Part shown: positions 1 through 64,000 of the stretch, piece by piece | Layout of the letters: each line of letters begins with the position of its first letter | How positions within the stretch are numbered: position 1 is the stretch's first letter | IMG/VR virus record: IMGVR_UViG_3300037504_000674 | Span: 28,753-92,752 of that record | Length of the DNA stretch: 64,000 nt | Source of the DNA: a virus | Direction: 5' to 3' (one strand) | Position numbers and translations under genes: made by a program | The notes under the pieces: model-generated | What the model was told of the DNA's origin: nothing | The model's database searches: none | What the model saw: only the letters and a program-made list of their open reading frames with translations

Positions 1-18
1 TGTAATCCCAATCCCGTT

Positions 19-495
19 TCAATTGTCCTCCTGTCTTAGTCTAAGGTACTCTAGTAGCCAAAGATCGAAACCGCCGCCCAGGTATTCTTGTATCACATCG
101 CGCGATCCACAGCGAGGGCACTGTTCGCCGCCGTTAAATAGGTGCATGCAATTACAGCATTCGTATATGCACCCTAAGCCCAAATATCGCTGGTAGATTT
201 TCTCTGGGTATGCGTATCCATACTTACTCGCCATGATTTGCAGGAGCTCCGCGATCCTGTCTGGAATACCTTGGTACTCATTGTGGCATCGCCTACACAC
301 AGACGCGCGGTTCTTGTCCGAGAAACAGAGCTCCATCTCTTCTTTGGTAGATGCAAACGCCGAGCGGGAAACGATCTCATGAGGGTCTACAGCGGGGGCG
401 TTACAGATGACGCACCTTCCATGATCGCGCTGGTATACCCGTCTCCGCGAATCATAGGTATCATACATATCAATTAAATCTTTTCTAATCCCCAT
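19..495 (-). CDS. HNH endonuclease with C-terminal zinc ribbon (terminase-adjacent)
   Basis: RD.GRCVIC...DPHEI...NRASVCRRCHN HNH signature; extra CCNC...CPRC; divergent from terminase. Confidence 0.75.
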   Translation of the reverse strand: MGIRKDLIDMYDTYDSRRRVYQRDHGRCVICNAPAVDPHEIVSRSAFASTKEEMELCFSDKNRASVCRRCHNEYQGIPDRIAELLQIMASKYGYAYPEKIYQRYLGLGCIYECCNCMHLFNGGEQCPRCGSRDVIQEYLGGGFDLWLLEYLRLRQEDN

Positions 496-502
496 ATAGC
501 AG

Positions 503-530
503 ATTGTATCACATCATTCTAGTTTGTCAA
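503..530 (-). promoter_or_regulatory. Sigma70-type promoter TTGACA-N16-TACAAT for the HNH gene (probably leaderless)
   Basis: Consensus hexamers; ATG at 495 lies 8 nt after the -10. Confidence 0.65.
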
Positions 531-537
531 GTTTAAG

Positions 538-572
538 TTAAGGTTGGGATACGTCTGAATTTGCGATAAAAT
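538..572 (+). promoter_or_regulatory. Putative late promoter TTAAGGTTG-N20-TAAAAT (terminase operon)
   Basis: Same motif and spacing at 3252, 6753 and 17089. Confidence 0.6.
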
Positions 573-579
573 GTTACCC

Positions 580-1176
580 ATGAGGAAACGCGAGCCATTA
601 CTAAAGAAAGATAAGTGCATATTAGCCGAGATGGTGGCGCGCAAGGGGATTATTTGCTCACCAGACGTCCTCATCATTGCCGATAACTGCAACGCAACCG
701 TTGAGTACGTTCACGACATCATCAATGCTTCCAACAACAAAGGCAAGGATATTAACCAGCGCGTCAACAAATCGCTCGCGCATGTTCCGCTAAACAGCGA
801 CGAGCGCATCATGGCATACGCCCAAGTGATGTTGGAAGACAAGCTGAATCGTAGAAGAATAAATGATTTACAGCTCACTGACCGCGACCCATTAGATATC
901 CTCGACTTCGCCAGGAAGCTGAGGCACCCAGAACGCGGAACCAACATCCAAATCAACAACGCAAATCAGCCACAGATGTTTGACTTTTCTGGATGGGATA
1001 CTGAGCAACTACAAAGGCTTGTCAGCAGAGTACAGTCAGCAATCGAAACTGGAAATATAGAGGCGGTAGATGCAGAATTCAGAGAGATCGAAGATTCTCT
1101 TGCAATTTTACCAGGACGCTCAAGCGACGCTGAACCAGAAGCTATATCAGAAGGCGCTCACCAGGCCGAAGAATGA
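580..1176 (+). CDS. Putative terminase small subunit
   Basis: Directly upstream of and overlapping TerL; TerS-like tail (NIQINN...DFSGWDTEQL); start 580 preferred because 571 lies inside the -10. Confidence 0.55.
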   Translation: MRKREPLLKKDKCILAEMVARKGIICSPDVLIIADNCNATVEYVHDIINASNNKGKDINQRVNKSLAHVPLNSDERIMAYAQVMLEDKLNRRRINDLQLTDRDPLDILDFARKLRHPERGTNIQINNANQPQMFDFSGWDTEQLQRLVSRVQSAIETGNIEAVDAEFREIEDSLAILPGRSSDAEPEAISEGAHQAEE

Positions 1177-2722
1177 TGACGAGTTATGGGAGTGGATACG
1201 GGATGCGTTAGGATTCAAGATGTCTCGCCACACCACGCACCCAGAGCATAAAACGCTATTCCAATTTATCGCCGATGCGTTTTTCGAGCGCGAGCCGATA
1301 CTACTAGCTAGAGGTAATCGGGGCGGCGGGAAAACGCGCGGCTACTCGATTTTCGAGACTGCCACCACAGTCTTCAAAGACCATTCATTCACTGTGCATG
1401 TAGGAGGTTCTGAGGGGCAAGCGAAGGACGGGTACGCATACTACGCAGGATCAAAAGCCAGGGATGGTGAGGACGGATTGATTCGCAAGCCATACTTCGC
1501 GAACCTACTAGACGAGGAGCCTATGGTGAGCAGAACAGTGCTCACCAACGGGGCTAAGCTAGAGATTCGAACTGGCGGCTCCGAGCGCGCTGTTTCGGGA
1601 CCGCACCCTCAAATTCTGGCGGTAGATGAGGTTGATCATATTGACCCGCAGACGCTCGCCACAGCCATGGAGATGCCCATGGATGGTCATGGATACAAGG
1701 CAACTACCCTTCTTGCGTCTAGTCAATACCACTCTTCCGGGACCATGCAGTCGTTTATCGATACGGCTGAAGAGCGGAATCTACCAGTGTATCAATTTGA
1801 CATCTTTGATACCATGCAGCCGTGCGGAAGAGAATACCCATCGGAATGCGGTGACTGCCCCCTACAATACTGGGTCAATCCATACACGAACAATCACGAG
1901 GAATTATGCACCGGGCGCGGGTCAAGAGCCGATGGGCACTACCCGTACACCAATGTAGTGAGTAAGTTCGTAAACGCAATTGACCCAGAGAAATGGGCTT
2001 TGCAAAACTTGCTTCTCAACGATCGCCAGCAGGGCCTGGTGTACCCGCAATACGATTCTGGGAACCAGCAATCGTTCCCGCCAAGCGGCGCCGATCTAAC
2101 GAAGTGGACCTGCTTTGCGGGTATCGACCAGCGGGGTAGAGGCAGAATTGTAGTTCTTGCTCAGGGGCCAGACGAATACTCTAATGGCAAAAAGCCAACT
2201 TGGGCCATAGCGGAATGGGCTGATGATAACAACACGCCCAGCAAGCTAATCCAAGCCGCAAAAGATATGTCGAGGCGCATTGTTGAAGAGTTCGGGTTAC
2301 ATATATCTGCGTTTTGGTCCGAGAGGGCAGCGGCGGACTTGATTAAAGACTGGCCCGCAGATATGGGCTGCTCAATCATTCCTAAGGAAGTGGCTAACGT
2401 GGCCTACGGCATTGGCGTGGTGAGGGACGCATTCAGGGATAACACCATGACACGCTCGTTATTCATTGATACCGAACGCTGCCCGAAATTACACCGGGCT
2501 ATAGCTAAAAAATACAAGTGCAAGCGTAATGCAGACGGATCATACAACCGAGATAGACCCGGCAAATCCGGCGAGGATTTCGCTGACACTCTCAGGTACG
2601 CCTATGTGGGTGGCGCAGGCAGATCGTATTTCCATCTACCAGAACCTGTCATATTGGGACCTCCGAGAGGCGCGTTCGGTAATCAAGAACGACATACGCA
2701 AAACAAATGGCGACCGTATTAA
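1070..2722 (+). CDS. terL: Terminase large subunit
   Basis: Walker A GNRGGGKT, Walker B ILAVDEVD, nuclease motifs AGID and EDFADTLRY; Cys-rich insert CGREYPSECGDCP. Confidence 0.9.
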   Translation: MQNSERSKILLQFYQDAQATLNQKLYQKALTRPKNDDELWEWIRDALGFKMSRHTTHPEHKTLFQFIADAFFEREPILLARGNRGGGKTRGYSIFETATTVFKDHSFTVHVGGSEGQAKDGYAYYAGSKARDGEDGLIRKPYFANLLDEEPMVSRTVLTNGAKLEIRTGGSERAVSGPHPQILAVDEVDHIDPQTLATAMEMPMDGHGYKATTLLASSQYHSSGTMQSFIDTAEERNLPVYQFDIFDTMQPCGREYPSECGDCPLQYWVNPYTNNHEELCTGRGSRADGHYPYTNVVSKFVNAIDPEKWALQNLLLNDRQQGLVYPQYDSGNQQSFPPSGADLTKWTCFAGIDQRGRGRIVVLAQGPDEYSNGKKPTWAIAEWADDNNTPSKLIQAAKDMSRRIVEEFGLHISAFWSERAAADLIKDWPADMGCSIIPKEVANVAYGIGVVRDAFRDNTMTRSLFIDTERCPKLHRAIAKKYKCKRNADGSYNRDRPGKSGEDFADTLRYAYVGGAGRSYFHLPEPVILGPPRGAFGNQERHTQNKWRPY

Positions 2723-2723
2723 G

Positions 2724-3125
2724 TCACCTCGCGTCCCGGTTCAGTCTAGATGCAGTCACGTACTTTAAAATATCAACCCTAATACCTCTACCCACTGTAC
2801 CCCAGGCAACCGCAGACTCGTAATCAATTTCGGCCACGATACCATTACGCACCATCCAATCATAACCGCCATCCTGAATACCAGCGCAATCAACGACTAG
2901 CATGGTCCTGCATGGCAGCGTGCTATCGTGCGGGCACACCAGCACCACATCCCCAATTAGATCGGGCTCCAGTAGCGCAATGCGCCCGTCTGCTTCAGGG
3001 AGCTCTTGTGGTAGCGAGTGGTTTGTCCGCCCAGGGGTTTGCCTGACGCGGATCACCTCTTCCATTTTCCCAGGGGCATACTGAGATGCCCACCCAGATA
3101 GAATTAGAATCAGTATCACGCGCAT
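2724..3125 (-). CDS. Secreted RlpA/3D-like double-psi beta-barrel protein (possible muralytic activity)
   Basis: Hydrophobic N-terminus, G-x-ASxY start, V-V-D-C motif and ID-x-x-x-A end typical of DPBB proteins. Confidence 0.5.
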   Translation of the reverse strand: MRVILILILSGWASQYAPGKMEEVIRVRQTPGRTNHSLPQELPEADGRIALLEPDLIGDVVLVCPHDSTLPCRTMLVVDCAGIQDGGYDWMVRNGIVAEIDYESAVAWGTVGRGIRVDILKYVTASRLNRDAR

Positions 3126-3129
3126 GGCA

Positions 3130-3237
3130 TTACGGTAGTGTCGATAGCGACTGCATCATGACGAATAGTGCTACCACAGCCAAACATGACAGCGCAACGC
3201 CTAATGCAAACACCAGAACTTTCTGACTTTCACTCAT
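3130..3237 (-). CDS. Small single-TM protein (35 aa, MSESQKVLVFALGVALSCLAVVALFVMMQSLSTLP)
   Basis: Read manually; GGAGG RBS; downstream of the promoter at 3277-3304. Confidence 0.55.
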   Translation of the reverse strand: MSESQKVLVFALGVALSCLAVVALFVMMQSLSTLP

Positions 3238-3251
3238 GATTCGCCTCCAGG

Positions 3252-3286
3252 TTAAGGTTGGTTATCGTCTGATATTAGTCTACACT
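3252..3286 (+). promoter_or_regulatory. Putative late promoter TTAAGGTTG-N20-TACACT (holin/portal operon)
   Basis: Repeated motif with fixed spacing. Confidence 0.6.
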
Positions 3287-3304
3287 AATTACGCCAAAAG
3301 TCAA
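3277..3304 (-). promoter_or_regulatory. Sigma70-type promoter TTGACT-N16-TAGACT
   Basis: Upstream of the two - strand genes; its -10 overlaps the late promoter -10. Confidence 0.5.
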
Positions 3305-3323
3305 GCGACCAAAGGAGAAAAGA

Positions 3324-3620
3324 ATGGACACTCTGTTCGTAGCAGAAGCTGTAGCGGCGGCACTGTTTCTCGCCGTCGTTAACAAGACAATTGTTGACGC
3401 GCTCGCCAATCCGGTGCGCCAGAGGTACCCAGATTTGGATATGTGGTGGCTATTTTACGTGGCGCTCTTTACCGGATTTGCAATCGGGTGGTTCTCGGAT
3501 ATCAACGTTTTCCCAGAAGAAATCATGTCCAACATTCTTGTGGGGAAGATACTCACCTCCCTCTTGATTGGTGGTGGTTCTTCGCTGATCCACGACATCT
3601 TTGATAGCCAAGAAGCATAG
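3324..3620 (+). CDS. Putative holin (98 aa, ~3 TM)
   Basis: Three hydrophobic segments; C-terminal ILTSLLIGGGSSLIHDIF resembles phage holin families. Confidence 0.6.
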   Translation: MDTLFVAEAVAAALFLAVVNKTIVDALANPVRQRYPDLDMWWLFYVALFTGFAIGWFSDINVFPEEIMSNILVGKILTSLLIGGGSSLIHDIFDSQEA

Positions 3621-3623
3621 CTG

Positions 3624-3974
3624 ATGTCTGTCCCCAAGAAATACAGCCACATCGATTTCACCCCGCCAGCAGGGGCGCGCAAGGCAGCTAAGCGCGCCCT
3701 AGCCTGGCGTGAGGAATACGGGCGTGGCGGAACAGATGTAGGAGTCGCTCGTGCCAGAGATATCTCAAATGGAGAGCGCCTAAGCCCCGATACTGTTATG
3801 CGCATGCATCAATTCTTCGCTCGTCATGGCAACCACCACGCAAAGCACTACAAGATAAAGAACGGCGAACCTTCCACTTGGCGCATAGCGTGGGACCTAT
3901 GGGGAGGAGATGACGGGCGCTCATGGGCAAATAAGATCGTCAAGCAAATGTACGCCGCTGATGAGAAGGAGTAG
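3624..3974 (+). CDS. Conserved phage head-region protein (GGT.VG..RA...AW.LWGG motif)
   Basis: Motif recalled from domains next to or fused with portal/protease genes. Confidence 0.55.
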   Translation: MSVPKKYSHIDFTPPAGARKAAKRALAWREEYGRGGTDVGVARARDISNGERLSPDTVMRMHQFFARHGNHHAKHYKIKNGEPSTWRIAWDLWGGDDGRSWANKIVKQMYAADEKE

Positions 3975-3977
3975 CAA

Positions 3978-5984
3978 TTGACTGAATATGGTGTAACCGG
4001 GCTCAATCAATACGCCGGTATGGTATCAGAGTCTTGGATACCATCGCTGCGTACCAGCAGGCAGAAGATTCGCATTTACGACGAGATGTCACGCATTTAC
4101 CCAGTGGGGTCCGCCATGATGCGCACGACATCCATGTTCATGCAGGGCGCCGAAGTTCGTATAAAACCTGCTGGCGAAGAGCAAGCAGACTATGATAATG
4201 CAGACTTCATTAACGATAACATCCACACAATGTACAAAGATTTCTCGGATATCATGTCTGACATCGTAAATTTTGTGGCGTATGGCTGGTTCGACTGCGA
4301 GCTAGTATATGAGCACGGGGATGATGGAAGGATTAGATGGAAAAAGTGGGCACCGCGTCACCCGACGACACTCGATAGGTGGGATATCGGACCTCACGGC
4401 GATCTTCGCGGGATGTGGCAGCAATGGCTCAATCAGAAAGCGTACATACCAATAGAAAAGCTCATACATTTTACCACAACCGGTGCTGGCAAGAATAACC
4501 CAGAAGGCACCAGCGTATTCGAGGGCGGTTACACCAGCTGGTTCTACTCAAAGAACTTATCGATCCTAGAAGCTGTTGTGTGTGAGCGGTTAAGCGGGAC
4601 CCCCACGATGAAGATGCCACCCAACGTTGACCTCACAGAATCCGGCGATAATTCTGACATCGGTAGAGCGAAACGGATAGTCCGCAACATCAAGACTGGC
4701 GACGATATGGGCCTCACGCTACCAGACGGATGGAATTTTGAGTACACCATGCCGTCGCACGGACCGGCAATTGATATCAGCGAGGTCATCCTGCGCCACG
4801 ACCGGGCATTTGCTCGCACGCTGCTAATGGATTTTATCATGCTGGGGGCCAAAGAGACCGGCTCGTTTGCAATGATCAAGGACAAGTCCTCAATGTATGT
4901 GATCGCGCTCAACACATACCTGTCCAAAATAGCAGGCGCGATTAACAACCAGGCTATTCCGCGCCTTTTTGAACTGAATGCAATGCCGCGCGGGTCAGGC
5001 CTCCCCACTCTTTACTTCGATAAGATCAGCAAGGTAGATATTGGCGATTACTCGACGATGATCAGCAATTTGTTCAACGCCGGCGCCGTCACGTACAGCC
5101 TTGATACCGAAAATCAAATCCGCCGCGTTGTTGGTCTAGAGCAAATAAGGGAACCTGGCATGATGCTAAAGCCTAACCTGCCAGCGCAAGCTAACCCTGA
5201 AGACGGCAAAGAGGTAGGCGAGACTAAAATCCCCAAGTCGCAAGCCGCTTACACGGACGCAGAAACAGCCGAGGAAATGGAAGAGATGGCGGACCGCGTA
5301 GGCATGCAGCTTGTTCGCGCCTACGACAAAGCCGCCAAGGGCTTGCGCGACGACATCAAGACAGACAACGAGGAAGAATGGGAAGGCATCGTTGATTTTT
5401 ACTTGTCTGATATCTCCGAAGCTCTCAAGGACCGGCTGAGCAGGTCATTTTTCAGCATGTGGAAGGAAGCGGTTGGCGATCGGCCCGGCGTTGAAGGCCT
5501 GCGGGCTATTGTTATGTACTTATCAGAGCAGGCCGACTACATCGATGATAGCTTGCTGCCCGGCATACGCTCAAAGATACTTGAGAGCGCGCGCAACGCG
5601 AGAGACGAAGGTGTTACCCCGGCGTTCTTCTCCATGGCCATATCTGCCGCTATCGACGAGTTCAGGTATCGCGTTTCTCAATACGCCGGTAGCGTATACT
5701 CGTTGTTCGCCAACCACGCAGGCGCTCAAGCCGCCAAGAAAAAAGCTGATTCCATCTGGTCTACTCATGGACTAAGCGTAAACTGGGACACCGGCAAACT
5801 TGTCGGGGACGGCTTACTCGCGCGCTACAGCGGCCCGGAAGACGAGCGCAACTGCCGTGGCTGCGATCACAATCTTGATCTTGGATGGACCAACCCTGAA
5901 AACCTAACCCCGATTGGGCAGAATGAATGCCTGCATAACTGTCGGCACTTCATAGAGTACAAATATCGTGGGAGGATTTTGTGA
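3978..5984 (+). CDS. Portal protein (Mu gp29/DUF935-like) with C-terminal head-morphogenesis-like extension
   Basis: YGWFDCELVY, NPEG.S, GSFA, IPRLFELN portal motifs; C-terminal CxxC...C.HNCRH. Confidence 0.85.
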   Translation: MTEYGVTGLNQYAGMVSESWIPSLRTSRQKIRIYDEMSRIYPVGSAMMRTTSMFMQGAEVRIKPAGEEQADYDNADFINDNIHTMYKDFSDIMSDIVNFVAYGWFDCELVYEHGDDGRIRWKKWAPRHPTTLDRWDIGPHGDLRGMWQQWLNQKAYIPIEKLIHFTTTGAGKNNPEGTSVFEGGYTSWFYSKNLSILEAVVCERLSGTPTMKMPPNVDLTESGDNSDIGRAKRIVRNIKTGDDMGLTLPDGWNFEYTMPSHGPAIDISEVILRHDRAFARTLLMDFIMLGAKETGSFAMIKDKSSMYVIALNTYLSKIAGAINNQAIPRLFELNAMPRGSGLPTLYFDKISKVDIGDYSTMISNLFNAGAVTYSLDTENQIRRVVGLEQIREPGMMLKPNLPAQANPEDGKEVGETKIPKSQAAYTDAETAEEMEEMADRVGMQLVRAYDKAAKGLRDDIKTDNEEEWEGIVDFYLSDISEALKDRLSRSFFSMWKEAVGDRPGVEGLRAIVMYLSEQADYIDDSLLPGIRSKILESARNARDEGVTPAFFSMAISAAIDEFRYRVSQYAGSVYSLFANHAGAQAAKKKADSIWSTHGLSVNWDTGKLVGDGLLARYSGPEDERNCRGCDHNLDLGWTNPENLTPIGQNECLHNCRHFIEYKYRGRIL

Positions 5985-6057
5985 GCGACCACGACCTGAA
6001 ACAGTGCGTAGGATTGTTAATCACGTTCGTATTTGTGATACTGGCAGTGCTCTTTTT

Positions 6058-6567
6058 ATGAGAGTAGGCCTAGAGCTTGATGGTGTCGTATGTGATATTG
6101 TGAGGGCGGCAGAAGAAGCATGGGGTAAGCCAGATGTTCCATGTGCATATTCACTAGAAGAGATGTACCCGATGGTGTCATCTGATAATTTATCGCTCTG
6201 GCGATCATCAAATAGCACCTACCGGCGCATGCACCCAGTACCACATGCTTGCGAGTCATTGGTATCACTATCCGACAACCATCACATTGTAGTAATCACC
6301 AGTAGACCCAAGCACCTCAGCAAGGTGACACAAGACTGGTTAAAACTTCACGGACTTGATTTTGTCAGAGTAATTCACACATACAGCAAAGATGCTCAAG
6401 TTGTCACCTCAAGAATCGACGTGTTCATTGAATCGCTGGCTGACGTGGCTAATGCTATCAGCGATGTGTGTGACGTTTATCTGTTCAACCAACCATATAA
6501 CGCCGGTCGCACAGTGCAGGCAAAGCGCGTTGGCGACTGGAAACAATTGGTAAAGGAGTTAACGTGA
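6058..6567 (+). CDS. 5'(3')-deoxyribonucleotidase-like HAD protein (NT5C family)
   Basis: RVGLELDGVVCD, ITSR, T.DWL..H, FIES, QPYN...RV.DW. Confidence 0.7.
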   Translation: MRVGLELDGVVCDIVRAAEEAWGKPDVPCAYSLEEMYPMVSSDNLSLWRSSNSTYRRMHPVPHACESLVSLSDNHHIVVITSRPKHLSKVTQDWLKLHGLDFVRVIHTYSKDAQVVTSRIDVFIESLADVANAISDVCDVYLFNQPYNAGRTVQAKRVGDWKQLVKELT

Positions 6568-6776
6568 AACCCGCAAGTGCAGAAGAGATGCGCAAGATGC
6601 TAGTTAGATACTACCCGCTTATGACATGGCTAGAAAGCCAATGTGGATACGGCACATATATTCTGAAGGTGCATGGCAAAAGACCAGTTAAGATTTGGGA
6701 GGTACTGGCAGAGGAAAACCTTGAGCCCGACGATGAGCGAGCCGTACAATTTTTAAGGTTGTCTTCAGACTTATAA
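6564..6776 (+). CDS. Hypothetical protein
   Basis: AAGGAG RBS; GTGA overlap with the upstream stop. Confidence 0.5.
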   Translation: MKPASAEEMRKMLVRYYPLMTWLESQCGYGTYILKVHGKRPVKIWEVLAEENLEPDDERAVQFLRLSSDL

Positions 6777-6787
6777 AACAATATGAT
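6753..6787 (+). promoter_or_regulatory. Putative late promoter TTAAGGTTG-N20-TATGAT (protease/capsid operon)
   Basis: Repeated motif with fixed spacing. Confidence 0.6.
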
Positions 6788-6796
6788 TGAGGTAAG

Positions 6797-8548
6797 ATGC
6801 CATATAAAAGAATAACAGAGCTACCAAAAGATATACAAGATAATCTACCAAAACGTGCCCAAGAGGTCTTCCTGAGCGCTCTCAACAACTCGATCGAGAA
6901 TGGCGACCTTGAAGAAACTGCATTCAAAAAGGCATGGGCTGCCGTCAAGCGCGGCTATGAGAAAAAGGGCGACGAGTGGGTGAAAATGCAAGACGAGACA
7001 ACTTTCCTAATCCCGTTTGGTGAAGAGGATGACGATGGGTATCGTTTATACTTCCCGATCGCAACAGTTTACCACCATGGGAGAAAGGTGGATTTCACGC
7101 ACGATCGTGCCAAGCAAATGGTTGCTAACTTCCGAAACGACGTACCTTCATATAAAAAACCAATCAGCGTACTACACGACGATAGCCATGGCATTTTCGG
7201 CTACATAGATGATATGAAGCTGTCCGACAAGGGAGTAATGTGGAGACCAAGCTGGCGAGACGGCAAATTCGATGAAGTAAAAGAAAAAGGCTATCGCTAT
7301 ATGTCGCCAGAGGTGTGGTTCGACGGTTATCAGGAAACATACACTGGTGACACATATGATAACGTTGCCCTTGCAGCAAGCATGGTAGCCAGGCCGCGAC
7401 TTGGAGCAAGTACGCTGGTGTTTTCTGACGATAGCGGATGGGGGAAGTACATGGAAGACGATGTTGTCAGAGGTGTGCTGAACAGGCTTGACACGATACG
7501 CGACCTGCTTGGCAGAGACAATATCAACGAAGACACAAAAAAAGAGGTCGTCGGGTTGCTAGAGTCAAGCATGGACGCAGTGAGAAAGATGATGAAATCT
7601 GACGATCTCGACGACGATCAGGGGTGGCTACGCTCGGTCATCACTGGGCTATTCAGGGACCTAGATAAGCTACGTGAGCAGCAAAAAGAGCGCTCGGAAA
7701 AATACGGGATTGCTACACAAGAAAACGGCCATCTCACCAAGCCGAAGGAATGGGAGGATGTCCCGGAATCTCAATGGGCAGACCCGGTCAACTGGAAATA
7801 TCCTGTTCATGATGAGAAGCGTGTGCGAGCGGCGGCGTCATATTTTGCACGCTACAAAGACGAATATGACCCAGAGTCTCGTGAAGTAGTAGCTGAAAGA
7901 ATTCGTAAGGCGAAGGAAAAATTTGGAGTAGGTCAGGAGGAAGATATGTCGGAAAACGTAGTGCAGGAGGATACTGTAAAGCGTGGCCTCGCAGCTTTTT
8001 TTGCGCAATTCAGCAATAATGACGAAGAAGGGGAGACGGAGGAGCAAGACTTTTCTGAGGAATTGCAAGAGAAAAATGCTCAGATCGCCAAGATGCAAGA
8101 AGAGCAGGAAGAACTCGAAGCGAGGTTAAGGAAGTTCGAGGAGGCCAAGAAGGAAGCGGAGCGCATGGCATTCGAGGAGCGTCAAGCCAAGCGGCGCATG
8201 GAGTTCGCAGATCAGGTAAAGCAGCTTGCGGGCGTGCAAGAGGATTTTGCAGATCATCTAATGTGGCTTGAGGACGCAGATGACACTGATGACCAGGGGC
8301 ACTACAGTGCAATTCTTGACGCTATCAAGGCACTGGGCAACCAGCAGGAAAACGCGAACCTATTCTCGGAGGCTGGCAGCGATGTAAGTGGCACTATGTC
8401 CGCAGAGGACAAGTTCCAGGCCGTCGTAGACGAGAAGGTTGAACAGGGAATGGATTACGGGGAAGCTGTAACAGCGGCGGCCCGCGAGAACCCAGAACTC
8501 TACAGAAAGTATGACGCGGCTGTAACTCAGACCGCAAGTGAGGAATAA
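6797..8548 (+). CDS. ChaB domain + Mu I-like prohead protease + DUF6582-like domain + coiled-coil scaffold
   Basis: MPY....LP......LP..AQ..F..A.N...AWAAVK (ChaB); H, YRYMSPE, RPRL (Mu-type protease); WADPVNWKYPVHD..RVRAA.SYF; acidic coiled-coil C-terminus. Confidence 0.85.
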   Translation: MPYKRITELPKDIQDNLPKRAQEVFLSALNNSIENGDLEETAFKKAWAAVKRGYEKKGDEWVKMQDETTFLIPFGEEDDDGYRLYFPIATVYHHGRKVDFTHDRAKQMVANFRNDVPSYKKPISVLHDDSHGIFGYIDDMKLSDKGVMWRPSWRDGKFDEVKEKGYRYMSPEVWFDGYQETYTGDTYDNVALAASMVARPRLGASTLVFSDDSGWGKYMEDDVVRGVLNRLDTIRDLLGRDNINEDTKKEVVGLLESSMDAVRKMMKSDDLDDDQGWLRSVITGLFRDLDKLREQQKERSEKYGIATQENGHLTKPKEWEDVPESQWADPVNWKYPVHDEKRVRAAASYFARYKDEYDPESREVVAERIRKAKEKFGVGQEEDMSENVVQEDTVKRGLAAFFAQFSNNDEEGETEEQDFSEELQEKNAQIAKMQEEQEELEARLRKFEEAKKEAERMAFEERQAKRRMEFADQVKQLAGVQEDFADHLMWLEDADDTDDQGHYSAILDAIKALGNQQENANLFSEAGSDVSGTMSAEDKFQAVVDEKVEQGMDYGEAVTAAARENPELYRKYDAAVTQTASEE

Positions 8549-8550
8549 CA

Positions 8551-8937
8551 ATGGCTAAGCAATACGAGGGATTTGACGTACCATTCACAGCCAAGGATGA
8601 TATGAGCAGCAAGCAATACTACTTCGTCCAAGTGGACGGCACCACAGATGATCAAGTAGACGTTTGCTCTGCCATCACAGACGTTATCCTTGGTATCACG
8701 CAAACTACCGGGACAACCGGCGCTGGCGTATCCGTTCGCGTCACTGGCCACAGCCAGCTTACGATGGGCGAGTCAGTGAATGCGGGTAGCTTGATCGGCA
8801 CTGACACTTCTGGTCGCGGCGTTGCGATAACGGCGGGATCGGACACTACTCAGTACGTGGCTGCACGCTGTGTAAAGGGCGCGGACACCAACGAGTTGGG
8901 CGAAGTTGTGCTAACACTCGGCGGGCGCGCCGCTTAA
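8551..8937 (+). CDS. Capsid cement/decoration protein (DUF2190-like)
   Basis: Small Gly/Thr/Val-rich protein between scaffold and capsid genes. Confidence 0.7.
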   Translation: MAKQYEGFDVPFTAKDDMSSKQYYFVQVDGTTDDQVDVCSAITDVILGITQTTGTTGAGVSVRVTGHSQLTMGESVNAGSLIGTDTSGRGVAITAGSDTTQYVAARCVKGADTNELGEVVLTLGGRAA

Positions 8938-8952
8938 TGAGGAGAGATAAAC

Positions 8953-9921
8953 ATGCCTAAGATTTTACCTAGCGCAAGAGACGTACATGTCAACAAGATG
9001 CTCACCAACGTATTGGTGGGCTACACCAACCAAGAATTCATCGCCGACGATATCTTCCCCGTCGTAATCGTCAATAAGCAGGCGGATGTCGTTCCTGCGG
9101 TGAAACAGAGCCACTTTTTCCGCAACGAAGCCGGCACGCCTCTTGGTGAGTCGGACACAGCGGCTGACGTTGGTTACGATGTTGATACCAGCGACACGTA
9201 TCACTGCCTACGCTACGGTACGCGCCACTTTATCAGCGACGACCGCCGCATCAACGAAGACAGCCCGTTTGACAGCGACCGCGACGCAACGATGCTGGTC
9301 ACCAACCAACTACGCCTACAACGCGAGGCGAGTTTTACATCCGACTTCTGGGCAACCAGCAAGTGGACAACGGACGTAACCGGCGGAACAACCGTGGACC
9401 AGTGGAGCGACTACGGAAGCTCGGCACCAATAGAGAATGTGCGCACGTATAAGCGCACCGTGCGCCGGCTCATTGGGCGCGATCCAAACCGCATGGTTCT
9501 GGGCGACTTGACATACGATCGGCTGGTAGACCACCCGGATGTACTTGAGCGCATTGCTGTAACGACAACCGGCATCGCCAACGAGGACTTGCTTGGCGCG
9601 CTGTTCGGTCTGGACATGCTGCTGGTCGGACGCACGATTTACACAACGGACGCCGAGGGTACATCAGAGTCTTCGGTTTCATACTCGGCTCACTGGGATG
9701 ACGACGCACTGCTGTACTACGCACCATCACAGCCATCATTGTGGACGCCGAGTGCGGGGTACACATTTGTATGGAATGTTGGTATGGGCAACAACATGGA
9801 GTGGGTCCGCAAGTACCGCCAAGAAGAGAAGCTCGGAGAGTACATCGAGGTTCGCTCGTACTACGACCAGAAGCAAATTGACGCCGACGCCGGGGTTTTC
9901 TTCTCGGATATCGTAGACTAG
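8953..9921 (+). CDS. Major capsid protein
   Basis: 322 aa; LTNV.VGY.N.EFIAD.IFP.V, PN.MVLG, PS...PSAGYT motifs; position; GAGGAG RBS. Confidence 0.88.
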   Translation: MPKILPSARDVHVNKMLTNVLVGYTNQEFIADDIFPVVIVNKQADVVPAVKQSHFFRNEAGTPLGESDTAADVGYDVDTSDTYHCLRYGTRHFISDDRRINEDSPFDSDRDATMLVTNQLRLQREASFTSDFWATSKWTTDVTGGTTVDQWSDYGSSAPIENVRTYKRTVRRLIGRDPNRMVLGDLTYDRLVDHPDVLERIAVTTTGIANEDLLGALFGLDMLLVGRTIYTTDAEGTSESSVSYSAHWDDDALLYYAPSQPSLWTPSAGYTFVWNVGMGNNMEWVRKYRQEEKLGEYIEVRSYYDQKQIDADAGVFFSDIVD

Positions 9922-9929
9922 GGGATATC

Positions 9930-10205
9930 ATGGGAGCACACACCGGGAAATACGTAGTTGCCAGAAAGAGCTTTGGATATGCTGGCAGACACCGGGATAT
10001 CGGTGAGGTGTTTAAGCTGAAAGGGATGCGCAACGACGACAAGATATGGGGCCTCGAAGTGAGCGGAAAGCCAAAGATGGCTCGTTATACGAGGCCGTTC
10101 AGAAAGGACCCCGGAGGATTGCCGAGGTGCGCCGAGTGCGGTGCATTCTTTATTAACCACACTGCCCTTTCGGCACATGGTAACAAAAGACACCAAGGAG
10201 ATTAA
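9930..10205 (+). CDS. Hypothetical protein with C2H2-type zinc finger
   Basis: CAECGAFFINHTALSAHGNKRH. Confidence 0.6.
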   Translation: MGAHTGKYVVARKSFGYAGRHRDIGEVFKLKGMRNDDKIWGLEVSGKPKMARYTRPFRKDPGGLPRCAECGAFFINHTALSAHGNKRHQGD

Positions 10206-10207
10206 GC

Positions 10208-10618
10208 ATGCCAAAGAAACAAAAAGGCAGAGTATGGCAGACGGGTGTCGTGTCTCCGGGGCCTACTTCTTCTTATCAACTCAACGTATCAAAGGCAACG
10301 CTAGATTACGGCGATACAACTTCAACCGATCTGTTCGTCATTCCCGCTAACGCAAACATAGCGCTGATTAACACAGACGTTGTGACGGCATTTAATGATA
10401 GCGGAACTGACGTAGTATACATCGGCAAAAGTGGGGCGACCACGCACTTCGTAAGCGCGCTGTCCGTAACAGCTACCGGCCAAACAGTCACCGGGTACTC
10501 AAATCTCGGAGACGTTGGGAGTTCTGATATTACGGTAGTCGGTCGCTACATCGGGCAAAACAGCGATGCCACAGCAGGCTCAGCAGACGTGTACATTCAA
10601 TGGTACCAAGATAAATAG
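10208..10618 (+). CDS. Putative minor virion protein
   Basis: Thr/Ser/Gly-rich beta protein at the end of the capsid operon; AAGGAG RBS. Confidence 0.55.
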   Translation: MPKKQKGRVWQTGVVSPGPTSSYQLNVSKATLDYGDTTSTDLFVIPANANIALINTDVVTAFNDSGTDVVYIGKSGATTHFVSALSVTATGQTVTGYSNLGDVGSSDITVVGRYIGQNSDATAGSADVYIQWYQDK

Positions 10619-10650
10619 CACTTAGCGTGCACAAAGATTAAACCCCCTGA

Positions 10651-10675
10651 CCCCGCTAGGGAGCGGGGGGTTTTC
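10651..10675 (+). terminator. Intrinsic terminator after the capsid operon
   Basis: CCCCGCT-AGGG-AGCGGGG followed by a T run. Confidence 0.6.
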
Positions 10676-10710
10676 TCAACCTATAGGAATATCAGCCCAC
10701 AGGAGAGAAT

Positions 10711-11415
10711 ATGTCTGACATTATGCTTGCCACATGCCGCGAGAGAATTGCGTATTGGGAACACGTGGACTCAGTCAATTTGGCTCGCAGCTACCTAGCG
10801 CAGCATGGGCATCGCGTTGGTCAAGCGTACACCAGCCCAACTTACATACGCCAGGGCCGCCAGGATTTAGCAGAGGCGTTCCTTGCGTCGGACGCGGAGT
10901 ACATTTGCTACATCGACTCTGACAATGTGTTGCACCCCGCCACGGTTTACCGACTACTTCAGAATGATCTACCAATTGTCAGCGCGCTCTACTTTAAGCG
11001 CAAGGGCGGGCCAGAAGCAGTAGCATTTAACTGGGCAGACGACAATAGAGTAGCAACATATTCTGAGTCGAAGGCGATCAGTGAATGGCTAATTGAGCAC
11101 GATGTGCAGCCGAGCACCCAAGAGCGCTGCCTTGAGTTAGACAATAGCTTGATGAAAGTTGACGTTGTCGGGTTTGGGTGCTGCCTAATCCGCAGGGATG
11201 TCATGGAGGCGCTATCAGATTCTCACAAAGATTTATTTGGCAATCACACGCATAACATCGGAGAGGATGTTTATTTTTGCAGAATAGCACAAGATGCAGG
11301 CTTCCCGATATACGTTGATCTGAATTTGCATATTGGTCATATAAAGCACTACTCAGTCTCAAGCGCGGATTTCCTGCATGTTAAGGAGTGGATTTTGGAT
11401 AATGAGCAATCGTAG
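10711..11415 (+). CDS. Glycosyltransferase, GT-A/GT2-like
   Basis: YIDSD (DxD), VSALYF.R, GFGCCLIRRDV, GEDVYFC, IGH. Confidence 0.85.
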   Translation: MSDIMLATCRERIAYWEHVDSVNLARSYLAQHGHRVGQAYTSPTYIRQGRQDLAEAFLASDAEYICYIDSDNVLHPATVYRLLQNDLPIVSALYFKRKGGPEAVAFNWADDNRVATYSESKAISEWLIEHDVQPSTQERCLELDNSLMKVDVVGFGCCLIRRDVMEALSDSHKDLFGNHTHNIGEDVYFCRIAQDAGFPIYVDLNLHIGHIKHYSVSSADFLHVKEWILDNEQS

Positions 11416-11746
11416 AGTATCTGGGAAAATATCTAATATCACAACTGGAACAGTGAATTCATCTGGCGACAATGTAATACTGCCAGCGCCAGGGTCAGGA
11501 TCGCGCTACGTGATTCGATCCTTCGTAATTCAAGACGAATCGGCCACCCCGGCTGTGCTGAGGTTAGTAGATGGGTCCAACGGTAAAGGGTGGCGGTACC
11601 TAGCGCAAAACCAGGGCGATCATTTGGCAATGACATTTAGCCCAGACTCGGAATGGATAATCACAGATAACGCTCAAGTGAAGCTAAATCTATCAACTTC
11701 CGAATCCTGCGGTTACACACTGCACTATTACGAAGAGCTCACCTAA
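11402..11746 (+). CDS. Hypothetical (putative virion) protein
   Basis: Translationally coupled within the structural operon. Confidence 0.5.
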   Translation: MSNRRVSGKISNITTGTVNSSGDNVILPAPGSGSRYVIRSFVIQDESATPAVLRLVDGSNGKGWRYLAQNQGDHLAMTFSPDSEWIITDNAQVKLNLSTSESCGYTLHYYEELT

Positions 11747-12762
11747 TGCTATTAACGCAATACGATGATCAGAACACCACAATAACGCTTACTAGCTCCG
11801 GCGCTGACCAGCAATTAGCGCAGGGATTCCAATTCAAGCGCGACGCTAATATAGGCCGCGTGTATCTGCATTTGTCAGTTACCGGCACTCCCGGCGGGTA
11901 CTTACAAATAGAAATACAATCAGATGATAGCGGAGTCCCGTCGGGCACAGCAATCGACGCGGGGGCATCAGAGCCTATACTGGTCAGCGAGGCAGAATCG
12001 GGCACCCTAAACGCCTTTCACTTTGACCTAGACGACCGCCCCGCCGGGAGTGCTAATACGCAATACCATATTGTCCTAAAATCTGGCGCGGGTTACACCC
12101 AGGACGCCAGTAATTACGTTGCGATTGGTGGCGATCAAACCACACCTCACTACACACGCGGCGCCGGTAGCACTTACGACGGAGCAGACTGGACCACCAT
12201 AGCCACCGACACCGATTTCACATTTTCTATGTACAGCGGCACTAACCGTGAAGTGTACTCAGTTATCCGCGAGGTAGAAGCGCTCACCAGGCACCTAACA
12301 AATGCCGGGAAGTATGACTCAACAACTGTTCCCACATCGGCCAACGTCATGGACTTCGAAGAATCTGTGTCAGCCATGATAGACGGATGGTTAAAGGGCG
12401 CCGGAGTGCAGACCCCAATCACATCTTCGGATTCGCAAAAAATTCTCCGCAATTACGCAAACTACTGCGTGGCGCTGAATTGCGAAATGACGCAGCGAAC
12501 GGCTGGCTTCAGGTCTCAGGAAAGCGATACCAGAGCAGCCGCGTTTAGAAATATGTGCTATGACCTCAAGAGAGATACTGAAAAAAATGGCCCGATAACC
12601 AAGACCATCAAGGGGTCCGATCCAAGCTCGTCGGCTGGCTTAACGTGCGGCATGATAGATGTAACCGAACGAGAAAACCGCCAAGACGACGACACTATTA
12701 TTCAGCCTAGATTCGAGGTTGGGATGTTCGACAACTTAGGAGAAAGCCTCAAAGATGACTAA
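11746..12762 (+). CDS. Putative head-tail adaptor with N-terminal beta-rich accessory domain
   Basis: C-terminal half YS...EV..L...IDGWL...G..TP resembles adaptor proteins; position. Confidence 0.55.
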   Translation: MLLTQYDDQNTTITLTSSGADQQLAQGFQFKRDANIGRVYLHLSVTGTPGGYLQIEIQSDDSGVPSGTAIDAGASEPILVSEAESGTLNAFHFDLDDRPAGSANTQYHIVLKSGAGYTQDASNYVAIGGDQTTPHYTRGAGSTYDGADWTTIATDTDFTFSMYSGTNREVYSVIREVEALTRHLTNAGKYDSTTVPTSANVMDFEESVSAMIDGWLKGAGVQTPITSSDSQKILRNYANYCVALNCEMTQRTAGFRSQESDTRAAAFRNMCYDLKRDTEKNGPITKTIKGSDPSSSAGLTCGMIDVTERENRQDDDTIIQPRFEVGMFDNLGESLKDD

Positions 12763-13306
12763 GCTAAAATACAAGCTACGCATCAACAAAAACTCCGTGT
12801 TCGGCAATAAGGTGTACAACACAATTGTCGCCATGGAGCAGGGGATGAACGAGCTAGGCAAGAAGATGGTTGCCACAGAGCGCAAGATACTAAACAGAAT
12901 CCGCTATCGCGGCGACTTGCAGAAATCCGTGGGGCACAAAACATCGACAGGGCTTGCGGTAGGCAAGAGTGCAGTCAGGACGGTTATGCGGCTTGAGGTT
13001 GGGCCAAACGTGCCGTCGGGGAGCGAGCCGGAGGGTAAGATATGGGGTGTGTGGAAAGGTGCGCGCGCCAGATGGGTCCCTCTACACAGACTTGAGGGAT
13101 GGTTGGCAGTCAAGGGGCCAAGAGTTACAGCGAAATGGCTACAAAAAAGAATCGCCGGTGTAGTACCTGGGTACCAGGGAGGCACCAGCTTATATCAGCC
13201 AAACAAAGAATTCCCATTCCCGGAGGAAACATTGTGGATGTCAGCTGGCGATATGTACGCAACATCACATGAGCTGGCTAAGGATATATCCGCGATAATC
13301 AAATAA
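12755..13306 (+). CDS. Putative neck/tail-completion protein (HK97 gp10-like)
   Basis: Basic protein, YRGDLQKS motif, synteny. Confidence 0.5.
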   Translation: MTKLKYKLRINKNSVFGNKVYNTIVAMEQGMNELGKKMVATERKILNRIRYRGDLQKSVGHKTSTGLAVGKSAVRTVMRLEVGPNVPSGSEPEGKIWGVWKGARARWVPLHRLEGWLAVKGPRVTAKWLQKRIAGVVPGYQGGTSLYQPNKEFPFPEETLWMSAGDMYATSHELAKDISAIIK

Positions 13307-13764
13307 TGCCATACACTGAAGACGATCTGATGGATGAGCTGCTTACAATCATAAAAACATCCGACAACTACAATGATGACAATTCGTCAATCCAAGATTT
13401 CAAAATACTTGACCGTGGTATCACCCGCGCCGTAATACTGGAGGAGGGTACATTCAGAAGCGAGCGCGATGATACTGTGGTGTACATGAACGCTGGCTCA
13501 AATACCAGTTACAATTTCGGGCTAAGCGTATGCCGGAAATACGGCGACGATTCAGATACACACGAGAACTTGAGGTCGGATGTCAGGGTAATACGCGAGC
13601 TAGTTGATAGCTACAACACCCTCAACGGGAAAGCGCAAAGCTGCAAAGTGGTACGCGGCGACAGCCCAGAATATCTATTTAGGGAAGATGGTACGGGGCC
13701 GTACTTCGCGCGAAGGGTATTAACGGTCGCCATATCAGTTTTGGAGAATAGGGAGATTGCTTGA
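13306..13764 (+). CDS. Putative tail terminator
   Basis: Acidic 152-aa protein after the neck gene; synteny. Confidence 0.5.
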   Translation: MPYTEDDLMDELLTIIKTSDNYNDDNSSIQDFKILDRGITRAVILEEGTFRSERDDTVVYMNAGSNTSYNFGLSVCRKYGDDSDTHENLRSDVRVIRELVDSYNTLNGKAQSCKVVRGDSPEYLFREDGTGPYFARRVLTVAISVLENREIA

Positions 13765-14018
13765 TGGTAGGCGTAGCTGCGCTCTCAATATGCTTAGTTA
13801 TCATGGCTATGCCGATCCTTAGGAATGAATTTTATGCATGGTTGGTCATGCTGATTATTATCAACGCGGCAGTTTTGGCACTCGATATAGATTTCATCCT
13901 GTTGATTAGCTGGCTATTATCTATTACAAAGCTCTTCTTGTGTCATCGGCGAGTAGCACTCTCAAACAGTCAATACGAGCAATATATTAGAGTTAAGGTC
14001 GGTCTTGAAAATGGATAA
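13761..14018 (+). CDS. Small membrane protein
   Basis: Two to three hydrophobic segments; coupled to neighbours. Confidence 0.45.
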   Translation: MMVGVAALSICLVIMAMPILRNEFYAWLVMLIIINAAVLALDIDFILLISWLLSITKLFLCHRRVALSNSQYEQYIRVKVGLENG

Positions 14019-14595
14019 AAACATAGAGTTATTCGAGAAAGTTCTTCATGAAACACGCGAGCAAGCAAAACTGGAATCCGCCCGAATCTCTCTTGAGGAA
14101 CGCAGGGTTAATCATGAGGAAAAGAGATTGGCGATTGAGGAAAGAAACCATGCCCTGCTTAGCAAAATAAGCCACGATGTTGAATTGCTACTAGAGCTAT
14201 ATCACAATGATTTAGAACCGCAGATTACGACTGCATGCGGTAGAACGGATATATTGGTTGAATTTATGAGGGTTCTCACGAATCGACTCTCAAACATTGG
14301 CGACCAAGAGGCTGACAGACTAGAGAGGCTACTGAGGGATTTGGCAGGTATGGAAGTAAATGTGCATGGTGGTACAATTAGAGATATCATCGAAACGCAA
14401 AATAACTACGAAACACAGATTCATAGCATAGAAAAAGCCATAGAGAATGGTGACCCGGAAGCCGCCGAGTCGTTATTGAACACATTGCCCAAAGATGCAA
14501 TTGATGTAGCCGTCGCGTCAATCGCTGGTCCGCTCAATGCCGCAAAGATGATTGCCAAGAAAGTAGGAGATAAAATCGTTGTACGTAGAAAATAA
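14005..14595 (+). CDS. Hypothetical coiled-coil protein
   Basis: Charged heptad pattern. Confidence 0.55.
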   Translation: MKMDKNIELFEKVLHETREQAKLESARISLEERRVNHEEKRLAIEERNHALLSKISHDVELLLELYHNDLEPQITTACGRTDILVEFMRVLTNRLSNIGDQEADRLERLLRDLAGMEVNVHGGTIRDIIETQNNYETQIHSIEKAIENGDPEAAESLLNTLPKDAIDVAVASIAGPLNAAKMIAKKVGDKIVVRRK

Positions 14596-15259
14596 CCACT
14601 GCGTAGTAATACCGGCATACAATGAAGAGAGCAGAATTGGCAACCTAATCGACAGAGTGTCTTTTTTGCCTGTTGTGTCAGTAGTAGATGGTAACGACGG
14701 GACGGCAAATATCGCCCGATCCCTTGGGGCAACTGTTTTAGAGAGCGACCACAAACGCGGATACGGCAAGGCTATGATCCATGGGCTCGTTTACGCATAC
14801 ACTCATGGGTATAACTTCGCTACCGTTATGGATGTGGGTACATGCGACCCAAGCGATCTCATTCACCCAGAGATGTTCTTCTATGATGTATTCCTCAGAG
14901 AGAGAAAACCAAGCAGAATTGGCTTGCGCGAAGTGATTAGTAAAATATCTGCGATTTGCTTTTCATGCGCTATGTGGTATAATGTAAGTGACTGTACATT
15001 CGGCTACCGAACGTACAATTTGCTTAGCATAACCCCGCTCATCAAGCACATTCAAACAAATGGGCACAGCACGAACATGGAACTACTGGGGTTATGTATT
15101 AAGCACGGCTTGGCAATTGGCAAGACAAAGGTGCCGTATTACAACCCAGGCGCTGACACCCAATTGAAAGCTGCCGATTTTGTTGATGCTCTGCGTACAC
15201 TCAATAGACTGAGGAGTTACGAAATTGAAACCTTCAATTGTAGACGTAGTTGTCGATAG
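14579..15259 (+). CDS. GT2 glycosyltransferase (polyprenol-phosphate mannosyltransferase-like)
   Basis: VVIPAYNEE, VVDG.DGT, RGYGKA...G, D.T.GYR. Confidence 0.85.
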   Translation: MYVENNHCVVIPAYNEESRIGNLIDRVSFLPVVSVVDGNDGTANIARSLGATVLESDHKRGYGKAMIHGLVYAYTHGYNFATVMDVGTCDPSDLIHPEMFFYDVFLRERKPSRIGLREVISKISAICFSCAMWYNVSDCTFGYRTYNLLSITPLIKHIQTNGHSTNMELLGLCIKHGLAIGKTKVPYYNPGADTQLKAADFVDALRTLNRLRSYEIETFNCRRSCR

Positions 15260-16013
15260 CAAACTGCAATACTTCAAGAAAAGTTTCCAGTCCCTGATAA
15301 ACCAAACATATACCGACTTTGAGCTTTTGCTGTGCGTAGGGTATCCTGGAACTCTAGTCAACGAGTACTTGGCGGGATTCGACGAACTGCCATTCAAGCT
15401 CAACATCATCCAAGAGCCGCCACGAGAGAGATACCCAGCGCGCGCTTCGGCAAACAACCTAGGCCTAAATGCTGCGACCGGCGATATTTACATTGGTACG
15501 CAGGATGATGTTATATTCCCCGATAACTGGGTGGAGCGCCATATCTGGTGGCACGAAACTCATGATGCACCGATATTCGTGTACAACCAAGTCACCGGCG
15601 CTATCGCCAGAACAGAGGAGGCTCAAAGCGAGGATGAATGGTGGCAAAAGAAGACCAACCCGCGCCACCTCCCCATTGCCTCCCGGTGGCAGTACGCCAG
15701 CGGCCACAGCTTCAGCATGACAATGTCAATTGCCAAAACCATCAAGCATGACGAGAGGTATAATGGCAACTGGGGTTTTGAGGATATTGACTGGTCCTAC
15801 CAGGCCTTTCTTGCTGGCTGCAAATTCTACATAGACACGGAGTGCAAGGTATTTCACCAAGACCACGGCGACAAAGCAATTGACCGCAGGCGCCGTGGAA
15901 AGGAGGAGTTTATGGATTGGCTAAGGCAACGCAGTCGTAATCGCAGGGTATTCGCCGACAAGTGGGGATTCGACCCAGAATACGGCATAGTTATGTTCGG
16001 GGGCGCGCAATGA
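15225..16013 (+). CDS. GT2 glycosyltransferase with GT7C-like C-terminus
   Basis: SL.NQTY.DFE, N.GL..ATGD, QDD, WGFED.D, HQDH. Confidence 0.85.
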   Translation: MKPSIVDVVVDSKLQYFKKSFQSLINQTYTDFELLLCVGYPGTLVNEYLAGFDELPFKLNIIQEPPRERYPARASANNLGLNAATGDIYIGTQDDVIFPDNWVERHIWWHETHDAPIFVYNQVTGAIARTEEAQSEDEWWQKKTNPRHLPIASRWQYASGHSFSMTMSIAKTIKHDERYNGNWGFEDIDWSYQAFLAGCKFYIDTECKVFHQDHGDKAIDRRRRGKEEFMDWLRQRSRNRRVFADKWGFDPEYGIVMFGGAQ

Positions 16014-17035
16014 GAATCGGGCTACTGTACCCAGCACAACCCACTAGTAACTTCGATGTAGCCAAGGGCTACGCTGCGGCATTTCGCAAACTAGGGCACC
16101 GCGTCAAAGAGATTGAGTATCACAAGCTATTCATGATGTGGAGCGAGTATTACAGGTTCTTCGGATTGATACAAGGCGTAGAAGAATACTCATACACAGA
16201 TGAGGACATCATTAAGAGCGCCAGCATCAATGCGATCATCAAGATTATGGAAGACGCCCCAGATTTAGTTGTGGTTATTGATGGCACCAACTTTCACCCT
16301 GCTGGCTGGTTCTGGATAACAAAGCTACAGCAGCTCTCGAACACAAAAGTCGTGATAGTGGGAACAGAGAGTCCCTATCAAGACCGTGGCGTTGCATTGG
16401 TATCTCAGTATGCAGATGTGGCCTACACCAACGAGCGCACGTCGTCAGAGCGCACAGGTATCAAGTACCTCCCAACCGCTTATAGCCAATTAAAGCACTA
16501 CCCAACCACAGTCCCCGACACACTGCGGCATGACGTGGTATTCATTGGGTCCGGCTTCCAAGAGCGCATAGAAATGCTATCCGGCGTCAACTGGGATGGC
16601 ATTGACTTTGCTATGTGGGGCCATTATCCCATCGACCATGATCATCCACTTGCCCCGTACTACAAGGGTGCTCAAATCCCCAACGAGCGCGCCGCTATTA
16701 TGTATTCTGGGGCCAAGATAAGCCTCAACCTTAATCGCACGAGCGTTGACTATGACGGCGAAATGCACATACCTGAGGCGGAGTCCATGAGCCCGCGAGC
16801 CTACGAGATACCAGCTTGTGGCGGATTCATGATATCTGAGTATCGCCCGGAAGTTCTGGATATATTCGGAGATATGGTCCCCGTATTCAGGACTAGCGAA
16901 GAGCTAGAACATCGGATTAGATATTGGCTAGACAGAGAAGAAGAACGCCGAGAACTAGCGGATCGCATGCGAACGTGCGTACATGGTCACTCTTACACAG
17001 ATAGAGCAAAAGTGATATTGCAGGACATCGCCTAA
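16010..17035 (+). CDS. CgeB/YkvP-like GT-B glycosyltransferase
   Basis: DVVFIGS...R, YSGAKISLN, RAYEIPACGGFMIS, HSY..RA. Confidence 0.85.
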   Translation: MRIGLLYPAQPTSNFDVAKGYAAAFRKLGHRVKEIEYHKLFMMWSEYYRFFGLIQGVEEYSYTDEDIIKSASINAIIKIMEDAPDLVVVIDGTNFHPAGWFWITKLQQLSNTKVVIVGTESPYQDRGVALVSQYADVAYTNERTSSERTGIKYLPTAYSQLKHYPTTVPDTLRHDVVFIGSGFQERIEMLSGVNWDGIDFAMWGHYPIDHDHPLAPYYKGAQIPNERAAIMYSGAKISLNLNRTSVDYDGEMHIPEAESMSPRAYEIPACGGFMISEYRPEVLDIFGDMVPVFRTSEELEHRIRYWLDREEERRELADRMRTCVHGHSYTDRAKVILQDIA

Positions 17036-17053
17036 CAGGCACAGCGACAAACA

Positions 17054-17090
17054 AAAAAGCCCCCCTCTTAGCAAGGGGGGCTTTTGTTTT
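17054..17090 (+). terminator. Intrinsic (possibly bidirectional) terminator
   Basis: AAAAGCCCCCCT...AGGGGGGCTTTT flanked by A and T runs. Confidence 0.75.
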
Positions 17091-17123
17091 AAGGTTGTTT
17101 GAAGGTCGCCATACTTGTATCCT
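17089..17123 (+). promoter_or_regulatory. Putative late promoter TTAAGGTTG-N20-TATCCT (tail operon)
   Basis: Repeated motif immediately after the terminator. Confidence 0.55.
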
Positions 17124-17157
17124 ATGATAGTAGAGAGACCTCAAGGAGGAGAATAGT

Positions 17158-17556
17158 ATGGCAACATTTGCAACTGGTTTGCTGGGTGCGGTGTACGTTG
17201 ATTCTACTCTGATCAACTTCGTCACCAATATCACGGTCAATATCGAGCGCGATAGCGCAGAAGAAGCCGTTATGAATCAGCAGTATAAGATCAAGCGCGT
17301 TGGCGCTTATGGCGGCGAGTTTTCTGGGAGCGCGCTAGTTGACCTGGATAGTAAGCAGTTGTTTGACCAGGTTACCGGACAGTCAACCGCAACCAACGTC
17401 CTGAGCATATATCCGGTGTCGAGCGACCTTACCGATTACTGGTACGGAGATGCACAGTTTAACAGTTGGTCAGCAGAGGCGTCGCCAGCAGACTTGTGGA
17501 GCGGCGACTTCGGCGGCGTGTTTACCGGCGAGATTTTCGCAGTAGGATTCAGCTAA
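17158..17556 (+). CDS. Major tail (tube) protein
   Basis: 132 aa, TP901-1-like tube pattern, AAGGAGG RBS, precedes chaperone and tape measure genes. Confidence 0.75.
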   Translation: MATFATGLLGAVYVDSTLINFVTNITVNIERDSAEEAVMNQQYKIKRVGAYGGEFSGSALVDLDSKQLFDQVTGQSTATNVLSIYPVSSDLTDYWYGDAQFNSWSAEASPADLWSGDFGGVFTGEIFAVGFS

Positions 17557-17605
17557 ACATAACAGTTTAATAATCACCTAACCAATCTCAATAGGAGGAG
17601 ATCGG

Positions 17606-18019
17606 ATGGTTAATTACCCCACAGTCAAGGTAAATTCAGACGGCCTCAAGCTAGAGTTCAAGGGGCATGAATGGGTTCCCCATGAGGGAGAATATGTCGT
17701 GTTTGTCCCCTACCTATCAGCAGGCGATATGCTGATGCTACTGGAGGCCTGGAACGATCTAGCCGAAAACGAGGGCGATGCAGAAGCCAGCGAAAACATC
17801 CGCGTCATCAACAAAACCGTCGCCCCGCTATTGGTAAAAGTGATCGACCACTGGACATGGCATCATCCAATTACTGGTGACGAGCTTGGTCCGAAGGCCG
17901 GAAATGAGGAAGTGTTCAGGCCCAGGACGGAGGACATCGCCAGCTTGGGCTTCGAGGAAATTGGTTGGTTGGTGAACAACTTCTTCGCATTGGGCGAGGA
18001 GGGCGAAAACCCTCAGTAG
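17606..18019 (+). CDS. Tail assembly chaperone (gpG-like)
   Basis: Between tube and tape measure; ends ENPQ over a slippery site. Confidence 0.7.
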   Translation: MVNYPTVKVNSDGLKLEFKGHEWVPHEGEYVVFVPYLSAGDMLMLLEAWNDLAENEGDAEASENIRVINKTVAPLLVKVIDHWTWHHPITGDELGPKAGNEEVFRPRTEDIASLGFEEIGWLVNNFFALGEEGENPQ

Positions 18020-18432
18020 CCCTCGTCAGAACGATCCTGTCCGGCGCTGGTAGGCCACCAAAAGAGGCGCTGATCTTGGCTATGTGTGAGATGTTTCATT
18101 GCAGGCCGTCCGAGCTAGAGGCAGAGGACGGCCTGTTGTTATTGCAACTGATGGACATCAAGCATTGGCGGGATGTCGCCAACCGCTACGCAGATAATCC
18201 ATCCACTAAGTCAGTTAGCTCTGAGGACCTACATAGGTTAGCATTCCTAATAGCCGGTGATGACGAGGCTTTGCATATTGATAGAGACGAACTAACCTCG
18301 GAGCGTTACCGCTCGCTAGACAGGTCGAGAGCAATTAAGATTACCGAGGGTCGCAAGCGGGAGCTAAAGAAGAAAGCCGTGGGCGCGTCCGGCGAAGTGC
18401 GTCCGGCAAGGAAGGTTATGGGTGGCAGGTAA
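18007..18432 (+). CDS. Tail assembly chaperone -1 frameshift extension (gpT-like)
   Basis: Open -1 frame with MCEMFHCRPSEL; heptamer A AAC CCT at 18007-18013. Confidence 0.65.
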   Translation, partial: KPSVALVRTILSGAGRPPKEALILAMCEMFHCRPSELEAEDGLLLLQLMDIKHWRDVANRYADNPSTKSVSSEDLHRLAFLIAGDDEALHIDRDELTSERYRSLDRSRAIKITEGRKRELKKKAVGASGEVRPARKVMGGR

Positions 18433-21400
18433 ACCAACAGGAACGATAGTAGTAGACGCAGTAGATGAAACCGGCAAGGTTATCAAGAGCATCAGCGTGA
18501 AAATGAACAAGCTTGGCGACAAGGCCAAGAAGGCGAGCACTAAAGCCAGCAATGCATCAAAGATGCTGAAGAAAGCCTTACTGGGGGCCGCTAAGGGCGC
18601 CAAAAAGTTCATTGGTAAGCTGGCGCTTGCCCCGCTGAGGGCATTTGGATCAGCGCTCAAGAACATCAGCACGATCATCTTGGGTATGCTGGGATACCAG
18701 GGGTTCCGCGCTATTGGTCGAAGCATTGCCAATATGGTCGAAGAAGCCGGTCCTATCCAATCTGTGCGCACGCAGTTTGCCAACTTCATGCAACAGGCAA
18801 ACGCTCATATCCCCGATTTTAATACCGGCGCCGATGAAATGATCGCCAAGATGCAGGGAATGACCGGGGGCGCACTAGACGTAACCCGCATGCTCAAGGC
18901 GTCAAACCTAGCATTTTCTCTCATAGGCGAGCGAGTCGGCAAAGATTTACCTAGAATGCTAGGAGTCGCACAGGCAGCATCGCTTACCACGGGTGAATCG
19001 ATTGAGCGTATGTTCAACAGCTTGGTGAAGGGCGTCGGGCGCTTGTCAACACGGTGGCTAGACAACTTGGGCATCACGGTATCTACCACCGAGGCATACG
19101 GCAGATACGCCGATGAAAACGATCTCGTTGCCAGTAATCTATCGCATACCCACAGAGTTCAAGCCATGCTCAATGCGGCAATGGAGCAAGGCGAAAAGAT
19201 TATGATGCGCACGGGTGACGTGCAAGCATTCCTCTCAACCCAAATGTCAGCGCTCAATGCTAACTTCCTCAATACGCGCGATTCCGTAATCAACGCATTC
19301 GCCCCACTCGCAACAACTGTGCTTATGTTTGTCAATGATATGACCTCGCAGGTCACCCCCAAAGTGGAAGACTTCGCCACCGCTTTCGCTATGACCTTCG
19401 CTAAGATACCACCCTCCGCTTATGCGTCTGCGCAGAATACCGTCGCCGGATTAACCGAGGGTATGAACCTTGTTGAGCCTGTGGTCTTGTCAGCGCAAGA
19501 GAGAATGGGTGAACGCGCTGCAAACTGGGCAGTCAACGCATTATCATGGGGTGCCAATGTAGGCGCTCAATTTGTCAGCGGAATCATCCAGGGGTTCTCC
19601 GCCCTGATAGCCGGGGCAATGAATTACATCTCTGCGGTTCTGGCTAGTTGGCTCAGGCCTGGTTCGCCACCAAAGGTTTCCCCGCAAATAGATAATTGGG
19701 GCTACGGTACAATGGAGTCATGGGTAGAGGGAATGCTGGACTACCCAGTTGACCCGGTGCTCCTACCAAAAATCAAAGGCGACCTGAAGGATGTTTTCGA
19801 GTCAGGAGTAAAGGACTCATTATTTCAGTGGGGTGCTGACTCGATAGCAGAGTGGGCCGAAGGTTTGTCGATTATTGACATGGACTTCCTCAGCCAGGCG
19901 ATTGAGGAAGCCACCGTCAAGGCCAAAATCCTCAACAAGGAACTCACATCGACCTACAAGGAGCAGCGCACTGAGCTATTCAAGCTAAGAGTGCTGAACC
20001 GTGACCCGAAAGCAATTAGGGCACAACAAAAGCGCGTCAAGACTTCCAAAAACGCCCTGAAAACTAACGAAAAGGAGCTAGAGCAGCTAGAAAACCGGCG
20101 TAAACTAATCAGAGAGCAACTAGAGCTACTGAGGCTACTAGAGCGCGCACTAAAAGATATGGAGCGCACATCTAAGCGCGGCGGAGGCGGCGGGAGAGGC
20201 GGTGGGGGTGACGGCGCTCCGGGGCTTGACGACATACCAGCACCTGAACTACCACTAGTTGGCACATCCAGCCTAGAAAGCCAGATAACAGGCCTGAAAG
20301 AGCGCCTGAAGGAGATTTTCGGCGAGCCGCTACAGCAAGTTGCGGACTCATTCTCGAAAGCAGCCGACGAGATAGGGCTGGCATGGGGAAACCTCAGAAC
20401 CACCATTGAGGAGAACTCGCCAGCTATCAAGGAGAAGTCACAAGATGCTGCGAAGTCCATCGGGTCTTTCTTCGCCGAGGCAAACAAGCAAATCTCGCCA
20501 GCATTGCAGGACCTAAAGCAAGCATTCATCGATGCCGCTCCAGAATTTCTAAAGGCTGGTGACAGTGCCATGAAGTTCGCCGGGCTGTGGCGGCTCGCCG
20601 GTAAGGTGTACGGATTTGCATCAGCTATGATAGCAAAATTACTAGCAATACAGGTCAGGGCGCTTGGCAGGTTCGCCAGCAGAATGAGCGAGAAAATTGA
20701 TGGCCTCAAGATGTTGTTCTCCAGAGACTTGCTTGGGGGTTTAAGGAGAATTTTCTTCTCAGGAGCGTCGGATATCAACACATGGCCAGAATTCATGTGG
20801 GCTATGCTCAAGAGGGGCTTCATGAATTCGTTTGACTTTCCCTCCATGTTTACTAATGTGTTCACCAACCTCTTCAAGCCTGGTGTGATTAAATTCCTAG
20901 ATAGCGCTCGCGGGCTTATCAAGAGGGTATTTGGGGAAGCGGCGGCTGAGTCCTCGTCTGATTGGTCAGCGACTTGGGGTAGCGCGGCAGTCGAAAGCGG
21001 TAGCGCGATAGTTCAGGGGGTAGCTGACGGGGTATCACAAGGCGCAACAGGGGCGACCAACTCAGCCAATCAATTTGCTTCCGGGCTTCAATCTCAGTTC
21101 GCCACAGAGTTTGACCCATCAATGTACTCTGTATATGGTGAGAATATAGCCATTGGTATAGGGGATGGGTTGACAAGCGGGGGGAGCGATGCAAACCTAG
21201 CGATGGAGGAAATGTACAATCAATTCCTGAAAACAACAGAGTCTTCTGTGGGGTCCGGCGAAGAGTCGCCGTATTCTCAATACGGATCATATATTCCTGA
21301 CGGAATCTCTCAGGGAATCGAGAGCAACGCCGAGAGCGCCAACATGACGCTTGAGGAAATGTACCAAAACTTTCTTGACACATCTGACGCTAGTTTGGGA

Positions 21401-22057
21401 ACCGGGGGCGCTGGCTCATCATCAACCGTCTTCAATGACTATGGTCAAATCATGCCAACAAGTGTAAGAGACGGCATCATGAACAACCAGCAAGCCGCCT
21501 GGGACCAAATGGGCAATATGTGGCAGGGCGTCATCGACACGACGGACTCGTATGGCGAGCCGCTTACAACGTCGGTTGATACAATGACGAGCTCTTCGCT
21601 TATTGCGCTTGAGCTCAAGATACCCCAGTTCAAATCTAGCGGAGAGGCGCTAATCCAGGGTCTGATTGACGGTATTATCGGCAAGATGCCGGAGGCTGAG
21701 AGCGCGGTGAAAGATGCCGCAGATAAAGTATCCGATGCGGCCTCGTCTGCCTGGGATATCTCATCTCCGTCAGGGGTTTTCGAGAAGATGGGTAATCAGC
21801 TAATGTCTGGCACGCAAAAGGGCATTCAAGACAAAGCGTATGTGCCAATGAGAGCTATGCAGCGCGCTGCTGGCGGCGTGATTAGCGCTGGCCCAGGAGC
21901 GACTGGCGGGAATACTAACAACACAACGACCATCGTGATCCAGGGCCCAATCATTGAGACAATGAGCGTTCCGAACATGCGCGTCGGTAGAGAAATGTCG
22001 CGCCAGATTGGTCGAGATTTATCAAATATGGCTAGTATGAAAAGGAGCCCAGCATAA
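18422..22057 (+). CDS. Tape measure protein
   Basis: 1211 aa, Ala/Gly-rich helical; LDNLGI, PGSPP and ISSPS motifs; C-terminal repeats. Confidence 0.9.
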   Translation: MAGKPTGTIVVDAVDETGKVIKSISVKMNKLGDKAKKASTKASNASKMLKKALLGAAKGAKKFIGKLALAPLRAFGSALKNISTIILGMLGYQGFRAIGRSIANMVEEAGPIQSVRTQFANFMQQANAHIPDFNTGADEMIAKMQGMTGGALDVTRMLKASNLAFSLIGERVGKDLPRMLGVAQAASLTTGESIERMFNSLVKGVGRLSTRWLDNLGITVSTTEAYGRYADENDLVASNLSHTHRVQAMLNAAMEQGEKIMMRTGDVQAFLSTQMSALNANFLNTRDSVINAFAPLATTVLMFVNDMTSQVTPKVEDFATAFAMTFAKIPPSAYASAQNTVAGLTEGMNLVEPVVLSAQERMGERAANWAVNALSWGANVGAQFVSGIIQGFSALIAGAMNYISAVLASWLRPGSPPKVSPQIDNWGYGTMESWVEGMLDYPVDPVLLPKIKGDLKDVFESGVKDSLFQWGADSIAEWAEGLSIIDMDFLSQAIEEATVKAKILNKELTSTYKEQRTELFKLRVLNRDPKAIRAQQKRVKTSKNALKTNEKELEQLENRRKLIREQLELLRLLERALKDMERTSKRGGGGGRGGGGDGAPGLDDIPAPELPLVGTSSLESQITGLKERLKEIFGEPLQQVADSFSKAADEIGLAWGNLRTTIEENSPAIKEKSQDAAKSIGSFFAEANKQISPALQDLKQAFIDAAPEFLKAGDSAMKFAGLWRLAGKVYGFASAMIAKLLAIQVRALGRFASRMSEKIDGLKMLFSRDLLGGLRRIFFSGASDINTWPEFMWAMLKRGFMNSFDFPSMFTNVFTNLFKPGVIKFLDSARGLIKRVFGEAAAESSSDWSATWGSAAVESGSAIVQGVADGVSQGATGATNSANQFASGLQSQFATEFDPSMYSVYGENIAIGIGDGLTSGGSDANLAMEEMYNQFLKTTESSVGSGEESPYSQYGSYIPDGISQGIESNAESANMTLEEMYQNFLDTSDASLGTGGAGSSSTVFNDYGQIMPTSVRDGIMNNQQAAWDQMGNMWQGVIDTTDSYGEPLTTSVDTMTSSSLIALELKIPQFKSSGEALIQGLIDGIIGKMPEAESAVKDAADKVSDAASSAWDISSPSGVFEKMGNQLMSGTQKGIQDKAYVPMRAMQRAAGGVISAGPGATGGNTNNTTTIVIQGPIIETMSVPNMRVGREMSRQIGRDLSNMASMKRSPA

Positions 22058-23928
22058 TGTCAGACGTTATCAAGCTGTCGGATGGAACCACCGATATCGA
22101 CCTATACTACGATACTGATGCGTTTGTGATGATGCAAGAGGGTAATAACTTCGGCATACCAGAACACCAGCGAGTTATGCATGAGTCGGACTTCTCAGAT
22201 GGCCAAACCATTATCCGCAACACACTTGGGAACCGCATGTGGCCCATGCAACTCGCGGTATACGGTTCAGACAACGACGCGGTAGTTGATAACCTTAATG
22301 CTCTCTCTAGATTCGCCAAGCAAGCACGTAGGTACCAGCTAGACGAGACACGCAGCGAAGTTTATTTACAGGTTCAACTAGACGGCATGACAAACTGGAC
22401 TAGATTCAGCGTGATTGACATTGAGTACGACAGCGCGGCGTTCTTCAATTACTTCAATCTGGGTGAGGATAAACTAATTTTTGGTGATGGGCTGACACTG
22501 ACAATAATCACCGACCCAATTGGGTACGGAGAGGAAGTGACTCTCAAGAACTATCTCAAGAATCCCCACTTCGAAGAAGTGAACACCGGGATAGATCAAG
22601 GATCGGGGGCCGCGAAGCACTGGAACGACGACGGGTCGCCAACTCTCACATTCGATTGGGATATTCGCGTATGCGGCGCCAGATCACAGAAAGTGGTAAC
22701 CGACGCTAGTAGCAACCAGGCGATATACAGCGATACAGTTTCATGCTCAAGCTCGCAGGACTTTGCGTGCTACGTATGGGTCCATAAGGCTTCAGGAGAC
22801 GATATCTCGCTTTACGTGAGCGGTGATGCGTCAGGGGTTATCGACACAGCCACATACAGCGCGGCGGCAGAAACCAAAACCGGAGCTAATGGTAACACCT
22901 GGAAGAGACTTGAGGTGACCGGAACAACCGGAGCTTCTGACTCAACGTTGACCGTTGGTGTTCAGAGATCATTGGGGGATGCGACTGCTGCCACAACATT
23001 CTACGTCGATCAGTCTTACTTACAGCTTGGCGCAAGCTCAATCCCGTCTGGCTGGGCAAGTTACTACAGCATCAATAATCACTATCAACCGTCCTCAAGT
23101 ATTATACCATATCTCGATGTATGCGATATTCCAGGCGACGAACCAGCAGATTGCAAATTTGTCATTGACGAGACTGATAGCAACACATCTATCAGATATC
23201 TATACATGATGAATAGCGCTCAGGACAACATTGCGAGCATGAGGTTCTTTTTGGATAGCGATGACGCCGGCGTTCCCGGCGGGACAAACACAGTCACAGA
23301 TTCTGATAGGAGCGGCGGTAGCTACGGAAATTTCACTACAAGTTCTACTTTTGCGGACGTAGCGAGGTTCGCACCATCCGATTGGAGCGATTGGTATCTG
23401 TCCTATGTGGTATTTGCGGCAGTTAATGTTGGGTCAGGCCTGGAATTCAGAATTGAGTACCCGCCAGTGGGGAACTACCCGCAGTACAACACAGGTGAAA
23501 CATCGGTTGCCCATACAAATCAGTGGGAGCTGCTGAACCTTGGCGTGATCAATCAGATTTCTGCAAACGATGAGTTCATATTTGCAGCGAAGGGCGGAGA
23601 TGTCAACTACGACTTCTTCTACTGCGTCTCGATATCAGATGGGTACTCGATTATTGACTGGGGCACCTATGTTATCGGAGGAGCCTCGTCTCCCCAGGCA
23701 ATCATTGACCCAATGGAGAACCTAAGGTACACCAAGACGGGCGCGGGTATCATACAATCAACATCAAACGCTCACCTTGGAGACTATATACAAGCAAAAC
23801 CAGGTAGGTTCAACAGAATAATCATGATCGGCACGGGAGATGAGAATGTACACACGCCAGCTAATGGGAACATCGAGGTGACTCTAACATATCGCCCAAG
23901 AACGGAGCTTCTACTGGGGGTGACCTAG
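22057..23928 (+). CDS. Distal tail protein with carbohydrate-binding insertion
   Basis: Follows the tape measure gene; NYLKNPHFE...WKRLEVT...FYVD CBM-like insert; ends YRPR. Confidence 0.65.
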   Translation: MSDVIKLSDGTTDIDLYYDTDAFVMMQEGNNFGIPEHQRVMHESDFSDGQTIIRNTLGNRMWPMQLAVYGSDNDAVVDNLNALSRFAKQARRYQLDETRSEVYLQVQLDGMTNWTRFSVIDIEYDSAAFFNYFNLGEDKLIFGDGLTLTIITDPIGYGEEVTLKNYLKNPHFEEVNTGIDQGSGAAKHWNDDGSPTLTFDWDIRVCGARSQKVVTDASSNQAIYSDTVSCSSSQDFACYVWVHKASGDDISLYVSGDASGVIDTATYSAAAETKTGANGNTWKRLEVTGTTGASDSTLTVGVQRSLGDATAATTFYVDQSYLQLGASSIPSGWASYYSINNHYQPSSSIIPYLDVCDIPGDEPADCKFVIDETDSNTSIRYLYMMNSAQDNIASMRFFLDSDDAGVPGGTNTVTDSDRSGGSYGNFTTSSTFADVARFAPSDWSDWYLSYVVFAAVNVGSGLEFRIEYPPVGNYPQYNTGETSVAHTNQWELLNLGVINQISANDEFIFAAKGGDVNYDFFYCVSISDGYSIIDWGTYVIGGASSPQAIIDPMENLRYTKTGAGIIQSTSNAHLGDYIQAKPGRFNRIIMIGTGDENVHTPANGNIEVTLTYRPRTELLLGVT

Positions 23929-25385
23929 TGCCACTATATACACAAATCTGGTCGAATGGCGCTTCTTCGCCGTCATTCGAGAAAGACATATCGCGCCGCA
24001 TCAGCTCCACGCGCATACTGTGGGAACTGCACGGCGGAGTACGGGCTATTGAAAGTCAGTGGTCAGACGACTTAACATCTGCTTACAATTTTTATAAAGA
24101 CAACATCGGTAAGCGCATCATCATCAGCGACCACTACTGTGATATGCCGGTTGCCGATGGATATATCACTAACATGTCATTAACGCCAGAGGGTGTGATG
24201 TTTGTTTCTCGCGGAAACTGGTATCGACATGCAGATCAATTGTACAATTTCGATACTACCACCAAGGATTCAGAGCAAGGTAACCTAGCCTACGACCCAG
24301 GCGCTACAACTGATACATTCCAAGATGATGGACAAGACTTTTCTGATTGGGAGCCGTCTGGCCCAACAGCGGAGTACGAAATCAGTATTGTCAACGCAGA
24401 TGGGACAATTACGTATGCCTTCATCGGATCGGCGTTCACCACAACCAACTCAAACGACTCCATTAACGTGTACACAGACTACGAACTCAACACATCGGGA
24501 TGGAACGGTGATTCTCCATCCGGTAAAACACCTAGCTCATACACCATATCGCTGGTTTACGACGCAAAAACAACATCTGAAGTGATCAAGGAGGCCCTGA
24601 CTGACGAGGTGCCCGTACTAAGTTCAGACCAATCAAATATAGACGAGACCAATACCGTAATCGGGGGGTGGGAAACACCCATCGAGGAAGGCGGGATGTA
24701 CCCGTCCGTTTTCATAGAGAAGATGGCCTCGTTCTCTGATACCAGCAATCGTCAATGGAATTACTGGGTAGCCAATCAGAGGTTCGATGTCACTAGCCCA
24801 CAGAAGGGGGTACCGCACTTCGAAGCGCAAGTAAATAGCGGTAGCTTTGACTGGGATATTGAAAACTGGATGATATCCGCCGGCAATCCCATGGCGACAC
24901 GATCAATTGAGGAGATGCGTAATCATGTCAGGATAATATACCGAGACATGGAAGACGATGACTTGATCACAATCACAGACGCGGCGCAAGACAACGATAG
25001 CCAAGATAAATACTGGCGCCGCGAGGCGGTTGTGTCTGGAGGGGACGCGGTACCATCAGTGGCTGAAAAATACCGCGATCTTTACCTCAATAAGTTTAAG
25101 GATGCACTTATGGCGGAGCCGATCGTGATTAGCGCGCCATATATTCTTCGCAGAAGCGGGGCAAGAGTACCATTGTGGACCCCCATCAAAGAAAGTAAAT
25201 CTTATTTTAGACTGTCTGAGTTATTCCCCTCACTGGATTTATTCGATTCATCCTGGGACCGCCTGCGCAGCGGGCAAGCAATGAGCATGGAATACGAGAG
25301 CGTTTCTAACACTCTTAGGGTTCACCTTGACCAAGAGAGCAACGAACTAGACGCCCTAATAGCACGCATGGATGCCTGGAGGTAA
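23928..25385 (+). CDS. Tail tip/baseplate hub protein
   Basis: Synteny between distal tail and fibre genes. Confidence 0.55.
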   Translation: MPLYTQIWSNGASSPSFEKDISRRISSTRILWELHGGVRAIESQWSDDLTSAYNFYKDNIGKRIIISDHYCDMPVADGYITNMSLTPEGVMFVSRGNWYRHADQLYNFDTTTKDSEQGNLAYDPGATTDTFQDDGQDFSDWEPSGPTAEYEISIVNADGTITYAFIGSAFTTTNSNDSINVYTDYELNTSGWNGDSPSGKTPSSYTISLVYDAKTTSEVIKEALTDEVPVLSSDQSNIDETNTVIGGWETPIEEGGMYPSVFIEKMASFSDTSNRQWNYWVANQRFDVTSPQKGVPHFEAQVNSGSFDWDIENWMISAGNPMATRSIEEMRNHVRIIYRDMEDDDLITITDAAQDNDSQDKYWRREAVVSGGDAVPSVAEKYRDLYLNKFKDALMAEPIVISAPYILRRSGARVPLWTPIKESKSYFRLSELFPSLDLFDSSWDRLRSGQAMSMEYESVSNTLRVHLDQESNELDALIARMDAWR

Positions 25386-25388
25386 CAC

Positions 25389-28300
25389 ATGCCTATACGG
25401 CCACAAAGAGCAAATATCAAGCCTTTTCTGGAAGACATGCGCCCCTATTATTCTGGCGGGCGCACGACCATCCGTGGGGATGCAGTTTCTAGCTTTGTTG
25501 GTCTAAAAGACAACGCCGGGCAAGATGTAGACCCATCCACTGACCAACGCATTCAGATAACCGACGACAGCAAAGTCAACGCTGACAAGTCTGGCAACAC
25601 TATCGCCCTCTCGGTCACTGATAGCCAGATTGACCACAACAGCCTAAGTAACTACGACAGCAACGAACACATCGACCACACAACAATCACCATCACAGCC
25701 GGCAGCGGATTAACCGGTGGGGGCAACATATCATCTTCGCGCACCATCAACATCGGCTCTGGTGACGGAATCACGGTCAGCGCCAATAGCATAGCCCTAA
25801 CCACACCCGGCACGATCACTGCCGCAACGCCAAATTCTTCATCCGGTAACCACACCCACGCAACCGCAACATCCAATAACGGCACGGCGAATCCATCCAC
25901 GATCGCGGCGTTCAATGCCAGCGGGCAGATTACAGCAGAGGATTTCTTTGTTCCCGACGGCGGCGCCGTGGGCATCAGCGGCAATGAGCTGCTAACGTTC
26001 AACACGGCGGGAAACGCGACGTTTTCCGGCGTGACCAGCGTCGTCGTGCCGGACGGCGCGTGGGTGGGGGCGGGCGCGGATTGCTCATGGGTGTTTGACG
26101 CCACAAATGGGGACGTGACGACGCAGGACAAAGTTGGCGTAGGCGTGGTTAGCCCGCAAGCCAGTCTTCATGTAATAGAACTTGGAACAGCGGGCACGCC
26201 CTCCATCTCCTCAGCAACAGCGGCTGTTTTTCAAAGATCAGCAAGCGCGACAAATGCAAATTATGTATCTATTATTAGCGGAAATGCTCAGATCGCCGGT
26301 CTGAATTTTGGTGACGCGGATTCTGAAACCGCTGGGCAAATAGAATATCTACATCAAGAAATCCCTATTGCTATGCGGTTCAATGTTGAGGGTAATGAGA
26401 TTATGAGGCTAATAGCCTCCGGCGACGTCGTCATCGGAGACACCACCGCCGACCGCCGTTTCCACGTGGTTGATGCGACAACGTATCAGGAGCGCGTTGA
26501 GTACGATGGAACACATTACACTGACTTAGGCACTGATTCAAATGGATATTACAATATGTCGCCTAGCGGGCAGCAAGTACGCATGGATGGCGACTTGATG
26601 TTTGTGGGCGCCCAGGCGATCTCAACAACCACCGACGGACTCACTCTCTCACCAGCGGACGGGATAAGTCTCGATCCATCATCAGGTGATGTAACCGCCA
26701 CAACAGCGATCAGCGCGGATAACTTTGTTTCACAGACAACTGGTTGGCAGGTTGCCTACAACGGAAACGCCGACTTCAGAAATATATACGCAGACGAGCT
26801 TCACGTGCAAGCGTTTATCGCAGATGTATACAGCGCGCTTGCCGGCGGTTTGATTATCACACAATCACGAGCCGAGGTAACACGAGATTTCACGATCCCG
26901 GATACTGGAAACACATCGACTCTATATGTAGCAGACCATGAGGGCATACCAGACACAGCCGTATTTAGCGCTGGCGACTACATCAGACTCAGAGTGATTG
27001 ATCGCTCTGGCGGGGGCCTAGTTGTCAGCGACGTATACGGCACCGTTAGCGGATATAGCGACCTATCTGGCGGGGAGCAGTCATGGACATTCACCACCAC
27101 AACAACTGGTTACAACAGCTCTGATGTTATTTACACCGGTAGTGTCGCACTCGATTACGGGCAAACGGGCAGCGGCAGCCAGGGCGTATGGGAAGCCACT
27201 GTGCTAGATTCAGCCGGCAGCCCGTACTCTCAAATAAAATCATGGGATACCATCACAGACGGCGAGCCCGACAACTTCACTGCACATGTAAGGCTGGGTA
27301 ATCTTGACGGCCTGGCTGGTGTAGGCCTTGAATACGGGTTATTCGCCGGTGACGGAATTACCGATACTGACAGCTACGCACTTATCACCGACACGCAAGC
27401 AGAGCTGCATAATATAGACTTGAATGTGTACAACAGCGGAAGCACGGTATTTAAAATTGACGCATCGACCCCATACTACAGCCTTGGTACCAGCGCCCCA
27501 ACCGACTTTGACACCGGGGTCGGCGTGTGGGCCGGGTTGCATAGCGGATCATATAAATGGCGCGCAGGTGACCCAAGCGGGATTAGAATGCAGTGGGACG
27601 GAACCGACTTGGGTATATACGATGATAGTGGCACAGTTAGATTTCAAGTTAACAGCTCTGGTGCGTGGCTATCTAACCTGGCGCTCAGCGAAACACTCTC
27701 CGACAGCCTCTTTACATCAGGCAGCGGGTTATTGCTACTTGGCCCGTATTGCGAGATAACCACAACTAGTTGGGCATCGCTGCGGGGGCAGTCGGCGACG
27801 ATCAGCGGGGCGTTTCACCAGTCAGCTGGGCGCTGGCCCGGAACGCGGGCGCTGGTGGTGGAGGAGGGCACGACTAACTACTGCACAAATCCACGAATGT
27901 ATGATGGCAACAGCGATAATCGCGCAGACTCGTTTGGTCGCAATAGCAATCTGTCTGGCGCACCCACCGAATCCATCATTTCTCACCCTATTAGCGAAAG
28001 GGGGTGGGCTCAGCGCATTCAATATACAGGTGTTGCAGGCGACAGCAACCAGGTTTGGTTTTATAGGTTCGGCACTGCCTCAGGGGAATTTTCTGCTGGC
28101 GATGATGTTACTATCTCGTTTGATTATTGGGGTAGCGCTGATAATGGATTGGATTTTTTTATACAGGCGTTCGACGCATCGAATAATGTCATAGCGAGCG
28201 TTTCCTTGCCTGATTTAGTGCCGACTGAGTCAGTGCAGCGCGCATCACTGACGTATGAATCGCTACCAGCCAACACTGACTACGTTCGGTTCCGATTCGA

Positions 28301-30344
28301 TGCTGTAGATAGTTGCTCCACTGGTGATGAATTCGATGTGCGATTTGGCGCAGTGCAGATAGAAAAATCAGCCTACGCCACATCATACTGCGCGGGGTCA
28401 TTGAGCCACTGTTCGTGGAGCGGTACGGCCCACAACAGCACCAGCACCCGAACAGCCACAGAGGTCAATCTAGATGACCACGCCGAACTGCTTTCAGGTA
28501 ACACAGAATTCACGACTCACATAGTTTTCCAGGTGCAATATGACTACGACGCCAACTGGCCCGAGGCGACTTACAACTACATCTATGACGCATACGACTC
28601 AGGAAGCAGCAACAGGACCTTCTTCTATTACGACCCGACTGACGAGCGATTCGAGGTAAGGCCTTCGAGTGGTACGACGTTTACTGGTAGTACACAATCC
28701 TTCTCAGCGGGTGACTGGATTGTAGCTACAATCACCTATGACTACACCAATGACGAATATAAACTTTATATCAACGGAGCAGAAGATGGCAGCAGCACAT
28801 CGTCATTGTCCGCGCAGACTCTCAGTGAACTGAATGTTGGGGCACGCTTCAATGCAGCCGGGCAGGGCGGAATCGCTGTCTCGGAGTTTGCGATTTTTGA
28901 CTCCGCCCTCACCGCCGAAGAGGTCGCGGCTCTATACCAGCGCAACGCGCCGCTTGAGGATACCGGGGCGATAGATAAACCGGGCATCTATCTATATGAC
29001 GCTTGGCTTTTAGCAACATCAAGCGCTGGCAGCAGAGTTGCTATAGACCCGTCAGACGGAATACAAGCATACAGCGAGGAGAGTGGTAATCCACAAACTG
29101 TTCAGATCGATGTTGATGGGGACGTATTTCTCGGTTCTGACATCAGTTCCGTAGCAACCACAACACTATCTATTTTCTCGAACGCTCAGACTTATGACGG
29201 GGAATCGATGGGTGCCGGCGACATCCTGATGGGCCCCAAGGGCACGGACATGTTTAACATGCTGTGGGATGTGTCTACTGGGGACATGAAGCTCCGAAGG
29301 GATGAAACTGATTTCTTTGAGGTAAGCGGATCGGGTGGCACGCTTAAATTTGGGAAAGATGTAAGTGGCGTTGACACAACAGCAATGGTGGTGTTCTCCG
29401 CATCAACTACATACAACTCTGAGGGCGTGCAGGGAAACGCGGTCCTGATTGGTAGCAACAGTAGCGGATACCCAAACCTGCTTTTCAATGTCGATAAATT
29501 TATGATACGCGACGGCACAAATGATCGCTTCAAGGTTGACGCGGACACAGGAGATGTCTGGATAGGTCAGGTTGCATCTGGAAAATACAACTTCTATTGG
29601 GATGACAGCGAGGGCACCGTTGAACTCCGCGAGAACACAACGCCATACTTGATTGCAGACGGCGGTGATCAGCTGCTGGCATTCGGGGCAAATGTAAACT
29701 CAGTAAGCACTACGGCGATTGTTGTGTTCGGGGCAGACTCCACAACCTATAATTCCAACTCATACGATTCCGGCGATTTATTGCTTGGGGATGACAGCAG
29801 CGGTCACGCTAATGTATTTTGGGACAAGTCAACTGGCGAGCTTAACTTCAGAGCCGGTAGCACATCACAACTCAGGATAAATACCTCTGGGGCAATCGAG
29901 GCCGCCAGCAGCAACCGGTTCCAAATCAGTGATGCCGGTATCAAATTAGCGCGCGGCGACTCCGCTTACAACAAAATAAGTTGGACTGACAACAGCTTCA
30001 GTACAGCATACGGGGAAATATACACAGAGCTCACTGGTACCACTAGCCAAATAGTGATTAGTGCAGACGCGCCATCCGGTAATCTTGGTGGGGTATTCTT
30101 GTACGCAGAGGACGGAGATGGGTCATCCGTACAGGCGACATTGACCGTTGCTGATGGGTTAATTGTTGGTGATAACATCGGTACAACTAGCGGAGATATT
30201 TATTGCAGCGGGACGGTTTCAACTGATGGAGGCACCACAACGTGGGACCTGGGTGGGTACACATCCGCCAGCATCACGGCGGATGGTTATGTCACGGTAA
30301 CTATCGGCGGGTCTACCTACCGACTGTTGGCGGACGCTGTTTGA
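25389..30344 (+). CDS. Large tail fibre/receptor-binding protein with CBM-like and LamG domains
   Basis: VGVG..SP...LHV fibre repeats; LVVEEGTTN...QIEK..YATSY; KLYING...FAIFD.ALTAEEV..LY (LamG). Confidence 0.8.
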   Translation: MPIRPQRANIKPFLEDMRPYYSGGRTTIRGDAVSSFVGLKDNAGQDVDPSTDQRIQITDDSKVNADKSGNTIALSVTDSQIDHNSLSNYDSNEHIDHTTITITAGSGLTGGGNISSSRTINIGSGDGITVSANSIALTTPGTITAATPNSSSGNHTHATATSNNGTANPSTIAAFNASGQITAEDFFVPDGGAVGISGNELLTFNTAGNATFSGVTSVVVPDGAWVGAGADCSWVFDATNGDVTTQDKVGVGVVSPQASLHVIELGTAGTPSISSATAAVFQRSASATNANYVSIISGNAQIAGLNFGDADSETAGQIEYLHQEIPIAMRFNVEGNEIMRLIASGDVVIGDTTADRRFHVVDATTYQERVEYDGTHYTDLGTDSNGYYNMSPSGQQVRMDGDLMFVGAQAISTTTDGLTLSPADGISLDPSSGDVTATTAISADNFVSQTTGWQVAYNGNADFRNIYADELHVQAFIADVYSALAGGLIITQSRAEVTRDFTIPDTGNTSTLYVADHEGIPDTAVFSAGDYIRLRVIDRSGGGLVVSDVYGTVSGYSDLSGGEQSWTFTTTTTGYNSSDVIYTGSVALDYGQTGSGSQGVWEATVLDSAGSPYSQIKSWDTITDGEPDNFTAHVRLGNLDGLAGVGLEYGLFAGDGITDTDSYALITDTQAELHNIDLNVYNSGSTVFKIDASTPYYSLGTSAPTDFDTGVGVWAGLHSGSYKWRAGDPSGIRMQWDGTDLGIYDDSGTVRFQVNSSGAWLSNLALSETLSDSLFTSGSGLLLLGPYCEITTTSWASLRGQSATISGAFHQSAGRWPGTRALVVEEGTTNYCTNPRMYDGNSDNRADSFGRNSNLSGAPTESIISHPISERGWAQRIQYTGVAGDSNQVWFYRFGTASGEFSAGDDVTISFDYWGSADNGLDFFIQAFDASNNVIASVSLPDLVPTESVQRASLTYESLPANTDYVRFRFDAVDSCSTGDEFDVRFGAVQIEKSAYATSYCAGSLSHCSWSGTAHNSTSTRTATEVNLDDHAELLSGNTEFTTHIVFQVQYDYDANWPEATYNYIYDAYDSGSSNRTFFYYDPTDERFEVRPSSGTTFTGSTQSFSAGDWIVATITYDYTNDEYKLYINGAEDGSSTSSLSAQTLSELNVGARFNAAGQGGIAVSEFAIFDSALTAEEVAALYQRNAPLEDTGAIDKPGIYLYDAWLLATSSAGSRVAIDPSDGIQAYSEESGNPQTVQIDVDGDVFLGSDISSVATTTLSIFSNAQTYDGESMGAGDILMGPKGTDMFNMLWDVSTGDMKLRRDETDFFEVSGSGGTLKFGKDVSGVDTTAMVVFSASTTYNSEGVQGNAVLIGSNSSGYPNLLFNVDKFMIRDGTNDRFKVDADTGDVWIGQVASGKYNFYWDDSEGTVELRENTTPYLIADGGDQLLAFGANVNSVSTTAIVVFGADSTTYNSNSYDSGDLLLGDDSSGHANVFWDKSTGELNFRAGSTSQLRINTSGAIEAASSNRFQISDAGIKLARGDSAYNKISWTDNSFSTAYGEIYTELTGTTSQIVISADAPSGNLGGVFLYAEDGDGSSVQATLTVADGLIVGDNIGTTSGDIYCSGTVSTDGGTTTWDLGGYTSASITADGYVTVTIGGSTYRLLADAV

Positions 30345-30368
30345 CAAAGACGGCGACTGTGGTAAAAT
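30341..30368 (+). promoter_or_regulatory. Sigma70-type promoter TTGACA-N16-TAAAAT with extended TG
   Basis: Near-consensus; -35 overlaps the fibre stop codon. Confidence 0.65.
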
Positions 30369-30399
30369 AGATGGTGTCAACTATACTAGGAGGTCGCCG

Positions 30400-30579
30400 A
30401 TGGAAGGACCAGACAAACATTTTCTGCCGACGCCGACACCAATGATATCAGTGATACCAGCCCCGGCGCCGCCGAACGAGACCAGTACTCACCAGCTCGA
30501 GGGCTCTGGTAGCGCGGCTGGCTTATTGCTAATCTTAGTCATCTTTGCCGGGTTGGTGGCTGTAATCACAAAAAATTAG
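30400..30579 (+). CDS. Small Pro/Thr-rich membrane-anchored protein (59 aa)
   Basis: Read manually: MEGPDKHFLPTPTPMISVIPAPAPPNETSTHQLEGSGSAAGLLLILVIFAGLVAVITKN; AGGAGG RBS. Confidence 0.6.
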   Translation: MEGPDKHFLPTPTPMISVIPAPAPPNETSTHQLEGSGSAAGLLLILVIFAGLVAVITKN

Positions 30580-30587
30580 GAGGAGTA

Positions 30588-30923
30588 ATGCAAGAAATCG
30601 AATTCACGATTTGGCAGCGTCTTTCGCTCTTGCAGGTACTAGGGGGGTTGCGAGGAGACCTTAGTGTCATGCGGCGCGGGGTGAAAGTGATGGATAAAGT
30701 AGACCTCTCGCAAGATGAGCGCGAGTCTGCCGGTGTGAGGCCTGAAGGAAATTCGTTGAAATGGGAAAACCAGGCAACAAAAACCATTGAGCTAACCGAG
30801 CCGGAGTTCTCGCTTGTCAAGCGCGTCGTGAGAGACTATCAGGGTTGGACGCTGGCAGGGGCAGATGAATTATTCGACCTAGCGGAGAAACTTGACATCG
30901 AAATATCTGATAAAGACGGCTAA
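30588..30923 (+). CDS. Hypothetical protein (possible fibre chaperone)
   Basis: AGGAGG RBS; last + strand gene of the late arm. Confidence 0.6.
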   Translation: MQEIEFTIWQRLSLLQVLGGLRGDLSVMRRGVKVMDKVDLSQDERESAGVRPEGNSLKWENQATKTIELTEPEFSLVKRVVRDYQGWTLAGADELFDLAEKLDIEISDKDG

Positions 30924-30937
30924 CAGACTAGAAAACA

Positions 30938-30973
30938 AAAAAGGGCTCCGATTAGGAGCCCTTGATTGTTTTG
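30938..30973. terminator. Bidirectional terminator between converging arms
   Basis: AAGGGCTCC-GATTA-GGAGCCCTT with flanking A/T tracts. Confidence 0.7.
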
Positions 30974-32010
30974 CTAAACAATATATGTTCGTAGGTTTCG
31001 TCTTTGATTGACATCATCCTGTCGGATATCGACACAGATAGATCGCCGCTCACGCGCATCATAATTTTTCCAAGGCGATCCGCGCTGACAAATATCTCGC
31101 CCTCGCCAGTGTAGTTGGAAACTGGCATATCCACGTGGTATGCAATTGGCACATCGGCATGATGATCGTAACCGACACCCTCTCCGGCGCTCAGCCAGAG
31201 CACACCACCCTCAAGCCTCAGTCTGGCGACATCACTCTGAGAGAATTTTCTCGCTGCTTCACAGTGTCTACGTAGCACGCTTCTGGGAACTTCAAGCGAG
31301 CAAATGGACTCAAACTTACTTAGCAGCGACTCAAACTCAGGGATGTTACCATCGCGCATCGTAGCGCAGAACCTATTTTGGCTAGACGCCATCATAACCG
31401 TGCTACCCGAATCCGATATGTAAAAGTCATACTCGCCATCCGGCAGTACTGCGCCGGCGACGCCGATTGACCTCGTTGGCACAATCAGCCCATCATATCC
31501 AAAATTGCAACGCGACAACATCACCCCGTCAGCGCAGTACGCCATGCCATCTGTGGTCATAACGGAGCCCAAGGCGTCAATATATGAATCCTCATCAGCC
31601 GAAATGAACAAATTCTTCAAAGCGGCGATCTGCGCGTGCGTGATAGCACCCAACTGATTACCCTCTCCAATCCATAGGTCAGGCATCATTGTATCGCTCA
31701 TCATTCTGTGAGCAGATAGCGCCTCACCTTCTATCTCTAGCGCAGACTCACGCACCCTCAGATCAAAATACTCTGACGCATCATGTTCTAGGGCTGATAG
31801 AGTTGCATACTCTACCACAATGTCATCGCTCAATTCCTCACTAGCCTCAATGTGTGTATATAGCGACATGCCATCGACTACGCTGGCGGCGTACATGTCC
31901 AAGCCGCCAGATAATCGTATGCACTTCTCGTTGCTTCTGTTTGTTCTGGTTGGGATAATACGACGCATGTTGCTGATAGCATTGACAAATTCACTTGCTC
32001 TGACCCTCAT
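30952..32010 (-). CDS. Divergent DNA polymerase III beta sliding clamp-like protein
   Basis: ~350 aa; DnaN-like N-terminus; ADGVMLS (cf. ATDG.RL); DGNIPEFESLL (cf. EG.YPDY..VI). Confidence 0.65.
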   Translation of the reverse strand: MRVRASEFVNAISNMRRIIPTRTNRSNEKCIRLSGGLDMYAASVVDGMSLYTHIEASEELSDDIVVEYATLSALEHDASEYFDLRVRESALEIEGEALSAHRMMSDTMMPDLWIGEGNQLGAITHAQIAALKNLFISADEDSYIDALGSVMTTDGMAYCADGVMLSRCNFGYDGLIVPTRSIGVAGAVLPDGEYDFYISDSGSTVMMASSQNRFCATMRDGNIPEFESLLSKFESICSLEVPRSVLRRHCEAARKFSQSDVARLRLEGGVLWLSAGEGVGYDHHADVPIAYHVDMPVSNYTGEGEIFVSADRLGKIMMRVSGDLSVSISDRMMSIKDETYEHILFSKTIKGS

Positions 32011-32033
32011 CTGTGAACCCCTTTCAATCTTAT

Positions 32034-32061
32034 TTGACAAATTGCGCTTTTGTGGTAGAAT
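32034..32061 (+). promoter_or_regulatory. Sigma70-type promoter TTGACA-N16-TAGAAT (leaderless gene at 32068)
   Basis: Consensus hexamers with extended TG. Confidence 0.65.
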
Positions 32062-32067
32062 AAGTCC

Positions 32068-32847
32068 ATGATTGGACTAACTAAGTTCTCAAAATACAGT
32101 GACGACGATATAGCAACTGCTCAGCGCGTTGGCGCCCAGGCGATCAGCTCGCTACTAGGGCAGGATACGATGCCGGGTATGAAGCTGTACCACAACGTAA
32201 TCGCCGAGCAGCTAGACGCACCAACCAAGTATTTGAAGAGCGTGCTTGGTAAAATAGCGACCGCCAGACAGGTGGGTGTATCACACTTCGATTTACATTA
32301 TTACCCTAACTCTCGTGGCTCGGGATATGGATGGGCATGGAACAATGGTGAGCAGTTTTGCTCGTGGTGGTTACCAGTGTACTACGGTATTAAAGAGGAA
32401 TTCCCCGATCTGCACATTGGGTATCCGAAACTAGAGATGGGGACCGGTATAGGAGATTATCGCTGTAGCTCTAGGCAGTTTATGGCGGATAGCTGGCCTG
32501 CTATTGAGGCCGCTGACTTCTTGAGCGCGCTCACAACCTGGGATGACAACGGAGATGACGGTGTGTCGCGCTCGATATGGTACATGTATTATCTATCTGA
32601 GAAAATCAATAAAGACCTAACGGTAACTTTTTATAATAGCAACAACAACGTTGCCAAGCGAAGAAAGGCTGAGCAGTACATTACGTTCTACGAGGAAATG
32701 CGAAATCTTGACAACGTTATTGCTGCGTTTTGCCACACACTAAGTAGCCCGGAGGATAGCGAGGTGTGGGCTACTTGGAGGAGTGACTCTGGTGAATCCC
32801 CGATTCCATCTCTCGTTGCTCGATATATTCGAGGACTTGATTCTTGA
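32068..32847 (+). CDS. Glycoside-hydrolase-like (clan GH-A TIM barrel) protein, catalytic residues apparently lost
   Basis: FDLHYYPN (cf. FEVHNEPN), W.NG..F..W, IGYP.L, ADF, LTVTF (cf. I.ITEF). Confidence 0.5.
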   Translation: MIGLTKFSKYSDDDIATAQRVGAQAISSLLGQDTMPGMKLYHNVIAEQLDAPTKYLKSVLGKIATARQVGVSHFDLHYYPNSRGSGYGWAWNNGEQFCSWWLPVYYGIKEEFPDLHIGYPKLEMGTGIGDYRCSSRQFMADSWPAIEAADFLSALTTWDDNGDDGVSRSIWYMYYLSEKINKDLTVTFYNSNNNVAKRRKAEQYITFYEEMRNLDNVIAAFCHTLSSPEDSEVWATWRSDSGESPIPSLVARYIRGLDS

Positions 32848-33808
32848 GTCTCAGCTTCAGACGCATCAAGTCATCCATGACTGCATATGGAATTTCCTCT
32901 AGCGTCAAAACGCTTCCGTCAACTCTCTGCAAAACAATGCGATACTCTGTTGACAAGATTGTGTTATTTTCGCCAAGCTGATTGTGTTTGACGTAAACCC
33001 ATCCATCCCTGAATTCGTACTCAACCTCGACGAGAGTTTTTTCCTCGATGTACTTAATGGCATCAGTCTTTGATAGCCCGTCCTTGTGTAGCTCTCTCCC
33101 CTCGCGGATGAGATCGCGCGCGATCTTAGCAGCGGCTCTAATGCGCTCATCTGTTTCTTCTGGCAACTTACCATCGTGACCGAGCTGCTGAATCACGTAG
33201 TCATTGGTTCCGACAATTTCTGGGCTGGCGCCGTGCTTTCTTTCAAAGTGCGTCTCGAATATCGCGTCAAACACGGAGCTACCCATTGTGCGGAACTCAA
33301 CGACGTCCTTCACGATCTTGCGAAACTCTCTCTCCGGGATATCGTCGGTATCATTGGCTATCATGTACAGCTCAATCTCTCGCTTGATTTGAGAGTGGCG
33401 GGCCCAGAATGTGTTGCGGTTGAGTATGTTTGCCATTGACCTAATGAACTGAGCTTTAGATGTCCACGTTCTGCGCTGCATATATCGAACACGACCGGTG
33501 TCTGACGCAATAGCTGGTGGGACATCGCGCTGGTCATCCCACTCGTCACCAGTGATCGTATCCACGAACTTGCCGGTGGTCGCAGACTGCCACAGAGACC
33601 GCCATAGAATCCATGACATATACAGCGTTGCCGCGTAGTCAGATATATTCTGAACGCGCGCTGCCAGCAATAACTTCTCGAAGATGTCCTCGAAGTTTTC
33701 ACCGCTTAGTGGCGGCTGCAGGAGAGCGCGTAAACCCTGGAACACGCTCTCCTTGTCAGTCGTCGCTACGATATTCAGATCATCAGGTAACACTATCTTG
33801 TCAGCCAA
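32771..33808 (-). CDS. Hypothetical protein
   Basis: 345-aa ORF coupled to the annealase gene. Confidence 0.6.
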   Translation of the reverse strand: MADKIVLPDDLNIVATTDKESVFQGLRALLQPPLSGENFEDIFEKLLLAARVQNISDYAATLYMSWILWRSLWQSATTGKFVDTITGDEWDDQRDVPPAIASDTGRVRYMQRRTWTSKAQFIRSMANILNRNTFWARHSQIKREIELYMIANDTDDIPEREFRKIVKDVVEFRTMGSSVFDAIFETHFERKHGASPEIVGTNDYVIQQLGHDGKLPEETDERIRAAAKIARDLIREGRELHKDGLSKTDAIKYIEEKTLVEVEYEFRDGWVYVKHNQLGENNTILSTEYRIVLQRVDGSVLTLEEIPYAVMDDLMRLKLRLKNQVLEYIEQREMESGIHQSHSSK

Positions 33809-34652
33809 CAGCTCTCACCATTTCCTTGACTGTTTTTTCATCAACGCCGTTCACGAGCTGGTTAAGCGCCTGCCAGAATACCAGGGTGTCCGATATGGTC
33901 ATCTCTGACATCTTTTTTCCAAACAGCTCTTCCGTGTAAGAGAATTTCTTGCCCGCTTTACTCAGCAGCTTGCTAAGACTACCCCTAAATCTTGACGTGG
34001 CATCCTCCCCCAGAACGGAGCTAATCTCAGATATCGACAAGTATCCATCGGCATCTCGGAGAGCCATAAGCTGAGCGGTTAGGGCCAAGCTGTCATCGGC
34101 ACGGTCAACAAACTGATCTGGGCTAAACGGTAATTGCGCAGCTTCCAATATCCCAAACTCGGCTTCCGCTTCTTTATCCACATAATCCTTCGATGTATGG
34201 GACCTTAGTCCCTTGTACACGGATAACTGCCAACCAAGCTGACTGGCGGCCTGGTTAAGGAAGTTTGTAATGGCCCCCTTCATCGCGTAGCCGCGCCCGT
34301 TAGGGTTCTCGTGGAACCCATTTGCCTGCACGGTGATAGTTTTCTCTTCACCGTCTATAATCAGCTTATACCAAAATTCCCCACTATGAATCTCTGCCGT
34401 ATGAAACAGAGTTCCTTTATGATTTTTGTACTGCCCGACCTTGAATTCAGACGGATCGTAACTAAACCCCCACCCGTAACCGCACAGGCCGAAATACTTA
34501 TTGAAGAACTCGTTGCGGTAAGCCGGGCTAATGTCAGTTAGGTATTGAGCATTCCGCACGGCCTTATAAGCATCTTCGTGCAATGGCGCGTCCAACTTTT
34601 CTACTACCTCTTCCAATGTATATCCGCTCAGTGTCTCCGCTTCGATTATCAC
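33801..34652 (-). CDS. Rad52/Sak-like single-strand annealing protein
   Basis: LTDI.P.YR.E.FN..FG.CG.GW; AMKGAITN.L..AAS.LG. Confidence 0.7.
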   Translation of the reverse strand: MIIEAETLSGYTLEEVVEKLDAPLHEDAYKAVRNAQYLTDISPAYRNEFFNKYFGLCGYGWGFSYDPSEFKVGQYKNHKGTLFHTAEIHSGEFWYKLIIDGEEKTITVQANGFHENPNGRGYAMKGAITNFLNQAASQLGWQLSVYKGLRSHTSKDYVDKEAEAEFGILEAAQLPFSPDQFVDRADDSLALTAQLMALRDADGYLSISEISSVLGEDATSRFRGSLSKLLSKAGKKFSYTEELFGKKMSEMTISDTLVFWQALNQLVNGVDEKTVKEMVRAVG

Positions 34653-34684
34653 ACTTTCCTCCTAATGATCAATAGCTTATATAT

Positions 34685-34712
34685 ATACTACCACAATACC
34701 TATGATTGTCAA
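34685..34712 (-). promoter_or_regulatory. Sigma70-type promoter TTGACA-N16-TAGTAT
   Basis: Upstream of the AGGAGG RBS of the annealase gene. Confidence 0.6.
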
Positions 34713-35767
34713 GTCGCCAACTCCTCCTCTCTGGCTGCCAGCCTGAGATAGGCTGGGTGAAAGAATAACGGCCACATCGCCCTGCCAGACGCCCCCTTCT
34801 GCTTGACCATATGAAGCAGGAACAGCGACTCGCTTAACAGCAGGTGCCTATCATCCATACCGTTACTACCGGGTATTTCGACATAACCGCCGCGCACAAC
34901 CCTCAGGCCATTCCTACCCTCAACAATACGCCCATGATCTACACCCCCCAGCTCTGAGCGCCAGGGCCGCCAACAGGCAAAGACCTTGTTTGCGTCCTGC
35001 TCAATAGCACTGGAATGCTGACAGTGCCCCATCTCCGCCAGCTTGATGTCCAGTTGCTCAACAGCCCGTGACGCCTGCACGGCCGCGTGAACGCTTGTCC
35101 CCACCCTCACAGCCAACTCTTTCATGCGATGGATGGCTTCGGTAACCTCCTCTACCCGGTTAGATGATCCGGGGACAGGGATGCGCTGGGCGTAATCTAC
35201 CATGACCATCGCCACCTTGTTAACAGAGTCATACTCTTGTTGCAAGCACTCGATGGCGTCGAATACAACATCGGGCGTCATTCTGATGGGCGGTGAGCCG
35301 CTGAATAAAGCACTCCTTGATATACTGTGACCAATGATCCAGATTGGTAAGCTGGCACGCCTGACCGCGCGCTCCTTGAGTAAATCGATATCTACTTTCC
35401 CCCAGGCTACATCAGTTGAAGAGATTCCTTTGTAGCCCTGAATGAAAAAGTTCTCGATCTCCTCCGCAGAGTCATCGAAGGTCACAAATACAACCACCTC
35501 GCCTTCCCGGCTCGGGTCATTGGCGATCAGATTTGCCTCCCTGAGCGCCCTGTAGGCCAATAGTGAGCTTTTGCCATCTGACGGTCTCCCCATATAGACA
35601 ATTAGCTCTCCCGGTCGGTCAGGGATAACCAATCTGTCGATTTCTGGAATCCCCCAGGTCGAACCGTCTGTTTCTGCCTGAGTCCTTGCCCAGTCGATGT
35701 GAGCGGATGCCGCTTCAGAAGGGCTGAAGATCAACCGCTGAACTTCTGGTCTTAGTTTAGAAGACAT
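34709..35767 (-). CDS. DnaB-like (SF4) replicative helicase
   Basis: GRPSDGKS, VMVDYAQ, KELA, QASR, SSAIEQDA. Confidence 0.9.
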   Translation of the reverse strand: MSSKLRPEVQRLIFSPSEAASAHIDWARTQAETDGSTWGIPEIDRLVIPDRPGELIVYMGRPSDGKSSLLAYRALREANLIANDPSREGEVVVFVTFDDSAEEIENFFIQGYKGISSTDVAWGKVDIDLLKERAVRRASLPIWIIGHSISRSALFSGSPPIRMTPDVVFDAIECLQQEYDSVNKVAMVMVDYAQRIPVPGSSNRVEEVTEAIHRMKELAVRVGTSVHAAVQASRAVEQLDIKLAEMGHCQHSSAIEQDANKVFACWRPWRSELGGVDHGRIVEGRNGLRVVRGGYVEIPGSNGMDDRHLLLSESLFLLHMVKQKGASGRAMWPLFFHPAYLRLAAREEELAT

Positions 35768-36722
35768 TTGTGTACCTCACTGGAGAAGCATTATCAATCA
35801 TTGCGGACATATCGTTGGGAGTTGCACCATACTTGACAACACAGTCATCAAATTTGGCCGGTAGCGATGCTACCCTTGGGGAGAAACCGCGCTTGAAAAA
35901 TTCCTGCGCTAATTTGTAGGCTGACATCTGAGCGTCTGGGTCTAGCGCGATCACAATATCTTGACTCTTGTTAAACCAATCAAACCACCTGGGTTTCCAT
36001 TTATGCTGCCCCATAACGCCAACCGCAGAATACCCAAGCTGCACACCATGAATTGTTTTCTTCTCACCCTCCAAGATTAGCACCATATCAGGATTATTCC
36101 CAAGGATATCGGAGTTGAACAAATGAGAGCCCAATCCAGCACGATGCGGTCTATACTTATCCTTGGTGGCACCGGCGATGCGGTGGCTGATATTCACAAG
36201 CGCATTATTCTCAAAGATTGGTATGGTGTACGACGAGCGCCCCCACTTATCACTTGGGCAATGACTACAGTACCCAAGAACAAAAGCATCAATCGAAGCA
36301 TCAGTAATCCCCTCGCTTTTCCAATACCGGACCGCACCACCATCTAAATTATTGCGATATGTCAGGTGGTCGGTGCATTGGCGCATATACTCAAGCGCGC
36401 GGATGCGTTGCTCTTGCTCCTCTTGACGGCGTTCCATCTCTGCCTGGCGGCGCTCAATCGCAATCAAGCGCTTTTCTTCATCAGACATCTCATCCCATTG
36501 ATCCGCCTCGCCAGTAAGCTCGTCTAGGAAACCCTTCTTACCACATTGGCGACACCAGTAGTTTTGTTGCGCTTCCCACACGTGGAATCTATCAGACATC
36601 CCCTTAGACGACCCACACCAAGGGCAACCGTTTGTGCTGGCATACTCGCCGTGAGTCACTTTCCTAAAATTGATTCCAAACTCTCTAGAAAACCAGTCTA
36701 CAATATCGTATCTGCTTGTCAT
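35757..36722 (-). CDS. DNA primase (zinc finger + TOPRIM)
   Basis: CPWC...DRF...YWCRQC; ILEGE; IALDPD; KFDD. Confidence 0.85.
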   Translation of the reverse strand: MTSRYDIVDWFSREFGINFRKVTHGEYASTNGCPWCGSSKGMSDRFHVWEAQQNYWCRQCGKKGFLDELTGEADQWDEMSDEEKRLIAIERRQAEMERRQEEQEQRIRALEYMRQCTDHLTYRNNLDGGAVRYWKSEGITDASIDAFVLGYCSHCPSDKWGRSSYTIPIFENNALVNISHRIAGATKDKYRPHRAGLGSHLFNSDILGNNPDMVLILEGEKKTIHGVQLGYSAVGVMGQHKWKPRWFDWFNKSQDIVIALDPDAQMSAYKLAQEFFKRGFSPRVASLPAKFDDCVVKYGATPNDMSAMIDNASPVRYTNVF

Positions 36723-37732
36723 AGCACGATTTTTATCCCCCCAGACTTGTCCTTGCGGCTAAGGTCGCGCGCCGTAGAGAACAGTGAGAACGGGCTTCCA
36801 ATCGTCATTCCGCTCTCTTTGAGTTTGCGATAAGCCCGGACAAACAGACTTGGATCGCCGTTTAACCTAGCCAGCTTTATCAAACCTGCACCCCAAGATT
36901 TAACGTCTGATACGTCCCCCCAAACCGGTGCGAGTCCGCATTGCTCGTCAAGCGCCTTGCCAATACGTAGTGCTGCATCCCTGAATTCTGGATGCCTATC
37001 GAGAGCTTTTTGAAGTGCGTCAGATGACACACCCCATTTGCCCCTTATTCTGTCAGCATATGTTTTTCTAGTTTCGCCAACACGGAACTTGGCATACTCA
37101 TCTGGTGTCATTCCTTCTGGAACCCTGAACTCGCTTTTACCGTTGTTGCTTGGTGGTCTTTCCGCTAAACGAGGAATGAAGTCTTCCAGTGCTTTTTGTT
37201 GGTCAGTTGACTGTTGCGCGCCTTCGGCGCAATTATTTGTAGTAGTCTCTGTAGTAGTCTCTGGTAACGCTCTTGCATTCTGCGTCTTCGATTTTTCACT
37301 CTGCAAAATGGTTGCGTCTATCTGCAATGGGTATCCATCTAGAACGTATCCGAGTTCTAGCAGATCGCTTTGTATCTTTACAATGTTGGGGCGGTACTGC
37401 AATGTTCTATCCCATTTGTGATTGGGGTTATTGCGACGACCTAACCACCCGGACTTCACCAGTTGGCGGAGACGACGACTTATTGTGGAAGATGAAGCGA
37501 TTCCCATCAATTCCTCAGACAACTCTTCCGCGCTCTTGTAAATCCATCCATTGGTGAGCTCGCAGCTAGAATCGCCGTTTGCTCTGCGAAGCTCTTCTTC
37601 TAGGTATTTATCCGTGTCTCTGGTGCGCTCGCTCCAATACAACATTTGAGACAGGATCATCGCAGCTATAGGGTCGCCGGTTAAGGCTACCAGGTTTTCT
37701 TTGAGCGTTACGGTTTTGATCTTAGTCTTCAT
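36719..37732 (-). CDS. Replication initiator (winged-helix)
   Basis: AMILSQMLYW, GWIYKSAEELSEE, WDRTLQY, PETTTETTT linker typical of phage Rep proteins. Confidence 0.75.
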   Translation of the reverse strand: MKTKIKTVTLKENLVALTGDPIAAMILSQMLYWSERTRDTDKYLEEELRRANGDSSCELTNGWIYKSAEELSEELMGIASSSTISRRLRQLVKSGWLGRRNNPNHKWDRTLQYRPNIVKIQSDLLELGYVLDGYPLQIDATILQSEKSKTQNARALPETTTETTTNNCAEGAQQSTDQQKALEDFIPRLAERPPSNNGKSEFRVPEGMTPDEYAKFRVGETRKTYADRIRGKWGVSSDALQKALDRHPEFRDAALRIGKALDEQCGLAPVWGDVSDVKSWGAGLIKLARLNGDPSLFVRAYRKLKESGMTIGSPFSLFSTARDLSRKDKSGGIKIVL

Positions 37733-37921
37733 GAAATCTCCCTCTATAGACAACAAAAAACGCCCTCGTCGGGAAACTCAACCACAAGGTCACGGTGGCC
37801 AGACAGTGTGGCCGCTTGTGTCTGAATCTCCCGACGAAGGCGCTGTCTCTAAGCACTGCTGCCTCCTCTACTAGGTTTCGCCCCGTGACGAGCGGCGGGC
37901 CCTTGTCTCGCCCACACTCTT

Positions 37922-37949
37922 ATTATACCACGCCCGGCGGCTCTGTCAA
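37922..37949 (-). promoter_or_regulatory. Sigma70-type promoter TTGACA-N16-TATAAT for the replication operon
   Basis: Perfect hexamers, extended TG. Confidence 0.75.
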
Positions 37950-38714
37950 ATCGCCGGGCTCGCTGGCGCAGAACCAGCGCTCCTCCTCCCACGCCGCAAT
38001 GGCATCGGCCAGCTCAATGAGTTCTGCCTCATCGTCAGGGTCTGGCCCGATGTCTGTTAGCTCATCCATCAGCTCCTCGGCCCGCGCCAGGGCCGAGGTG
38101 TACTCTGCATCATTATTTATCTTCACGGCTCCTCCTCTATCACCGTTCTCGATCTCAGGTAAACAGCGCCGCTCGATACCGTCCCAATCATTCGCTAGTT
38201 CCACGAGTGCCGCGCGCGCCACCCGCAGCCTCTCGCGCTGCTCCTCGGTCATTTGCTCCATCGCAGGGCTGCGACGCAGGGTGTGATATGCCTGCTGGCA
38301 TTCCTGCTGATAGTCAGTTATGATGCCAAATGATCCGCACCATAATGGAAAACCTGACGAAAAGTCCAGATGTGCACCTTCCAGATTCGCACCTTCCAGA
38401 TTCGCGCCCTTCAGATTCGCGCCCTTCAGATTCGCACCATCCAGATTCGCGTCTTCTAGATGCGCACCCTTCATATTCGCGCCCTTCAGATTCACGCCCC
38501 TCATATTCGCACCCTCTAGATGCGCACTATTCAAATTTACACCATCCAGATTCGCGTCCGTCAGATGCGCATTCTTCAGATTCACGCCCCCCAGATTCGC
38601 GTTCACCAGATACGCGCGTCTAGGTTTAAAATCTACGCCAAAGCCTCGCCACGCCAGGTGCGGCCCGTACCACTCATGCACCCGCAAATGCGCCGGGATT
38701 TTATACATCGCCAT
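37923..38714 (-). CDS. Pentapeptide repeat protein with C-terminal HigA-like helical segment
   Basis: A(N/H)Lxx repeats (15-bp tandem DNA repeats ~38370-38610); C-terminal I.NDAEY..AL.R.EELM...EL..LADAI.AWE. Confidence 0.8.
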   Translation of the reverse strand: MAMYKIPAHLRVHEWYGPHLAWRGFGVDFKPRRAYLVNANLGGVNLKNAHLTDANLDGVNLNSAHLEGANMRGVNLKGANMKGAHLEDANLDGANLKGANLKGANLEGANLEGAHLDFSSGFPLWCGSFGIITDYQQECQQAYHTLRRSPAMEQMTEEQRERLRVARAALVELANDWDGIERRCLPEIENGDRGGAVKINNDAEYTSALARAEELMDELTDIGPDPDDEAELIELADAIAAWEEERWFCASEPGDLTEPPGVV

Positions 38715-38738
38715 TTCAAACCTCCTCGTATACACAAA

Positions 38739-38972
38739 TTAGTCTATTGTCAGGTCTCCGTCCTCCCAGAACTTCCACAGCACTCTAGTGAGCACGAGCT
38801 GGTGCCTCCACTCCCCGTTCGCGTACTTCTTTATGACAACGTAGATGTCATCAATGACTGGTGACACGATGTAGTAAACACCATTGTGTCGATTGTCTGG
38901 TTGGGGAAACTGCAAACGGTATGTTCGCGCGCTCATTAGCTCGCTAACAAATTCTTCCTCTGTCTGTTGCAC
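38739..38972 (-). CDS. Hypothetical protein
   Basis: Abuts both neighbours. Confidence 0.45.
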   Translation of the reverse strand: MQQTEEEFVSELMSARTYRLQFPQPDNRHNGVYYIVSPVIDDIYVVIKKYANGEWRHQLVLTRVLWKFWEDGDLTID

Positions 38973-39425
38973 CTAATCGCACTCCGCAAAAGTTTTTAGA
39001 TACTTCATAGCCTCTTGCCAATCCTCAAACACTATATCAGCAGCCTCCAACACGAAGGCGTGCTGATGAATGTTGGTTTCGTTCATCACTACAACGGTGT
39101 GCTTGTGCATCAGTGATGCCCAGGCTAGTTCGTACATCGTGCCTATGCTAACCCGGTCATGGCCATGCGTAAGATCGGCAAACACAATATCAGCATTAAG
39201 CACCATAAACTGGTCGCGCTCGAAGATCGCGTGGTTTGTGCTGATGGGATTGCCTGTGTAGCCGTGTGATTTGAACTCCAACTCAGTTCTCAGGTGTTCT
39301 TTTGCGCTCATTGGTGAGAGAACATCATACCCGTAGCCGCGTAGCATACGGCTGGTCTCTTCCAGATGCTTATTCACTTGCTCGTAACTTAGACCGCTGA
39401 TTGGGCCTGCGATGTACACCTTCAC
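38973..39425 (-). CDS. Nucleoside 2-deoxyribosyltransferase-like protein
   Basis: VYIAGP, IFERD, ADIVFAD, SIGT.YELAWA. Confidence 0.8.
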   Translation of the reverse strand: MKVYIAGPISGLSYEQVNKHLEETSRMLRGYGYDVLSPMSAKEHLRTELEFKSHGYTGNPISTNHAIFERDQFMVLNADIVFADLTHGHDRVSIGTMYELAWASLMHKHTVVVMNETNIHQHAFVLEAADIVFEDWQEAMKYLKTFAECD

Positions 39426-39465
39426 GAGTTTGGCCTCCTGTAGTCTAAAACGCTTTGTTAGGTAG

Positions 39466-39927
39466 TTAGGTACCCTTAATCGCTTCCAGGGCCGCAGAGA
39501 GCGTCCCGTGCGCTCTCATAGCATTCTCTGCGTCCTCCCTATCTATCCCATACGCATAGAGCACAAATGCGAGTAAGTTTTCGTCACGTATATGCTCCAT
39601 AGTACAAATGGGGCATTGTTTAGTTGAGATGCTGCCTTCCGCGTAATTCCTAGCCACATCGTATCCGCCAGCGCGTATCTCTTTTGCGTAACGCTGCGCA
39701 TAGTCGTATGGCTGCCGCTCGAAGTATGTTGCTACTTCGTCTACATATTCTTCATCACCAATTTCTAAATCTAAGCGGTAGCCCTCAAGGAATTCATGGC
39801 CCGCTAAGCAATGTAAGAATCCTGCGTCAGATTCTACCAAGTCCCACCCAGATACAACTTCGCCAGAAACAGCGCAGATATAGGATGTTGAGCTACTGTT
39901 GGTTACGTGGGCTAGTTTAGTTTTCAT
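39466..39927 (-). CDS. VTNSSS-motif protein 4 (Cys-rich)
   Basis: MKTKLAHVTNSSSTSYIC; C..GH; CPIC. Confidence 0.75.
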   Translation of the reverse strand: MKTKLAHVTNSSSTSYICAVSGEVVSGWDLVESDAGFLHCLAGHEFLEGYRLDLEIGDEEYVDEVATYFERQPYDYAQRYAKEIRAGGYDVARNYAEGSISTKQCPICTMEHIRDENLLAFVLYAYGIDREDAENAMRAHGTLSAALEAIKGT

Positions 39928-40277
39928 GCGCACCGTCCACCTTTGCCATATCGCTCCTCGATTTCCTTGGATGTTTCGCTTGGATAGTAGTCTGCTTCCC
40001 CAATTTGGACTACATAATCACCTTCTGGGATATGTATTACCTTTGTATCGCCATCATAGAACTCAAAAAACACAGTTGGCCTAAATACCTGATATTCTTC
40101 CATCATGTATATCATCACGGCGACTATGTTTTCATCAGTGATCTTGATAACATCGAGACCCTCGTAGAGCATATCCCCGACAACCACATCACCTGGCTGA
40201 GGCTCATGAACGATATTCCCCACAATCAGGTAGTTCACACTGCTGCTATTTGTTACATGGGCTTGTTTTATTTTCAT
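39924..40277 (-). CDS. VTNSSS-motif protein 3
   Basis: MKIKQAHVTNSSSVNYLI. Confidence 0.75.
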   Translation of the reverse strand: MKIKQAHVTNSSSVNYLIVGNIVHEPQPGDVVVGDMLYEGLDVIKITDENIVAVMIYMMEEYQVFRPTVFFEFYDGDTKVIHIPEGDYVVQIGEADYYPSETSKEIEERYGKGGRCA

Positions 40278-40278
40278 C

Positions 40279-40758
40279 TTAGTGGCACTCCATTTGGTCA
40301 AGGGCGTATTCTTCAATAGCCCTGTTCATCTCGCTAGACAGATAACCACTCATGCCCTCGTCAGATTCCCGGATAAACAGCAAGTTCTTTCCGAGTTCGT
40401 AGAACCATCCCATAATCCATGGGCCAAGATTTATGTCCAGCGTGCTCAGGTAGTCTCCGTACTTTAGCGCATCTCTCCCCACCTCGTAAGATGTGCCTCG
40501 CCCCACGCCGATCTTAGATGCTTTTGCCAGCTCGGCCTGTTTTTCTAGGCGAAAGTACGTCTGACCTCCGTACTCTTCCGAATCAACGATTTCAAATCCA
40601 TCGCTTAGCAATCTCCCCACCTCTTGATGGCGCTTTCTGTACACTCTTATGGTTACATCCATAGTAGATTCGAGTGCAGATTGCACAACCGGGTTGGAAA
40701 GGTCTAGAATATAGCATGTTGAGCTACTATTGGTCACAAAACCTTGTCTAATTTTCAC
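40279..40758 (-). CDS. VTNSSS-motif protein 2
   Basis: GTG start with AGGAGG; MKIRQGFVTNSSSTCYIL. Confidence 0.75.
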   Translation of the reverse strand: MKIRQGFVTNSSSTCYILDLSNPVVQSALESTMDVTIRVYRKRHQEVGRLLSDGFEIVDSEEYGGQTYFRLEKQAELAKASKIGVGRGTSYEVGRDALKYGDYLSTLDINLGPWIMGWFYELGKNLLFIRESDEGMSGYLSSEMNRAIEEYALDQMECH

Positions 40759-41848
40759 TGCGATCCTCCTTTTTACACAGAACAATCTCTGGCTTCAACG
40801 GGCAGCCGCCCATGCACTCGTTCCTATTCTGGCAGGATGGGCAACTTGTCCTCAAATGGTCTCTGAATCGCTTGAACTTGTCGCTCGCCCATGCTTCCTC
40901 GATAGTGTGGTCTCTGAGAGAGACACCATATTCAGCACTTTGATCAAATGAGCATGGTGTCATGATCATATCCGGCGTGATATACGCACTGAACCTGGCT
41001 CCCTCGCAAGTATCCAGGTAGTCCATACGGACGCTACTTGCGAAATTGACAATACCTGGTGTTGAGCAGCTATCAACGCCGATGCTGAAGTTGCCCTGCC
41101 AGTTGCTTACAATGTCGAAGAACTCGTGCACTCGCGGGTCTTCAGCTCTCAGAACCTCAGATTGATCGCCAAGACCAACTGGTTTATGAATCAGGAAAAC
41201 GACCGCATTGATGCGGTTGGTTCCGTCTCCGAAGAAGTTGTTTTTCTTGAGCCTGTCGATGGCTTCGTCGATAGAGCTGTTGCTGAGGACGTAGTGGATG
41301 TTTGTGGTTGCACCAGCGCTAATAAAGGCATCGAGTGCCTTAAGGGTATATTTAGATCGGTACCAGGAAACCGCAACCGCGCCGCAGTACTCAACTGTCA
41401 GGCTCACTTCGTCTTGGGTAAGTTTGAGGCCGGAGGTGGTATAGTTCGGCACGATATCGTTAGCCCTGGTGAGCTTCAGTATATCACCAAACTGCTGGTG
41501 CTTGTTGGGGTCCCCGCGCCCGCCAAGAGCAACCTGCATGACCTTACCGCGAACCTGCCGAATGATTTCCTGATAGTCCAAATAACTCATATCTGGCTGA
41601 TGGACTCCCAGGCCGTCTTGATAGCATTGTACGCCAGCTCTCACGCATAGACCGGACGTACCGTGCTCGCAGCTACCCATGATACCGATGTCTAGCAGAT
41701 TTGGGAAACTGCGCATGAATGGGTCCTCACCAGTTAGAAACGACTCTGAGCGCATATATAACCCATCCTTGGCTCGGAACACTTCCCCGAACCCGAACTC
41801 AGTATCGAAGTACCTTGTAATACCGTGCAATTTTTTACTGTTGATCAC
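40748..41848 (-). CDS. Radical SAM/SPASM domain protein with expanded cluster motif
   Basis: CX7CX6C-YQ; ALGGRGDP; NYTTSG; SPASM C...PCSF...CxxCxxxxxCxGGCP. Confidence 0.9.
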   Translation of the reverse strand: MINSKKLHGITRYFDTEFGFGEVFRAKDGLYMRSESFLTGEDPFMRSFPNLLDIGIMGSCEHGTSGLCVRAGVQCYQDGLGVHQPDMSYLDYQEIIRQVRGKVMQVALGGRGDPNKHQQFGDILKLTRANDIVPNYTTSGLKLTQDEVSLTVEYCGAVAVSWYRSKYTLKALDAFISAGATTNIHYVLSNSSIDEAIDRLKKNNFFGDGTNRINAVVFLIHKPVGLGDQSEVLRAEDPRVHEFFDIVSNWQGNFSIGVDSCSTPGIVNFASSVRMDYLDTCEGARFSAYITPDMIMTPCSFDQSAEYGVSLRDHTIEEAWASDKFKRFRDHLRTSCPSCQNRNECMGGCPLKPEIVLCKKEDRSEN

Positions 41849-42387
41849 TTTTTCACCTCCGTTATCAACATGGACGGGAGAATAATCTGCTCGATGGTTT
41901 TAACATCTGAGATTTCGAGGATAACAAACTCCATTTGATCTGACGGCCCAAGATACTGGCACTCGAAAATCGTATCACAATAAGGGCACCGGAAATCATT
42001 CAGATCATCTAGATCGTATTCAGTTGAGAATATACCAGATAGTTCAGATTCGCTCTCGCAAACCGGGCATTGTATCCTCACCTGAGCTGGCGTATACTGG
42101 TCGTACCAGTATCTAAGCAAGTCTACAATATAAACCTCCCCAACTTCGTGAGTCTGTGCTTCTGCGATCAGATTGGCTTTGCGGATTTCTGAATATAGTC
42201 TCATCCGGTCTATAGTTGTCTTAAATGTGCCATCAGATATGAGTCTTTTGATATCACCCCACTCGTAATCACAGAATTTCTTGATGTAACCATCAAGAAG
42301 ATTTCTCTCCTCTGGCGTCAGGGCTTCTTTTGACAAAACGAAACTACTTGAACTTGAGTTTGTAACGTGACCATGCCTGCACTTCAT
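41845..42387 (-). CDS. VTNSSS-motif protein 1 (zinc ribbon)
   Basis: MKCRHGHVTNSSSSSFVL; CPVC...CPYC. Confidence 0.75.
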   Translation of the reverse strand: MKCRHGHVTNSSSSSFVLSKEALTPEERNLLDGYIKKFCDYEWGDIKRLISDGTFKTTIDRMRLYSEIRKANLIAEAQTHEVGEVYIVDLLRYWYDQYTPAQVRIQCPVCESESELSGIFSTEYDLDDLNDFRCPYCDTIFECQYLGPSDQMEFVILEISDVKTIEQIILPSMLITEVKK

Positions 42388-42464
42388 AATCAAAAATCCT
42401 TTCGCGCCCTAAACCACCGGCTGTTCGGTAGAGGAGGGCGCATAACTGTGTTGATTTCCATGCT

Positions 42465-42752
42465 TCACGCCGATTTGATAGTGGTTTTGTAGATACCCCA
42501 ATCTACTTGGTCGGGGAGGTAATTTCTTCTTCGCCAGTTGAGGTACGACTCGGACATGCTTCCGAGTTTGTAAGCCTCACCGCTGGTTGTCATCACGATA
42601 TTGCTGGCATACGAGGTGATTGAGCCAGTGCAAATACGAACGCCGTCATGGTACTCTGGGTGATTGTAGACATTACCACACACAACGTGAAACCTAAAGT
42701 TTCCCTGCAAATCGTCTTGTTGCATTATAGACCACTGATCAATTATAACCAT
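42465..42752 (-). CDS. Hypothetical phage protein
   Basis: G.VY.HP...DG..I.T...T.SG..Y.LG pattern; GGAGAGG RBS. Confidence 0.6.
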   Translation of the reverse strand: MVIIDQWSIMQQDDLQGNFRFHVVCGNVYNHPEYHDGVRICTGSITSYASNIVMTTSGEAYKLGSMSESYLNWRRRNYLPDQVDWGIYKTTIKSA

Positions 42753-42813
42753 CTAGCCTCTCCCCTTTTAAGCACAGTCCCCCATCGCTGGGGGCCTGTG
42801 CTCAGCATACTTA

Positions 42814-43191
42814 CTAAAATGGGATGTCATCATCAAGTTCGTCTTTTGGGCCCTCCTTCTGGCGATTACCGTAGTCGGACAGGGCCTGAAATCCATACGT
42901 ATTAACCTCAAAAGAGGTGCGCGCCTCTCCCGAGTTGGAGGTCCACATGCGCGGGCCTCCAGTGTCCTTATCGAATCTCAGCGTTCCCTCAACAAGCACG
43001 AGGGAGCCCTTCCTGAGCAGGCTGGTGGCGTTCTCGGCCTGCTTACCCCAGACGGACACCTTCACCCACATCGTTTCCTGACCGTATGAGTTCACAGCCA
43101 GATTCAGCGATGTTACCGGCTTACCATCAGGGAGAAAGCGCATTTCCGGGTCGCGCCCAAGTCTTCCAACAAGCGTGATTTTTTGATACAT
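42814..43191 (-). CDS. ssb: Single-stranded DNA-binding protein
   Basis: LVGRLGRDPEMR, VWGKQAE, LRKGSLVLVEG, C-terminal DDDIPF. Confidence 0.95.
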   Translation of the reverse strand: MYQKITLVGRLGRDPEMRFLPDGKPVTSLNLAVNSYGQETMWVKVSVWGKQAENATSLLRKGSLVLVEGTLRFDKDTGGPRMWTSNSGEARTSFEVNTYGFQALSDYGNRQKEGPKDELDDDIPF

Positions 43192-43224
43192 ATTTCCTCC
43201 TGTGCGGTAGCGTATACTTACATT

Positions 43225-43252
43225 ATTGTAGCACAGGTGCTTATTAAGTCAA
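43225..43252 (-). promoter_or_regulatory. Sigma70-type promoter TTGACT-N16-TACAAT upstream of ssb and the rSAM module
   Basis: Near-consensus, extended TG. Confidence 0.65.
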
Positions 43253-43253
43253 G

Positions 43254-43326
43254 TCTGGAGGGCCGGACTCGAACCGGCGATCTCCGAGTCCCAAACCCGG
43301 CGCTGTACCAGCTCAGCTACCCCCAG
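43254..43326 (-). tRNA. tRNA-Pro(TGG)
   Basis: Cloverleaf; CCGGG-TT TGG GA-CTCGG. Confidence 0.9.
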
Positions 43327-43330
43327 ATAG

Positions 43331-43401
43331 AGGGATGCCTGGGATTTGAACCCAGTCTGTCGGTGCCACAAACCGATGTGCTACCGCTACACCAGCATCC
43401 C
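43331..43401 (-). tRNA. tRNA-His(GTG)
   Basis: TCGGT-TT GTG GC-ACCGA; no encoded G-1. Confidence 0.85.
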
Positions 43402-43405
43402 GCAA

Positions 43406-43478
43406 TACCCTCGCCAGGACTCGAACCTGGATTGACGGTTTAGGAAACCGTCGCTCTGTCCTATTGAGCTACGAGGGC
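43406..43478 (-). tRNA. tRNA-Arg(CCT)
   Basis: ACGGT-TT CCT AA-ACCGT. Confidence 0.9.
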
Positions 43479-43486
43479 TTCTGGTT

Positions 43487-43699
43487 TCACCAGATGTGCT
43501 CTCTGAAGAGATATTCAACCTCCTCCGGGTGATTCGTGTTTCCGCCAGCCAGCAATCTAATACCATTGCTGGCCTGATCGTCTAGCTCAACTATCTTGAC
43601 TGCGATATCCTTCACAGGCTTGCAGAATCCAACTATGCTCATGAGGATATAGCAGAGTGCTTTCAGGAATTGAATTTCCGACGCGCCTCGTTGTGCCAC
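43487..43699 (-). CDS. Small hypothetical protein within the tRNA array
   Basis: AAGGAGG RBS, GTG start, fills the gap between tRNAs. Confidence 0.55.
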   Translation of the reverse strand: MAQRGASEIQFLKALCYILMSIVGFCKPVKDIAVKIVELDDQASNGIRLLAGGNTNHPEEVEYLFREHIW

Positions 43700-43720
43700 A
43701 TCTACCTCCTTTATGTTCAG

Positions 43721-43793
43721 TAGGAGCGGCGGGATTTGAACCCGCGATATCAGGGTTGAAGGCCCTGCGGCTTGTCCGCTTGCCCACGCTCCC
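43721..43793 (-). tRNA. tRNA-Glu(TTC), atypical C33
   Basis: CAGGG-CC TTC AA-CCCTG; Glu-like D arm. Confidence 0.75.
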
Positions 43794-43797
43794 GCGA

Positions 43798-43870
43798 CAG
43801 GGGGAGTAGGGCTCGAACCTACGACCTTGGGCTTCAAAGGCCCTCGCTCTTCCAATTGAGCTATCCCCCT
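43798..43870 (-). tRNA. tRNA-Gln(TTG)
   Basis: GGGC-CT TTG AA-GCCC; A1-U72, G73. Confidence 0.8.
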
Positions 43871-43872
43871 AG

Positions 43873-43945
43873 TGTTCGGTGCAGGGCTTGAACCTGCGAC
43901 CTCTGGCGTGTAAAACCAGCGCTCTCCCAACTGAGCTAACCGAAC
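43873..43945 (-). tRNA. tRNA-Val(TAC)
   Basis: CTGGT-TT TAC AC-GCCAG. Confidence 0.9.
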
Positions 43946-43949
43946 TAAG

Positions 43950-44031
43950 TGGGGGCGGGAGGACTCGAACCTCCGAAGCTCTCACACCTGATTTACAGTC
44001 AGGCTCCTTTGCCGCTCGGATACACGCCCCC
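43950..44031 (-). tRNA. tRNA-Tyr(GTA)
   Basis: CCTGA-CT GTA AA-TCAGG, long variable region; 5' end uncertain by 2 nt. Confidence 0.85.
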
Positions 44032-44034
44032 AAT

Positions 44035-44107
44035 GGCTGGCGGGAGGACTCGAACCTCCATAGGGCGCCTTACAAGGACGCTGCTTAATCCATTCAGCCA
44101 CGCCAGC
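44035..44107 (-). tRNA. tRNA-Thr(TGT)
   Basis: GCGTC-CT TGT AA-GGCGC. Confidence 0.85.
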
Positions 44108-44110
44108 TTA

Positions 44111-44182
44111 TTCCCGCTCCTGGAATTGAACCAGGCACCCCCGCGTTATCAGCACGGCGCTCTACCGATGAGCTAAGCGGGA
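44111..44182 (-). tRNA. tRNA-Ile(GAT)
   Basis: CCGTG-CT GAT AA-CGCGG. Confidence 0.85.
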
Positions 44183-44187
44183 CAAAG

Positions 44188-44260
44188 TGGATCAGGCAGG
44201 ACTCGAACCTGCAACCCACTCGTTATGAGCAAGTCGCTCTAACCGTTGAGCTACTGATCC
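44188..44260 (-). tRNA. tRNA-Met/Ile2(CAT), elongator type
   Basis: ACTTG-CT CAT AA-CGAGT. Confidence 0.85.
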
Positions 44261-44265
44261 AAAGG

Positions 44266-44350
44266 CGGAGAAGACAGGAATCGAACCTGTAGGGCTGTCA
44301 CACCTGACGCTTTTCAAGAGCGCTTGACTCACCACACTGTCCACTTCTCC
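44266..44350 (-). tRNA. tRNA-Ser(TGA)
   Basis: GCGCT-CT TGA AA-AGCGT, long variable arm, G73. Confidence 0.85.
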
Positions 44351-44354
44351 GTAG

Positions 44355-44426
44355 AGGCAACGGTCGGAATCGAACCGACGAAATGCGCATTTGCAGTGCG
44401 CCGCCTTGCCACTTGGCTACGTCGCC
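44355..44426 (-). tRNA. tRNA-Cys(GCA)
   Basis: GCGCA-CT GCA AA-TGCGC, U73. Confidence 0.9.
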
Positions 44427-44472
44427 AACTTGTGCTTCTTGCATCCACAGGACATTATTCTCATTCAGCTCC

Positions 44473-44694
44473 TCAGTGGTCGTAGTCCGCGTGCTCCGCG
44501 CCGCACTGCGGGTATTCGTACTGGCAATCTGCCAACTCGTCTGGCTCCGGGCACTCGCCGTTTAGATACACCGGGCACGTGCAGCCGCACCCTCCGTCCA
44601 TCCCGATATGAAAACACGGATCGCCCGTGATCATATGGTGAATCGGCCCGATGTTTGTCATATCGTTGATTGGCTCTCCATTGTATTTAAACAT
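44473..44694 (-). CDS. Small Cys/His-rich protein
   Basis: GGAGG RBS; C...GGCGCTCPV...GEC. Confidence 0.55.
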   Translation of the reverse strand: MFKYNGEPINDMTNIGPIHHMITGDPCFHIGMDGGCGCTCPVYLNGECPEPDELADCQYEYPQCGAEHADYDH

Positions 44695-44706
44695 GCTCCC
44701 TCCAAT

Positions 44707-44793
44707 GTAGCGGGTCGCCGTGCCCACCCCCACCGAATTGCCGTCTTTCCGGCTTTCAGTAGGGTGGTACTTAATGCACTTGATGAGCCCTAC
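44707..44793 (-). ncRNA. Unassigned rod-shaped structured RNA in the tRNA array
   Basis: Nested pairings GTAG/CTAC, GTGC/GCAC, CCACCC/GGGTGG, TACTGAA/TTCGGTG, GCCG-GAAAGA-CGGC. Confidence 0.35.
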
Positions 44794-44797
44794 GCAG

Positions 44798-44885
44798 CGG
44801 AGAAGGCGGGAATCGAACCCGCAGGCCTATTACAGACCACTCGTTTAGCAAACGAGCGTGCCGAACCAATATGCACCTCAACTCC
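44798..44885 (-). tRNA. tRNA-Ser(GCT)
   Basis: CTCGT-TT GCT AA-ACGAG, long variable arm; imperfect acceptor stem. Confidence 0.8.
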
Positions 44886-44886
44886 A

Positions 44887-44961
44887 TGGCGGGGATAACG
44901 GGAATCGAACCCGTGTCTTCTGTTCGACAGACAGATATTCTTGCCGCTGAACTATATCCCC
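44887..44961 (-). tRNA. tRNA-Asp(GTC)
   Basis: TCTGT-CT GTC GA-ACAGA; encoded GCCA end. Confidence 0.9.
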
Positions 44962-44962
44962 A

Positions 44963-45033
44963 TGAGCGCAGAGAGACTCGAACTCCCATTTGCTGATTAA
45001 GAGTCAGCTACTCTACCGTTGAGTTATGCGCCC
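44963..45033 (-). tRNA. tRNA-Lys(CTT)
   Basis: GCTGA-CT CTT AA-TCAGC. Confidence 0.88.
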
Positions 45034-45037
45034 GCTG

Positions 45038-45110
45038 TGCCGCCTCTCGGAATCGAACCGAGGACCCCCGGCTCTTCAGGCCGATGCTCTACCAACTGAG
45101 CTAAAGCGGC
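45038..45110 (-). tRNA. tRNA-Phe(GAA)
   Basis: TCGGC-CT GAA GA-GCCGG. Confidence 0.9.
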
Positions 45111-45114
45111 GGAG

Positions 45115-45187
45115 CTCCCAGGGCAGGACTCGAACCTGCACACCTCCGGTTAACAGCCGGACACTCTGCCAATTGAGCTACCTGGGA
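45115..45187 (-). tRNA. tRNA-Asn(GTT)
   Basis: TCCGG-CT GTT AA-CCGGA. Confidence 0.9.
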
Positions 45188-45781
45188 TTATGGTCTCACC
45201 ACTTGGCGGTACGGCTGTCGCCAATTGTCCGTGGTGTTTGGCGATATGAATTCTATCGCCCCTTGCCTTCGCTTTCTAGTAACACCTAGCCCAGAGCGCT
45301 TGATTACGTCATCTACGAACAGCCCCGGCTTAGTGATAGCGTGTGTGTATGATAGCGTGTGGACCTGGATGTCCGCTTCGTCTAACCTGACAACAAACCT
45401 GGATATCCGGTCGCATGTTAGCCTGAGCTCCCCCATGAACGGAGCACTTCGGTCGCCAATCCTCCTCTGCGTTACAGAGACAGGGTCCTTGAGTATTGCG
45501 AAGAATATAGGGTTTCTGAGAATGCGGTTAAGCCTTCTCAGGTGAGCATGAGCGCCGACATGCTTAAATCCCCACACGTCGTGGTCAGCGTTACGTCGCT
45601 GCACTAGCGCTTGCAATTCTTCGTCAGAACCCTTGAGAGCCCACCTTATTTCCTGGTCTTCCCAGGACATTCTGAGATAATCATCGCCAACCATCGGGAC
45701 GCCAAGTTGCTCAAATATACCTGTGAGCATCGTGGTGCCCGAATGTGCAAAACCACATACAACTACCGTTTTTTTGTCCAT
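45188..45781 (-). CDS. Sulfotransferase-family (P-loop) protein
   Basis: VVVCGFAHSGTTML (5'-PSB loop), LGV.M, WGFK, LKDP.SV; the longer listed ORF overlaps tRNA-fMet. Confidence 0.7.
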   Translation of the reverse strand: MDKKTVVVCGFAHSGTTMLTGIFEQLGVPMVGDDYLRMSWEDQEIRWALKGSDEELQALVQRRNADHDVWGFKHVGAHAHLRRLNRILRNPIFFAILKDPVSVTQRRIGDRSAPFMGELRLTCDRISRFVVRLDEADIQVHTLSYTHAITKPGLFVDDVIKRSGLGVTRKRRQGAIEFISPNTTDNWRQPYRQVVRP

Positions 45782-45783
45782 AG

Positions 45784-45855
45784 TTGCGGGAGCCGGATTT
45801 GAACCGGCGACCTTCGGGTTATGGGCCCGGCGAGCTACCACTGCTCCATCCCGCA
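45784..45855 (-). tRNA. Initiator-type tRNA-fMet(CAT), C33
   Basis: GGG/CCC anticodon stem, fMet-like body, loop CC CAT AA. Confidence 0.88.
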
Positions 45856-45856
45856 G

Positions 45857-45928
45857 CAAGTGTGACTGGACTCGAACCAGTATCGCCGGTGTTGGAGACC
45901 GGTGCTTTTCCAGTTAAGCTACACACTC
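45857..45928 (-). tRNA. tRNA-Trp(CCA)
   Basis: CCGGT-CT CCA AC-ACCGG. Confidence 0.88.
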
Positions 45929-45932
45929 CCAG

Positions 45933-46005
45933 TGGATGTGGCGGGATTTGAACCCGCGACCTCCTCCGTGCAAGAGAGGCGCGCTCCCATCTGCGCTACA
46001 CACCC
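45933..46005 (-). tRNA. tRNA-Ala(TGC)
   Basis: CCTCT-CT TGC AC-GGAGG; G3:U70. Confidence 0.92.
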
Positions 46006-46009
46006 AAGT

Positions 46010-46173
46010 TATCAGCAGAGAGCGAGGGGCAGGACTCGAACCTGCAACCGCAGCCTGTCAACTGCGTAGGCGCCCAGGAAATCCAAGTGACAGCTTGGAC
46101 GCCTGCGGATACACCTCTCGGCTCACATAGGAGCCTTAGCCTCGCTCTGTGGCAGCCCTCGCTCTCTACTGAC
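46010..46173 (-). ncRNA. tRNA-like structured ncRNA (T-arm, long closing stem, kissing loops; manA-like candidate)
   Basis: GCAGG-TTCGAGT-CCTGC; 18-bp terminal stem; complementary loops CTGTCA/TGACAG. Confidence 0.65.
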
Positions 46174-46179
46174 AATCAG

Positions 46180-46250
46180 GGCGGGTGAGGGGGATCGAAC
46201 CCCTATCATTGGCTTGGAAGGCCAAGGCCCTACCGTTGGACTACACCCGC
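46180..46250 (-). tRNA. tRNA-Gly(TCC)
   Basis: TTGGC-CT TCC AA-GCCAA. Confidence 0.88.
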
Positions 46251-46253
46251 ACA

Positions 46254-46324
46254 TACGGGCAGCCGGACTTGAACCGGCATCTTCAGCATGGCAAGCTGAC
46301 GTTCTACCGTTGAACTACGCCCGT
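46254..46324 (-). tRNA. tRNA-Gly(GCC)
   Basis: TCAGC-TT GCC AT-GCTGA. Confidence 0.88.
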
Positions 46325-46335
46325 TAAAACCGGTG

Positions 46336-46479
46336 TTAAGCCGATTCGCCATTGAGATAATGCACACGCTCGGCGGCCTCCTCCGGCGTATTCCAGTCGC
46401 TTTCTGGGAACCATTTCCCAGTTGGGTCATAAAACCCGACCGTCCATAGACCCGGCTCAGATCGAATATACACGTACAT
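46336..46479 (-). CDS. Small phage protein (47 aa, MYVYIRSEPGLWTVGFYDPTGKWFPESD...AAERVHYLNG)
   Basis: Read manually; AAGGAGG RBS; own promoter. Confidence 0.7.
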   Translation of the reverse strand: MYVYIRSEPGLWTVGFYDPTGKWFPESDWNTPEEAAERVHYLNGESA

Positions 46480-46515
46480 CTATTGCCTCCTTCGCCTCGT
46501 TTGGCATCCTAGTGT

Positions 46516-46543
46516 ATTATATCACGTTGTTGTTAACTATCAA
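46516..46543 (-). promoter_or_regulatory. Sigma70-type promoter TTGATA-N16-TATAAT (second half of the tRNA array)
   Basis: Near-consensus, extended TG. Confidence 0.65.
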
Positions 46544-46576
46544 CTGACATGCATCACGTCACAAGCGTGACATACG

Positions 46577-47059
46577 TCAAACCTCAAGATATACTTTCCA
46601 ACTCTTGGGTATTCTTCCTCTTGCCACCAGATAGTCAACCCTGGGTGTTTTTGGTTCCCACATGAGCTTCATACCGGCCTCATGTGGGGTGCGGTCTGCT
46701 TTACGCTGATTGCACTCGTAGCATGAGCAAATCGTGTTACCCCATGTGCTCTTGCCGCCGTGCGATACCGGGACCACATGGTCAATCGTTCGGCCCGGCC
46801 TACCGCAGTACCCGCATGTATAATCATCGCGCTTGATCACACCGCGACGTGTCCATCTCGCGTTTCGTCTGGGTACATTTACATAGTGTTTAAGCCGGAT
46901 AACCTCCGGCACATCAAAACAACCGGACACAGTTTTGAAGCTGCGTGCCAGATCGTCGGTTACACCATGCGCAACATTCTTCCAGAGCAGCGTGGCCGCT
47001 TTGCGGTCCGACACCACGCGCAACGGCTCGTAACTTGCATTAAGCAATAGAACTGACAT
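46577..47059 (-). CDS. HNH endonuclease (McrA-like, VLLLNASYEPL family)
   Basis: RD.YTC.YCG...TIDHVVP.S.GG...W.N...C..CN..K. Confidence 0.9.
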   Translation of the reverse strand: MSVLLLNASYEPLRVVSDRKAATLLWKNVAHGVTDDLARSFKTVSGCFDVPEVIRLKHYVNVPRRNARWTRRGVIKRDDYTCGYCGRPGRTIDHVVPVSHGGKSTWGNTICSCYECNQRKADRTPHEAGMKLMWEPKTPRVDYLVARGRIPKSWKVYLEV

Positions 47060-47071
47060 TTTTTCTCCTAG

Positions 47072-47145
47072 TGAGGGTGGCAGGATTTGAACCTGCGGTC
47101 CTTGGCTTAAAAGGCCACTGCTCTACCAGGCTGAGCTACACCCCC
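47072..47145 (-). tRNA. tRNA-Lys(TTT)
   Basis: TGGC-CT TTT AA-GCCA. Confidence 0.88.
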
Positions 47146-47150
47146 AAACA

Positions 47151-47231
47151 TGGCGATAGAGGGAGTCGAACCCTCATGCTTTCGCGGTGCATTTTAACTG
47201 CCCTGTGTATGCCTGCTTCCACCATATCGCC
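47151..47231 (-). tRNA. tRNA-Leu(TAA) copy 1 (imperfect anticodon stem)
   Basis: GGGCA-GT TAA AA-TGCAC, variable arm GC-GAAA-GC. Confidence 0.75.
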
Positions 47232-47235
47232 TTAG

Positions 47236-47317
47236 TCTCGCCGCAGGGAGTCGAACCCTGATAGTCACTAGGACACTGGTTTTAAACCAGCCGCGTAGCC
47301 ATTTCCGCCACGGCGAG
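47236..47317 (-). tRNA. tRNA-Leu(TAA) copy 2
   Basis: GCTGG-TT TAA AA-CCAGT, long variable arm. Confidence 0.8.
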
Positions 47318-47324
47318 GTGAATC

Positions 47325-48179
47325 TTAACTGCGCTCTTGGCAATGAACCCTTAAGTGTTTCTTTATTGCGTTGTCAGACACGCCAAGTTCTCTTCCCAAA
47401 GCAGAGTAGTTGCTTTCATCAAGTCTTTGTCTAAGTTCTTCGCAGGAGGGCCAATCTATCTTGAAGTTAGCCCGATGCTTTCCGGCGCATGGCTTGCACC
47501 TCGTCGCGTTACATGATATTTTTGCGCCGCAGTCCACACAATACTTCTGCTCTGATCCTCTTTTTATCTGCAAGCCATTTTTTGCCATCAGCTTGTATGC
47601 CCTGTTGTATGTTGCGCCTATGGAGAGACCTACCGAGAGCAACGCCTGCCTAATGCTATCTTCTTCCCTGAGCGCTCTCAACAATTCCTCATCACTAACT
47701 ACAGCATTTGACTTGTTCTTGCCACAATAAGTAGGTGTTTGGGAGTGGCAGTTTGGGCACAAGAATCTTAGGTTCGACAACCTATGATCTCTGCGTCTTC
47801 CATTCACATGATCTAGTTGAAGAACAAGCTCTTCCCCCATCCACTTCCCGTCATTTCCGCAAATATCGCACGCATATGGAATTAGCCCTTCTTTTATAAT
47901 AATTTCTTTGATAGTGTTGCGCGGCGTCTTCGAGCCTTTACAGAACTTTTCGTCTGGCGAGGCTCCTATTCTTTCATCAGAGTATGAGGTTTTCCCAAGC
48001 GCCCACCCCTGCCCAAGAAAGTGATCAGTCTGTATCCCCAAATTTTCTATTCTGTCCCTTACAAGAGCGTGACTCCCGCTGCCCTTTAGTCCAAGCTTCT
48101 TTCTTACAGAAGCATAAGACTCAGATGTTTTACATGCCTCTATCAATTGATCATCTGTCCAACTTCTTCTTCTGCTCAC
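47325..48179 (-). CDS. Free-standing HNH homing endonuclease with HTH/zinc-finger modules
   Basis: CDICG...LQLDHVNG...D.RLSNLRFLCPNCHSQT; CVDCG...CKPC; LGVSDNAIKK; GTG start at 48179 inferred. Confidence 0.85.
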   Translation of the reverse strand: MSRRRSWTDDQLIEACKTSESYASVRKKLGLKGSGSHALVRDRIENLGIQTDHFLGQGWALGKTSYSDERIGASPDEKFCKGSKTPRNTIKEIIIKEGLIPYACDICGNDGKWMGEELVLQLDHVNGRRRDHRLSNLRFLCPNCHSQTPTYCGKNKSNAVVSDEELLRALREEDSIRQALLSVGLSIGATYNRAYKLMAKNGLQIKRGSEQKYCVDCGAKISCNATRCKPCAGKHRANFKIDWPSCEELRQRLDESNYSALGRELGVSDNAIKKHLRVHCQERS

Positions 48180-48268
48180 TTTTCCCCCTATTAGGAAACT
48201 AAAGGGGCTATCTTGGTGAATAGGCACCAAGAAGGGCCGTCGCCTTTTCGCCCCGATTGACAACAGTG

Positions 48269-48722
48269 CTGGTGGTTTCCGCATTTCCTTCGACCACCGA
48301 CGCAGCGCATCATTTTCTTCTCTTAGGTATTTCCATTTCCCGTCATCTGGGCTTAGTGCGTAGGAATCCAATGCCCCCAGCTAGTTCTTTTGCGCGGAAG
48401 CCAGTCATTAGTGCGCTGGCGGCGCTCAAGCTCTGCACGCCATCGCTGCCACCCCGATCTCCGATAAACCTTGAGCAGCATGTCCGCGAAAACTGGGTAA
48501 GGGTCATCGGGCCAGCTATAGTATTGCGTTAAGTCTATACTGCGATACGCCTCAGACAGCTCATGCGTCCAGGGGTAGCACATAACCCGCCCAATCAACC
48601 TTTGGCGCAGCCGCTCGTCGGTAAGCCATAGCGGATTTACATCGTTGCTGCTAATCAGGTGCCCGCACTGGTGGTTTCCGCATTTCCTTCGACCACCAAC
48701 GCAGCGCATCATTTTCTTCTCT
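48269..48722. repeat. 55-bp direct repeat (48269-48323 and 48668-48722, 1 mismatch)
   Basis: CTGGTGGTTTCCGCATTTCCTTCGACCACC(G/A)ACGCAGCGCATCATTTTCTTCTCT. Confidence 0.9.
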
Positions 48723-48916
48723 ACGCCCTCGACGAATGGGCACAGCCAGCCATCATGCCATGAAACAGAGAGCGGGCCAAAATCACCCCACAATTTACGT
48801 GCCGACTCGCCAAGAGTGGGGTAGCAGTAGTATTCTTTTGGCTCCATCCACTTCACTTTGCGACCGTAGCGGTTCTTTATCCAAAGCCCTTTACGGGTCC
48901 GGCGCTCCATTTTCAC
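48353..48916 (-). CDS. Hypothetical protein
   Basis: GGAGG RBS right after tRNA-Arg. Confidence 0.5.
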   Translation of the reverse strand: MKMERRTRKGLWIKNRYGRKVKWMEPKEYYCYPTLGESARKLWGDFGPLSVSWHDGWLCPFVEGVEKKMMRCVGGRRKCGNHQCGHLISSNDVNPLWLTDERLRQRLIGRVMCYPWTHELSEAYRSIDLTQYYSWPDDPYPVFADMLLKVYRRSGWQRWRAELERRQRTNDWLPRKRTSWGHWIPTH

Positions 48917-48929
48917 TTTTGCCTCCAGG

Positions 48930-49002
48930 CTCCCCCGTCAGGACTCGAACCTGAATCACCCACTCCGCAGGCGGGCACTCTATCCAATTGAGCTACAGGG
49001 GA
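48930..49002 (-). tRNA. tRNA-Arg(GCG)
   Basis: CCCGC-CT GCG GA-GTGGG; Arg-type D loop GGATA. Confidence 0.85.
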
Positions 49003-49003
49003 A

Positions 49004-49075
49004 TGCGAGCAGGGAGAGTCGAACTCCCGTCTGCGGCTTGAGAGGCCGCTATCCTTCCCGCTAGACGATGCTCGC
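49004..49075 (-). tRNA. tRNA-Glu(CTC)
   Basis: GCGGC-CT CTC AA-GCCGC. Confidence 0.88.
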
Positions 49076-49078
49076 TAG

Positions 49079-49202
49079 TGGAGATGGCCGGAATCGAACC
49101 GGCGTCCGCAATGCGTACATGCTCCTCGCCGCAAGTTTGTTCTCCGCGCTTTTCTCTTGCTAGAAACATGCCTGTAGCACCACGTCTAATCCGATCATCC
49201 CC
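49079..49202 (-). ncRNA. ssrA: Miniature tmRNA-like RNA (124 nt)
   Basis: 5' GGGGATGATCGGATTAGAC; 3' GGACGCCGGTTCGATTCCGGCCATCTCCA; G3:U70; no D-stem; long helix 2; no pseudoknot ring. Confidence 0.8.
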
Positions 49203-49204
49203 AA

Positions 49205-49292
49205 TGCGGGCGGGGGGAGTCGAACCCCCACCAAGGTTCAACCTTGTACCTGGCGCCTAAGACCAGAGCATCTGCCATTCTGCCACGCCCGC
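49205..49292 (-). tRNA. tRNA-Leu(TAG)
   Basis: CTGGT-CT TAG GC-GCCAG, long variable arm. Confidence 0.88.
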
Positions 49293-49298
49293 TTGATC

Positions 49299-49326
49299 AT
49301 TATACTGCTTTTGCCGAACTTGTCAA
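49299..49326 (-). promoter_or_regulatory. Sigma70-type promoter TTGACA-N16-TATAAT heading the RNA island
   Basis: Perfect hexamers; predicted +1 coincides with the 5' G of tRNA-Leu. Confidence 0.75.
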
Positions 49327-49368
49327 AACCTTAAGGGGGAGGGTTTTGACGCCCTCCCCGCAGTGGCT

Positions 49369-49734
49369 CTACAGCTCTTCAATCATCGCCTGAATCTCTT
49401 CGGGCGACAACTCTTCAAGCTGCTGTTCTTGCTTGCGCTCTAGCACTTCTAGTAACTGCCGCTTCTTGGCGGCACGTGCAGCCTCGTTCTTGGCTTGCTG
49501 CCGCTCTTCCAGCTTGACACCGACAATGTGCTTGATGATGCCGATCTTCAACTGCAAGACATCATCCTGCTTACCCTCAGAAAGAAGGCTGTCTTGTTGC
49601 TGTTCCCTTGCGACTCGATTAAGGTTTTGGTAAATGCTGTCCAGAGCCTCACAGCTCAAGTCCCAAAGGTCCTCTGCGCACAGAGAACCGCGATACTGCC
49701 ACCGTAACTTCAAACGCAGCGCCTCTTCAAACAT
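49369..49734 (-). CDS. Conserved phage coiled-coil protein (MFE.A.RLKLR...EDLWDL)
   Basis: Recalled phage family usually adjacent to the upstream large gene. Confidence 0.7.
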   Translation of the reverse strand: MFEEALRLKLRWQYRGSLCAEDLWDLSCEALDSIYQNLNRVAREQQQDSLLSEGKQDDVLQLKIGIIKHIVGVKLEERQQAKNEAARAAKKRQLLEVLERKQEQQLEELSPEEIQAMIEEL

Positions 49735-49744
49735 TTTGTCCCCC

Positions 49745-51781
49745 TTAGTTGAAAACGACTTTGACAATACGATTACCGTTGATCCTCGCCACAATGTAAT
49801 TATCTCTTGTGGCGCTGAATCCTACGCCGGAAAGTTGCTCGTCATCATCCTCTACCCGCATCTTATTGCCAAGCGCTGCAAAAATGCGCTTGTGCTTCAT
49901 CAATTCTTCTGGAAGATACTCGTTGAAGAAGCCGCTTGGCCTTTCGTCGTTCTTGGTACCAGGAATCATGAATAAGTAGTGCCGGTGCCCAATGTGATTA
50001 TCACCCCAGTAGTTTGGCGAGTAACACACCAACGACACTCGATGGAACCGATTGGTATCCAGGCCCCAGACCTCGCGGCTGCTGTCCGATGTAGGCAGAG
50101 ACTTGATGAAGCGGATACCGCGCTGTCTATCGAACTCGATTTTGGCGACAAGCACCTGCCCCTTGTGCGGTATATCCTTGCGGTATTCAAACTCGAATAC
50201 CTGACCATTATACTCGATCTCCGCAGAAAAGCCAGATCGCCCACCCCGATGCTGATAGTTTTTGACAAACAGCTTATAAACACCGGGTTGCATGAGGCTA
50301 GGGTCAGACCAGGTGATATTTTCTACTGCCACCTGTCTAACCTTTGGGTGAATGATGTCTACGTCAAGAACACCAGAAGACGGATGTGTTTGTCGTTTGT
50401 TGGGAAAGTAGATGTGGTTTCCGTCGGGCTCGATGCAATGCGCGTCATAGTCATTACGGTTGTCAAATTCTTCATTCCATTGCAACGAGAACCTCAGAAC
50501 GCCCTTGACGTTCCCGCCAGCCGCCTTGACCCGGCGCTTCATATCCGAGTCCGCCATGTTACCAGAGTATGCCCAAGTAAATCCATTGCTCCACTTTGTC
50601 AGTGGCTTGCTATCGGTTGCTTGTGGAGCAATCAAAGAGACGAGGTTAGCTGCGTGCCGATTCTCAAGCAGAACCTCGATCTTGGCGGATTCCGGGATGA
50701 CATTGTCGATGAATTCCTGAGCACCTACCGCTGCGACATCACGGAACTTGCGCGGGTTGACAGTTTCTTCATCCCTTAAAACATCGAATACACCCCCGCT
50801 GCCCGCCATGTGCGGCATCGCATCTCGGTCGGCGAACAGCACGTCATTCACGGTAACGTCTCTGAGGTGAGCAAACCTACGCGGCAGAGCGCTCGTGACC
50901 CCCAGCCTCTCCGCATCCTCTTCGGCTTCGTCAACCATCTTGCGTGTATAGATGGCTTTAGGCCGCTTATAGTTATGCGGCGCGACGATGTTCTCGTAAC
51001 GACGCACGGATTCGATAACGTCCTTGCCATCTGAGATGTCAGCGAGCAGGACGCCGATAGAGTGATTGCGTAACCTAGTCAGCGCGCCGCCAGCCTCGGC
51101 GGCCTGCTTCCAACAGAAGTTTGTCTTCTGATTTTCTGGTAGTTCCGAGTATTCGTGTTGCAACACGCGGAACCTACTCAGGAGCCCGCGCCACTCCTCG
51201 CCCTTATACAGATTGCCCTCCTCAATGAGATCGAGGATAGTCTCGATCGCGTAGGGGTCAATCTCTTCTAGCGAGCGTTCAAAGACGTGCCGTGAGTCTC
51301 TGATGGTGGCCTGGAACTCGCTTGCGGTTTGGTGATCTGGGACCACCAAATGATCTGGCAGCTCGACATAGAAGTGGTGCCATGTATGAACATCGCCACT
51401 CTCAAGCATTTCCCGGTTTGCGTTAGTGCCAATCTTCGCCAGCTTAGAGGCAAAGGTGTTGGCCACCGGATTACTCTTGACGTACTCTGATAGGGCATCG
51501 ATGACTGGCTGGTAAACCTCGTCAGCCTCGAAGTCCCACACCGACACAAGTTCGTTATCAACGATGGCGACCACGTCGCCGAACTTCTTGATGAAGTGGC
51601 GGCAGCACGAACAATCAAATGCCCTGCGTTCGCGGTAGATGCCGTTGACGCCTTCCGGGAAGCTGTCTAGGTACAACTCCCAGAGCTGCTCGTGATCTAC
51701 ATCTGTCACGAACAACACAGACTCGGATGACATCGAATCGAAATGCTCTTGGAACAACGCCTTGAATTCTTTGAATTGCAT
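49745..51781 (-). CDS. Large conserved phage protein with CSCC motif and YfaP/DUF2135-like domain
   Basis: FDCSCCRHF; LRFSLQW...DYD.H..EP.G...LDVD...AVENITW. Confidence 0.75.
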   Translation of the reverse strand: MQFKEFKALFQEHFDSMSSESVLFVTDVDHEQLWELYLDSFPEGVNGIYRERRAFDCSCCRHFIKKFGDVVAIVDNELVSVWDFEADEVYQPVIDALSEYVKSNPVANTFASKLAKIGTNANREMLESGDVHTWHHFYVELPDHLVVPDHQTASEFQATIRDSRHVFERSLEEIDPYAIETILDLIEEGNLYKGEEWRGLLSRFRVLQHEYSELPENQKTNFCWKQAAEAGGALTRLRNHSIGVLLADISDGKDVIESVRRYENIVAPHNYKRPKAIYTRKMVDEAEEDAERLGVTSALPRRFAHLRDVTVNDVLFADRDAMPHMAGSGGVFDVLRDEETVNPRKFRDVAAVGAQEFIDNVIPESAKIEVLLENRHAANLVSLIAPQATDSKPLTKWSNGFTWAYSGNMADSDMKRRVKAAGGNVKGVLRFSLQWNEEFDNRNDYDAHCIEPDGNHIYFPNKRQTHPSSGVLDVDIIHPKVRQVAVENITWSDPSLMQPGVYKLFVKNYQHRGGRSGFSAEIEYNGQVFEFEYRKDIPHKGQVLVAKIEFDRQRGIRFIKSLPTSDSSREVWGLDTNRFHRVSLVCYSPNYWGDNHIGHRHYLFMIPGTKNDERPSGFFNEYLPEELMKHKRIFAALGNKMRVEDDDEQLSGVGFSATRDNYIVARINGNRIVKVVFN

Positions 51782-51818
51782 TGGTTTATCCTTTCGGCTA
51801 TAGAAAAGTTTCCAAATA

Positions 51819-52235
51819 TCACCGCATCTCAGCAAGGGCGTCATACATGGCCGTAACAAGCGTGGGCGCCCACCCGATCGCTAGTCTTTTAGTGTGCCCC
51901 CTCAGCACCCATCGCCCAAGCTCTGCGCTATATCTGAACCAGACATTGTGTCTGGTGAGCAACCGCTCCATCTCGTCTGCCACGAACCGATGCAGAAAAA
52001 CTTCCGCATCGTGGCAATAACTAAACTCCGTGGGTGTATACCACGGGCTTCCGCATAGCGCAAGGGCGTCGTCTATCAACATGTTGGAATACTCAATCGA
52101 TTTTCCATCGACGGCTTTAACGAACAGCGTGTGGTCGTAGTGTCTGAAGTAGCGAACAATGGCGTCAGCGTGTTTGTTGTCCAGGCGTCTCCTTTCCTCT
52201 TCTGTCATTTGATCTTTGTTCAGTTCGCTCAACAT
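51819..52235 (-). CDS. Hypothetical protein, paralog of 57085..57753
   Basis: Shared LF..A..GKS..Y.NML.DD..AL.GSP......F.YC. Confidence 0.7.
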   Translation of the reverse strand: MLSELNKDQMTEEERRRLDNKHADAIVRYFRHYDHTLFVKAVDGKSIEYSNMLIDDALALCGSPWYTPTEFSYCHDAEVFLHRFVADEMERLLTRHNVWFRYSAELGRWVLRGHTKRLAIGWAPTLVTAMYDALAEMR

Positions 52236-52238
52236 TTT

Positions 52239-52469
52239 TTATCCTCCAGTGGTGGTTAGTATCATGGCTTTGTTGACATCATCCTCTTCAGCAAGTGATA
52301 GAACTCGCCTAGCGCACTCCAAGTATTGTTGTTTGGTGACGCCTTGGGCGGACAAGATAATGTGAGAAGGAATGATGGATCGGTTAAGGGATAGAAACTC
52401 TGCTGCACCCCGCGCGCTTCTGCCACGCCGGGCAGTCGCCGCAGCCTGGCGCTGGCTTCGTGGGGTCAC
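52239..52469 (-). CDS. Hypothetical protein
   Basis: Fills the operon gap. Confidence 0.4.
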   Translation of the reverse strand: MTPRSQRQAAATARRGRSARGAAEFLSLNRSIIPSHIILSAQGVTKQQYLECARRVLSLAEEDDVNKAMILTTTGG

Positions 52470-52486
52470 GGGTCGTGCGCGTCGTT

Positions 52487-52879
52487 TTACTGCTCGTCAT
52501 CGGGTACCTCTAATTTAACCGTCTTCGGCGCAACGTGGTCGCGCCACTCCAACAGCGCCGTGCGATCGTCGTGCTCGCTAACATCTATGCGCTCTTGGAG
52601 AAGGTCGTCGCAGTACGCTTGCACCTCTGCGCGGATTCCGTCAATCTCGTCTGCGCCATGATACTGAATCACCACAGCGCCTAGATCGTGGAGATTGCGT
52701 AGCATAAAAGACGAACAGGAGGCATCAAGCGTAATCGCCGTATAATATCGACCGTGGCGTAATTTACCCCGCCATTCCTCGAACCCGTGAATTGGTCGCG
52801 GTGCGTTAAACACTATTGCGTCTTTTGGTACACCCTCAGGTCGTGGTGAGAATGTGTGGACAATCTCAAATTCTGGCAT
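52487..52879 (-). CDS. Hypothetical protein
   Basis: AGGAG RBS. Confidence 0.6.
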   Translation of the reverse strand: MPEFEIVHTFSPRPEGVPKDAIVFNAPRPIHGFEEWRGKLRHGRYYTAITLDASCSSFMLRNLHDLGAVVIQYHGADEIDGIRAEVQAYCDDLLQERIDVSEHDDRTALLEWRDHVAPKTVKLEVPDDEQ

Positions 52880-52912
52880 TGTTCTCTCCTAGTCTAGTTG
52901 AATACACTTCAA

Positions 52913-52986
52913 TGCCCCCACCAGGACTCGAACCTGGAACCCACTAATTAGAAGTTAGTGGCACTATCCACTTGTGCTATGGGGGC
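52913..52986 (-). tRNA. tRNA-Arg(TCT), isolated
   Basis: ACTAA-CT TCT AA-TTAGT. Confidence 0.9.
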
Positions 52987-53024
52987 TGGTGCCGGTTTTG
53001 GCGTGATCCGGCAACACTTAGCGA

Positions 53025-53836
53025 TTAAGCGCGGATCCCGAATGTCAAGTTAAACTCTGGTAGTTGCAGGCCGAAAACGCGCTCTTGCCGTGGGCTGATG
53101 TATACGTATCTGATGACAGGCTCCCCGCCGTTACGGAAGTTGATCACATCCGTGACGCGGACGCAGTTGCCTGTCGCTCGGTTGTAGTACGTTCTGTCAA
53201 TCATGTCGCTGTGTGCTTGGCATTGATAAACAAAGCGTTTCACTTTTCCCTCCATGATATTAGCCATTCTGGGTACGAGACTATCTCGCCCCTGATTACG
53301 AACTTAATTGTGATGTCTTCGCAACCTGGGATACCCCTAGTTTGCATGGTGTGGCCTATGATACTGCGGCCACACCCAGACACCTCCCAAAACCTTGTGC
53401 TCCGCACGTAGCCGAACACAATTAAGACAACCACTAGCACCGCGACGCCGAACAGTAGAACCTTCACCTAGATACTGCCTCTAGCAGCGCAATCAGCGCC
53501 ATGACTGGCCAGAACGCCGCCACCAGCGTCGCGGATACTATGACGCAGAGGGGGCTACGCAAAGCCCCCCTCTGAACCTCCCTGGCGACCAGGAGCAACA
53601 ATGTTGATATTGCTCCAACTGCGTAAACACCCCACAGGTTAACCATTGACTGCCTGCGTGGGTGTCGGTGACTCGAACGCCACATCTTCGACGTGACCGT
53701 TAACGCACTCGCCACGAGCGTTACCACCGCCAGAGGCGCGCAGCTTGGCGATCAATGCTCTGTTGATAGGAACGAACATCGCTTTTCCGCACACCCTGCA
53801 ATTGATTACGTTCATGCCCATCTTCGGGTTCCTCAT
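53025..53836 (-). other. Four small coupled ORFs (53639-53836 zinc ribbon, two membrane proteins, one hypothetical)
   Basis: Overlapping start/stop codons; AGGAGG RBS before 53836. Confidence 0.5.
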
Positions 53837-53865
53837 CTTGCCTCCTATGACTAGTATACGTACAC

Positions 53866-53893
53866 ATTATATCACCGACGCGATGAATTACAA
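53866..53893 (-). promoter_or_regulatory. Sigma70-type promoter TTGTAA-N16-TATAAT
   Basis: Extended TG; -35 lies inside the inverted repeat CGCGATGAAT...ATTCATCGCG. Confidence 0.55.
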
Positions 53894-53924
53894 GTGACAT
53901 TCATCGCGCTGAAACCGCAATCTG

Positions 53925-54245
53925 TCACCGCATTTGCAACACAGCGGCCCGCTCTTCCGCATCGTTCTTTGGATTGCCGGGCCTAGCGCGAAGCCGATAC
54001 TTGGCGATGCACATGTCCATCGCCGCATCGACATCCATGCCACACATACTGGCTGCGGCATGGATAGCTTTGACGGCGTAGTACACCACATCTGCGAGCT
54101 CTGTCAGCGCGCCGAGGTGATCGTCATCCACTATCGCCGTCTTCAGCTCTTCTTGCTCTACTGATAGTTTTTGAACAGCCCTGTAATCTGGAATACCGCT
54201 CGGCAAACGAGCGGCTAGTTCCAGAATTTCTTTTATCTCTTTCAC
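53925..54245 (-). CDS. MazG-like NTP pyrophosphohydrolase
   Basis: KL..E..EL..A......ALTELADVVYY. Confidence 0.65.
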   Translation of the reverse strand: MKEIKEILELAARLPSGIPDYRAVQKLSVEQEELKTAIVDDDHLGALTELADVVYYAVKAIHAAASMCGMDVDAAMDMCIAKYRLRARPGNPKNDAEERAAVLQMR

Positions 54246-54262
54246 AGTTTCCTCCAGGTGCG

Positions 54263-54490
54263 CTACAAATCATCGACTCTTTCCCTAACAACCGCAAACT
54301 CAACAACCTCAATACATTCTGGTATTGAGGCCCAGAAGCCATTAACTTCATCGTTCCAGCAACTGTGCTCCCACAACATCTCTTGAAGCCCAGGATTTCC
54401 TGAATCATCAAGAGTTTTCACGGTGACAAACTCTCGTTCTCCAAGAATCTGAGCTGCCTTGTCTGCGGAGACCCAAACCCAATCAGCCAT
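54263..54490 (-). CDS. Hypothetical protein
   Basis: GAGGAGG RBS. Confidence 0.6.
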   Translation of the reverse strand: MADWVWVSADKAAQILGEREFVTVKTLDDSGNPGLQEMLWEHSCWNDEVNGFWASIPECIEVVEFAVVRERVDDL

Positions 54491-54504
54491 ATGTTTCCTC
54501 CTCT

Positions 54505-54552
54505 CAGTGGTGGGGGCTTCGCGGGATTGCCGGGATAAGCTCCCGGCGGGCC
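54505..54552 (-). ncRNA. Repeated pseudoknot element, copy A (5' half only)
   Basis: GGCCC-GCCGGGA/TCCCGGC-AAT-CCCGCG-AAG-CCCCCACCACTG. Confidence 0.55.
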
Positions 54553-54561
54553 CTTCCCGCA

Positions 54562-54816
54562 TTATCCTTCTGCGAAGGCCGCAGCTTTTTCAAATGCCTC
54601 CACCTTCAGTTTGTCTTCATCCTCGAACGGCACCGTTTTTTCCCAGAGCGTCTTGTAAGGATCGCTCTTCAGGAAAATTTGTGCCGTGGCCTCCGTGTTC
54701 ACTAGCGTAAACGGAGTCCAGTCCGTGATAAACCGAACGACAACACCCTCTCGCTCGTATCGAAGTTCTAACACGTTGCTGTCCACCTTCTTGAACCCAC
54801 GATTCACCTTATCCAT
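54562..54816 (-). CDS. Hypothetical protein
   Basis: GGGAGG RBS. Confidence 0.6.
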   Translation of the reverse strand: MDKVNRGFKKVDSNVLELRYEREGVVVRFITDWTPFTLVNTEATAQIFLKSDPYKTLWEKTVPFEDEDKLKVEAFEKAAAFAEG

Positions 54817-54845
54817 TTCTATTCCTCCCTGTTTAACTAACCTTC

Positions 54846-54930
54846 TCCCCACCACCTGCCCGCTTTTCGGGCTTACCCCGCGCCACCAGTAGTGGGGATT
54901 TGCGGGATTGGCAGTGGTGACGGGATGCCA
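54846..54930 (-). ncRNA. Repeated pseudoknot element, copy B
   Basis: Conserved architecture with different hairpin sequences. Confidence 0.65.
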
Positions 54931-54945
54931 GCCCGGCCGACAATG

Positions 54946-55932
54946 TCACTCTTCGTCGGACGTCTCGCCGGGTGCCTCGGGCGTCTCGGGCGCTTTCGGC
55001 ACACGCCAGCGGCTCCGCGTCCAGTACCGCCCTCCTCCGCCCGCTTCCGCGAGCGGCAACTCAAAAAATTCCCCAATTGAGTATCCGTGGTTTTCGTTTC
55101 CAAGCGCATCCAGATACTCTGTCAGTATCTGATGTGCCTCAAAGGGGTCGCTTGGTACACCAAATGGCACCTCTAGTAGCCTGCATGCGGGCCCAGCAAC
55201 GTCCTCCCAATTCACGAGGACTTGCCGATGGTCCTTGTGACTATAAACAACGGCCTTACCACCAAGATTGAATATGTAATTCTGGCAACAATGCGCCAGT
55301 ACAACTTTGATTGCCGTCATGCTCGCCTCATTGAGCGACACCTCAGATGACCATCCGTCCCGGCAGCAGCCCCAGCAGCACATCGTTCTTCTCCTTCGTG
55401 TTGTGCCCAGCCCATGGTGGCGCGGGGCCTTGGAGCGGTGCGTGGTATTGTGGGCTGCCGCATACCCCCTGGACGAGAAGCCTGTCCAGGATTTAAACTC
55501 GGACGACAGGAGCTCGCGCTCCTCCTCAGAGCCGCCGTAGGGGCGAATCTCGCCCTCCACGACGAATCCCGCCCCGCTCCGCACGATTTTGCCGACATCC
55601 CCGTCGGCAAAATCGCCGACGGGCATCGCGACAGCGCCGCGACCATCTGGCGGGCCGCCGTTATCATCCGCTGGGTTGCATCCCACAATCTCGATTACAG
55701 CGTCAATATACAAAATTACCAAAATCAGGATGTTGCCGTCTAGGGCCGGGTCATCTTCCGGGTCATTCTCATTTCGATCCCACCCCAGCATGCGCTCAAG
55801 CTCCTTCATGCGCGCAACAAGCGCGCGCCCGCGCTCCGTCGTCGGTTCGCCCTGCTCGGGCAGTTCGCCACGGTGGAACAGCTCGAGCGAGATGTCGCTG
55901 TGCTCCTGCTTCAACTTGGTTTCATTTAACAT
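54946..55932 (-). CDS. Hypothetical protein (possibly two in-frame genes)
   Basis: AGGAGG RBS at the start; low-quality middle; second Met at MTAIKVV. Confidence 0.4.
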   Translation of the reverse strand: MLNETKLKQEHSDISLELFHRGELPEQGEPTTERGRALVARMKELERMLGWDRNENDPEDDPALDGNILILVILYIDAVIEIVGCNPADDNGGPPDGRGAVAMPVGDFADGDVGKIVRSGAGFVVEGEIRPYGGSEEERELLSSEFKSWTGFSSRGYAAAHNTTHRSKAPRHHGLGTTRRRRTMCCWGCCRDGWSSEVSLNEASMTAIKVVLAHCCQNYIFNLGGKAVVYSHKDHRQVLVNWEDVAGPACRLLEVPFGVPSDPFEAHQILTEYLDALGNENHGYSIGEFFELPLAEAGGGGRYWTRSRWRVPKAPETPEAPGETSDEE

Positions 55933-55952
55933 TTGCTTCCTCCTGTTTAACC

Positions 55953-56246
55953 CTATAACACTTCTATGACAACCCCATCTTCAAAATTACACCGGAAACA
56001 AATCGAGATGCTCTCGCCGGCTTGCGTCGCAAAGCGGAATTCCACTTCGATCGCGTGTCGGCAATGAGCAATAACCCCCCAATCCTCATCCAATTCCATA
56101 ACACCCAGCTCCCTGTGCGCTATGGCACGTGCCCTATGCAACATATTTTCAATCACCGAATCCTCTCTGCTTGCTCGACCTTCTCTCCACGACTTGTGAC
56201 TATCTTGAGTGACTTCTTCGAGTCGCTCTAAAACCTCCGCCTCCAT
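55953..56246 (-). CDS. Hypothetical protein
   Basis: GGAGG RBS. Confidence 0.55.
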   Translation of the reverse strand: MEAEVLERLEEVTQDSHKSWREGRASREDSVIENMLHRARAIAHRELGVMELDEDWGVIAHCRHAIEVEFRFATQAGESISICFRCNFEDGVVIEVL

Positions 56247-56549
56247 CTATTCCTCCCTATTTGTTAGACTTTCCTCCCCACTACCGGGGGCACCCCAAAG
56301 CCTTTCCCTTTCCGCTCGTGCCCGTGCCGCCGCCAGCGCCGCCTTGCGCACTAACCATCCGGGTGACTGTAGCCTACTACCGCTGGCGTCAAACCACGCA
56401 GTAGGATCACCGCAAAAGGCTGGCACAAACTCAAACTCAAGCTCAACTGTCATGTCATCTAGGAATACAACTTTCACCATCGGCTCTTCGATTTTGACGA
56501 TGATGTTATACTTGCTTTCCCAAACCTTCTTAGCCTGCGCGGGTGTCAT
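56247..56549 (-). CDS. Hypothetical protein
   Basis: GGAGG RBS. Confidence 0.55.
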   Translation of the reverse strand: MTPAQAKKVWESKYNIIVKIEEPMVKVVFLDDMTVELEFEFVPAFCGDPTAWFDASGSRLQSPGWLVRKAALAAARARAERERLWGAPGSGEESLTNREE

Positions 56550-56552
56550 ACC

Positions 56553-57092
56553 CTATCCTCCGCAGCCCTCGCAGGCTGGGCTTCCGAAGAAGTCAGTCCC
56601 CGAGGCCGACATCCCGCAATAATGGCATACGGGATCGGCCTCGTCTACGGGGGCCTCGAACCGCTTCGCCCATCGTCGGGCCTGCTCATGAACGTCTCCG
56701 GTTGCTTTAAAAGCAAACTCGCAATCACCATTTCCCATACTCAGGTAAACAGCACTGCTCTCCGACACAGAGAGTAGATACCTATCACCTATATAAACCA
56801 CCCTAAGTATCTCTCGGCGGCCTCCCGTGCCGAACGAGGGCTTGTACCACGTCGCGCCTACGCGATTCAGCGCTTTGGCGGACTCGTAATCAACCGCGTC
56901 AACCCTGCTCAGATACTCTTCCTGAGCACCATTCTCACGGTCGATTGCAGCTTTTGCGTCCTCAATGGTCTCGAATCCGTAACCGGCGGTGGCCTGATAC
57001 GGCTTGCCGCCAAGACGTCGATTTAAATACGAGGCACTGAATTTGCCATCCTGGTTAACTCTAATTACGCCATCGTGATAATGCTTATTCAT
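56553..57092 (-). CDS. Hypothetical protein with C-terminal zinc ribbon
   Basis: CHYCG...CEGC. Confidence 0.6.
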   Translation of the reverse strand: MNKHYHDGVIRVNQDGKFSASYLNRRLGGKPYQATAGYGFETIEDAKAAIDRENGAQEEYLSRVDAVDYESAKALNRVGATWYKPSFGTGGRREILRVVYIGDRYLLSVSESSAVYLSMGNGDCEFAFKATGDVHEQARRWAKRFEAPVDEADPVCHYCGMSASGTDFFGSPACEGCGG

Positions 57093-57753
57093 TGCTCTTC
57101 TCCTTGGTTTGCATCACCTTAAAATGATCGGACAAGTATAACTCGTACAGGTGCTCCGCCTCCGACAGTGCATCATCGGTGGCGCGGACGCCGTCCTCCA
57201 ACACCTCGAACTGGTCATCAAGCTCGGTTTGCTGTAGGAAATACACAAGGTCATCGACAGTTGCGAAGTGTGTATCCTCCTCCCATCGAGCTCCATACGG
57301 GAGGTGTCTCACCACCCATCCTAATGCGTCATCGCGGATGCATTCGATACCCGCGACGATAGCGTGGAACTGGTTGGAAGCGCCGCCTTCGACCAGAATC
57401 TCCCCGTCTTTCAGCACACGGAACGAATGATCCCGTTCCGTGTAATCAAGGACGTAGGGCCCTAGCGCCAGGGCGTCCTTGAGTTCTGGCTTGATGAACT
57501 CAAACAGAAACTCACAGGCTTCGTCGCAGTACCTGAAATTTGTGAGCTGGAAAAATGGGGAACCGACTAACGCAATACTATCATCAAGTAACATGTTGGC
57601 GTACTTCGACGATTTTCCTTTGGTTGCTCGCTTGAACAGATCGTCGTTGTAACGCTCGTTATATTTCCGCATAGCCGCGAGGTCTGTGGTATTGACTTCA
57701 GCTTTCGCCGCCTCGTTCATCTTCGAGTATTTTTTGTGTATATCGGAAAACAT
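57085..57753 (-). CDS. Hypothetical protein, paralog of 51819..52235
   Basis: AAGGAG RBS; shared N-terminal domain. Confidence 0.7.
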   Translation of the reverse strand: MFSDIHKKYSKMNEAAKAEVNTTDLAAMRKYNERYNDDLFKRATKGKSSKYANMLLDDSIALVGSPFFQLTNFRYCDEACEFLFEFIKPELKDALALGPYVLDYTERDHSFRVLKDGEILVEGGASNQFHAIVAGIECIRDDALGWVVRHLPYGARWEEDTHFATVDDLVYFLQQTELDDQFEVLEDGVRATDDALSEAEHLYELYLSDHFKVMQTKEKSNE

Positions 57754-57757
57754 TTTT

Positions 57758-58153
57758 TCACTCCTTTAGCCACAGGTAGCCCAGTTCATCTCGGTCGAAC
57801 GTGCTATTGCAAGCACGCTCAAACAGACGCACATTGTCTTGAGCAGAGTGGGTCGGCCTAAACCAGATTTGCACAACCCGCTCGGATGAGATAATCTCAT
57901 CCCGCAACTCAAGCCCAACTCTCCTGAGCTCCGGGACAAGCGCGTCCATGATTTCGCTGGCGTACTCCTCTTCGTCTTTTCGCCAGCCGAGCGACACTGC
58001 GAGGGATGGATAAACCGCCCCCGACTGGTGTTTGCTAACGTATGCAAACACTACGTCGCCGCCCTCGATTGGCCCACCACGGGGCGCCTCAGTGGTGGTG
58101 ACCCATTCTTCTTTACCCCGCATAACGGGGCCGACCATTTTCACCTTAGTCAT
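57758..58153 (-). CDS. Hypothetical protein
   Basis: GGAGG RBS. Confidence 0.55.
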   Translation of the reverse strand: MTKVKMVGPVMRGKEEWVTTTEAPRGGPIEGGDVVFAYVSKHQSGAVYPSLAVSLGWRKDEEEYASEIMDALVPELRRVGLELRDEIISSERVVQIWFRPTHSAQDNVRLFERACNSTFDRDELGYLWLKE

Positions 58154-58157
58154 CTTA

Positions 58158-59315
58158 TTATCCTCCAAATAACCTTGATAGCCAGCCCCGCCGTTTGGGC
58201 GGCTCAACAACAGCCCATTGGCGGCTTTTCCCTTGCACATACTCATGAACTTCGTCATCGCTGACGAAGCTCCCTTGGAATCGCACCGACCGACCGGGGA
58301 CCGACAGAATCCCATCACCCCGCCCGGCCAACTTCTCCGCACCCGCGCTATCTAATACCACGCGGGAATTCACGGCAGACGCCATGGTGAAAGCCACGCG
58401 CGCCGGGAAGTTAGCTTTCACGACGCTATTCACAACGTCCGCTGTTGGATATTGGGTCGCCAAAATAATATGCAACCCTGCGGCCCTGCCCTTCTGAGCA
58501 ATGAGCGTCAACTGACGCTCAATCTCTTTTCCTCTATCGCTCATGACGAGATCGGCATACTCGTCAATCACAATAACGACATCTTGGTCGCCGCTCAGGC
58601 TAATATCTTTGCGGCGACCGCACACTTCAAATTTCAGTTTAATACCTCCGGAGGTGAGTTGCTTGAAGTCCCTCACGCCCTCCTGGGCCATGGCCTGGTA
58701 GCGGTGCTCCATGACCGCTACCAGGATTTTGATTGCCGCCAGCGCCTCAGGGGGACTACGGAACACCATCCCGCCGCTATGCGGGGCTGACACGAACGGC
58801 GTCAGCTCAACACGCTTTGGGTCAATCAGGAATAGGCTCAGGTCTTCTGGCGAATAATCGCGCACCAGCGAACACAACATAGCGTTGATGCATACGCTCT
58901 TGCCGGAACCCGTTTGACCGGCAATCAGAACGTGCGGAGAGATACTATCTCTCAAATTCAACGCGGCCTCTTTACCCTTTACTGTCTCCCCAAACCGGCA
59001 CCACAGGCCGTCTCCGGCCTGGCTGTTGGGCAGCGATACATTCTTGCTCGACTTCTTCGGGACCTCAATCCAGATTTCCCCATCATCCACCTTGAGCGTC
59101 AATCCTCCAACGCCCAGGGCGACACCCACGTCTGTGAGACTTGATTTAATTTGCCTCACAGTCAAATAATCTTTTCTCTCGCGCCCGGTTGGCGTATAGC
59201 GCCTTCCGGGCTCAACTCGGAATCGTGTAAGCTGAGGTGCCTCGACAACCTCAACCACACTAATTTCCTTGTTGAATCTGCTGTACGCCCCCTCAATGTC
59301 GTTTTTATCCATCAC
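58158..59315 (-). CDS. FtsK/SpoIIIE-family ATPase (soluble; no TM or gamma domain)
   Basis: PHVLIAGQTGSGKS, LIDPKRVEL, IVIDEYADL, GRAAGLHIILATQ, GAEKLAGRGD. Confidence 0.9.
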   Translation of the reverse strand: MMDKNDIEGAYSRFNKEISVVEVVEAPQLTRFRVEPGRRYTPTGRERKDYLTVRQIKSSLTDVGVALGVGGLTLKVDDGEIWIEVPKKSSKNVSLPNSQAGDGLWCRFGETVKGKEAALNLRDSISPHVLIAGQTGSGKSVCINAMLCSLVRDYSPEDLSLFLIDPKRVELTPFVSAPHSGGMVFRSPPEALAAIKILVAVMEHRYQAMAQEGVRDFKQLTSGGIKLKFEVCGRRKDISLSGDQDVVIVIDEYADLVMSDRGKEIERQLTLIAQKGRAAGLHIILATQYPTADVVNSVVKANFPARVAFTMASAVNSRVVLDSAGAEKLAGRGDGILSVPGRSVRFQGSFVSDDEVHEYVQGKSRQWAVVEPPKRRGWLSRLFGG

Positions 59316-59659
59316 TCCTCCAGGGGGTTAGTCTGGCCGTAGGCCTCCCCTCTTGAGGAGAAGCCGGCCCACCCCAGTGGATATCGCTCCTCCAGGAGGA
59401 CCCTCTCCGAACCCGTACCATCATAACCCTCAATGATATCACCCTGCACCACTAGCAGGGCGCCCTCGCGGACCAACTCTTTGACCGCGAACGGATCAAA
59501 CTCATCTAGGGGCGCGATCCACGCCGTGCCGTCTGGCGGGGCTCCGTTATCGTCTGATAGGATTCGGCCCTGCCCGCTCCGAATCTCATTTAGGCGCTCG
59601 AACACTTCGTCTTGATTAAAACCGCTTGCAACTTTAACAAGTAATTCTTCCCTAATCAT
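59312..59659 (-). CDS. Hypothetical protein
   Basis: GGAGG RBS. Confidence 0.55.
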   Translation of the reverse strand: MIREELLVKVASGFNQDEVFERLNEIRSGQGRILSDDNGAPPDGTAWIAPLDEFDPFAVKELVREGALLVVQGDIIEGYDGTGSERVLLEERYPLGWAGFSSRGEAYGQTNPLEE

Positions 59660-59680
59660 TTTTTTCCTCCGTTTAGTTTT

Positions 59681-59772
59681 CTCGCTACCCCCTGCTCCCA
59701 CTTCGGGAGCTTACCCCGCACCACCAGGGATAGCGAACCTGCGGGATTGCCGGGATGGGCTCCCGGCGGGCC
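59681..59772 (-). ncRNA. Repeated pseudoknot element, copy C
   Basis: Full architecture with compensatory changes. Confidence 0.7.
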
Positions 59773-59774
59773 TG

Positions 59775-60248
59775 CTAGTTCACCCACTCAATGCGGTCAA
59801 ACTCAAACCGCATTGGGGGCTCGACTGAAATTTCAACATATCCCGCACGCTTTTCATCAATCCTAGCACGCGGATTTGCGAACCCGACAGCACCGGCAAC
59901 ATCAGCTTCAAACATGTTGCCGTCAGAATACGCGAATTCCCGCTTCTGCGTTTCCGGGCGTTCGCCAGGAACGCTATACACAAACCCAATACGCGGGAGT
60001 GCGACGCGCCCCAGACACGCCAGGCCCCACATCGCCTGCGCCACCATCGGCGGCGCGGCTTGAAAAATGACGTGAGTAAATTCACTTGCGCTGTCGAAAA
60101 TGAGGTTTGTCACGTCATCCGCATCTTTGAATGTTGGGTTGATATTCTTGAATTTGACTCCATCGCCGCCAACGTACTCGGAGTACTCACCTTCCGAGTA
60201 CGGGTGACGACCCACCACCAATACATGCGCGTCTGTATGCGCCTTCAT
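59775..60248 (-). CDS. Hypothetical protein
   Basis: AGGAGG RBS; flanked by element copies D and C. Confidence 0.6.
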   Translation of the reverse strand: MKAHTDAHVLVVGRHPYSEGEYSEYVGGDGVKFKNINPTFKDADDVTNLIFDSASEFTHVIFQAAPPMVAQAMWGLACLGRVALPRIGFVYSVPGERPETQKREFAYSDGNMFEADVAGAVGFANPRARIDEKRAGYVEISVEPPMRFEFDRIEWVN

Positions 60249-60277
60249 CTTTTTCCTCCTGTTTGATTAACCCTTTT

Positions 60278-60368
60278 TCCCCACCACCTGCTCCCGCCTC
60301 GGGAGCTTACCCGGCACCGCCAGCGGTGGGGATTTTGCCGGATTGCCAGGATGGGCTCCTGGCGGGCC
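60278..60368 (-). ncRNA. Repeated pseudoknot element, copy D
   Basis: Full architecture with compensatory changes. Confidence 0.7.
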
Positions 60369-60384
60369 TTTTCCGCACTTCCCC

Positions 60385-60885
60385 CTATATACGCCAGTCT
60401 CCATGCACACTCCAGATGCTGGAGACTTCCTCCATCCTACTGAGCAGTCCTTCAAGGTCGTCGAAGGACTCAGTGTAGTGTGGCGGCAGGCCGCCACGAC
60501 ACCACGCCAGACGCGGCTTGTCGTGGTTGCGGGTATCAGCCCACAAGATTGTGTCGCCGCCGTGCGTGGCGGCTCGCAGTCTACAACCACGATTGAGGGT
60601 CTCCGTGATACCCTCCTGGCTCAGGATGACCCATTCAAAATCCGACCACACGCTAAGCGTGATGTGTTCAACATCATGTTTGGCCCGCTCGGGGTCCCCG
60701 GCATCCGAGACTGAGATGCGGCCCTCGACCCCCGCCTCAATCTCGATTTCGGCATTTGGGAACTCCTTGCAGAGCTCCTGGCGTACCCGGTCGATGAACT
60801 CTTCCTGGGATGCTTCCGCATCCCAGCCGTCGGAGTACTCCGATCCGAAGAGGTAATCATGCGCGAGCTCAATCTTGATGAACAT
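60385..60885 (-). CDS. Hypothetical protein
   Basis: GGGAG RBS. Confidence 0.55.
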   Translation of the reverse strand: MFIKIELAHDYLFGSEYSDGWDAEASQEEFIDRVRQELCKEFPNAEIEIEAGVEGRISVSDAGDPERAKHDVEHITLSVWSDFEWVILSQEGITETLNRGCRLRAATHGGDTILWADTRNHDKPRLAWCRGGLPPHYTESFDDLEGLLSRMEEVSSIWSVHGDWRI

Positions 60886-60904
60886 TTTTTTTCTCCCTTT
60901 CACA

Positions 60905-61303
60905 CTATATTTTATCAGACTCAAACACCGGGTAGTTTTCACGAAGAGCTGCACAGAGCTCTCGCTCCGTGCATTCTTCATGCACGTCGTAAACAATTTT
61001 GTCTTCGTCTGGGACCCTGTGCATTGTTTGTGTGTAAACAACGTCATGGGACGTGGCTTCTTCTATTTCCATGTCCACATCATCGGGCAGGCTTTCGCCA
61101 GGCACCGGTACCGCGTAGGTCATGCACGGCCACAATTCAACGCTTGGCGAAAGCGAGCACACATGAACTCGCTTGTTGGGGTCATACACGTAGACAGTGA
61201 AGATGTTGGAGATGTTGTTTTCGCGCAGGAAACTGTCGTTCCAGTACTCCGTTTCGTCAATCTTGATTGCAACCATATTCTTTTTCATGTTACCCTCCTC
61301 CAT
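60905..61303 (-). CDS. Hypothetical acidic protein
   Basis: GGAGG RBS (start probably 61288). Confidence 0.55.
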   Translation of the reverse strand: MEEGNMKKNMVAIKIDETEYWNDSFLRENNISNIFTVYVYDPNKRVHVCSLSPSVELWPCMTYAVPVPGESLPDDVDMEIEEATSHDVVYTQTMHRVPDEDKIVYDVHEECTERELCAALRENYPVFESDKI

Positions 61304-61616
61304 GCATACTCAACAACAAGAACGCGATAGCGTCCTTGTGCGACACACTCTGAAACTCTTCATTGTCCACGTTGACCTCAAAGGCCAACGCTTCGGGATG
61401 CTGTTTTAGCACGGCTTCAAGCCAATCTACTTCATCCTGGTTTGCGGCACACAAGTGTGTGCCGCACTCCCTGAGGACCCAAACAAACTCGTTTGGGCAA
61501 TCATCGCCCAAGAGTCGGTCCGCGTCGTGCAGTAGGTCGCTTTTGAAATGCTTCGGCAGGCCAGTCTCGTTTGATTCCTCAATCATATTTTGCCAGACTT
61601 TTTGCTTACTGTTCAC
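61290..61616 (-). CDS. Hypothetical protein (F.W.LRECGT.L motif)
   Basis: AAGGAGG RBS. Confidence 0.6.
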   Translation of the reverse strand: MNSKQKVWQNMIEESNETGLPKHFKSDLLHDADRLLGDDCPNEFVWVLRECGTHLCAANQDEVDWLEAVLKQHPEALAFEVNVDNEEFQSVSHKDAIAFLLLSMHGGG

Positions 61617-62287
61617 GCTTTTCCTCCTTCACACTTCACCTTCTCCAGGAAGCTCTCTGCATTCGACCTTGCTTCCTCTTTGGCCTCCCGCTCAAATTGC
61701 TGGCGGGCCTCCTCACTGCAATCAGACGGGAATGTGCATGAAAAACCCCTACCGATTGTCTTTCCGTGCAACGTCGCGCGCGCGACGATGCGCATGTAGC
61801 GCCAAGTCTTACCATAATCGCTTGCGCGTTCATAGTCCTGCGTTAAGTACAGGGCGTACACTCGCAATCCCTTTTGAGTCTCGCTTTCGGCGCCCTCTAC
61901 CTGGACTCCGTGGCGCCTGAAGTCACCACGCTCCAGGTGATGGTCAAAATACTTTGCGAGCTCGCCGATATCTCCGTAGTCGCATTGGAAATACCGGTGC
62001 TCTCTAGTGCTCATTCTTGGAAGGTAGTCTACCAGCACCTTCCGTTCCGTCCAAGATACTGCTTTCGCTCGTACCCACACATCCTTCAATTCCAGGGGTA
62101 GGTTTCCTGCAAAGTCTTCTGCCTCCTCTGCGGACGTGAATTCACGGTACTTCTCGATCTCAATGTAGATTTGTCCATTGAGTCTGTCAACAAATAGCGG
62201 GGCGTCTGGGGAGTCCGTAAACTCACCTTGCATAGCGAGGTAGCCATCCTCTGCAATTTCAGTTTCAATAGTAATAGTAATATCCAT
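61613..62287 (-). CDS. Hypothetical protein
   Basis: AGGAG RBS. Confidence 0.6.
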   Translation of the reverse strand: MDITITIETEIAEDGYLAMQGEFTDSPDAPLFVDRLNGQIYIEIEKYREFTSAEEAEDFAGNLPLELKDVWVRAKAVSWTERKVLVDYLPRMSTREHRYFQCDYGDIGELAKYFDHHLERGDFRRHGVQVEGAESETQKGLRVYALYLTQDYERASDYGKTWRYMRIVARATLHGKTIGRGFSCTFPSDCSEEARQQFEREAKEEARSNAESFLEKVKCEGGKA

Positions 62288-62455
62288 TTTTTTCTCCTAT
62301 ACTAGGGGAAGCTGATTATGCTTCCCGATACCCATGTACCAGTCTCCGTCTCGAACAAGTATTGACCATCGGCGCCGCCTATCACAAGACGATAGCCGGT
62401 CAGTACAAACGGGATTGCGCGCGGGCCAACAACAACGCGCAATCCTTTCAGCGCC

Positions 62456-63148
62456 TCAGTGAACATGCTGCAACTCCAGGCCAATGGTTTTTGGATGAAG
62501 AACCTGGAACAAGAAATCTTGCTCGGGGTTTGGGTCGAATTGGCATGAGGGGGCGTCATATGCTCCCGCCTCATACGCGGCTTTTGCGACAACCGGGAAC
62601 CTGAGTAGAGAATCCCGGTCTTCGCCTTCCAGTAGTTCTTCAACATCCACCCACATGCCACCTGACTCTTCGATGAAGTACATGTTTTTCTGCTCCATCA
62701 TTTTTCGAATTACATGGTCAAGGTAACCATCAAGAGGAATGTCTGTTTTGAAGATGTTTTGCAACTTTTCAACAAATTCTTCTTCGACCCACTCTAGTGC
62801 TTCGTTCTCCCACTCCAGGGAGACTTCGGCCCAGATTTCTTCGTCGTAAATCGGATATTCTTCAATCATCTCGATGTACTTACAGAGTACTTTCTTGTCT
62901 TCTCTCGACATGCGCGCGGGGCATACGACTAGATCAGTGTAGCCATGCGCCAAATTGCGTACACTGGCGCATGACTCGCTCAGTTCATCCTGAAGTGCGC
63001 GTCTGTTCGATCCTTCTAAGGTGCCCCCCACATAGTCCCCGTTTCCCGTTAGGGGGACAGCGAACCATGCTTCGAGGCCCTTCCCGCCATGCCGGAAGGC
63101 GTTAAACCGAACCAACGTGCCGTATTTGTCTTCTACCAGCTTTTCCAT
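62456..63148 (-). CDS. Hypothetical acidic protein
   Basis: GAGGAG RBS; YPIYDEE.W.EV. Confidence 0.6.
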   Translation of the reverse strand: MEKLVEDKYGTLVRFNAFRHGGKGLEAWFAVPLTGNGDYVGGTLEGSNRRALQDELSESCASVRNLAHGYTDLVVCPARMSREDKKVLCKYIEMIEEYPIYDEEIWAEVSLEWENEALEWVEEEFVEKLQNIFKTDIPLDGYLDHVIRKMMEQKNMYFIEESGGMWVDVEELLEGEDRDSLLRFPVVAKAAYEAGAYDAPSCQFDPNPEQDFLFQVLHPKTIGLELQHVH

Positions 63149-63349
63149 TTTTCACTCCTCTTAGACTAGTTTACAGGTTTTGGACACATTGCCATGCACA
63201 TGCGGGCCCGTTTGGCGGGCAAACCATGGCGGCCCTTACTCATTCATATCTCTATGAACTAGCACCTTCCCGATGCCCTGGGATATTGCCCTTGGCGCAA
63301 CATATGCACGCCAATGTGGCCAAAAACTACTTGACCACATTCACAATTG

Positions 63350-63727
63350 CTATACTTCTTCACTGAGCATCTGTGAGATTCCTGACTCAACACGCTCCAT
63401 GATATTCATCATTTCATCCTCTTCGGTACAATGTGAATACCATTTTTTAACGATGGACTCAAATCCTCCATCGAGGCACAATCGCGCCTCGAAGAGGAAG
63501 TACACCCAGCCGCTCTCCGTGCGGAACGGAACACGGAGGAATATGCTGGCATTATCGCTCGCATGCAGTATCAGCGTCGGATTGGCATCAAAGCCTATCC
63601 CGGCCGGTGCGCTATGCTGAACAATCTCATTGATTTTGTCTTCACACAACTTTGCATAAATCGTATTTGCGTCTCTGTATTGTTTGTATGCAATTATCAG
63701 AGATGCAAGCTTTTCATAAACTTTCAT
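63350..63727 (-). CDS. Hypothetical protein
   Basis: AGGAGG RBS. Confidence 0.55.
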   Translation of the reverse strand: MKVYEKLASLIIAYKQYRDANTIYAKLCEDKINEIVQHSAPAGIGFDANPTLILHASDNASIFLRVPFRTESGWVYFLFEARLCLDGGFESIVKKWYSHCTEEDEMMNIMERVESGISQMLSEEV

Positions 63728-64000
63728 TTTTCCCTCCTAGAATAGGTTTGCTTTTGAGCACATTGAACTGTACATTGTGTATTGAATGTACAGTTCAATG
63801 TGACCAAAAACTTCTTGGCCACACTCCAAACTGTTACACTGAGGTATCGCGCAATCTATCAAGCACGATATCGTGAAAGTCAAGGAGTTCTTCTTCGCTG
63901 TCGCGCACGTCCAGATACTTTTGCAGGAAGCAGGCGGCCCTATGGGCCAACTCCTGCTTCCATAGATATTGAGAAAGACGGACCGCCTCCTCAATCGAAG

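Follow-up and report, generated by a model that had tools for sequence, protein, structure and literature searches.

What would bring together, in one viral gene cluster, an enzyme with a SPASM domain and four proteins that share the first residues of their sequences? The cluster lies in the window analyzed here (i.e., the whole 64,000-nt stretch of viral DNA), and a preliminary description of it proposed a phage post-translational modification system in which a portable N-terminal tag serves as the enzyme's substrate or docking site. Our analyses favor, with a probability of roughly 0.6, a two-component system for the tag-directed radical modification of whole proteins. The proposed role of the tag is supported by the co-occurrence of tag and enzyme, a model of their complex, the unrelated bodies of the tagged proteins (hereafter clients) and the flexibility of the free tag. 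The features concerned are:

39466–42387, minus strand: five translationally coupled genes (four tagged clients and one enzyme)
41845–42387, minus strand: client A, ATG start, 180 aa, tag MKCRHGHVTNSSSSSF, pI 4.7; its stop overlaps the start of the enzyme gene
42334–42387, minus strand: tag-coding segment of client A (residues 1–18)
40748–41848, minus strand: enzyme, GTG start after GGAGGTG, 366 aa, SPASM domain, predicted radical SAM fold
41744–41848, minus strand: enzyme residues 1–35, predicted small beta-sheet
41624–41671, minus strand: enzyme residues 60–75, CEHGTSGLCVRAGVQC, CX7CX6C triad
40775–41008, minus strand: enzyme residues 281–358, SPASM cysteines
40279–40758, minus strand: client B, GTG start after AAGGAGG, 159 aa, tag MKIRQGFVTNSSSTCY, pI 4.9
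39924–40277, minus strand: client C, ATG start, 117 aa, tag MKIKQAHVTNSSSVNY, pI 4.5
39466–39927, minus strand: client D, ATG start, 153 aa, tag MKTKLAHVTNSSSTSY, pI 4.65

All five open reading frames were found on the minus strand at the coordinates given in the preliminary description. Examination of their starts and Shine-Dalgarno sites revealed that neighboring genes abut or overlap by 4–11 nt (e.g., the start of client B overlaps the end of the enzyme gene by 11 nt), which bears out the tight coupling of five genes, four of them with a shared N-terminal motif. One correction is needed: client B has to be read from its GTG.

The shared start of the four clients is M-K-x-(R/K)-x-x-(H/F)-V-T-N-S-S-S. 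In a six-frame scan of the 92,752-bp genome, [VIL][TSA]NSS[ST] was found at the start of an open reading frame four times, all in this cluster, while the number of VTNSSS hexamers expected by chance was ~0.01 (a rough estimate from residue frequencies). Met1 is the first residue of the tag in every one of the 279 tagged proteins collected from 80 viral loci; K2, R4, F7, V8, T9, N10 and S11–S15 are each at least 94% conserved, and the consensus is M1-K2-(I/V/F)3-R4-x5-(D/G)6-(F/Y/H)7-V8-T9-N10-S11-S12-S13-S14-S15-(F/Y)16. The most invariant residues are T9, N10 and S11–S13. A Ser form is also seen at position 9 (i.e., FVSNSSS), which suggests that the universal core of the tag is NSSS, with position 9 outside it. 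A 40-position profile of the tag matched 23,476 clusters among 1.84 billion representative proteins. The motif is mentioned nowhere in the literature searched, which also yielded nothing of relevance on phage SPASM enzymes, and a tblastn search of phages with a canonical client gave no match, probably because the Ser run was masked by the low-complexity filter.

Behind the tag, the identity among the four clients of the window is only 23–28% in a forced alignment. The 411 unique clients fell into at least 60 BLAST clusters, and HHalign comparisons of the 13 largest clusters beyond the tag gave probabilities of 20% or less throughout, in agreement with the earlier observation that the clients are otherwise unalignable. 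Pfam, NCBIfam and PADLOC searches returned nothing for the clients, no recurrent Pfam family was found among 109 diverse clients, and a search of the ESM Atlas returned unnamed viral clusters only, every score being below 0.9. The Cys clusters previously noted in two clients belong to client A, which has 7 Cys with two CxxC pairs and is zinc-ribbon-like (weak Zn-ribbon Pfam matches at residues 104–148), and to client D, which has 4 Cys with a CxxC pair and falls in a cluster of 50 sequences with a Cys/His zinc-ribbon and helical body (C18, C40, H44, and C105-P-x-C108). The bodies of clients B and C have no known relatives. The typical client is a small acidic protein (median pI 4.6), lengths range from 50 to 1062 aa across loci, and some bodies found elsewhere are BspA-type LRR (LRR_5) proteins or Zn ribbons. 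Because the bodies are unrelated and include such different proteins, the tag is portable.

The clients could instead be members of one diverged family with a single fold, in which NSSS is catalytic or ligand-binding in the first strand or loop and the enzyme is a partner and no modifier. In the AF2 model of free client D (pLDDT 83.6), the body indeed begins with a strand made of S13–I17, next to a zinc ligand at residue 18; in the cluster-2 clients, the tag continues directly into the zinc ligand C18. PHROG 7397 (unknown function) also unites some members, although its matches barely exceed the tag: it matched canonical clients at E-values of 3e-7 to 5e-3, mostly covering the tag only, and client A at profile positions 1–19 (E = 0.041). 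Moreover, residues 1–10 of free client D are modeled as coil with pLDDT <50 and contribute no buried core strand, so that the motif does not appear to be the core strand of one shared fold. Profile-profile comparison found no similarity after the tag, and a single fold would have to cover bodies from 50 to more than 1000 aa, LRR_5 among them. Searches with the client D model gave nothing at E ≤ 0.001 in Foldseek and a best Z of 4.6 in the VIA wide fold search. A single diverged family is therefore very improbable.

Tag and enzyme were consistently found together. Tag genes on the same strand were present in 74 of 80 viral loci and in 76 of 80 bacterial loci anchored on the enzyme; five of the six viral loci lacking them end 0.2–3.2 kb past the enzyme, and the sixth (L042) has 3.7 kb of tag-free sequence downstream. 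Conversely, the enzyme lies within 10 kb in 64 of the 75 loci anchored on the tag and elsewhere in the genome in 2 more, and motif proteins are thus not mostly found without it. Among the tag loci without the enzyme, L084, L127/L128, and L141 are in incomplete records, and L148 has no enzyme within 8.7 kb. No other gene family is common to the loci, and no protease, transporter or maturation gene is conserved. A WYL regulator was considered as a conserved partner and rejected, as no more than 6 of the 80 bacterial loci have one upstream by BLAST. The coliphage RB43 and the Klebsiella phage Matisse, two complete cultured Straboviridae, encode both enzyme and tag, 20–24 kb apart, and T4, RB69, RB49, KVP40, and Aeh1 encode neither. 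In RB43, the enzyme gene is at 92938–93765 of NC_007023, and there are two clients. The system is also present in MAG and isolate contigs of anaerobic bacteria, where single enzyme-client pairs occur in loci without phage genes among the neighbors examined. From this joint occurrence in both phages and anaerobic bacteria, we consider it probable that the tag is where the enzyme docks and would make its modification. The link between tag and enzyme proposed in the preliminary description thus holds, while the system is not confined to phages.

These distributions also bear on the possibility that the tag is an address, for capsid packaging or export, and that the enzyme is linked to it for a different reason. 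The capsid-targeting sequence of the T4 internal proteins is a short conserved N-terminus on hypervariable small proteins encoded in arrays, and the clients, small and acidic with a conserved N-terminus and hypervariable bodies, resemble them. The T4 sequence is different, however; the prohead protease removes it, and no radical SAM enzyme goes with it. A targeting signal would also have to be reconciled with the bacterial enzyme-client pairs that have no phage genes nearby, with the same phyletic pattern of enzyme and tag even when they are 20 kb apart, with the direct enzyme contact that the complex model and covariation described below indicate, and with the position of the cluster, which adjoins a tRNA array near a primase-like gene and is outside the head module. 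We regard this explanation as quite improbable. Self-processing, raised earlier as an alternative, would mean spontaneous cleavage or rearrangement at the tag's Asn-Ser or Ser-Ser bonds by pyruvoyl- or succinimide-type chemistry, with the enzyme acting elsewhere. Such bonds are known autoprocessing sites, and N10 and S11–S13 are invariant; yet self-processing needs a folded catalytic environment, whereas the tag is modeled as flexible and is followed by unrelated bodies, and the strict co-occurrence with the enzyme would be left unexplained. There is little reason to expect that self-processing accounts for the tag.

The enzyme had been described as a radical SAM protein with a C-terminal SPASM domain. 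The SPASM domain scored above the curated cut-offs of both PF13186 (28.2 vs. 21.5 bits) and TIGR04085 (28.6 vs. 27 bits). C336-x2-C339-x5-C345-x3-C349 together with C358 fit the SPASM pattern (i.e., CX9−15GX4C ... CX2CX5CX3C ... C) exactly, and the spacing of the first pair, C281-x17-C299, is slightly above the consensus. The SPASM cysteines (C281–C358) and the upstream C261 are invariant in 67 homologues. In radical SAM enzymes, the loop that follows beta-1 contains CX3CX2C, the binding motif of the SAM-cleaving [4Fe-4S] cluster. This canonical motif is absent from the enzyme, and its loop after beta-1 contains C60-x7-C68-x6-C75, which is also invariant in the 67 homologues; the homologue of Matisse has CX7CX2C. 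Pfam Radical_SAM (PF04055) did not match the window enzyme at E up to 1, and precomputed matches to it were found in a few homologues. The invariant A107-L-G109-G110-R-G112-D113 is at the strand end expected for the GGE-type motif and is putatively SAM-binding.

The AF2 model of the enzyme (pLDDT 93.9) consists of an N-terminal four-stranded beta-sheet, a partial TIM barrel and the C-terminal SPASM domain. The barrel is of the partial (beta/alpha)6 type and matches many solved radical SAM enzymes at Z 15–26. The closest matches among solved folds are without exception SPASM/twitch enzymes that modify peptides or proteins, namely SuiB (Z 26.2, rmsd 3.6, 323 aligned), SkfB (Z 23.7), anSME (Z 21.5), CteB (Z 21.2), and PqqE and ChlB (both Z 20.7), and a search of PDB sequences with the enzyme profile gave no match. 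Pfam and NCBIfam recognized no domain before residue 70, and residues 1–35, modeled as the four-stranded sheet, would be too short for a winged-helix, PqqD-like RiPP recognition element (RRE). By its modeled fold, and by fold only, the protein is a radical SAM enzyme; because both CX3CX2C and the Pfam Radical_SAM match are absent, we infer its radical chemistry from the fold and the conserved cysteines. The earlier assignment thus stands for the SPASM domain and, as regards radical SAM, for the fold.

The proposed enzyme-tag complex was also modeled. It passed its controls with an ipSAE of 0.90, compared to 0.00 for the best of three controls; this score is the model's own confidence, and 58 of 80 solved complexes, but also 2 of 110 mismatched pairs, attain the 0.90 mark in a calibration whose coverage does not extend to the custom alignments and ligands included here. 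At least 91% of the contacts agreed between runs, and the partner pLDDT was at least 61. In the model, the enzyme is contacted, within its cavity, by tag residues 1–18 only: residues 2–6 pair with the enzyme strand 28–35, the last of the N-terminal sheet, T9, N10, and S11–S13 are placed in a conserved cavity beside the putative SAM-binding residues 105–110 and 133–137, and the tightest contacts near the SAM site come from F7–T9. Enzyme residues conserved at 90% or more make up 28 of the 56 interface residues and 86 of the 310 residues elsewhere (p = 0.0015). Since the enzyme family has no sequence-level match in the PDB, the prediction is less likely to repeat a solved complex, and the model supports the predicted binding of the tag by the enzyme. 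Further analyses revealed that tag D6 covaries with enzyme K181 and K255, which are both in the modeled interface. Both lysines were lost in four separate lineages, including this window (T181 and S255), none of whose tags has D6, and none of the 132 D6-only enzymes has lost both; this covariation amounts to four events, and the independent-pairs sign test was not significant (median p 0.25–0.5, too few pairs). In the cluster-2 clients, where S13–I17 form a body strand and C18 is a zinc ligand, the tag could thread as far as residue 18 only if the body were locally unfolded or the enzyme acted before it folds.

The pairing of residues 2–6 with the N-terminal sheet is modeled as plain strand addition, as would be expected of a handle that docks the clients without being modified itself. 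The clients would then be adaptors or regulators, or be modified deeper in the body, and the variable bodies would bind a protein, nucleic acid or small molecule; the binding modules among the bodies (BspA LRR repeats and Zn ribbons) and the lack of conserved extra maturation genes are consistent with this. A strand that serves docking alone would have no need of an invariant NSSS, however, and T9, N10, and S11–S13 are past the strand-pairing segment and are modeled in the cavity beside the putative SAM-binding residues. In addition, the tag is the sole common part of the clients, and one active site could hardly serve unrelated bodies. An unmodified handle is thus unlikely.

Under the preferred reading of tag-directed modification, CX7CX6C would hold the SAM-cleaving [4Fe-4S] cluster, and the other cysteines would suffice for two auxiliary clusters. 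The clients (i.e., the four flanking proteins here and hundreds of unrelated proteins elsewhere) would be recognized solely via the tag, whose residues 2–6 would join the N-terminal sheet (residues 28–35) as a beta-strand, while residues 7–18 would be inserted into the barrel, with the SAM site on one side and the SPASM domain on the other, and the folded body would stay outside. The 5'-deoxyadenosyl radical would then take a hydrogen from the invariant core (V8-T9-N10-S11-S12-S13), the auxiliary clusters would accept the electron, and the product would be an oxidized or cross-linked tag. Candidate chemistries are a formylglycine-type oxidation of Ser, as by anSME, and an aromatic-x-Thr cyclophane, as in triceptides. 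We infer the covalent modification of the tag as well as its chemistry and purpose, and the clients would be effectors. Because the clients are small and acidic, it may be guessed that those of phages help to take over the host or to counter its defences.

SPASM enzymes typically modify peptides or proteins. SuiB, whose structure matches the enzyme model best and which acts on SuiA in the Lys-Trp cross-linking of streptide (PDB 5v1q/5v1s/5v1t), also combines a radical SAM barrel with a SPASM domain with two auxiliary clusters and binds a ribosomal polypeptide in the barrel. The identity to SuiB is only 14–18%, however, with no sequence-level match, and the N-terminal RRE and CX3CX2C of SuiB are replaced here by a beta-sheet of 35 residues and by CX7CX6C. 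The substrates differ as well: SuiA is a short peptide of leader and core, and the putative substrates of the present enzyme are entire proteins that bear the tag at their N-terminus. Similarly, anSME/AtsB (PDB 4k36–4k39; rmsd 2.9, 283 aligned for the anSME fold match given above) are SPASM enzymes that oxidize Ser/Cys at a short motif of full-length proteins, and the tag is Ser-rich. In contrast, the enzyme scored only 12.7 bits against the anSME profile TIGR03942 (cut-off 349.45), the tag lacks the sulfatase motif C/S-x-P/A-x-R, and anSME, the anaerobic sulfatase-maturating enzyme, serves one client enzyme family while the clients here are unrelated and are no sulfatases. Triceptide maturases (i.e., Fxs, Xye, and Grr) are SPASM enzymes that act on aromatic-x-x, to which (F/Y/H)7-V8-T9 and (F/Y)16-x-x of the tag correspond. 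Unlike the clients, their substrates are short peptides with motifs that are often C-terminal or repeated, and the enzyme did not match the NCBIfam families of these maturases. The substrates of RiPP maturases are in general short precursors that are cleaved and usually exported, in contrast to clients of 50–1062 aa with an N-terminal tag and folded bodies.

Two further systems were compared. The FxSxx/SPASM conflict systems (PMC7159879) were considered and rejected as a different system. In the KpAvs2-Avap1-Avap2 defence operon, the gene of a STAND NTPase is accompanied by those of the radical SAM protein Avap1, without which some phages are not resisted, and the small protein Avap2 (DUF6375 by HHpred), a binding partner of Avs2 (Bechon et al., 2024, PMC11564622). 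The likeness to the present cluster is one of gene content (a radical SAM protein with a small protein). DUF6375 (PF19902) was absent from the Pfam matches of the window clients (E up to 1) and from the list of the 25 Pfam families that recurred most among the 109 diverse clients (E up to 0.1), the Pfam profile search used here being less sensitive than the HHpred of Bechon et al. PADLOC models gave no match, and no STAND gene was found among the neighbors examined.

If the tag is modified, the system would represent a widespread whole-protein post-translational modification undescribed in the literature searched, with a logic that resembles that of RiPP leader peptides transferred to folded proteins. 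A broader reading, to which we give somewhat less than even odds, is a general radical "arming," in which one enzyme covalently modifies the N-termini of unrelated proteins, both dozens of phage proteins that probably act in host takeover or counter-defence and LRR and other binding proteins of anaerobic bacteria, as needed for their activity, stability or delivery; if true, it would be a new class of leader-guided whole-protein modification across >20,000 protein families. The enzyme would add CX7CX6C and CX7CX2C to the non-canonical radical SAM cluster motifs, and a portable short tag read by one enzyme could serve protein engineering. Given the 23,476 matched clusters, a large part of the small acidic phage proteins now called "hypothetical" would then share a handle by which they can be studied, and as RB43 and Matisse carry both parts, the system is directly testable. 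As for the phage of the window, the region gave no blastn match to cultured phages. Its DNA is present in tidal-flat metagenome sequencing runs (no RNA run being among those listed), one of which may be its source, and its terminase-like open reading frame has a single weak match, to a Microcystis phage.

The enzyme studied here, a SPASM-domain protein with a radical SAM fold, lies among four proteins (clients A–D) that share a Ser-rich N-terminal motif counted from Met1 (the tag). The preliminary description of these four as sharing the tag and being otherwise unalignable was confirmed by the ORFs, a six-frame scan and forced alignment. The features are as follows.

39466–42387, minus strand: cluster of five head-to-tail ORFs
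41845–42387, minus strand: client A
40748–41848, minus strand: enzyme, 366 aa
40279–40758, minus strand: client B
39924–40277, minus strand: client C
39466–39927, minus strand: client D

The ORF limits are consistent with start codons and ribosome-binding sites, adjacent genes abut or overlap by 4–11 nt, and no convincing terminator was found within the cluster. The client N-termini are MKCRHGHVTNSSSSSF, MKIRQGFVTNSSSTCY, MKIKQAHVTNSSSVNY and MKTKLAHVTNSSSTSY, and the six-frame scan of the whole genome (full virus record, 92,752 bp) found the motif at an ORF start in these four places only. Past the motif, clients A–D are unalignable (23–28% identity when alignment was forced), and all are acidic (pI 4.5–4.9). 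The sequencing runs containing the window DNA were tidal-flat metagenomes only. Directly upstream of the cluster is an array of 29 tRNA genes for most amino acids (43253–52986, minus strand), and directly downstream of client D is a nucleoside 2-deoxyribosyltransferase gene (38973–39425, minus strand; PF05014, E 4.7e-11) that is probably co-transcribed with the cluster. Translation also revealed, at 37923–38735 (minus strand), a 270-aa protein in which A(N/H)LxGANLxG pentapeptide-like repeats follow one another over a long stretch.

As publicly annotated, the enzyme (P0001) begins at an internal Met87 and is 280 aa long, which leaves out the N-terminal sheet as well as the CX7CX6C triad. For the 366-aa form, the GTG start at 41848 is backed by a Shine-Dalgarno sequence (GGAGGTG) and by homologues covering 96% of the long form. 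Pfam and NCBIfam recognized only the C-terminal SPASM domain above curated cut-offs, and the enzyme family profile matched no PDB sequence (E up to 0.01). By word-indexed search, the enzyme has more than 4,368 relatives, from metagenomes and MAGs, of which the closest are 50–67% identical. Among 67 aligned family members, the C60-x7-C68-x6-C75 triad, an A-L-G-G-R-G-D motif and eight more cysteines, including C336-x2-C339-x5-C345-x3-C349 and C358, were invariant. AlphaFold2 models the enzyme with high confidence (pLDDT 93.9, pTM 0.92) as a four-stranded N-terminal sheet (residues 2–33), a partial TIM barrel, with the Cys-bearing loop after its first strand, and a SPASM domain. The closest solved structures are all peptide or protein modifiers, i.e., SuiB (Z 26.2, rmsd 3.6, 323 aligned), SkfB (Z 23.7), anSME (Z 21.5), CteB (Z 21.2), and PqqE and ChlB (both Z 20.7). 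Judged by its modeled fold, the enzyme is a radical SAM/SPASM protein with a non-canonical cluster motif. Its distant homologue in Klebsiella phage Matisse is 28% identical and has the motif CX7CX2C. The aligned C-terminal (SPASM) stretch of this Slopekvirus enzyme, Matisse gp164 (3905–5050 of locus L001), is also poorer in cysteines, and homologues of its type occur in 172 cultured phage records, mostly of Klebsiella, Enterobacter, Cronobacter and Citrobacter phages.

Enzyme and tag genes occur together well beyond the window. One to eight tag genes, on the same strand and mostly downstream, accompanied the enzyme in 74 of 80 enzyme-anchored viral loci; in five of the six others the sequence ends 0.2–3.2 kb past the enzyme, and in the sixth (L042) no tag appears in the 3.7 kb that follow the enzyme. 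Of 80 enzyme-anchored loci from bacterial genomes and MAGs, mainly of Clostridia but also of Anaerolineaceae and Bacteroidales, 76 contain one or more tag genes, in most cases a single one adjoining the enzyme. The idea that the enzyme acts on the tag would have sat poorly with tags found mostly on their own, which was not the case: the enzyme lies within 10 kb upstream in 64 of 75 tag-anchored viral loci and elsewhere in the same genome in two more. Four of the 75 are cut off upstream, and five lack the enzyme, four of them in incomplete records and one (L148) with none within the fetched flank. Locus L084 (IMGVR_UViG_3300045988_167012), closely related to phages L083 and L085, kept three tag genes, but neither the 10 kb around them nor the whole 81.8-kb record (60% complete) yielded an enzyme, which may reflect gene loss or record incompleteness. 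Since no further gene family is common to the loci, the module is the enzyme plus its clients. The link persists without adjacency, as coliphage RB43 and phage Matisse (client tag start, MKIRSGFVSNSSSSSF) each have the enzyme and two clients 20–24 kb apart; the same two queries found neither enzyme nor tag in T4, RB69, RB49, KVP40 and Aeh1. A gene for a WYL-domain (WYL+WCX) regulator immediately precedes that of the enzyme in 6 of the 80 bacterial loci, among them L181 (8586–9566) and L194 (8731–9705); in L181 a 1180-aa BspA-LRR protein is encoded after the tagged one.

In 279 tagged proteins from 80 viral loci, the tag position is always counted from Met1 and the consensus is M1-K2-(I/V/F/L)3-R4-x5-(D/G)6-F7-V8-T9-N10-S11-S12-S13-S14-S15-(F/Y)16-(I/V)17. 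The most divergent tags seen are the window's own (K4, G/A6, H7, T/V14, C/N15), and the core V8-T9-N10-S11-S12-S13 is invariant across these and the other tags. BLAST clustering divides the 411 unique clients from all fetched loci (51–1062 aa; median pI 4.6) into at least 60 groups. Client D is in a cluster of 50 sequences that have a Cys/His zinc site starting at residue 18, and the window's other three clients are singletons. A rival explanation is that the tagged proteins are one diverged fold. When the 13 largest clusters were compared profile against profile over their post-tag regions, no probability exceeded 20%; no Pfam family recurred among 109 diverse clients, and the bacterial clients include BspA-type LRR proteins. 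Together these results indicate from sequence that the client bodies are mutually unrelated. DUF6375 was not among the HMMER matches listed for the 109 clients. Searched against 1.84 billion representative proteins, a 40-position tag profile matched 23,476 clusters at E up to 0.001, and of the best 150 matches 147 carry the motif in their first ten residues. Given this N-terminal placement and the unrelated bodies, the tag is a portable N-terminal element. PHROG 7397, annotated as "unknown function," captures the tag, and a full-text literature search found no publication on the motif. Eleven of the best 150 matches (P0121–P0133) were single ORFs with two tags, the second following a start-like residue (Met, once Val) in 10 of 11; they look like two adjacent client genes read as one through fusion, a lost stop or a gene-call artefact.

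A predicted enzyme-peptide complex, proposed earlier as a check, supports binding of the tag by the enzyme at the level of a model. Modeled from alignments of the enzyme and of 40 tag residues, with SAM and three [4Fe-4S] clusters included, the complex scored 0.90, against 0.00 for the best of three controls. Among solved complexes 58 of 80 reach this mark, and among mismatched pairs 2 of 110; these counts apply only approximately, since both the alignments, which were our own, and the accompanying ligands depart from the calibration set-up. Contact agreement among runs was at least 91% and partner pLDDT at least 61. Only tag residues 1–18 touch the modeled enzyme: residues 2–6 pair with enzyme strand 28–35, and F7, V8 and T9 contact residues 105–107, 133–135 and 156–157 beside the GG motif. 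The rest of the interface (residues 181–185, 215–219, 255–263 and 276–301) reaches into the SPASM portion. Conservation of at least 90% is seen for half of the 56 interface residues vs. 28% of residues elsewhere (p 0.0015). Of 160 unique enzyme-tag sets, 132 have Asp at tag position 6, and in these the enzyme carries Lys or Arg at residues 181 and 255. These basic residues were jointly lost in four separate lineages, i.e., the window (T181, S255), the L002 clade, L135 and L234, none of whose tags has Asp6, and none of the 160 sets combines Asp6-only tags with loss of both. The covariation hints at an evolutionary sign of enzyme-tag contact, with a sign test that is not significant because the events are so few (four lineages). 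In the free client D model, residues 1–10 are coil (pLDDT <50) and the zinc-ribbon body has S13–I17 as its first strand.

The best-supported reading of the models is that the enzyme is a tag-recognizing radical modifier. It would recognize the tag by strand addition, thread the invariant core over SAM and abstract a hydrogen from it, after which the auxiliary clusters would finish an oxidation or cross-link; candidate chemistries are an anSME-like Ser oxidation and a triceptide-like aromatic-x-Thr cyclophane. The NSSS core occurs in both clades (VTNSSS in the window, VSNSSS in Matisse), and this universality points to N10–S13 as the putative modification site. Three rival explanations assign the tag another part: it may be a handle only, docking the clients while itself unmodified, it may be a targeting signal, or it may undergo autoprocessing. 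Because no conserved protease or exporter was found at the loci, the predicted product of the radical modifier is a modified protein and not a secreted peptide. Judged by fold, the enzyme probably works like SuiB, anSME or CteB, but defined features set it apart from membership in any of them: it is without the canonical motif, no RRE was detected, the tag is without a sulfatase motif, and equivalog scores are far below cut-offs. The only experimental lead, for a putative link to the enzyme-tag system, is the KpAvs2 operon, in which the radical SAM protein Avap1 and the small Avap2 are required for full defence (PMC11564622).

Follow-up and report, generated by a model that had tools for sequence, protein, structure and literature searches.

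The DNA analysed here, called the window throughout, is a stretch of 64,000 nt (positions 28,753 to 92,752) of IMG/VR virus record IMGVR_UViG_3300037504_000674. This 92.7-kb record from an uncultured tidal-flat phage is approximately 84% complete and encodes a Phage_cap_E capsid protein, HNH endonucleases, and PHROG families of unknown function. ARAGORN finds 29 tRNA genes in the window, one of them a separate tRNA-Ala at 45932-46005. Within this cluster the minus strand carries, in the direction of transcription, tRNA-Leu(TAG) at 49205..49292, a 124-nt RNA gene at 49079..49202 that we call the mini-tmRNA, tRNA-Glu(CTC) at 49004..49075, and tRNA-Arg(GCG) at 48928..49002. The mini-tmRNA thus sits between tRNA-Leu and tRNA-Glu as the earlier note on this DNA had placed it, 2 nt behind the former and 3 nt ahead of the latter. 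A predicted sigma-70-type promoter (TTGACA-16 nt-TATAAT; 49299..49326, minus strand) with 12 of 12 consensus matches ends 6 nt before tRNA-Leu. With this perfect predicted promoter directly upstream, tRNA-Leu, the mini-tmRNA, tRNA-Glu, and tRNA-Arg look like one transcription unit, of which tRNA-Leu is the first and tRNA-Arg the last RNA gene. The window lacks smpB, as had been noticed before, and we find this absence to extend to the entire 92.7-kb record, which also contains no CCA-adding enzyme, no RF-1/ArfB domain, and no peptidyl-tRNA hydrolase (Pth). Any activity of the mini-tmRNA must therefore rely on host factors.

The RNA runs from G1 (49202) to a discriminator A, the equivalent of A73 (49079), and all of its elements lie on the minus strand. 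Its 5' end consists of the acceptor strand GGGGATG (49196..49202), which carries G3 of the G3:U70 alanine identity pair, followed by ATCGGATTAGAC (49184..49195), a D-loop analogue of the tmRNA type GG..TT.GAC without a stem. The 3' end is composed of a GGAC junction and the T arm GCCGG-TTCGATT-CCGGC (49087..49107; from the sequence and the Rfam alignment), and then of the second acceptor strand CATCTCC with U70 plus the discriminator A (49079..49086; read from the sequence). The acceptor stem has 7 pairs including G3:U70, position 73 is A, the T arm is present, and the D stem is absent. CCA is not encoded, and CTA comes directly after the discriminator A. Between these ends lies a single interrupted helix (20-26/89-95, 32-41/77-86, and 43-47/68-72 in RNA numbering). 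It starts with P2a, in which GTGGTGC (49177..49183) pairs with GCATTGC (49108..49114), continues as P2b, in which GCATGTTTCT (49162..49171) pairs with AGGAGCATGT (49117..49126), and terminates in an apical helix of GCAAG (49156..49160) and CTTGC (49131..49135). This last helix is closed by the 20-nt apical loop AGAAAAGCGCGGAGAACAAA (49136..49155), in which 17 of the 20 nucleotides are purines and which contains the motif GAAAAGC/GAAAAGGCC discussed below. The ends, the G3:U70 pair, A73, the stem-less D-loop, the interrupted helix, and the coordinates given for them earlier all proved correct on re-reading the sequence.

The identification as a miniature tmRNA is borne out by Rfam, whose tmRNA model RF00023 matches 49076-49202 end to end with 68.6 bits (gathering score 47 bits; E = 1.4e-24 for the window). 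The alignment spans model positions 1-374 but skips 276 inner positions, in place of which stand 33 nt, and the fold is free of the PK1-PK4 pseudoknot ring and of helix 5. No ordinary tRNA of the genome exceeds 34.4 bits under the same model, about half the score of the mini-tmRNA, and clan competition in the Rfam scan retains tmRNA over tRNA at this locus. The fold is also more stable than that of shuffled sequences (z-score -2.56). ARAGORN, by comparison, calls neither a tRNA nor a tmRNA here. We ruled out that the gene is a tRNA-Ala, since a helix of around 22 bp and a 20-nt loop replace the D stem and anticodon arm. A permuted two-piece tmRNA was rejected as well, the gene being collinear and the tmRNA_permuted model scoring 31.6 bits against a cut-off of 47, with a match (48945-49106) that falls mostly on the downstream tRNAs. 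This was the only other tmRNA-type match in the Rfam scan of the region, which gave none for mitochondrial tmRNA. A small H-type pseudoknot in the stub was considered, given that 3 bp of CGC/GCG are possible and that the C75U change of the strain variant described below would keep a G.U pair. We dropped it; no equivalent was seen by eye in a few other members of the RNA family introduced below (e.g., L122). The mini-tmRNA is a genuine phage gene that combines a complete alanine-type tRNA-like domain (TLD) with a long P2-like helix and an A-rich-loop hairpin.

Parts of the stretch are present in four tidal-flat metagenome runs (X1 to X4), none of the sequencing runs listed for it being an RNA dataset. 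Run X1, possibly the source sample, has an identical contig of 3046 nt, while the matches in X3 and X4 are confined to the flanking tRNAs or to other regions of the stretch. Run X2, from a different sample and study, holds a 358-nt contig over 48948-49305 that includes part of tRNA-Leu, all of the mini-tmRNA, and tRNA-Glu, and that differs by ten substitutions and no indel. Six of the substitutions fall in the mini-tmRNA: G58U, A63G, C64A, G73A, and C75U are unpaired, A80G turns the U38-A80 pair into U.G and so keeps the P2b pairing, and the TLD is unchanged. This pattern is the one expected of a structured RNA gene. The possibility of an assembly deletion, for which the earlier note had proposed a check, is settled by these contigs, as the same 124-nt form without any indel is found in two samples; the mini-tmRNA is not an assembly deletion.

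Downstream of the loop motif, the earlier note had pointed out a tag-like frame that reads GCG GAG AAC AAA CTT GCG GCG (AENKLAA; 49127..49147, minus strand) and is followed by AGG and no stop codon. Sequence, position, and lack of a stop are all as described, but the frame is neither conserved nor terminated. Between the apical loop and the 3' end of the mini-tmRNA, none of the three frames contains a stop codon, and since all three are open, a stop-less frame is uninformative. Among 5000 dinucleotide shuffles of the 76-nt core, 6.9% show LAA in some frame and 2.6% an Ala-started run ending in LAA. LAA occurs in none of 25 related mini-tmRNAs, in which the frames that come after the loop motif have no length, stop, or end in common and, as by chance, lack a stop in around half of the cases. 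The frame of the X2 strain variant is AERKLAV, so even two strains do not have the LAA end in common. The ssrA degron requires a free C-terminal ..LAA. As there is no stop codon, the LAA of the mini-tmRNA would be internal, and a ribosome translating it would proceed into the P2 and T-arm strands, only to stall a second time once it reached the 3' end of the RNA. The canonical tmRNAs recovered in the same analysis, in contrast, end in ..LAMAA*, ..AFAA*, ..PMAA*, or ..AVAA*, and the mRNA-like domain of such molecules (resume codon, short frame, hydrophobic ..AA with in-frame stop) is absent from the mini-tmRNA. AENKLAA is not supported as a functional tag by any of these comparisons.

The 25 related RNAs belong to a larger family. 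A pattern search for tmRNA 5' and 3' elements spaced 60 to 90 nt apart, with the 3' acceptor strand left unspecified, matched 27 stretches on metagenome contigs, 10 on genome contigs, and, with a looser pattern, 2 on IMG/VR contigs beside this record, for which the first, strict scan of IMG/VR had given 0 matches. The metagenomes yielded 25 distinct RNAs of 109 to 137 nt, and further ones came from genomes. A covariance model (R1) built solely from the window RNA and the structure given by the earlier reader recovers 33 other RNAs of 80 to 138 nt with 29 to 68 bits. These come from metagenomes, viral contigs, and metagenome-assembled genomes (MAGs) of Chloroflexota and CPR bacteria, and they include the RNA of Mycobacterium phage DS6A. 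The best scores belong to L118, which lies on a 46-kb IMG/VR viral contig (67.8 bits), and to L119 (65.4 bits).

In the alignment of this family (n = 34 with the window RNA), 94.2% of the cells form standard pairs, compared to 65.4% for shuffled sequences and 43% to 56% when pairing partners are slid; the alignment was fitted to the model and these figures hence lean towards the structure, yet the slid controls are still far lower. Double-sided changes occur in 28 of the 34 pairs, and the covariation score is 0.46 versus 0.11. G3:U70 is found in 34/34 RNAs and A73 in nearly all of them. Acceptor pairs 5 and 6, all 7 pairs of helices 2-3 (the P2a entry), and 4 of the 5 T-stem pairs covary, and the apical helix has double changes at 5/5 pairs. 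Constrained folds of each member show a common plan of TLD, P2a, P2b, an apical helix of 4 to 6 bp, and a loop of approximately 15 to 20 nt. A GAAAAGGCC-like loop motif, GAA(R)GGC[CG] or GAAAAGC, appears at the same relative position in 14 of the 34 members against 1.5 expected, a count that is descriptive because the motif was defined after viewing the sequences. ARAGORN calls one 133-nt member (L131/L134) a tmRNA with the tag AFNAT*. The check on homologs for covariation suggested in the earlier note thus gave a split answer: the helix covaries, whereas the ..LAA frame does not recur.

Some family members lie on IMG/VR viral contigs, and some in tRNA arrays like that of the window, with 10 (L098) or 4 (L123) tRNAs; a 369-nt tmRNA (L096) was likewise found within 9 tRNAs. 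Five of the ten genome matches are Chloroflexota MAGs, each of which also has a canonical tmRNA of 366 to 424 nt, and one of which has three minis. One member from an Anaerolineales MAG (L125) is located among GluRS, ABC-transporter, SDR, and MFS genes and adjoins an HNH endonuclease. A conserved cellular gene of Anaerolineae could be ruled out, as only the starting genome has a mini among 101 genomes of the class. By this sporadic occurrence in the 101-genome sample, the minis look like mobile or phage-derived cargo rather than a conserved cellular gene. Among four further MAGs, three have a canonical tmRNA together with minis (Uhrbacteria [CPR], one Saccharibacteria [CPR], and one uncultured bacterium). 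In the remaining one, a 0.6-Mb Saccharibacteria MAG, only a mini was found, which proves nothing given that this MAG is probably incomplete.

Relatives of the phage itself were sought along several lines. A blastn comparison of the region with 50,697 phage records gave no match. A neighboring gene encodes a 704-aa protein (PF26675 / phrog_1735) with 3095 matches, which makes this very widespread family a poor marker of kinship. Of the searched IMG/VR records with a homologue of it, 3 of 51 (G001, G021, and G048) have a full-length tmRNA and none has a mini, and these phages are distant with 39% to 54% identity in the 704-aa protein. No tmRNA-like gene was found in 33 capsid-related IMG/VR records, which are mostly fragments; closer capsid relatives, with 60% to 67% identity, lie on contigs of more than 100 kb (P0009, P0027, and P0036). 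No syntenic orthologue of the mini-tmRNA was found in the phage's relatives searched, so that its lineage-specific conservation rests on one strain variant. As to the host, the fact that half of the genome pattern matches are Chloroflexota MAGs is a weak hint towards this phylum, and a capsid homologue on a contig of a Dehalococcoidia MAG is a second one.

What the mini-tmRNA might do is constrained by what it has and what it lacks. No terminated tag can come from this RNA, which is why competition with host tmRNA is its most likely role, and we estimate a probability of roughly 0.6 that it competes with this molecule for host SmpB and stalled ribosomes. We infer processing, charging, SmpB binding, and inhibition along the following lines. 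The mini-tmRNA would be transcribed from its own consensus promoter along with the three tRNAs and then be released by host tRNA-processing enzymes (RNase P and 3' trimming), and the host would add CCA. Host AlaRS would charge it with alanine via G3:U70 and A73, and host SmpB would bind its TLD. Competition with host tmRNA could then, during infection, spare nascent phage proteins and phage messages both ssrA tagging and the RNase R decay coupled to it. Of the functions that the earlier note had considered, SmpB sequestration or interference with rescue therefore stands as the best-supported reading, with the DS6A RNA as its precedent, and the minimal tag falls. Two observations sit less easily with a competitor of host tmRNA. 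SmpB titration needs only a TLD, as in the 83-nt DS6A RNA, which leaves the long P2 and the A-rich motif with its alanine codon unexplained, and the minis found beside canonical tmRNA in the five MAGs of Chloroflexota and in three of the other four MAGs are a poor fit if they are cellular genes. The strict retention of alanine identity and the elaborate stub speak for ribosome entry rather than for a mere sponge. Tentatively, and with considerably less confidence than we have in competition as such, the long-form minis of 110 to 138 nt may even be a distinct functional class, in which P2 and the GAAAAGGCC-like loop would imitate the resume region and in which the RNAs would enter stalled ribosomes with SmpB and either jam frame-setting or rescue without a tag.

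Rescue without a tag is also the main rival explanation in its own right, in which the Ala-mini-tmRNA together with SmpB would accept the nascent chain and release would follow by a stop-independent route such as host ArfB, ArfA-RF2, or drop-off plus Pth. Ribosomes stalled on cleaved messages would then be recycled during infection while their proteins are not marked for degradation. The intact alanine identity set of the family fits this idea, as a pure SmpB sponge needs no charging; inhibition was described as occurring "whether or not chargeable" (Mao 2009, as quoted in PMC4131195). CDS-less tmRNAs of mitochondria are conserved alongside SmpB (PMC11915505), and the 29 tRNA genes attest to heavy investment of this phage in translation. 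Yet the A site would be empty again after transfer to a TLD-only RNA, leaving release wholly up to host factors; the 92.7-kb record itself offers no release factor-like, ArfB, or Pth gene, and neither bacteria nor phages provide an experimental precedent. We regard this route as rather unlikely. Far less probable still is minimal trans-translation, i.e., that translation resumes at the GCG of the loop and adds AENKLAA... as a phage-specific tag. A purine-rich stretch with A at -4 does precede a GCN codon, many family members have GAAAAG|GCC, and the tmRNA call by ARAGORN for L131/L134 (133 nt) includes a tag that is terminated. Against this, translation of the window RNA would meet no in-frame stop, reach the 3' end, and stall again. 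Its LAA is internal, and an internal LAA is no ClpXP/SspB degron. The strain variant with AERKLAV, the other 25 frames without common length, stop, or C-terminus, and the frequency of LAA in shuffled sequences weigh in the same direction, and a 20-nt loop closed by around 22 bp would probably be very short for threading the mRNA channel.

The mini-tmRNA could also have no function of its own, being the decaying remnant of a full-length phage tmRNA after a recent internal deletion. Full-length tmRNAs do exist in the three phages with the same 704-aa neighbor-gene family, and the X2 substitutions cluster in the middle of the RNA. These phages are only distantly related, though, as judged from one widespread protein; G001, the only candidate for a relative whose full-length tmRNA might be orthologous, is itself distant. 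The RNA has 124 nt in both samples with changes that preserve its structure, the unit is driven by a perfect predicted promoter, and the family comprises diverse RNAs of one size class whose P2 and apical helices covary strongly, which independent deletions would not bring about. A recent deletion, which the earlier note had named as a finding that would overturn its view, is thus quite improbable, and nothing that we found points to one. We consider it similarly improbable that the target is something other than trans-translation, with the RNA either marking processing sites in the tRNA transcript or engaging, as their decoy or ligand, tRNA- or tmRNA-recognising host RNases or defence proteins (e.g., RNase R). 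A precedent exists in the phage protein AcrIIIA1, which uses tRNA and approximately 90-nt tmRNA fragments binding RNase R and Cas10-Csm (PMC11662646), but no AcrIIIA1-like partner was identified here. The flanking tRNAs at a distance of 2 to 3 nt already provide processing sites, and the GG..TT.GAC D-loop, GGAC, G3:U70, and a tmRNA-model score twice that of the tRNAs exceed what a cleavage signal needs.

If competition with host tmRNA is indeed the function, it would add to the usual view of phage tRNA arrays as codon supply or anti-defence devices, since a tmRNA mimic in such an array suggests that phages may also target host ribosome rescue and protein tagging. A natural 124-nt inhibitor of, or alternative to, trans-translation would be useful for probing how SmpB and tmRNA work, and should the long forms truly be a class of their own, they would represent an RNA regulator of ribosome rescue that is encoded by phages, and sporadically by cells, and that acts by a distinct mechanism. 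For the window locus, the analysis brings a correction, namely that the attractive AENKLAA tag is not real. With their common fold, covariation, and recurring motif, the 33 mini-tmRNA-like sequences, DS6A's included, indicate that CDS-less tmRNAs are commoner and more structured than the literature suggests, and they occur on viral contigs as well as in MAGs of Chloroflexota and CPR bacteria, with most of these MAGs also having a normal tmRNA.

A phage-reduced tmRNA is not as new as the earlier note had assumed, because the published "TLD only" precedent of DS6A had been overlooked (PMC4131195, PMC11915505). Hudson, Lau & Williams list "Mycobacterium phage DS6A (TLD only)" in their 2014 article (PMC4131195), according to which Mao et al. 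2009 found strong inhibition of tmRNA by a DS6A-like molecule irrespective of whether it can be charged, with titration of SmpB as a possible cause. The 2025 tmRNA database contains nine "Standard, no CDS" sequences and repeats from Mao et al. 2009 the inhibitory effect of the DS6A form on endogenous tmRNA in E. coli (PMC11915505). We located the DS6A RNA at JN698994 28478-28560 (tmRNA Website tmID 11587), where it is 83 nt long and, with 43.2 bits, stays below the RF00023 cut-off; R1 gives it 29.1 bits (E = 3e-5), mostly from the TLD, and the stubs are of different length.

Like the DS6A RNA, the window RNA is phage-borne and one-piece with an intact TLD, G3:U70, and A73, has no pseudoknots, no terminated tag frame, and no encoded CCA, and would presumably rely on its host for SmpB and AlaRS. 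Unlike DS6A with its short stub, it is 124 nt long, scores 68.6 bits, and retains around 22 bp of P2 plus the apical hairpin and the A-rich loop motif common to its subfamily. DS6A is a temperate actinophage whose RNA is not annotated in a tRNA array, whereas the window RNA lies in the 29-tRNA cluster of an uncultured tidal-flat phage. With canonical one-piece tmRNAs (RF00023), including those of the mycobacteriophage Bxz1 group, Bacillus phage G, G048, and G021, it shares the TLD, P2, placement among phage tRNA genes, and, as expected, SmpB dependence, but it is devoid of PK1-PK4 and helix 5 (276 of 374 model positions) and of a tag frame ending in ..AA-stop, unlike the canonical copies recovered here (MAA*, FAA*, VAA*). 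The CDS-less tmRNAs of organelles, as described for the mitochondria of jakobids and oomycetes (RF02544) and for plastids (approximately 65 bp in Mallomonadaceae), similarly have little beyond the TLD and no tag frame. They are presumed to act with SmpB without tagging, and the mitochondrial ones are thought to help with incomplete mRNAs (PMC11915505). Mitochondrial tmRNAs are, however, permuted two-piece organelle genes, in contrast to the one-piece phage gene with its long P2 helix. By its sequence, the window RNA is best described as a CDS-less tmRNA of the DS6A kind that is longer and more structured than that of DS6A itself.

The mini-tmRNA of the window lies within a cluster of 29 tRNAs (window 43253-52986) in which two HNH endonuclease genes are scattered, both on the minus strand (46577-47059 and 47325-48371). 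These two genes are homing-endonuclease cargo of the kind typically found between tRNA blocks. The array comes close to a full decoding set. It comprises a neighbouring pair of tRNA-Leu(TAA) genes that differ in their sequence scores (47151-47231 with 39.5 bits and 47235-47317 with 50.8 bits, both minus strand) and further includes 2 tRNA-Met(CAT), 2 each of tRNA-Gly, tRNA-Lys, tRNA-Ser, and tRNA-Glu, and 3 tRNA-Arg.

Mini-tmRNAs of similar size are also found in metagenome-assembled genomes (MAGs) assigned to bacteria. Five Chloroflexota MAGs (G053 to G057) contain mini-tmRNAs of 119 to 133 nt together with a canonical tmRNA, with three mini-tmRNA copies in G057. One copy, in an Anaerolineales MAG (L125 4349-4468, minus strand), is surrounded by cellular genes (GluRS, ABC ATPase, SDR, and MFS) and immediately adjoined by an HNH endonuclease gene. 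Since only 1 of 101 genomes of the class to which this MAG belongs carries a mini-tmRNA, these RNAs are sporadic. A contig of an uncultured-bacterium MAG (G193:C2 6709-20051, the contig of stretches L130 and L132) combines a 342-nt full-length tmRNA with two mini-tmRNAs of 112 to 113 nt within 14 kb and may be a phage or island bearing both forms. On a Saccharibacteria MAG contig, a 133-nt mini-tmRNA (L105 11654-11787, minus strand; identical RNA in stretches L110 and L127) is encoded about 1.2 kb away from an alanyl-tRNA synthetase gene (L105 8721-10442, minus strand). In the 0.6-Mb Saccharibacteria MAG G191, which is probably incomplete, this mini-tmRNA is the sole tmRNA-like match.

Two members of the family, each 133 nt long (L131 5824-5956, plus strand; L134 3819-3951, minus strand), are labelled "tmRNA" by ARAGORN, which assigns them the tag peptide AFNAT*. 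Automatic annotation can therefore present mini-tmRNAs as tagged tmRNAs. The mini-tmRNAs of L098 and L129 were lengthened by the same program to 261 to 319 nt through the choice of an upstream 5' end.

Just upstream of the mini-tmRNA unit, the window encodes a 704-aa protein of unknown function (49745-51859, minus strand; PF26675 according to precomputed matches, phrog_1735) that is strongly conserved, with at least 24 invariant columns rich in Trp, Cys, and His, and has more than 3000 homologues with at least 50% identity across the full length. It ranks among the most widespread uncharacterised phage proteins that we met in this analysis. A distant relative phage with a homologue of this protein (G001, IMGVR_UViG_3300027896_000041) encodes a full-length tmRNA on the minus strand (L012 about 1246-1879, corresponding to G001:C1 about 2124-2757), whose tag frame reads roughly DNNQYKMAA*. 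About 243 nt break the T-loop of this tmRNA after GGTTCAATC, and the missing part, CCCCTCACCTCCACCA, is found 621 nt from the tmRNA 5' end. The arrangement resembles the "intron form" already known for tmRNA, in this case carried by a phage contig, but Rfam gave no group I intron match.

Follow-up and report, generated by a model that had tools for sequence, protein, structure and literature searches.

The early mRNA of phage T7 is punctuated by structured RNase III sites. These sites, like the REP/BIME repeats of enterobacterial operons, shape the ends and the stability of mRNA pieces, and they are plain or bulged hairpins that serve as host-enzyme targets or as 3' barriers. Hammerhead, twister, pistol, hatchet and HDV-like ribozymes are gene-independent, intergenic and phage-associated, and are sometimes found around single genes. 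The EAR element is an intercistronic pseudoknotted RNA too. The element described here shares with the T7 sites and REP/BIME its nature as a repeated structured RNA between cistrons of a single transcript, independent of gene identity. Unlike them, it forms a pseudoknot, has some 20 fixed bases and is present in unrelated phages of very different GC content.

Copies of the element in the window

The window, the whole 64,000-nucleotide stretch analyzed here, is part of a 92.7-kb virus record that contains exactly three full copies and one half copy of the element (Table 1). All four were found on the minus strand where the earlier note had located them (c1, 60368-60278; c2, 59772-59681; c3, 54930-54846; half copy c4, 54552-54505), each between the stop codon of an upstream open reading frame (TAG for c1 and c2, TGA for c3, TAA for c4) and the next GGAGG-type ribosome-binding site (RBS). 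The order of parts read by that note (hairpin1 - AAU - A - linker - B..CUG - GYGG - A' - GUAA - hairpin2 - AGG..B') was reproduced, and every compensatory change that it listed is present in the copies. Copies c1 and c2 are 81% identical, with compensatory changes in both A/A' and B/B', while the hairpin1 type of c3 recurs in four other members (L056, L081, L045, and L092). In c4 the B 5' strand is joined directly to the RBS; with A', hairpin2 and B' missing, the knot cannot form, and this half copy is probably a deletion remnant.

Table 1. Copies of the element, flanking genes and the parts of copy c1 (positions in the window; CM, covariance model).
Feature	Position	Strand	Remarks
Copy c1, full element (5' flank, hairpin1, pseudoknot)	60278..60370	-	CM R1 105.5 bits, E 1.8e-23; R2 84.9 bits
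Copy c2, full element	59679..59774	-	CM R1 106.6 bits
Copy c3, full element, hairpin1 of different type	54846..54945	-	CM R1 72.7 bits
Half copy c4 (hairpin1, AAUCC, A and B 5' strands)	54505..54554	-	CM R1 35.1 bits; R2 23.5 bits, E 0.008
157-aa ORFan flanked by c1 and c2	59778..60248	-	no Pfam or PHROG match
84-aa ORFan flanked by c3 and c4	54565..54816	-	
c1 hairpin1, GCCAGGA/UCCUGGC, loop GCCCA	60345..60363	-	7/7 pairs covary across the family
c1 invariant AA and helix A 5' strand UCCGGC (its U forms the invariant U.G)	60337..60344	-	
c1 helix B 5' strand UCCCCACCGCUG	60321..60332	-	helix B: both sides change in 9/12 pairs; paired cells, 95.2%
c1 junction L2, G-N-G-G-N, conserved unpaired purines	60316..60320	-	
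c1 helix A 3' strand GCCGGG, crossing helix B	60310..60315	-	pair 65-100 has the top mutual information in the alignment
c1 junction UAAG	60306..60309	-	U in 58/59; A, A, G in 59/59
c1 hairpin2, CUCCC/GGGAG	60291..60305	-	5/5 pairs covary, 95.8% paired; length differs among members
c1 helix B 3' strand CAGGUGGUGGGGA, with bulged G	60278..60290	-	

A family of pseudoknotted RNAs

Homologues were retrieved from viral, metagenome and MAG contigs with a covariance model built from the window copies and with pattern scans. Elsewhere, ~60 distinct homologues have retained this architecture; the 60 matches at E<=5e-4 fall into 45 clusters at 70% identity, with a median pairwise identity of 46% and a GC content ranging from 0.41 to 0.78. 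The RNA as a whole is put at about 70-100 bases; its core measures ~51-90 nt, or ~95 nt with the optional 5' hairpin, which a few members (L020, L054, L069, and L089) lack or have only in rudimentary form. The carrier phages have almost no proteins in common, and none is common to all (BLAST). The window repeats are true copies of a structured RNA common to many unrelated uncultured tailed phages.

The RNA folds as an H-type pseudoknot in which the loop of helix A encloses the 5' strand of helix B. Helix A consists of a U.G pair followed by 5 bp, helix B of ~12 bp with a conserved bulged G inside CAGG, and a variable hairpin is placed between A' and B'. The earlier note had drawn A/A' with six pairs; the U.G and five pairs hold, while its sixth, an N-N pair that is A-U in c1 and c2, does not form in 37 of the 59 sequences. 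All four helices covary in the family alignment, and this is strong for each of them, the pseudoknot helix included, which bears out the proposed crossing. The covariation score is 0.565 vs. 0.144 in shuffles (0 of 500 reach 0.565) and does not exceed 0.087 in a slid-partner control; 93.9% of cells are paired vs. 67.3% in shuffles. The 19 column pairs with the highest mutual information are all proposed base pairs, the first being a pseudoknot pair. Within A/A', pairs 65-100, 67-99, and 69-98 covary, and the central pair occurs as four pair types with zero mispairs. Since this helix was left out of the search covariance model, its covariation support is independent.

Around 20 fixed bases (AAUCC, CUGGNGG, GGGUAAG, and CAGG) are grouped at the helix junctions. 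A61, U62, C63, and C64 are invariant in 59 of 59 sequences. G93, G95, and G96 are equally constant (59/59), a count demanded by the retrieval pattern, and they are also kept in the extra copies found independently of it. That pattern is partly responsible for the constancy of the junction bases, and the independent test comprises six copies only: G92 is replaced by C twice and U104 by G once, the remaining fixed bases being kept, and the first hairpin2 pair varies in two of the six, once together with its covarying partner.

Across the helices, G.U and U.G combinations number 89 vs. 18 for A.C and C.A; this excess and the invariant U.G place the fold on the sense-strand RNA. The same figures bear on the possibility that the element works as DNA, whether by promoting recombination or delimiting cassettes, by binding a protein as an operator, or by moving as a miniature repeat. 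Pairs of copies bracket single ORFans in six contigs (the window, L025, L038, L048, L049, and L127), a truncated half copy is present, and contigs have hairpin1 sequence types in common. Thus, the bracketing on which the earlier note had based its suggestion of cassette shuffling recurs in five other contigs, but nothing shows recombination at the element. A DNA-level element is extremely improbable given the strand-specific covariation (5:1 for G.U over A.C), an orientation that is always sense to both neighbors, and crossing helices that are meaningless in duplex DNA. Terminal repeats and target duplications were not found, nor were genes for transposase, TnpB or reverse transcriptase.

Comparison with known RNA classes

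A search with Rfam 15 (4227 models) at the gathering threshold returned only tRNAs and one tmRNA in the window, none of them at 54-61 kb. At E<=10 the element region gave five chance-level matches (the best with 20.2 bits vs. a gathering score of 90), and in 14 other members nothing overlapped the element. No tRNA is located at the element, all 29 lying at 43-53 kb (ARAGORN and the Rfam tRNA model). With no Rfam match, covariation in every helix and a wide and diverse membership, the undescribed structured RNA class suspected in the earlier note is a new, previously uncatalogued RNA family.

Hammerhead ribozymes resemble the element in having a CUG-purine-N-G-purine heptamer between two helices and a purine-rich strand before a hairpin, as well as in their presence in metagenomic phage-like sequence. 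Helices that cross in the linear drawing are found in the pseudoknotted non-circular hammerhead permutations SGC and CSG (Eckert et al., 2023; PMC10085705). Both classic and permuted hammerheads were rejected: CUGGNGG is present in 59/59 sequences, with A6 and A9 of CUGANGA both replaced by G, the junction is UAAG with no GAAA block, and no hammerhead model matches. In addition, the strand enters A' at the top of helix A and exits at the bottom, so that there is no three-way junction.

HDV-like ribozymes, including the phage theta ribozymes (PMC10879173), are similarly phage-borne and gene-independent. The likeness extends to crossing P1- and P2-like helices, a P4-like variable hairpin before the last strand, and an outermost wobble in the first helix, adjoining free upstream sequence. 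This class was also rejected. The P3 hairpin, the L3 loop and P1.1 are missing, with only 5 nt (GNGGN) in their place; column 89 pairs with column 147, outside this segment. Hairpin2 abuts the CAGG of helix B, hence a single-stranded J4/2 bearing a catalytic C is missing. The wobble U62.G103 is the reverse of G1.U, and no HDV model matches.

Two further systems were discarded. The ncRNA arrays of UG27 reverse transcriptases are made of units of 135-167 nt beside the UG27 RT (bioRxiv 10.64898/2026.09.22.753630); here, five carrier genomes have no RVT_1 match, and the ~95-nt units are separated by genes. For TnpB/OMEGA guide RNAs, PF07282 has no match in five carrier genomes, and sequence variation falls on both strands of internal helices instead of on a free guide.

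The preQ1-II aptamer (RF01054), in its published structure, has the same strand topology, with a dispensable upstream hairpin, an HLout pseudoknot and an embedded hairpin; its fixed bases are likewise at the helix junction, and it also lies just 5' of a gene. It was rejected because RF01054 gave no match, the Shine-Dalgarno (SD) sequence is downstream of B' and not in the 3' strand of the second helix as in preQ1-II, and the genes are unrelated ORFans rather than queuosine genes. Moreover, the carriers are phages of many hosts, not Lactobacillales. Could the junction be a pocket for another small molecule or ion, altering expression or stability of the message as a riboswitch does? The topology, the concentration of fixed bases at the junction and the location, mostly 5' of an RBS, would suit such an aptamer. 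However, there is no expression platform (the SD lies outside B' at variable spacing, with no terminator), the genes that would be controlled have no common function and no Rfam riboswitch matches, which leaves this proposal highly doubtful. As for an aptamer that would sense a host immune or stress second messenger ahead of anti-defense ORFans, it is unlikely, its chances being very slight.

Gene context

The element is a cis-encoded RNA, transcribed within co-directional early and DNA-metabolism operons. Its neighbors on both sides, ORFans and DNA-metabolism genes, encode almost entirely unrelated proteins, few of which have any family match. The distance from B' to the SD varies from ~0 to >50 nt, and the SD is never within the fold. 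No U-tract or terminator follows the element, and promoter and terminator scans of the window region stayed at chance level; in L040, a perfect sigma-70 promoter is located downstream of the element. Most carrier genomes have a single copy, among them a complete 73.6-kb genome (G001). With unrelated neighbors, few shared carrier proteins, a free RBS and no terminator, function can therefore only be inferred. The three roles offered by the earlier note, a self-cleaving ribozyme, a nuclease-blocking stabilizer and a put-like antiterminator, are all among the candidate readings weighed below.

One candidate role is that of a cis-acting processive antiterminator in the manner of HK022 put and the Bacillus EAR: while still nascent, the knot would attach to the elongating polymerase, which would then read through terminators of the early operon. 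An intergenic, neighbor-independent location within long co-directional operons is consistent with this role, as are the copies of G002 and G004, which follow a divergent promoter region at 0.8-1.6 kb. Antitermination is nevertheless distinctly unlikely, as terminator-like sites are not enriched downstream, copies just 600 nt apart and the L040 copy directly before a promoter are unexpected, and there is no likeness to the Rfam EAR model.

Alternatively, the element may bind a protein or the host machinery for downstream expression, as a translational operator, an enhancer (ribosome standby or recruitment) or a site recognized by an RNA-binding regulator. In ~80% of copies, an SD and a start codon follow within 10-40 nt. 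Furthermore, the element of one clade (L008, L016, L019, L035, L087, and L089) has a stable association with a single unknown protein of 250-325 aa, and an extra small hairpin stands ahead of the SD. That most genomes have one copy only fits a specific regulatory site no worse than it fits general punctuation. Such a binding site is still unlikely: no protein unites the carriers, the downstream genes are otherwise unrelated, the SD lies at widely differing distances, and no gene follows some of the copies.

Somewhat less unlikely is a passive roadblock or end-cap, a non-cutting knot that would stop exoribonucleases (5'-3' RNase J, or 3'-5' PNPase and RNase II/R) or invading ribosomes and would leave each flanking cistron to decay on its own. 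It would be the counterpart of xrRNA, coremin and REP elements in phages of bacteria. Like the xrRNAs of flaviviruses and the coremin/xrRNA-C of plant viruses, the element is a compact pseudoknot with fixed tertiary bases, placed where it would meet a 5'-3' nuclease ahead of the downstream sequence. The crossing fold is mechanically stable and well supported, its intercistronic placement disregards gene identity, the core is always at least 21 nt beyond the upstream stop, out of reach of a terminating ribosome, and in L040 it lies at the 3' end of a transcription unit. On the other hand, xrRNAs belong to eukaryotic RNA viruses and act against Xrn1, and no Rfam xrRNA family matches. Simple hairpins already block bacterial 3' exonucleases, and many bacterial groups do without RNase J, yet the family spans its whole GC range. 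The ~20 fixed unpaired bases also exceed what an obstacle needs, though xrRNAs too have fixed tertiary bases.

Possible punctuation of phage messages

The reading that we tentatively favor, as a possibility suggested by sequence, is that the element may be an autonomous punctuation mark in polycistronic phage mRNA, probably self-cleaving. The folded core would cleave its own backbone, making it a candidate for a new class of self-cleaving ribozyme, the putative cleavage site being the invariant AA-U where hairpin1 gives way to the knot. The upstream message would then end in hairpin1, and the downstream message would start with the compact knot just before its RBS. Autonomy is favored by the unrelated neighbors, the scarcity of proteins common to the carriers and the broad GC range, and the reading also draws on the well-supported fold and on the lack of a switch or terminator. 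Copy pairs that bracket single genes are as expected from a per-cistron processing site, and the distribution of the known self-cleaving ribozymes, which resembles that of the element, was counted in favor of self-cleavage. Counted against it was the Rfam search of 148 kb of carrier loci, which yielded one tmRNA only and no known ribozyme. The fold is unlike every known ribozyme class, therefore catalysis is a guess from general features; to our knowledge, most complex motifs that came from bioinformatics were negative once assayed for self-cleavage. The narrower proposal of a new small self-cleaving ribozyme (a single H-type pseudoknot in which a hairpin is embedded, the active site being a GNGG/UAAG/CAGG junction) with which diverse phages would cut polycistronic early transcripts into individually capped messages is rather doubtful.

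For the phages that carry it, the most likely job of the element, judged from its fold and placement, would be the cutting or capping of long messages. In the case of punctuation by self-cleavage, the decay and translation of adjacent cistrons would thereby be uncoupled.

Position and architecture of the copies

Inspection of the sequence and of the open reading frames finds four elements on the minus strand where the earlier note had placed them, three of them complete (c1, c2 and c3) and one reduced to its 5' half (c4). Each lies between the stop codon of an ORF and the GGAGG-type ribosome-binding site (RBS) of the ORF that follows in the same orientation. The parts follow in the order originally read, namely hairpin1, AAU, strand A, a short A-rich linker, strand B ending in CUG, GYGG, A', GUAA, hairpin2, AGG and B', and all the compensatory differences listed between the copies are present. 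The virus record itself (IMG/VR, 92.7 kb, 84% complete by CheckV) contains no others beyond c1, c2, c3 and the half copy c4. The half copy ends after CUG and runs directly into the RBS, and therefore contains neither crossing helix; it is most simply a deletion remnant.

The sequence of hairpin1 falls into types, each conserved from contig to contig. The type GGCCCGCCGGGAGCCCAUCCCGGC is present in c1, c2 and c4 and on the metagenome contigs L024 and L041, and the type GGGCUGGCAUCCCG..ACCACUGCC, which folds weakly, in c3 and on L056, L081, L045 and L092, so that the window phage carries both. Minimum free energy folding of the three full copies without pseudoknots gives z-scores of -2.45, -2.81 and -0.42; since these values are modest and the helices mixed, they were set aside as evidence.

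Coordinates of the elements and of associated features (window numbering unless a contig is named)
Feature	Position	Strand	Remark
c1, full element	60368-60278	-	read on minus strand
c2, full element	59772-59681	-	read on minus strand
c3, full element	54930-54846	-	read on minus strand
c4, 5' half copy	54552-54505	-	read on minus strand
Hairpin1 type of c3	54905-54945	-	GGGCUGGCAUCCCG..ACCACUGCC
TAG stop before c1	60385-60387
TAG stop before c2	59775-59777
115-aa protein	59315-59659	-	after c2
FtsK/SpoIIIE-like ATPase	58161-59315	-	PHROG 1358, E 7e-74
328-aa protein	54949-55932	-	before c3
29 tRNA genes	43253-52986	-	several arrays
tmRNA-like gene	49076-49202	-	within tRNA array
Short tmRNA match	L081:4224-4345	+
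Element followed by promoter	L040:1760-1846	-
Distant members of the family	L005:1689-1784, L018:10599-10692		two members
Extra small hairpin before Shine-Dalgarno sequence	L008:8314-8346, L016:5262-5290, L019:9502-9535		also L087, L089, L035
Copies found by the model alone	L048:950, L049:1204, L081:2575, L025:1, L038:1049, L127:2278		six copies

A family in uncultured phages

Homologues were retrieved with a pattern of the fixed junction words from three collections: IMG/VR, a metagenome collection and the GTDB genomes. The IMG/VR scan added six viral contigs that have the architecture in full, with new compensatory A/A' variants among them (CCUGUG/CACAGG, CCUGGU/ACCAGG and CCUGUC/GACAGG), and the metagenome collection gave 74 loci. 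The convincing ones among the 23 GTDB loci are all on short MAG contigs, probably mis-binned phage; matches in Erwinia, Rhizobiaceae and a delta-proteobacterium are weak (23-27 bits) and look like chance. A first covariance model (R1), built from four sequences with hairpin1, hairpin2 and B/B' included and A/A' excluded, scored 60 elements at E<=5e-4. With the second model (R2) a clean gap separates true members, at 35 bits or more, from marginal matches at 27 bits or less. Covariance models of the kind suggested in the earlier note thus support the family, and the helices covary among the roughly 60 homologues.

The family comprises 59 distinct full sequences in 45 clusters at 70% identity, with a median pairwise identity of 46%, a core length of 51-90 nt and a GC content of 0.41-0.78. 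In the collections searched all its occurrences are in uncultured phage sequence, which comes from many habitats; it is absent from cultured phages and bacteria. Among GenBank phages, megablast with a 6.3-kb window region returned nothing, and blastn with c1 gave one 29-nt match at chance level and no relative. DNA of the window region is present in three DNA runs, all tidal-flat metagenomes; none is listed as RNA.

Covariation and the folded strand

Standard pairs fill 93.9% of the cells of the family alignment, where shuffles give 67.3%. Its covariation score of 0.565 compares with 0.144 when shuffled (0 of 500 shuffles reach the observed value), and falls to 0.087 or less when the partners are slid by 1-3 columns. 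The crossing of A/A' and B/B' holds across the alignment. Helix A/A' is the best supported of all: its central pair, with U-A 29 times, C-G 18, G-C 11, A-U once and no mispair, has the highest mutual information in the entire alignment, and this support was not imposed by the search model since A/A' was missing from R1. The 19 top mutual-information column pairs are all proposed base pairs; the same analysis gave no further tertiary pairs across the family alignment.

Wobble pairs identify the folded strand. G.U and U.G outnumber A.C and C.A by 89 to 18, and an invariant U.G pair closes the outer end of helix A, from which it follows that the fold is that of the sense-strand RNA and not of the complementary strand or of duplex DNA. 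The element is a fold of the sense-strand RNA, kept by strong purifying selection, and it is hardly credible that it acts as a DNA-level element.

Refined anatomy

Hairpin1 is optional, with 7 bp of free sequence, and is followed by A60 and A61 (alignment columns). Helix A consists of U62.G103, C63-G102, C64-G101 and three covarying pairs; the helix as first drawn stands, except for an extra A-U pair, which is unpaired in 37 of the 59 sequences. Helix B, of about 12 bp, is reached through 3-5 nt of A-rich linker; its outer part is free and its inner end fixed as C90 U91 G92 / C143 A144 (G145 bulged) G146. The junction between B and A' reads G93 N94 G95 G96 N97 and that from A' to hairpin2 U104 A105 A106 G107. 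Hairpin2 varies in length and often ends in a loop of the GAAA or GAGU type, with GAAA as the cap in the L038 copy; the 3' tail of the element is A-rich. In this fold the fixed bases all converge where helix A, helix B and hairpin2 meet.

The invariance of these bases is partly ascertained because the retrieval pattern demanded AUCC, CUGGNGG, GGGUAAGC and GCAGG. In the six copies found by the model alone, G92 is replaced by C in two (CUCG) and U104 by G in one; two copies differ in the first hairpin2 pair, one of them with a covarying partner, and every other fixed base is retained. In the past, most compact RNA folds with comparable covariation and fixed junction bases have proved to be ribozymes, riboswitches or specific binding sites for machinery. 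That the element is a roadblock or insulator without catalytic activity is somewhat unlikely, the main weakness of this reading being the many fixed unpaired bases.

Comparison with known classes

The element has no Rfam 15 family, at the gathering threshold or at E<=10, in the window or in other members, and ARAGORN calls no tRNA at it. Pseudoknotted hammerhead permutations exist (PMC10085705), and the heptamer CUGGNGG resembles the hammerhead CUGANGA. However, every sequence has G in place of both essential adenines, a GAAA is missing, and the strand traverses helix A' end to end, leaving no three-way junction, so that the hammerhead is rejected, permuted types included. HDV-like ribozymes share the crossing helices and a hairpin, but the element has no P3, L3 or P1.1 and no J4/2 with its catalytic C, and the wobble is reversed. 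The preQ1-II aptamer has the same strand topology and differs in sequence, Shine-Dalgarno placement and genes. Five carrier genomes contain neither a reverse transcriptase, as in UG27 RT-associated arrays, nor a TnpB-type gene or domain, as for a TnpB guide RNA, which excludes the recently described RT-array and OMEGA-type RNAs.

The earlier proposal of an undescribed structured RNA class stands, given the strong covariation and the lack of a cmscan match to Rfam. A description of the motif was not found in the literature, where the element may already figure, without description, among the 10,006 anonymous IMG/VR RNA candidates of a 2023 catalogue (PMC10690425). The element is a new fold and a new family, outside every catalogued class tested; its function we infer.

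Genomic context and possible function

Virtually every copy of the element is flanked on both sides by ORFs that run in its own direction. Hairpin1 typically begins 5-13 nt past the upstream stop and the knot at least 21 nt past it; the start codon is usually 10-40 nt downstream of B'. The Shine-Dalgarno sequence is never within the fold, at a distance from B' of about 0 to more than 50 nt. The stop codon before the element is UAG in 28 of 56 members and UGA in only 7 (about 56 family members), whereas all crude ORFs of at least 100 aa on the same contigs have 22% UAG and 40% UGA (Fisher p about 1e-4 for the UAG excess and 3e-5 for the UGA deficit). 'UAGCA' is found eight times at these stops. 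The bias may arise where the stop overlaps an A-rich stretch flanking the motif on its 5' side, or RF1 stops may be preferred.

The proteins downstream of the element are nearly all singletons, as are those upstream, and most are ORFans. Recognisable neighbours are early or DNA-handling proteins (FtsK/SpoIIIE-like, helicase, ParA/ParB-like, DNA methyltransferase, PAPS-reductase-like and Ant). In one clade (L008, L016, L019, L087, L089 and L035) the element precedes the same 250-325-aa protein, with an invariant Y-x2-ERA-x2-E-x-P motif and, at ~312 aa, no Pfam, PHROG or PDB relative; here an extra small hairpin with a GAGUG/AUGUG-type loop stands between element and Shine-Dalgarno sequence. On one contig (L040) a perfect sigma-70 promoter, TTGACA-N17-TATAAT, directly follows the element, which there stands at the end of a transcription unit and not at the head of a gene. 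A few other copies also have no evident gene start behind them. The element is unlikely to be a translational operator or enhancer, or a site bound in some other way by a protein or the ribosome, given that the downstream gene is variable or absent, and the same observation makes a riboswitch aptamer very improbable.

The family copies have no U-tract after the element, and scans for promoter- or terminator-like sites around the window copies stay at chance level. The put-like antiterminator among the functions first proposed, here a put/EAR-like processive one, is distinctly unlikely: the copies are closely spaced and terminators are absent. Pairs of copies bracketing single genes, remarked on earlier, occur in the window and on five other contigs.

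Among the ORFans between the motif copies of the window lies an FtsK/SpoIIIE-like ATPase. A 78-residue domain (44% identity, E 4e-11; DDNGxPPDG ... GFSSRG) is common to the 115-aa protein that follows c2 and the 328-aa protein that precedes c3; judged by sequence, the two are paralogous ORFans of the same early region. The window phage also encodes 29 tRNAs covering nearly all amino acids, an unusual translational autonomy for a phage of ~93-110 kb, and a miniature tmRNA-like gene of ~125 nt (Rfam tmRNA model, 68.6 bits; no tmRNA call there by ARAGORN). A very similar short match lies between the two motif copies of L081, which is thus probably a relative of the window phage.

The carrier phages have almost no proteins in common by BLASTP, and an all-against-all comparison of 19 carrier contigs found no family common to all. 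The element is self-contained, can move between unrelated phages and does not depend on which gene lies beside it. As it has neither a switch platform nor a partner gene detectable at BLAST level, we infer that its target is either the transcript that carries it or some universal machinery of the host. It is possible, from fold and context, that it is an autonomous punctuation element, predicted to cleave itself; this reading is put forward tentatively, and against it most carriers have a single copy, the complete genome G001 (73.6 kb) exactly one, mid-operon. Self-cleavage would leave the upstream fragment capped at its 3' end by hairpin1 and the downstream fragment capped at its 5' end by the knot, with the invariant AA-U.G junction as a plausible putative cleavage site.

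Being absent from Rfam and confined to uncultured phages, the element is a clean and readily testable candidate, at ~55-95 nt and with natural variants at hand. If self-cleaving, it would represent a further class of ribozyme and offer operon engineers a natural insulator part. If instead its role is to block nucleases or to redirect polymerase or ribosomes, it would show the means by which phages of unrelated genomes handle their long early transcripts, the tool being a shared, horizontally spread RNA module.
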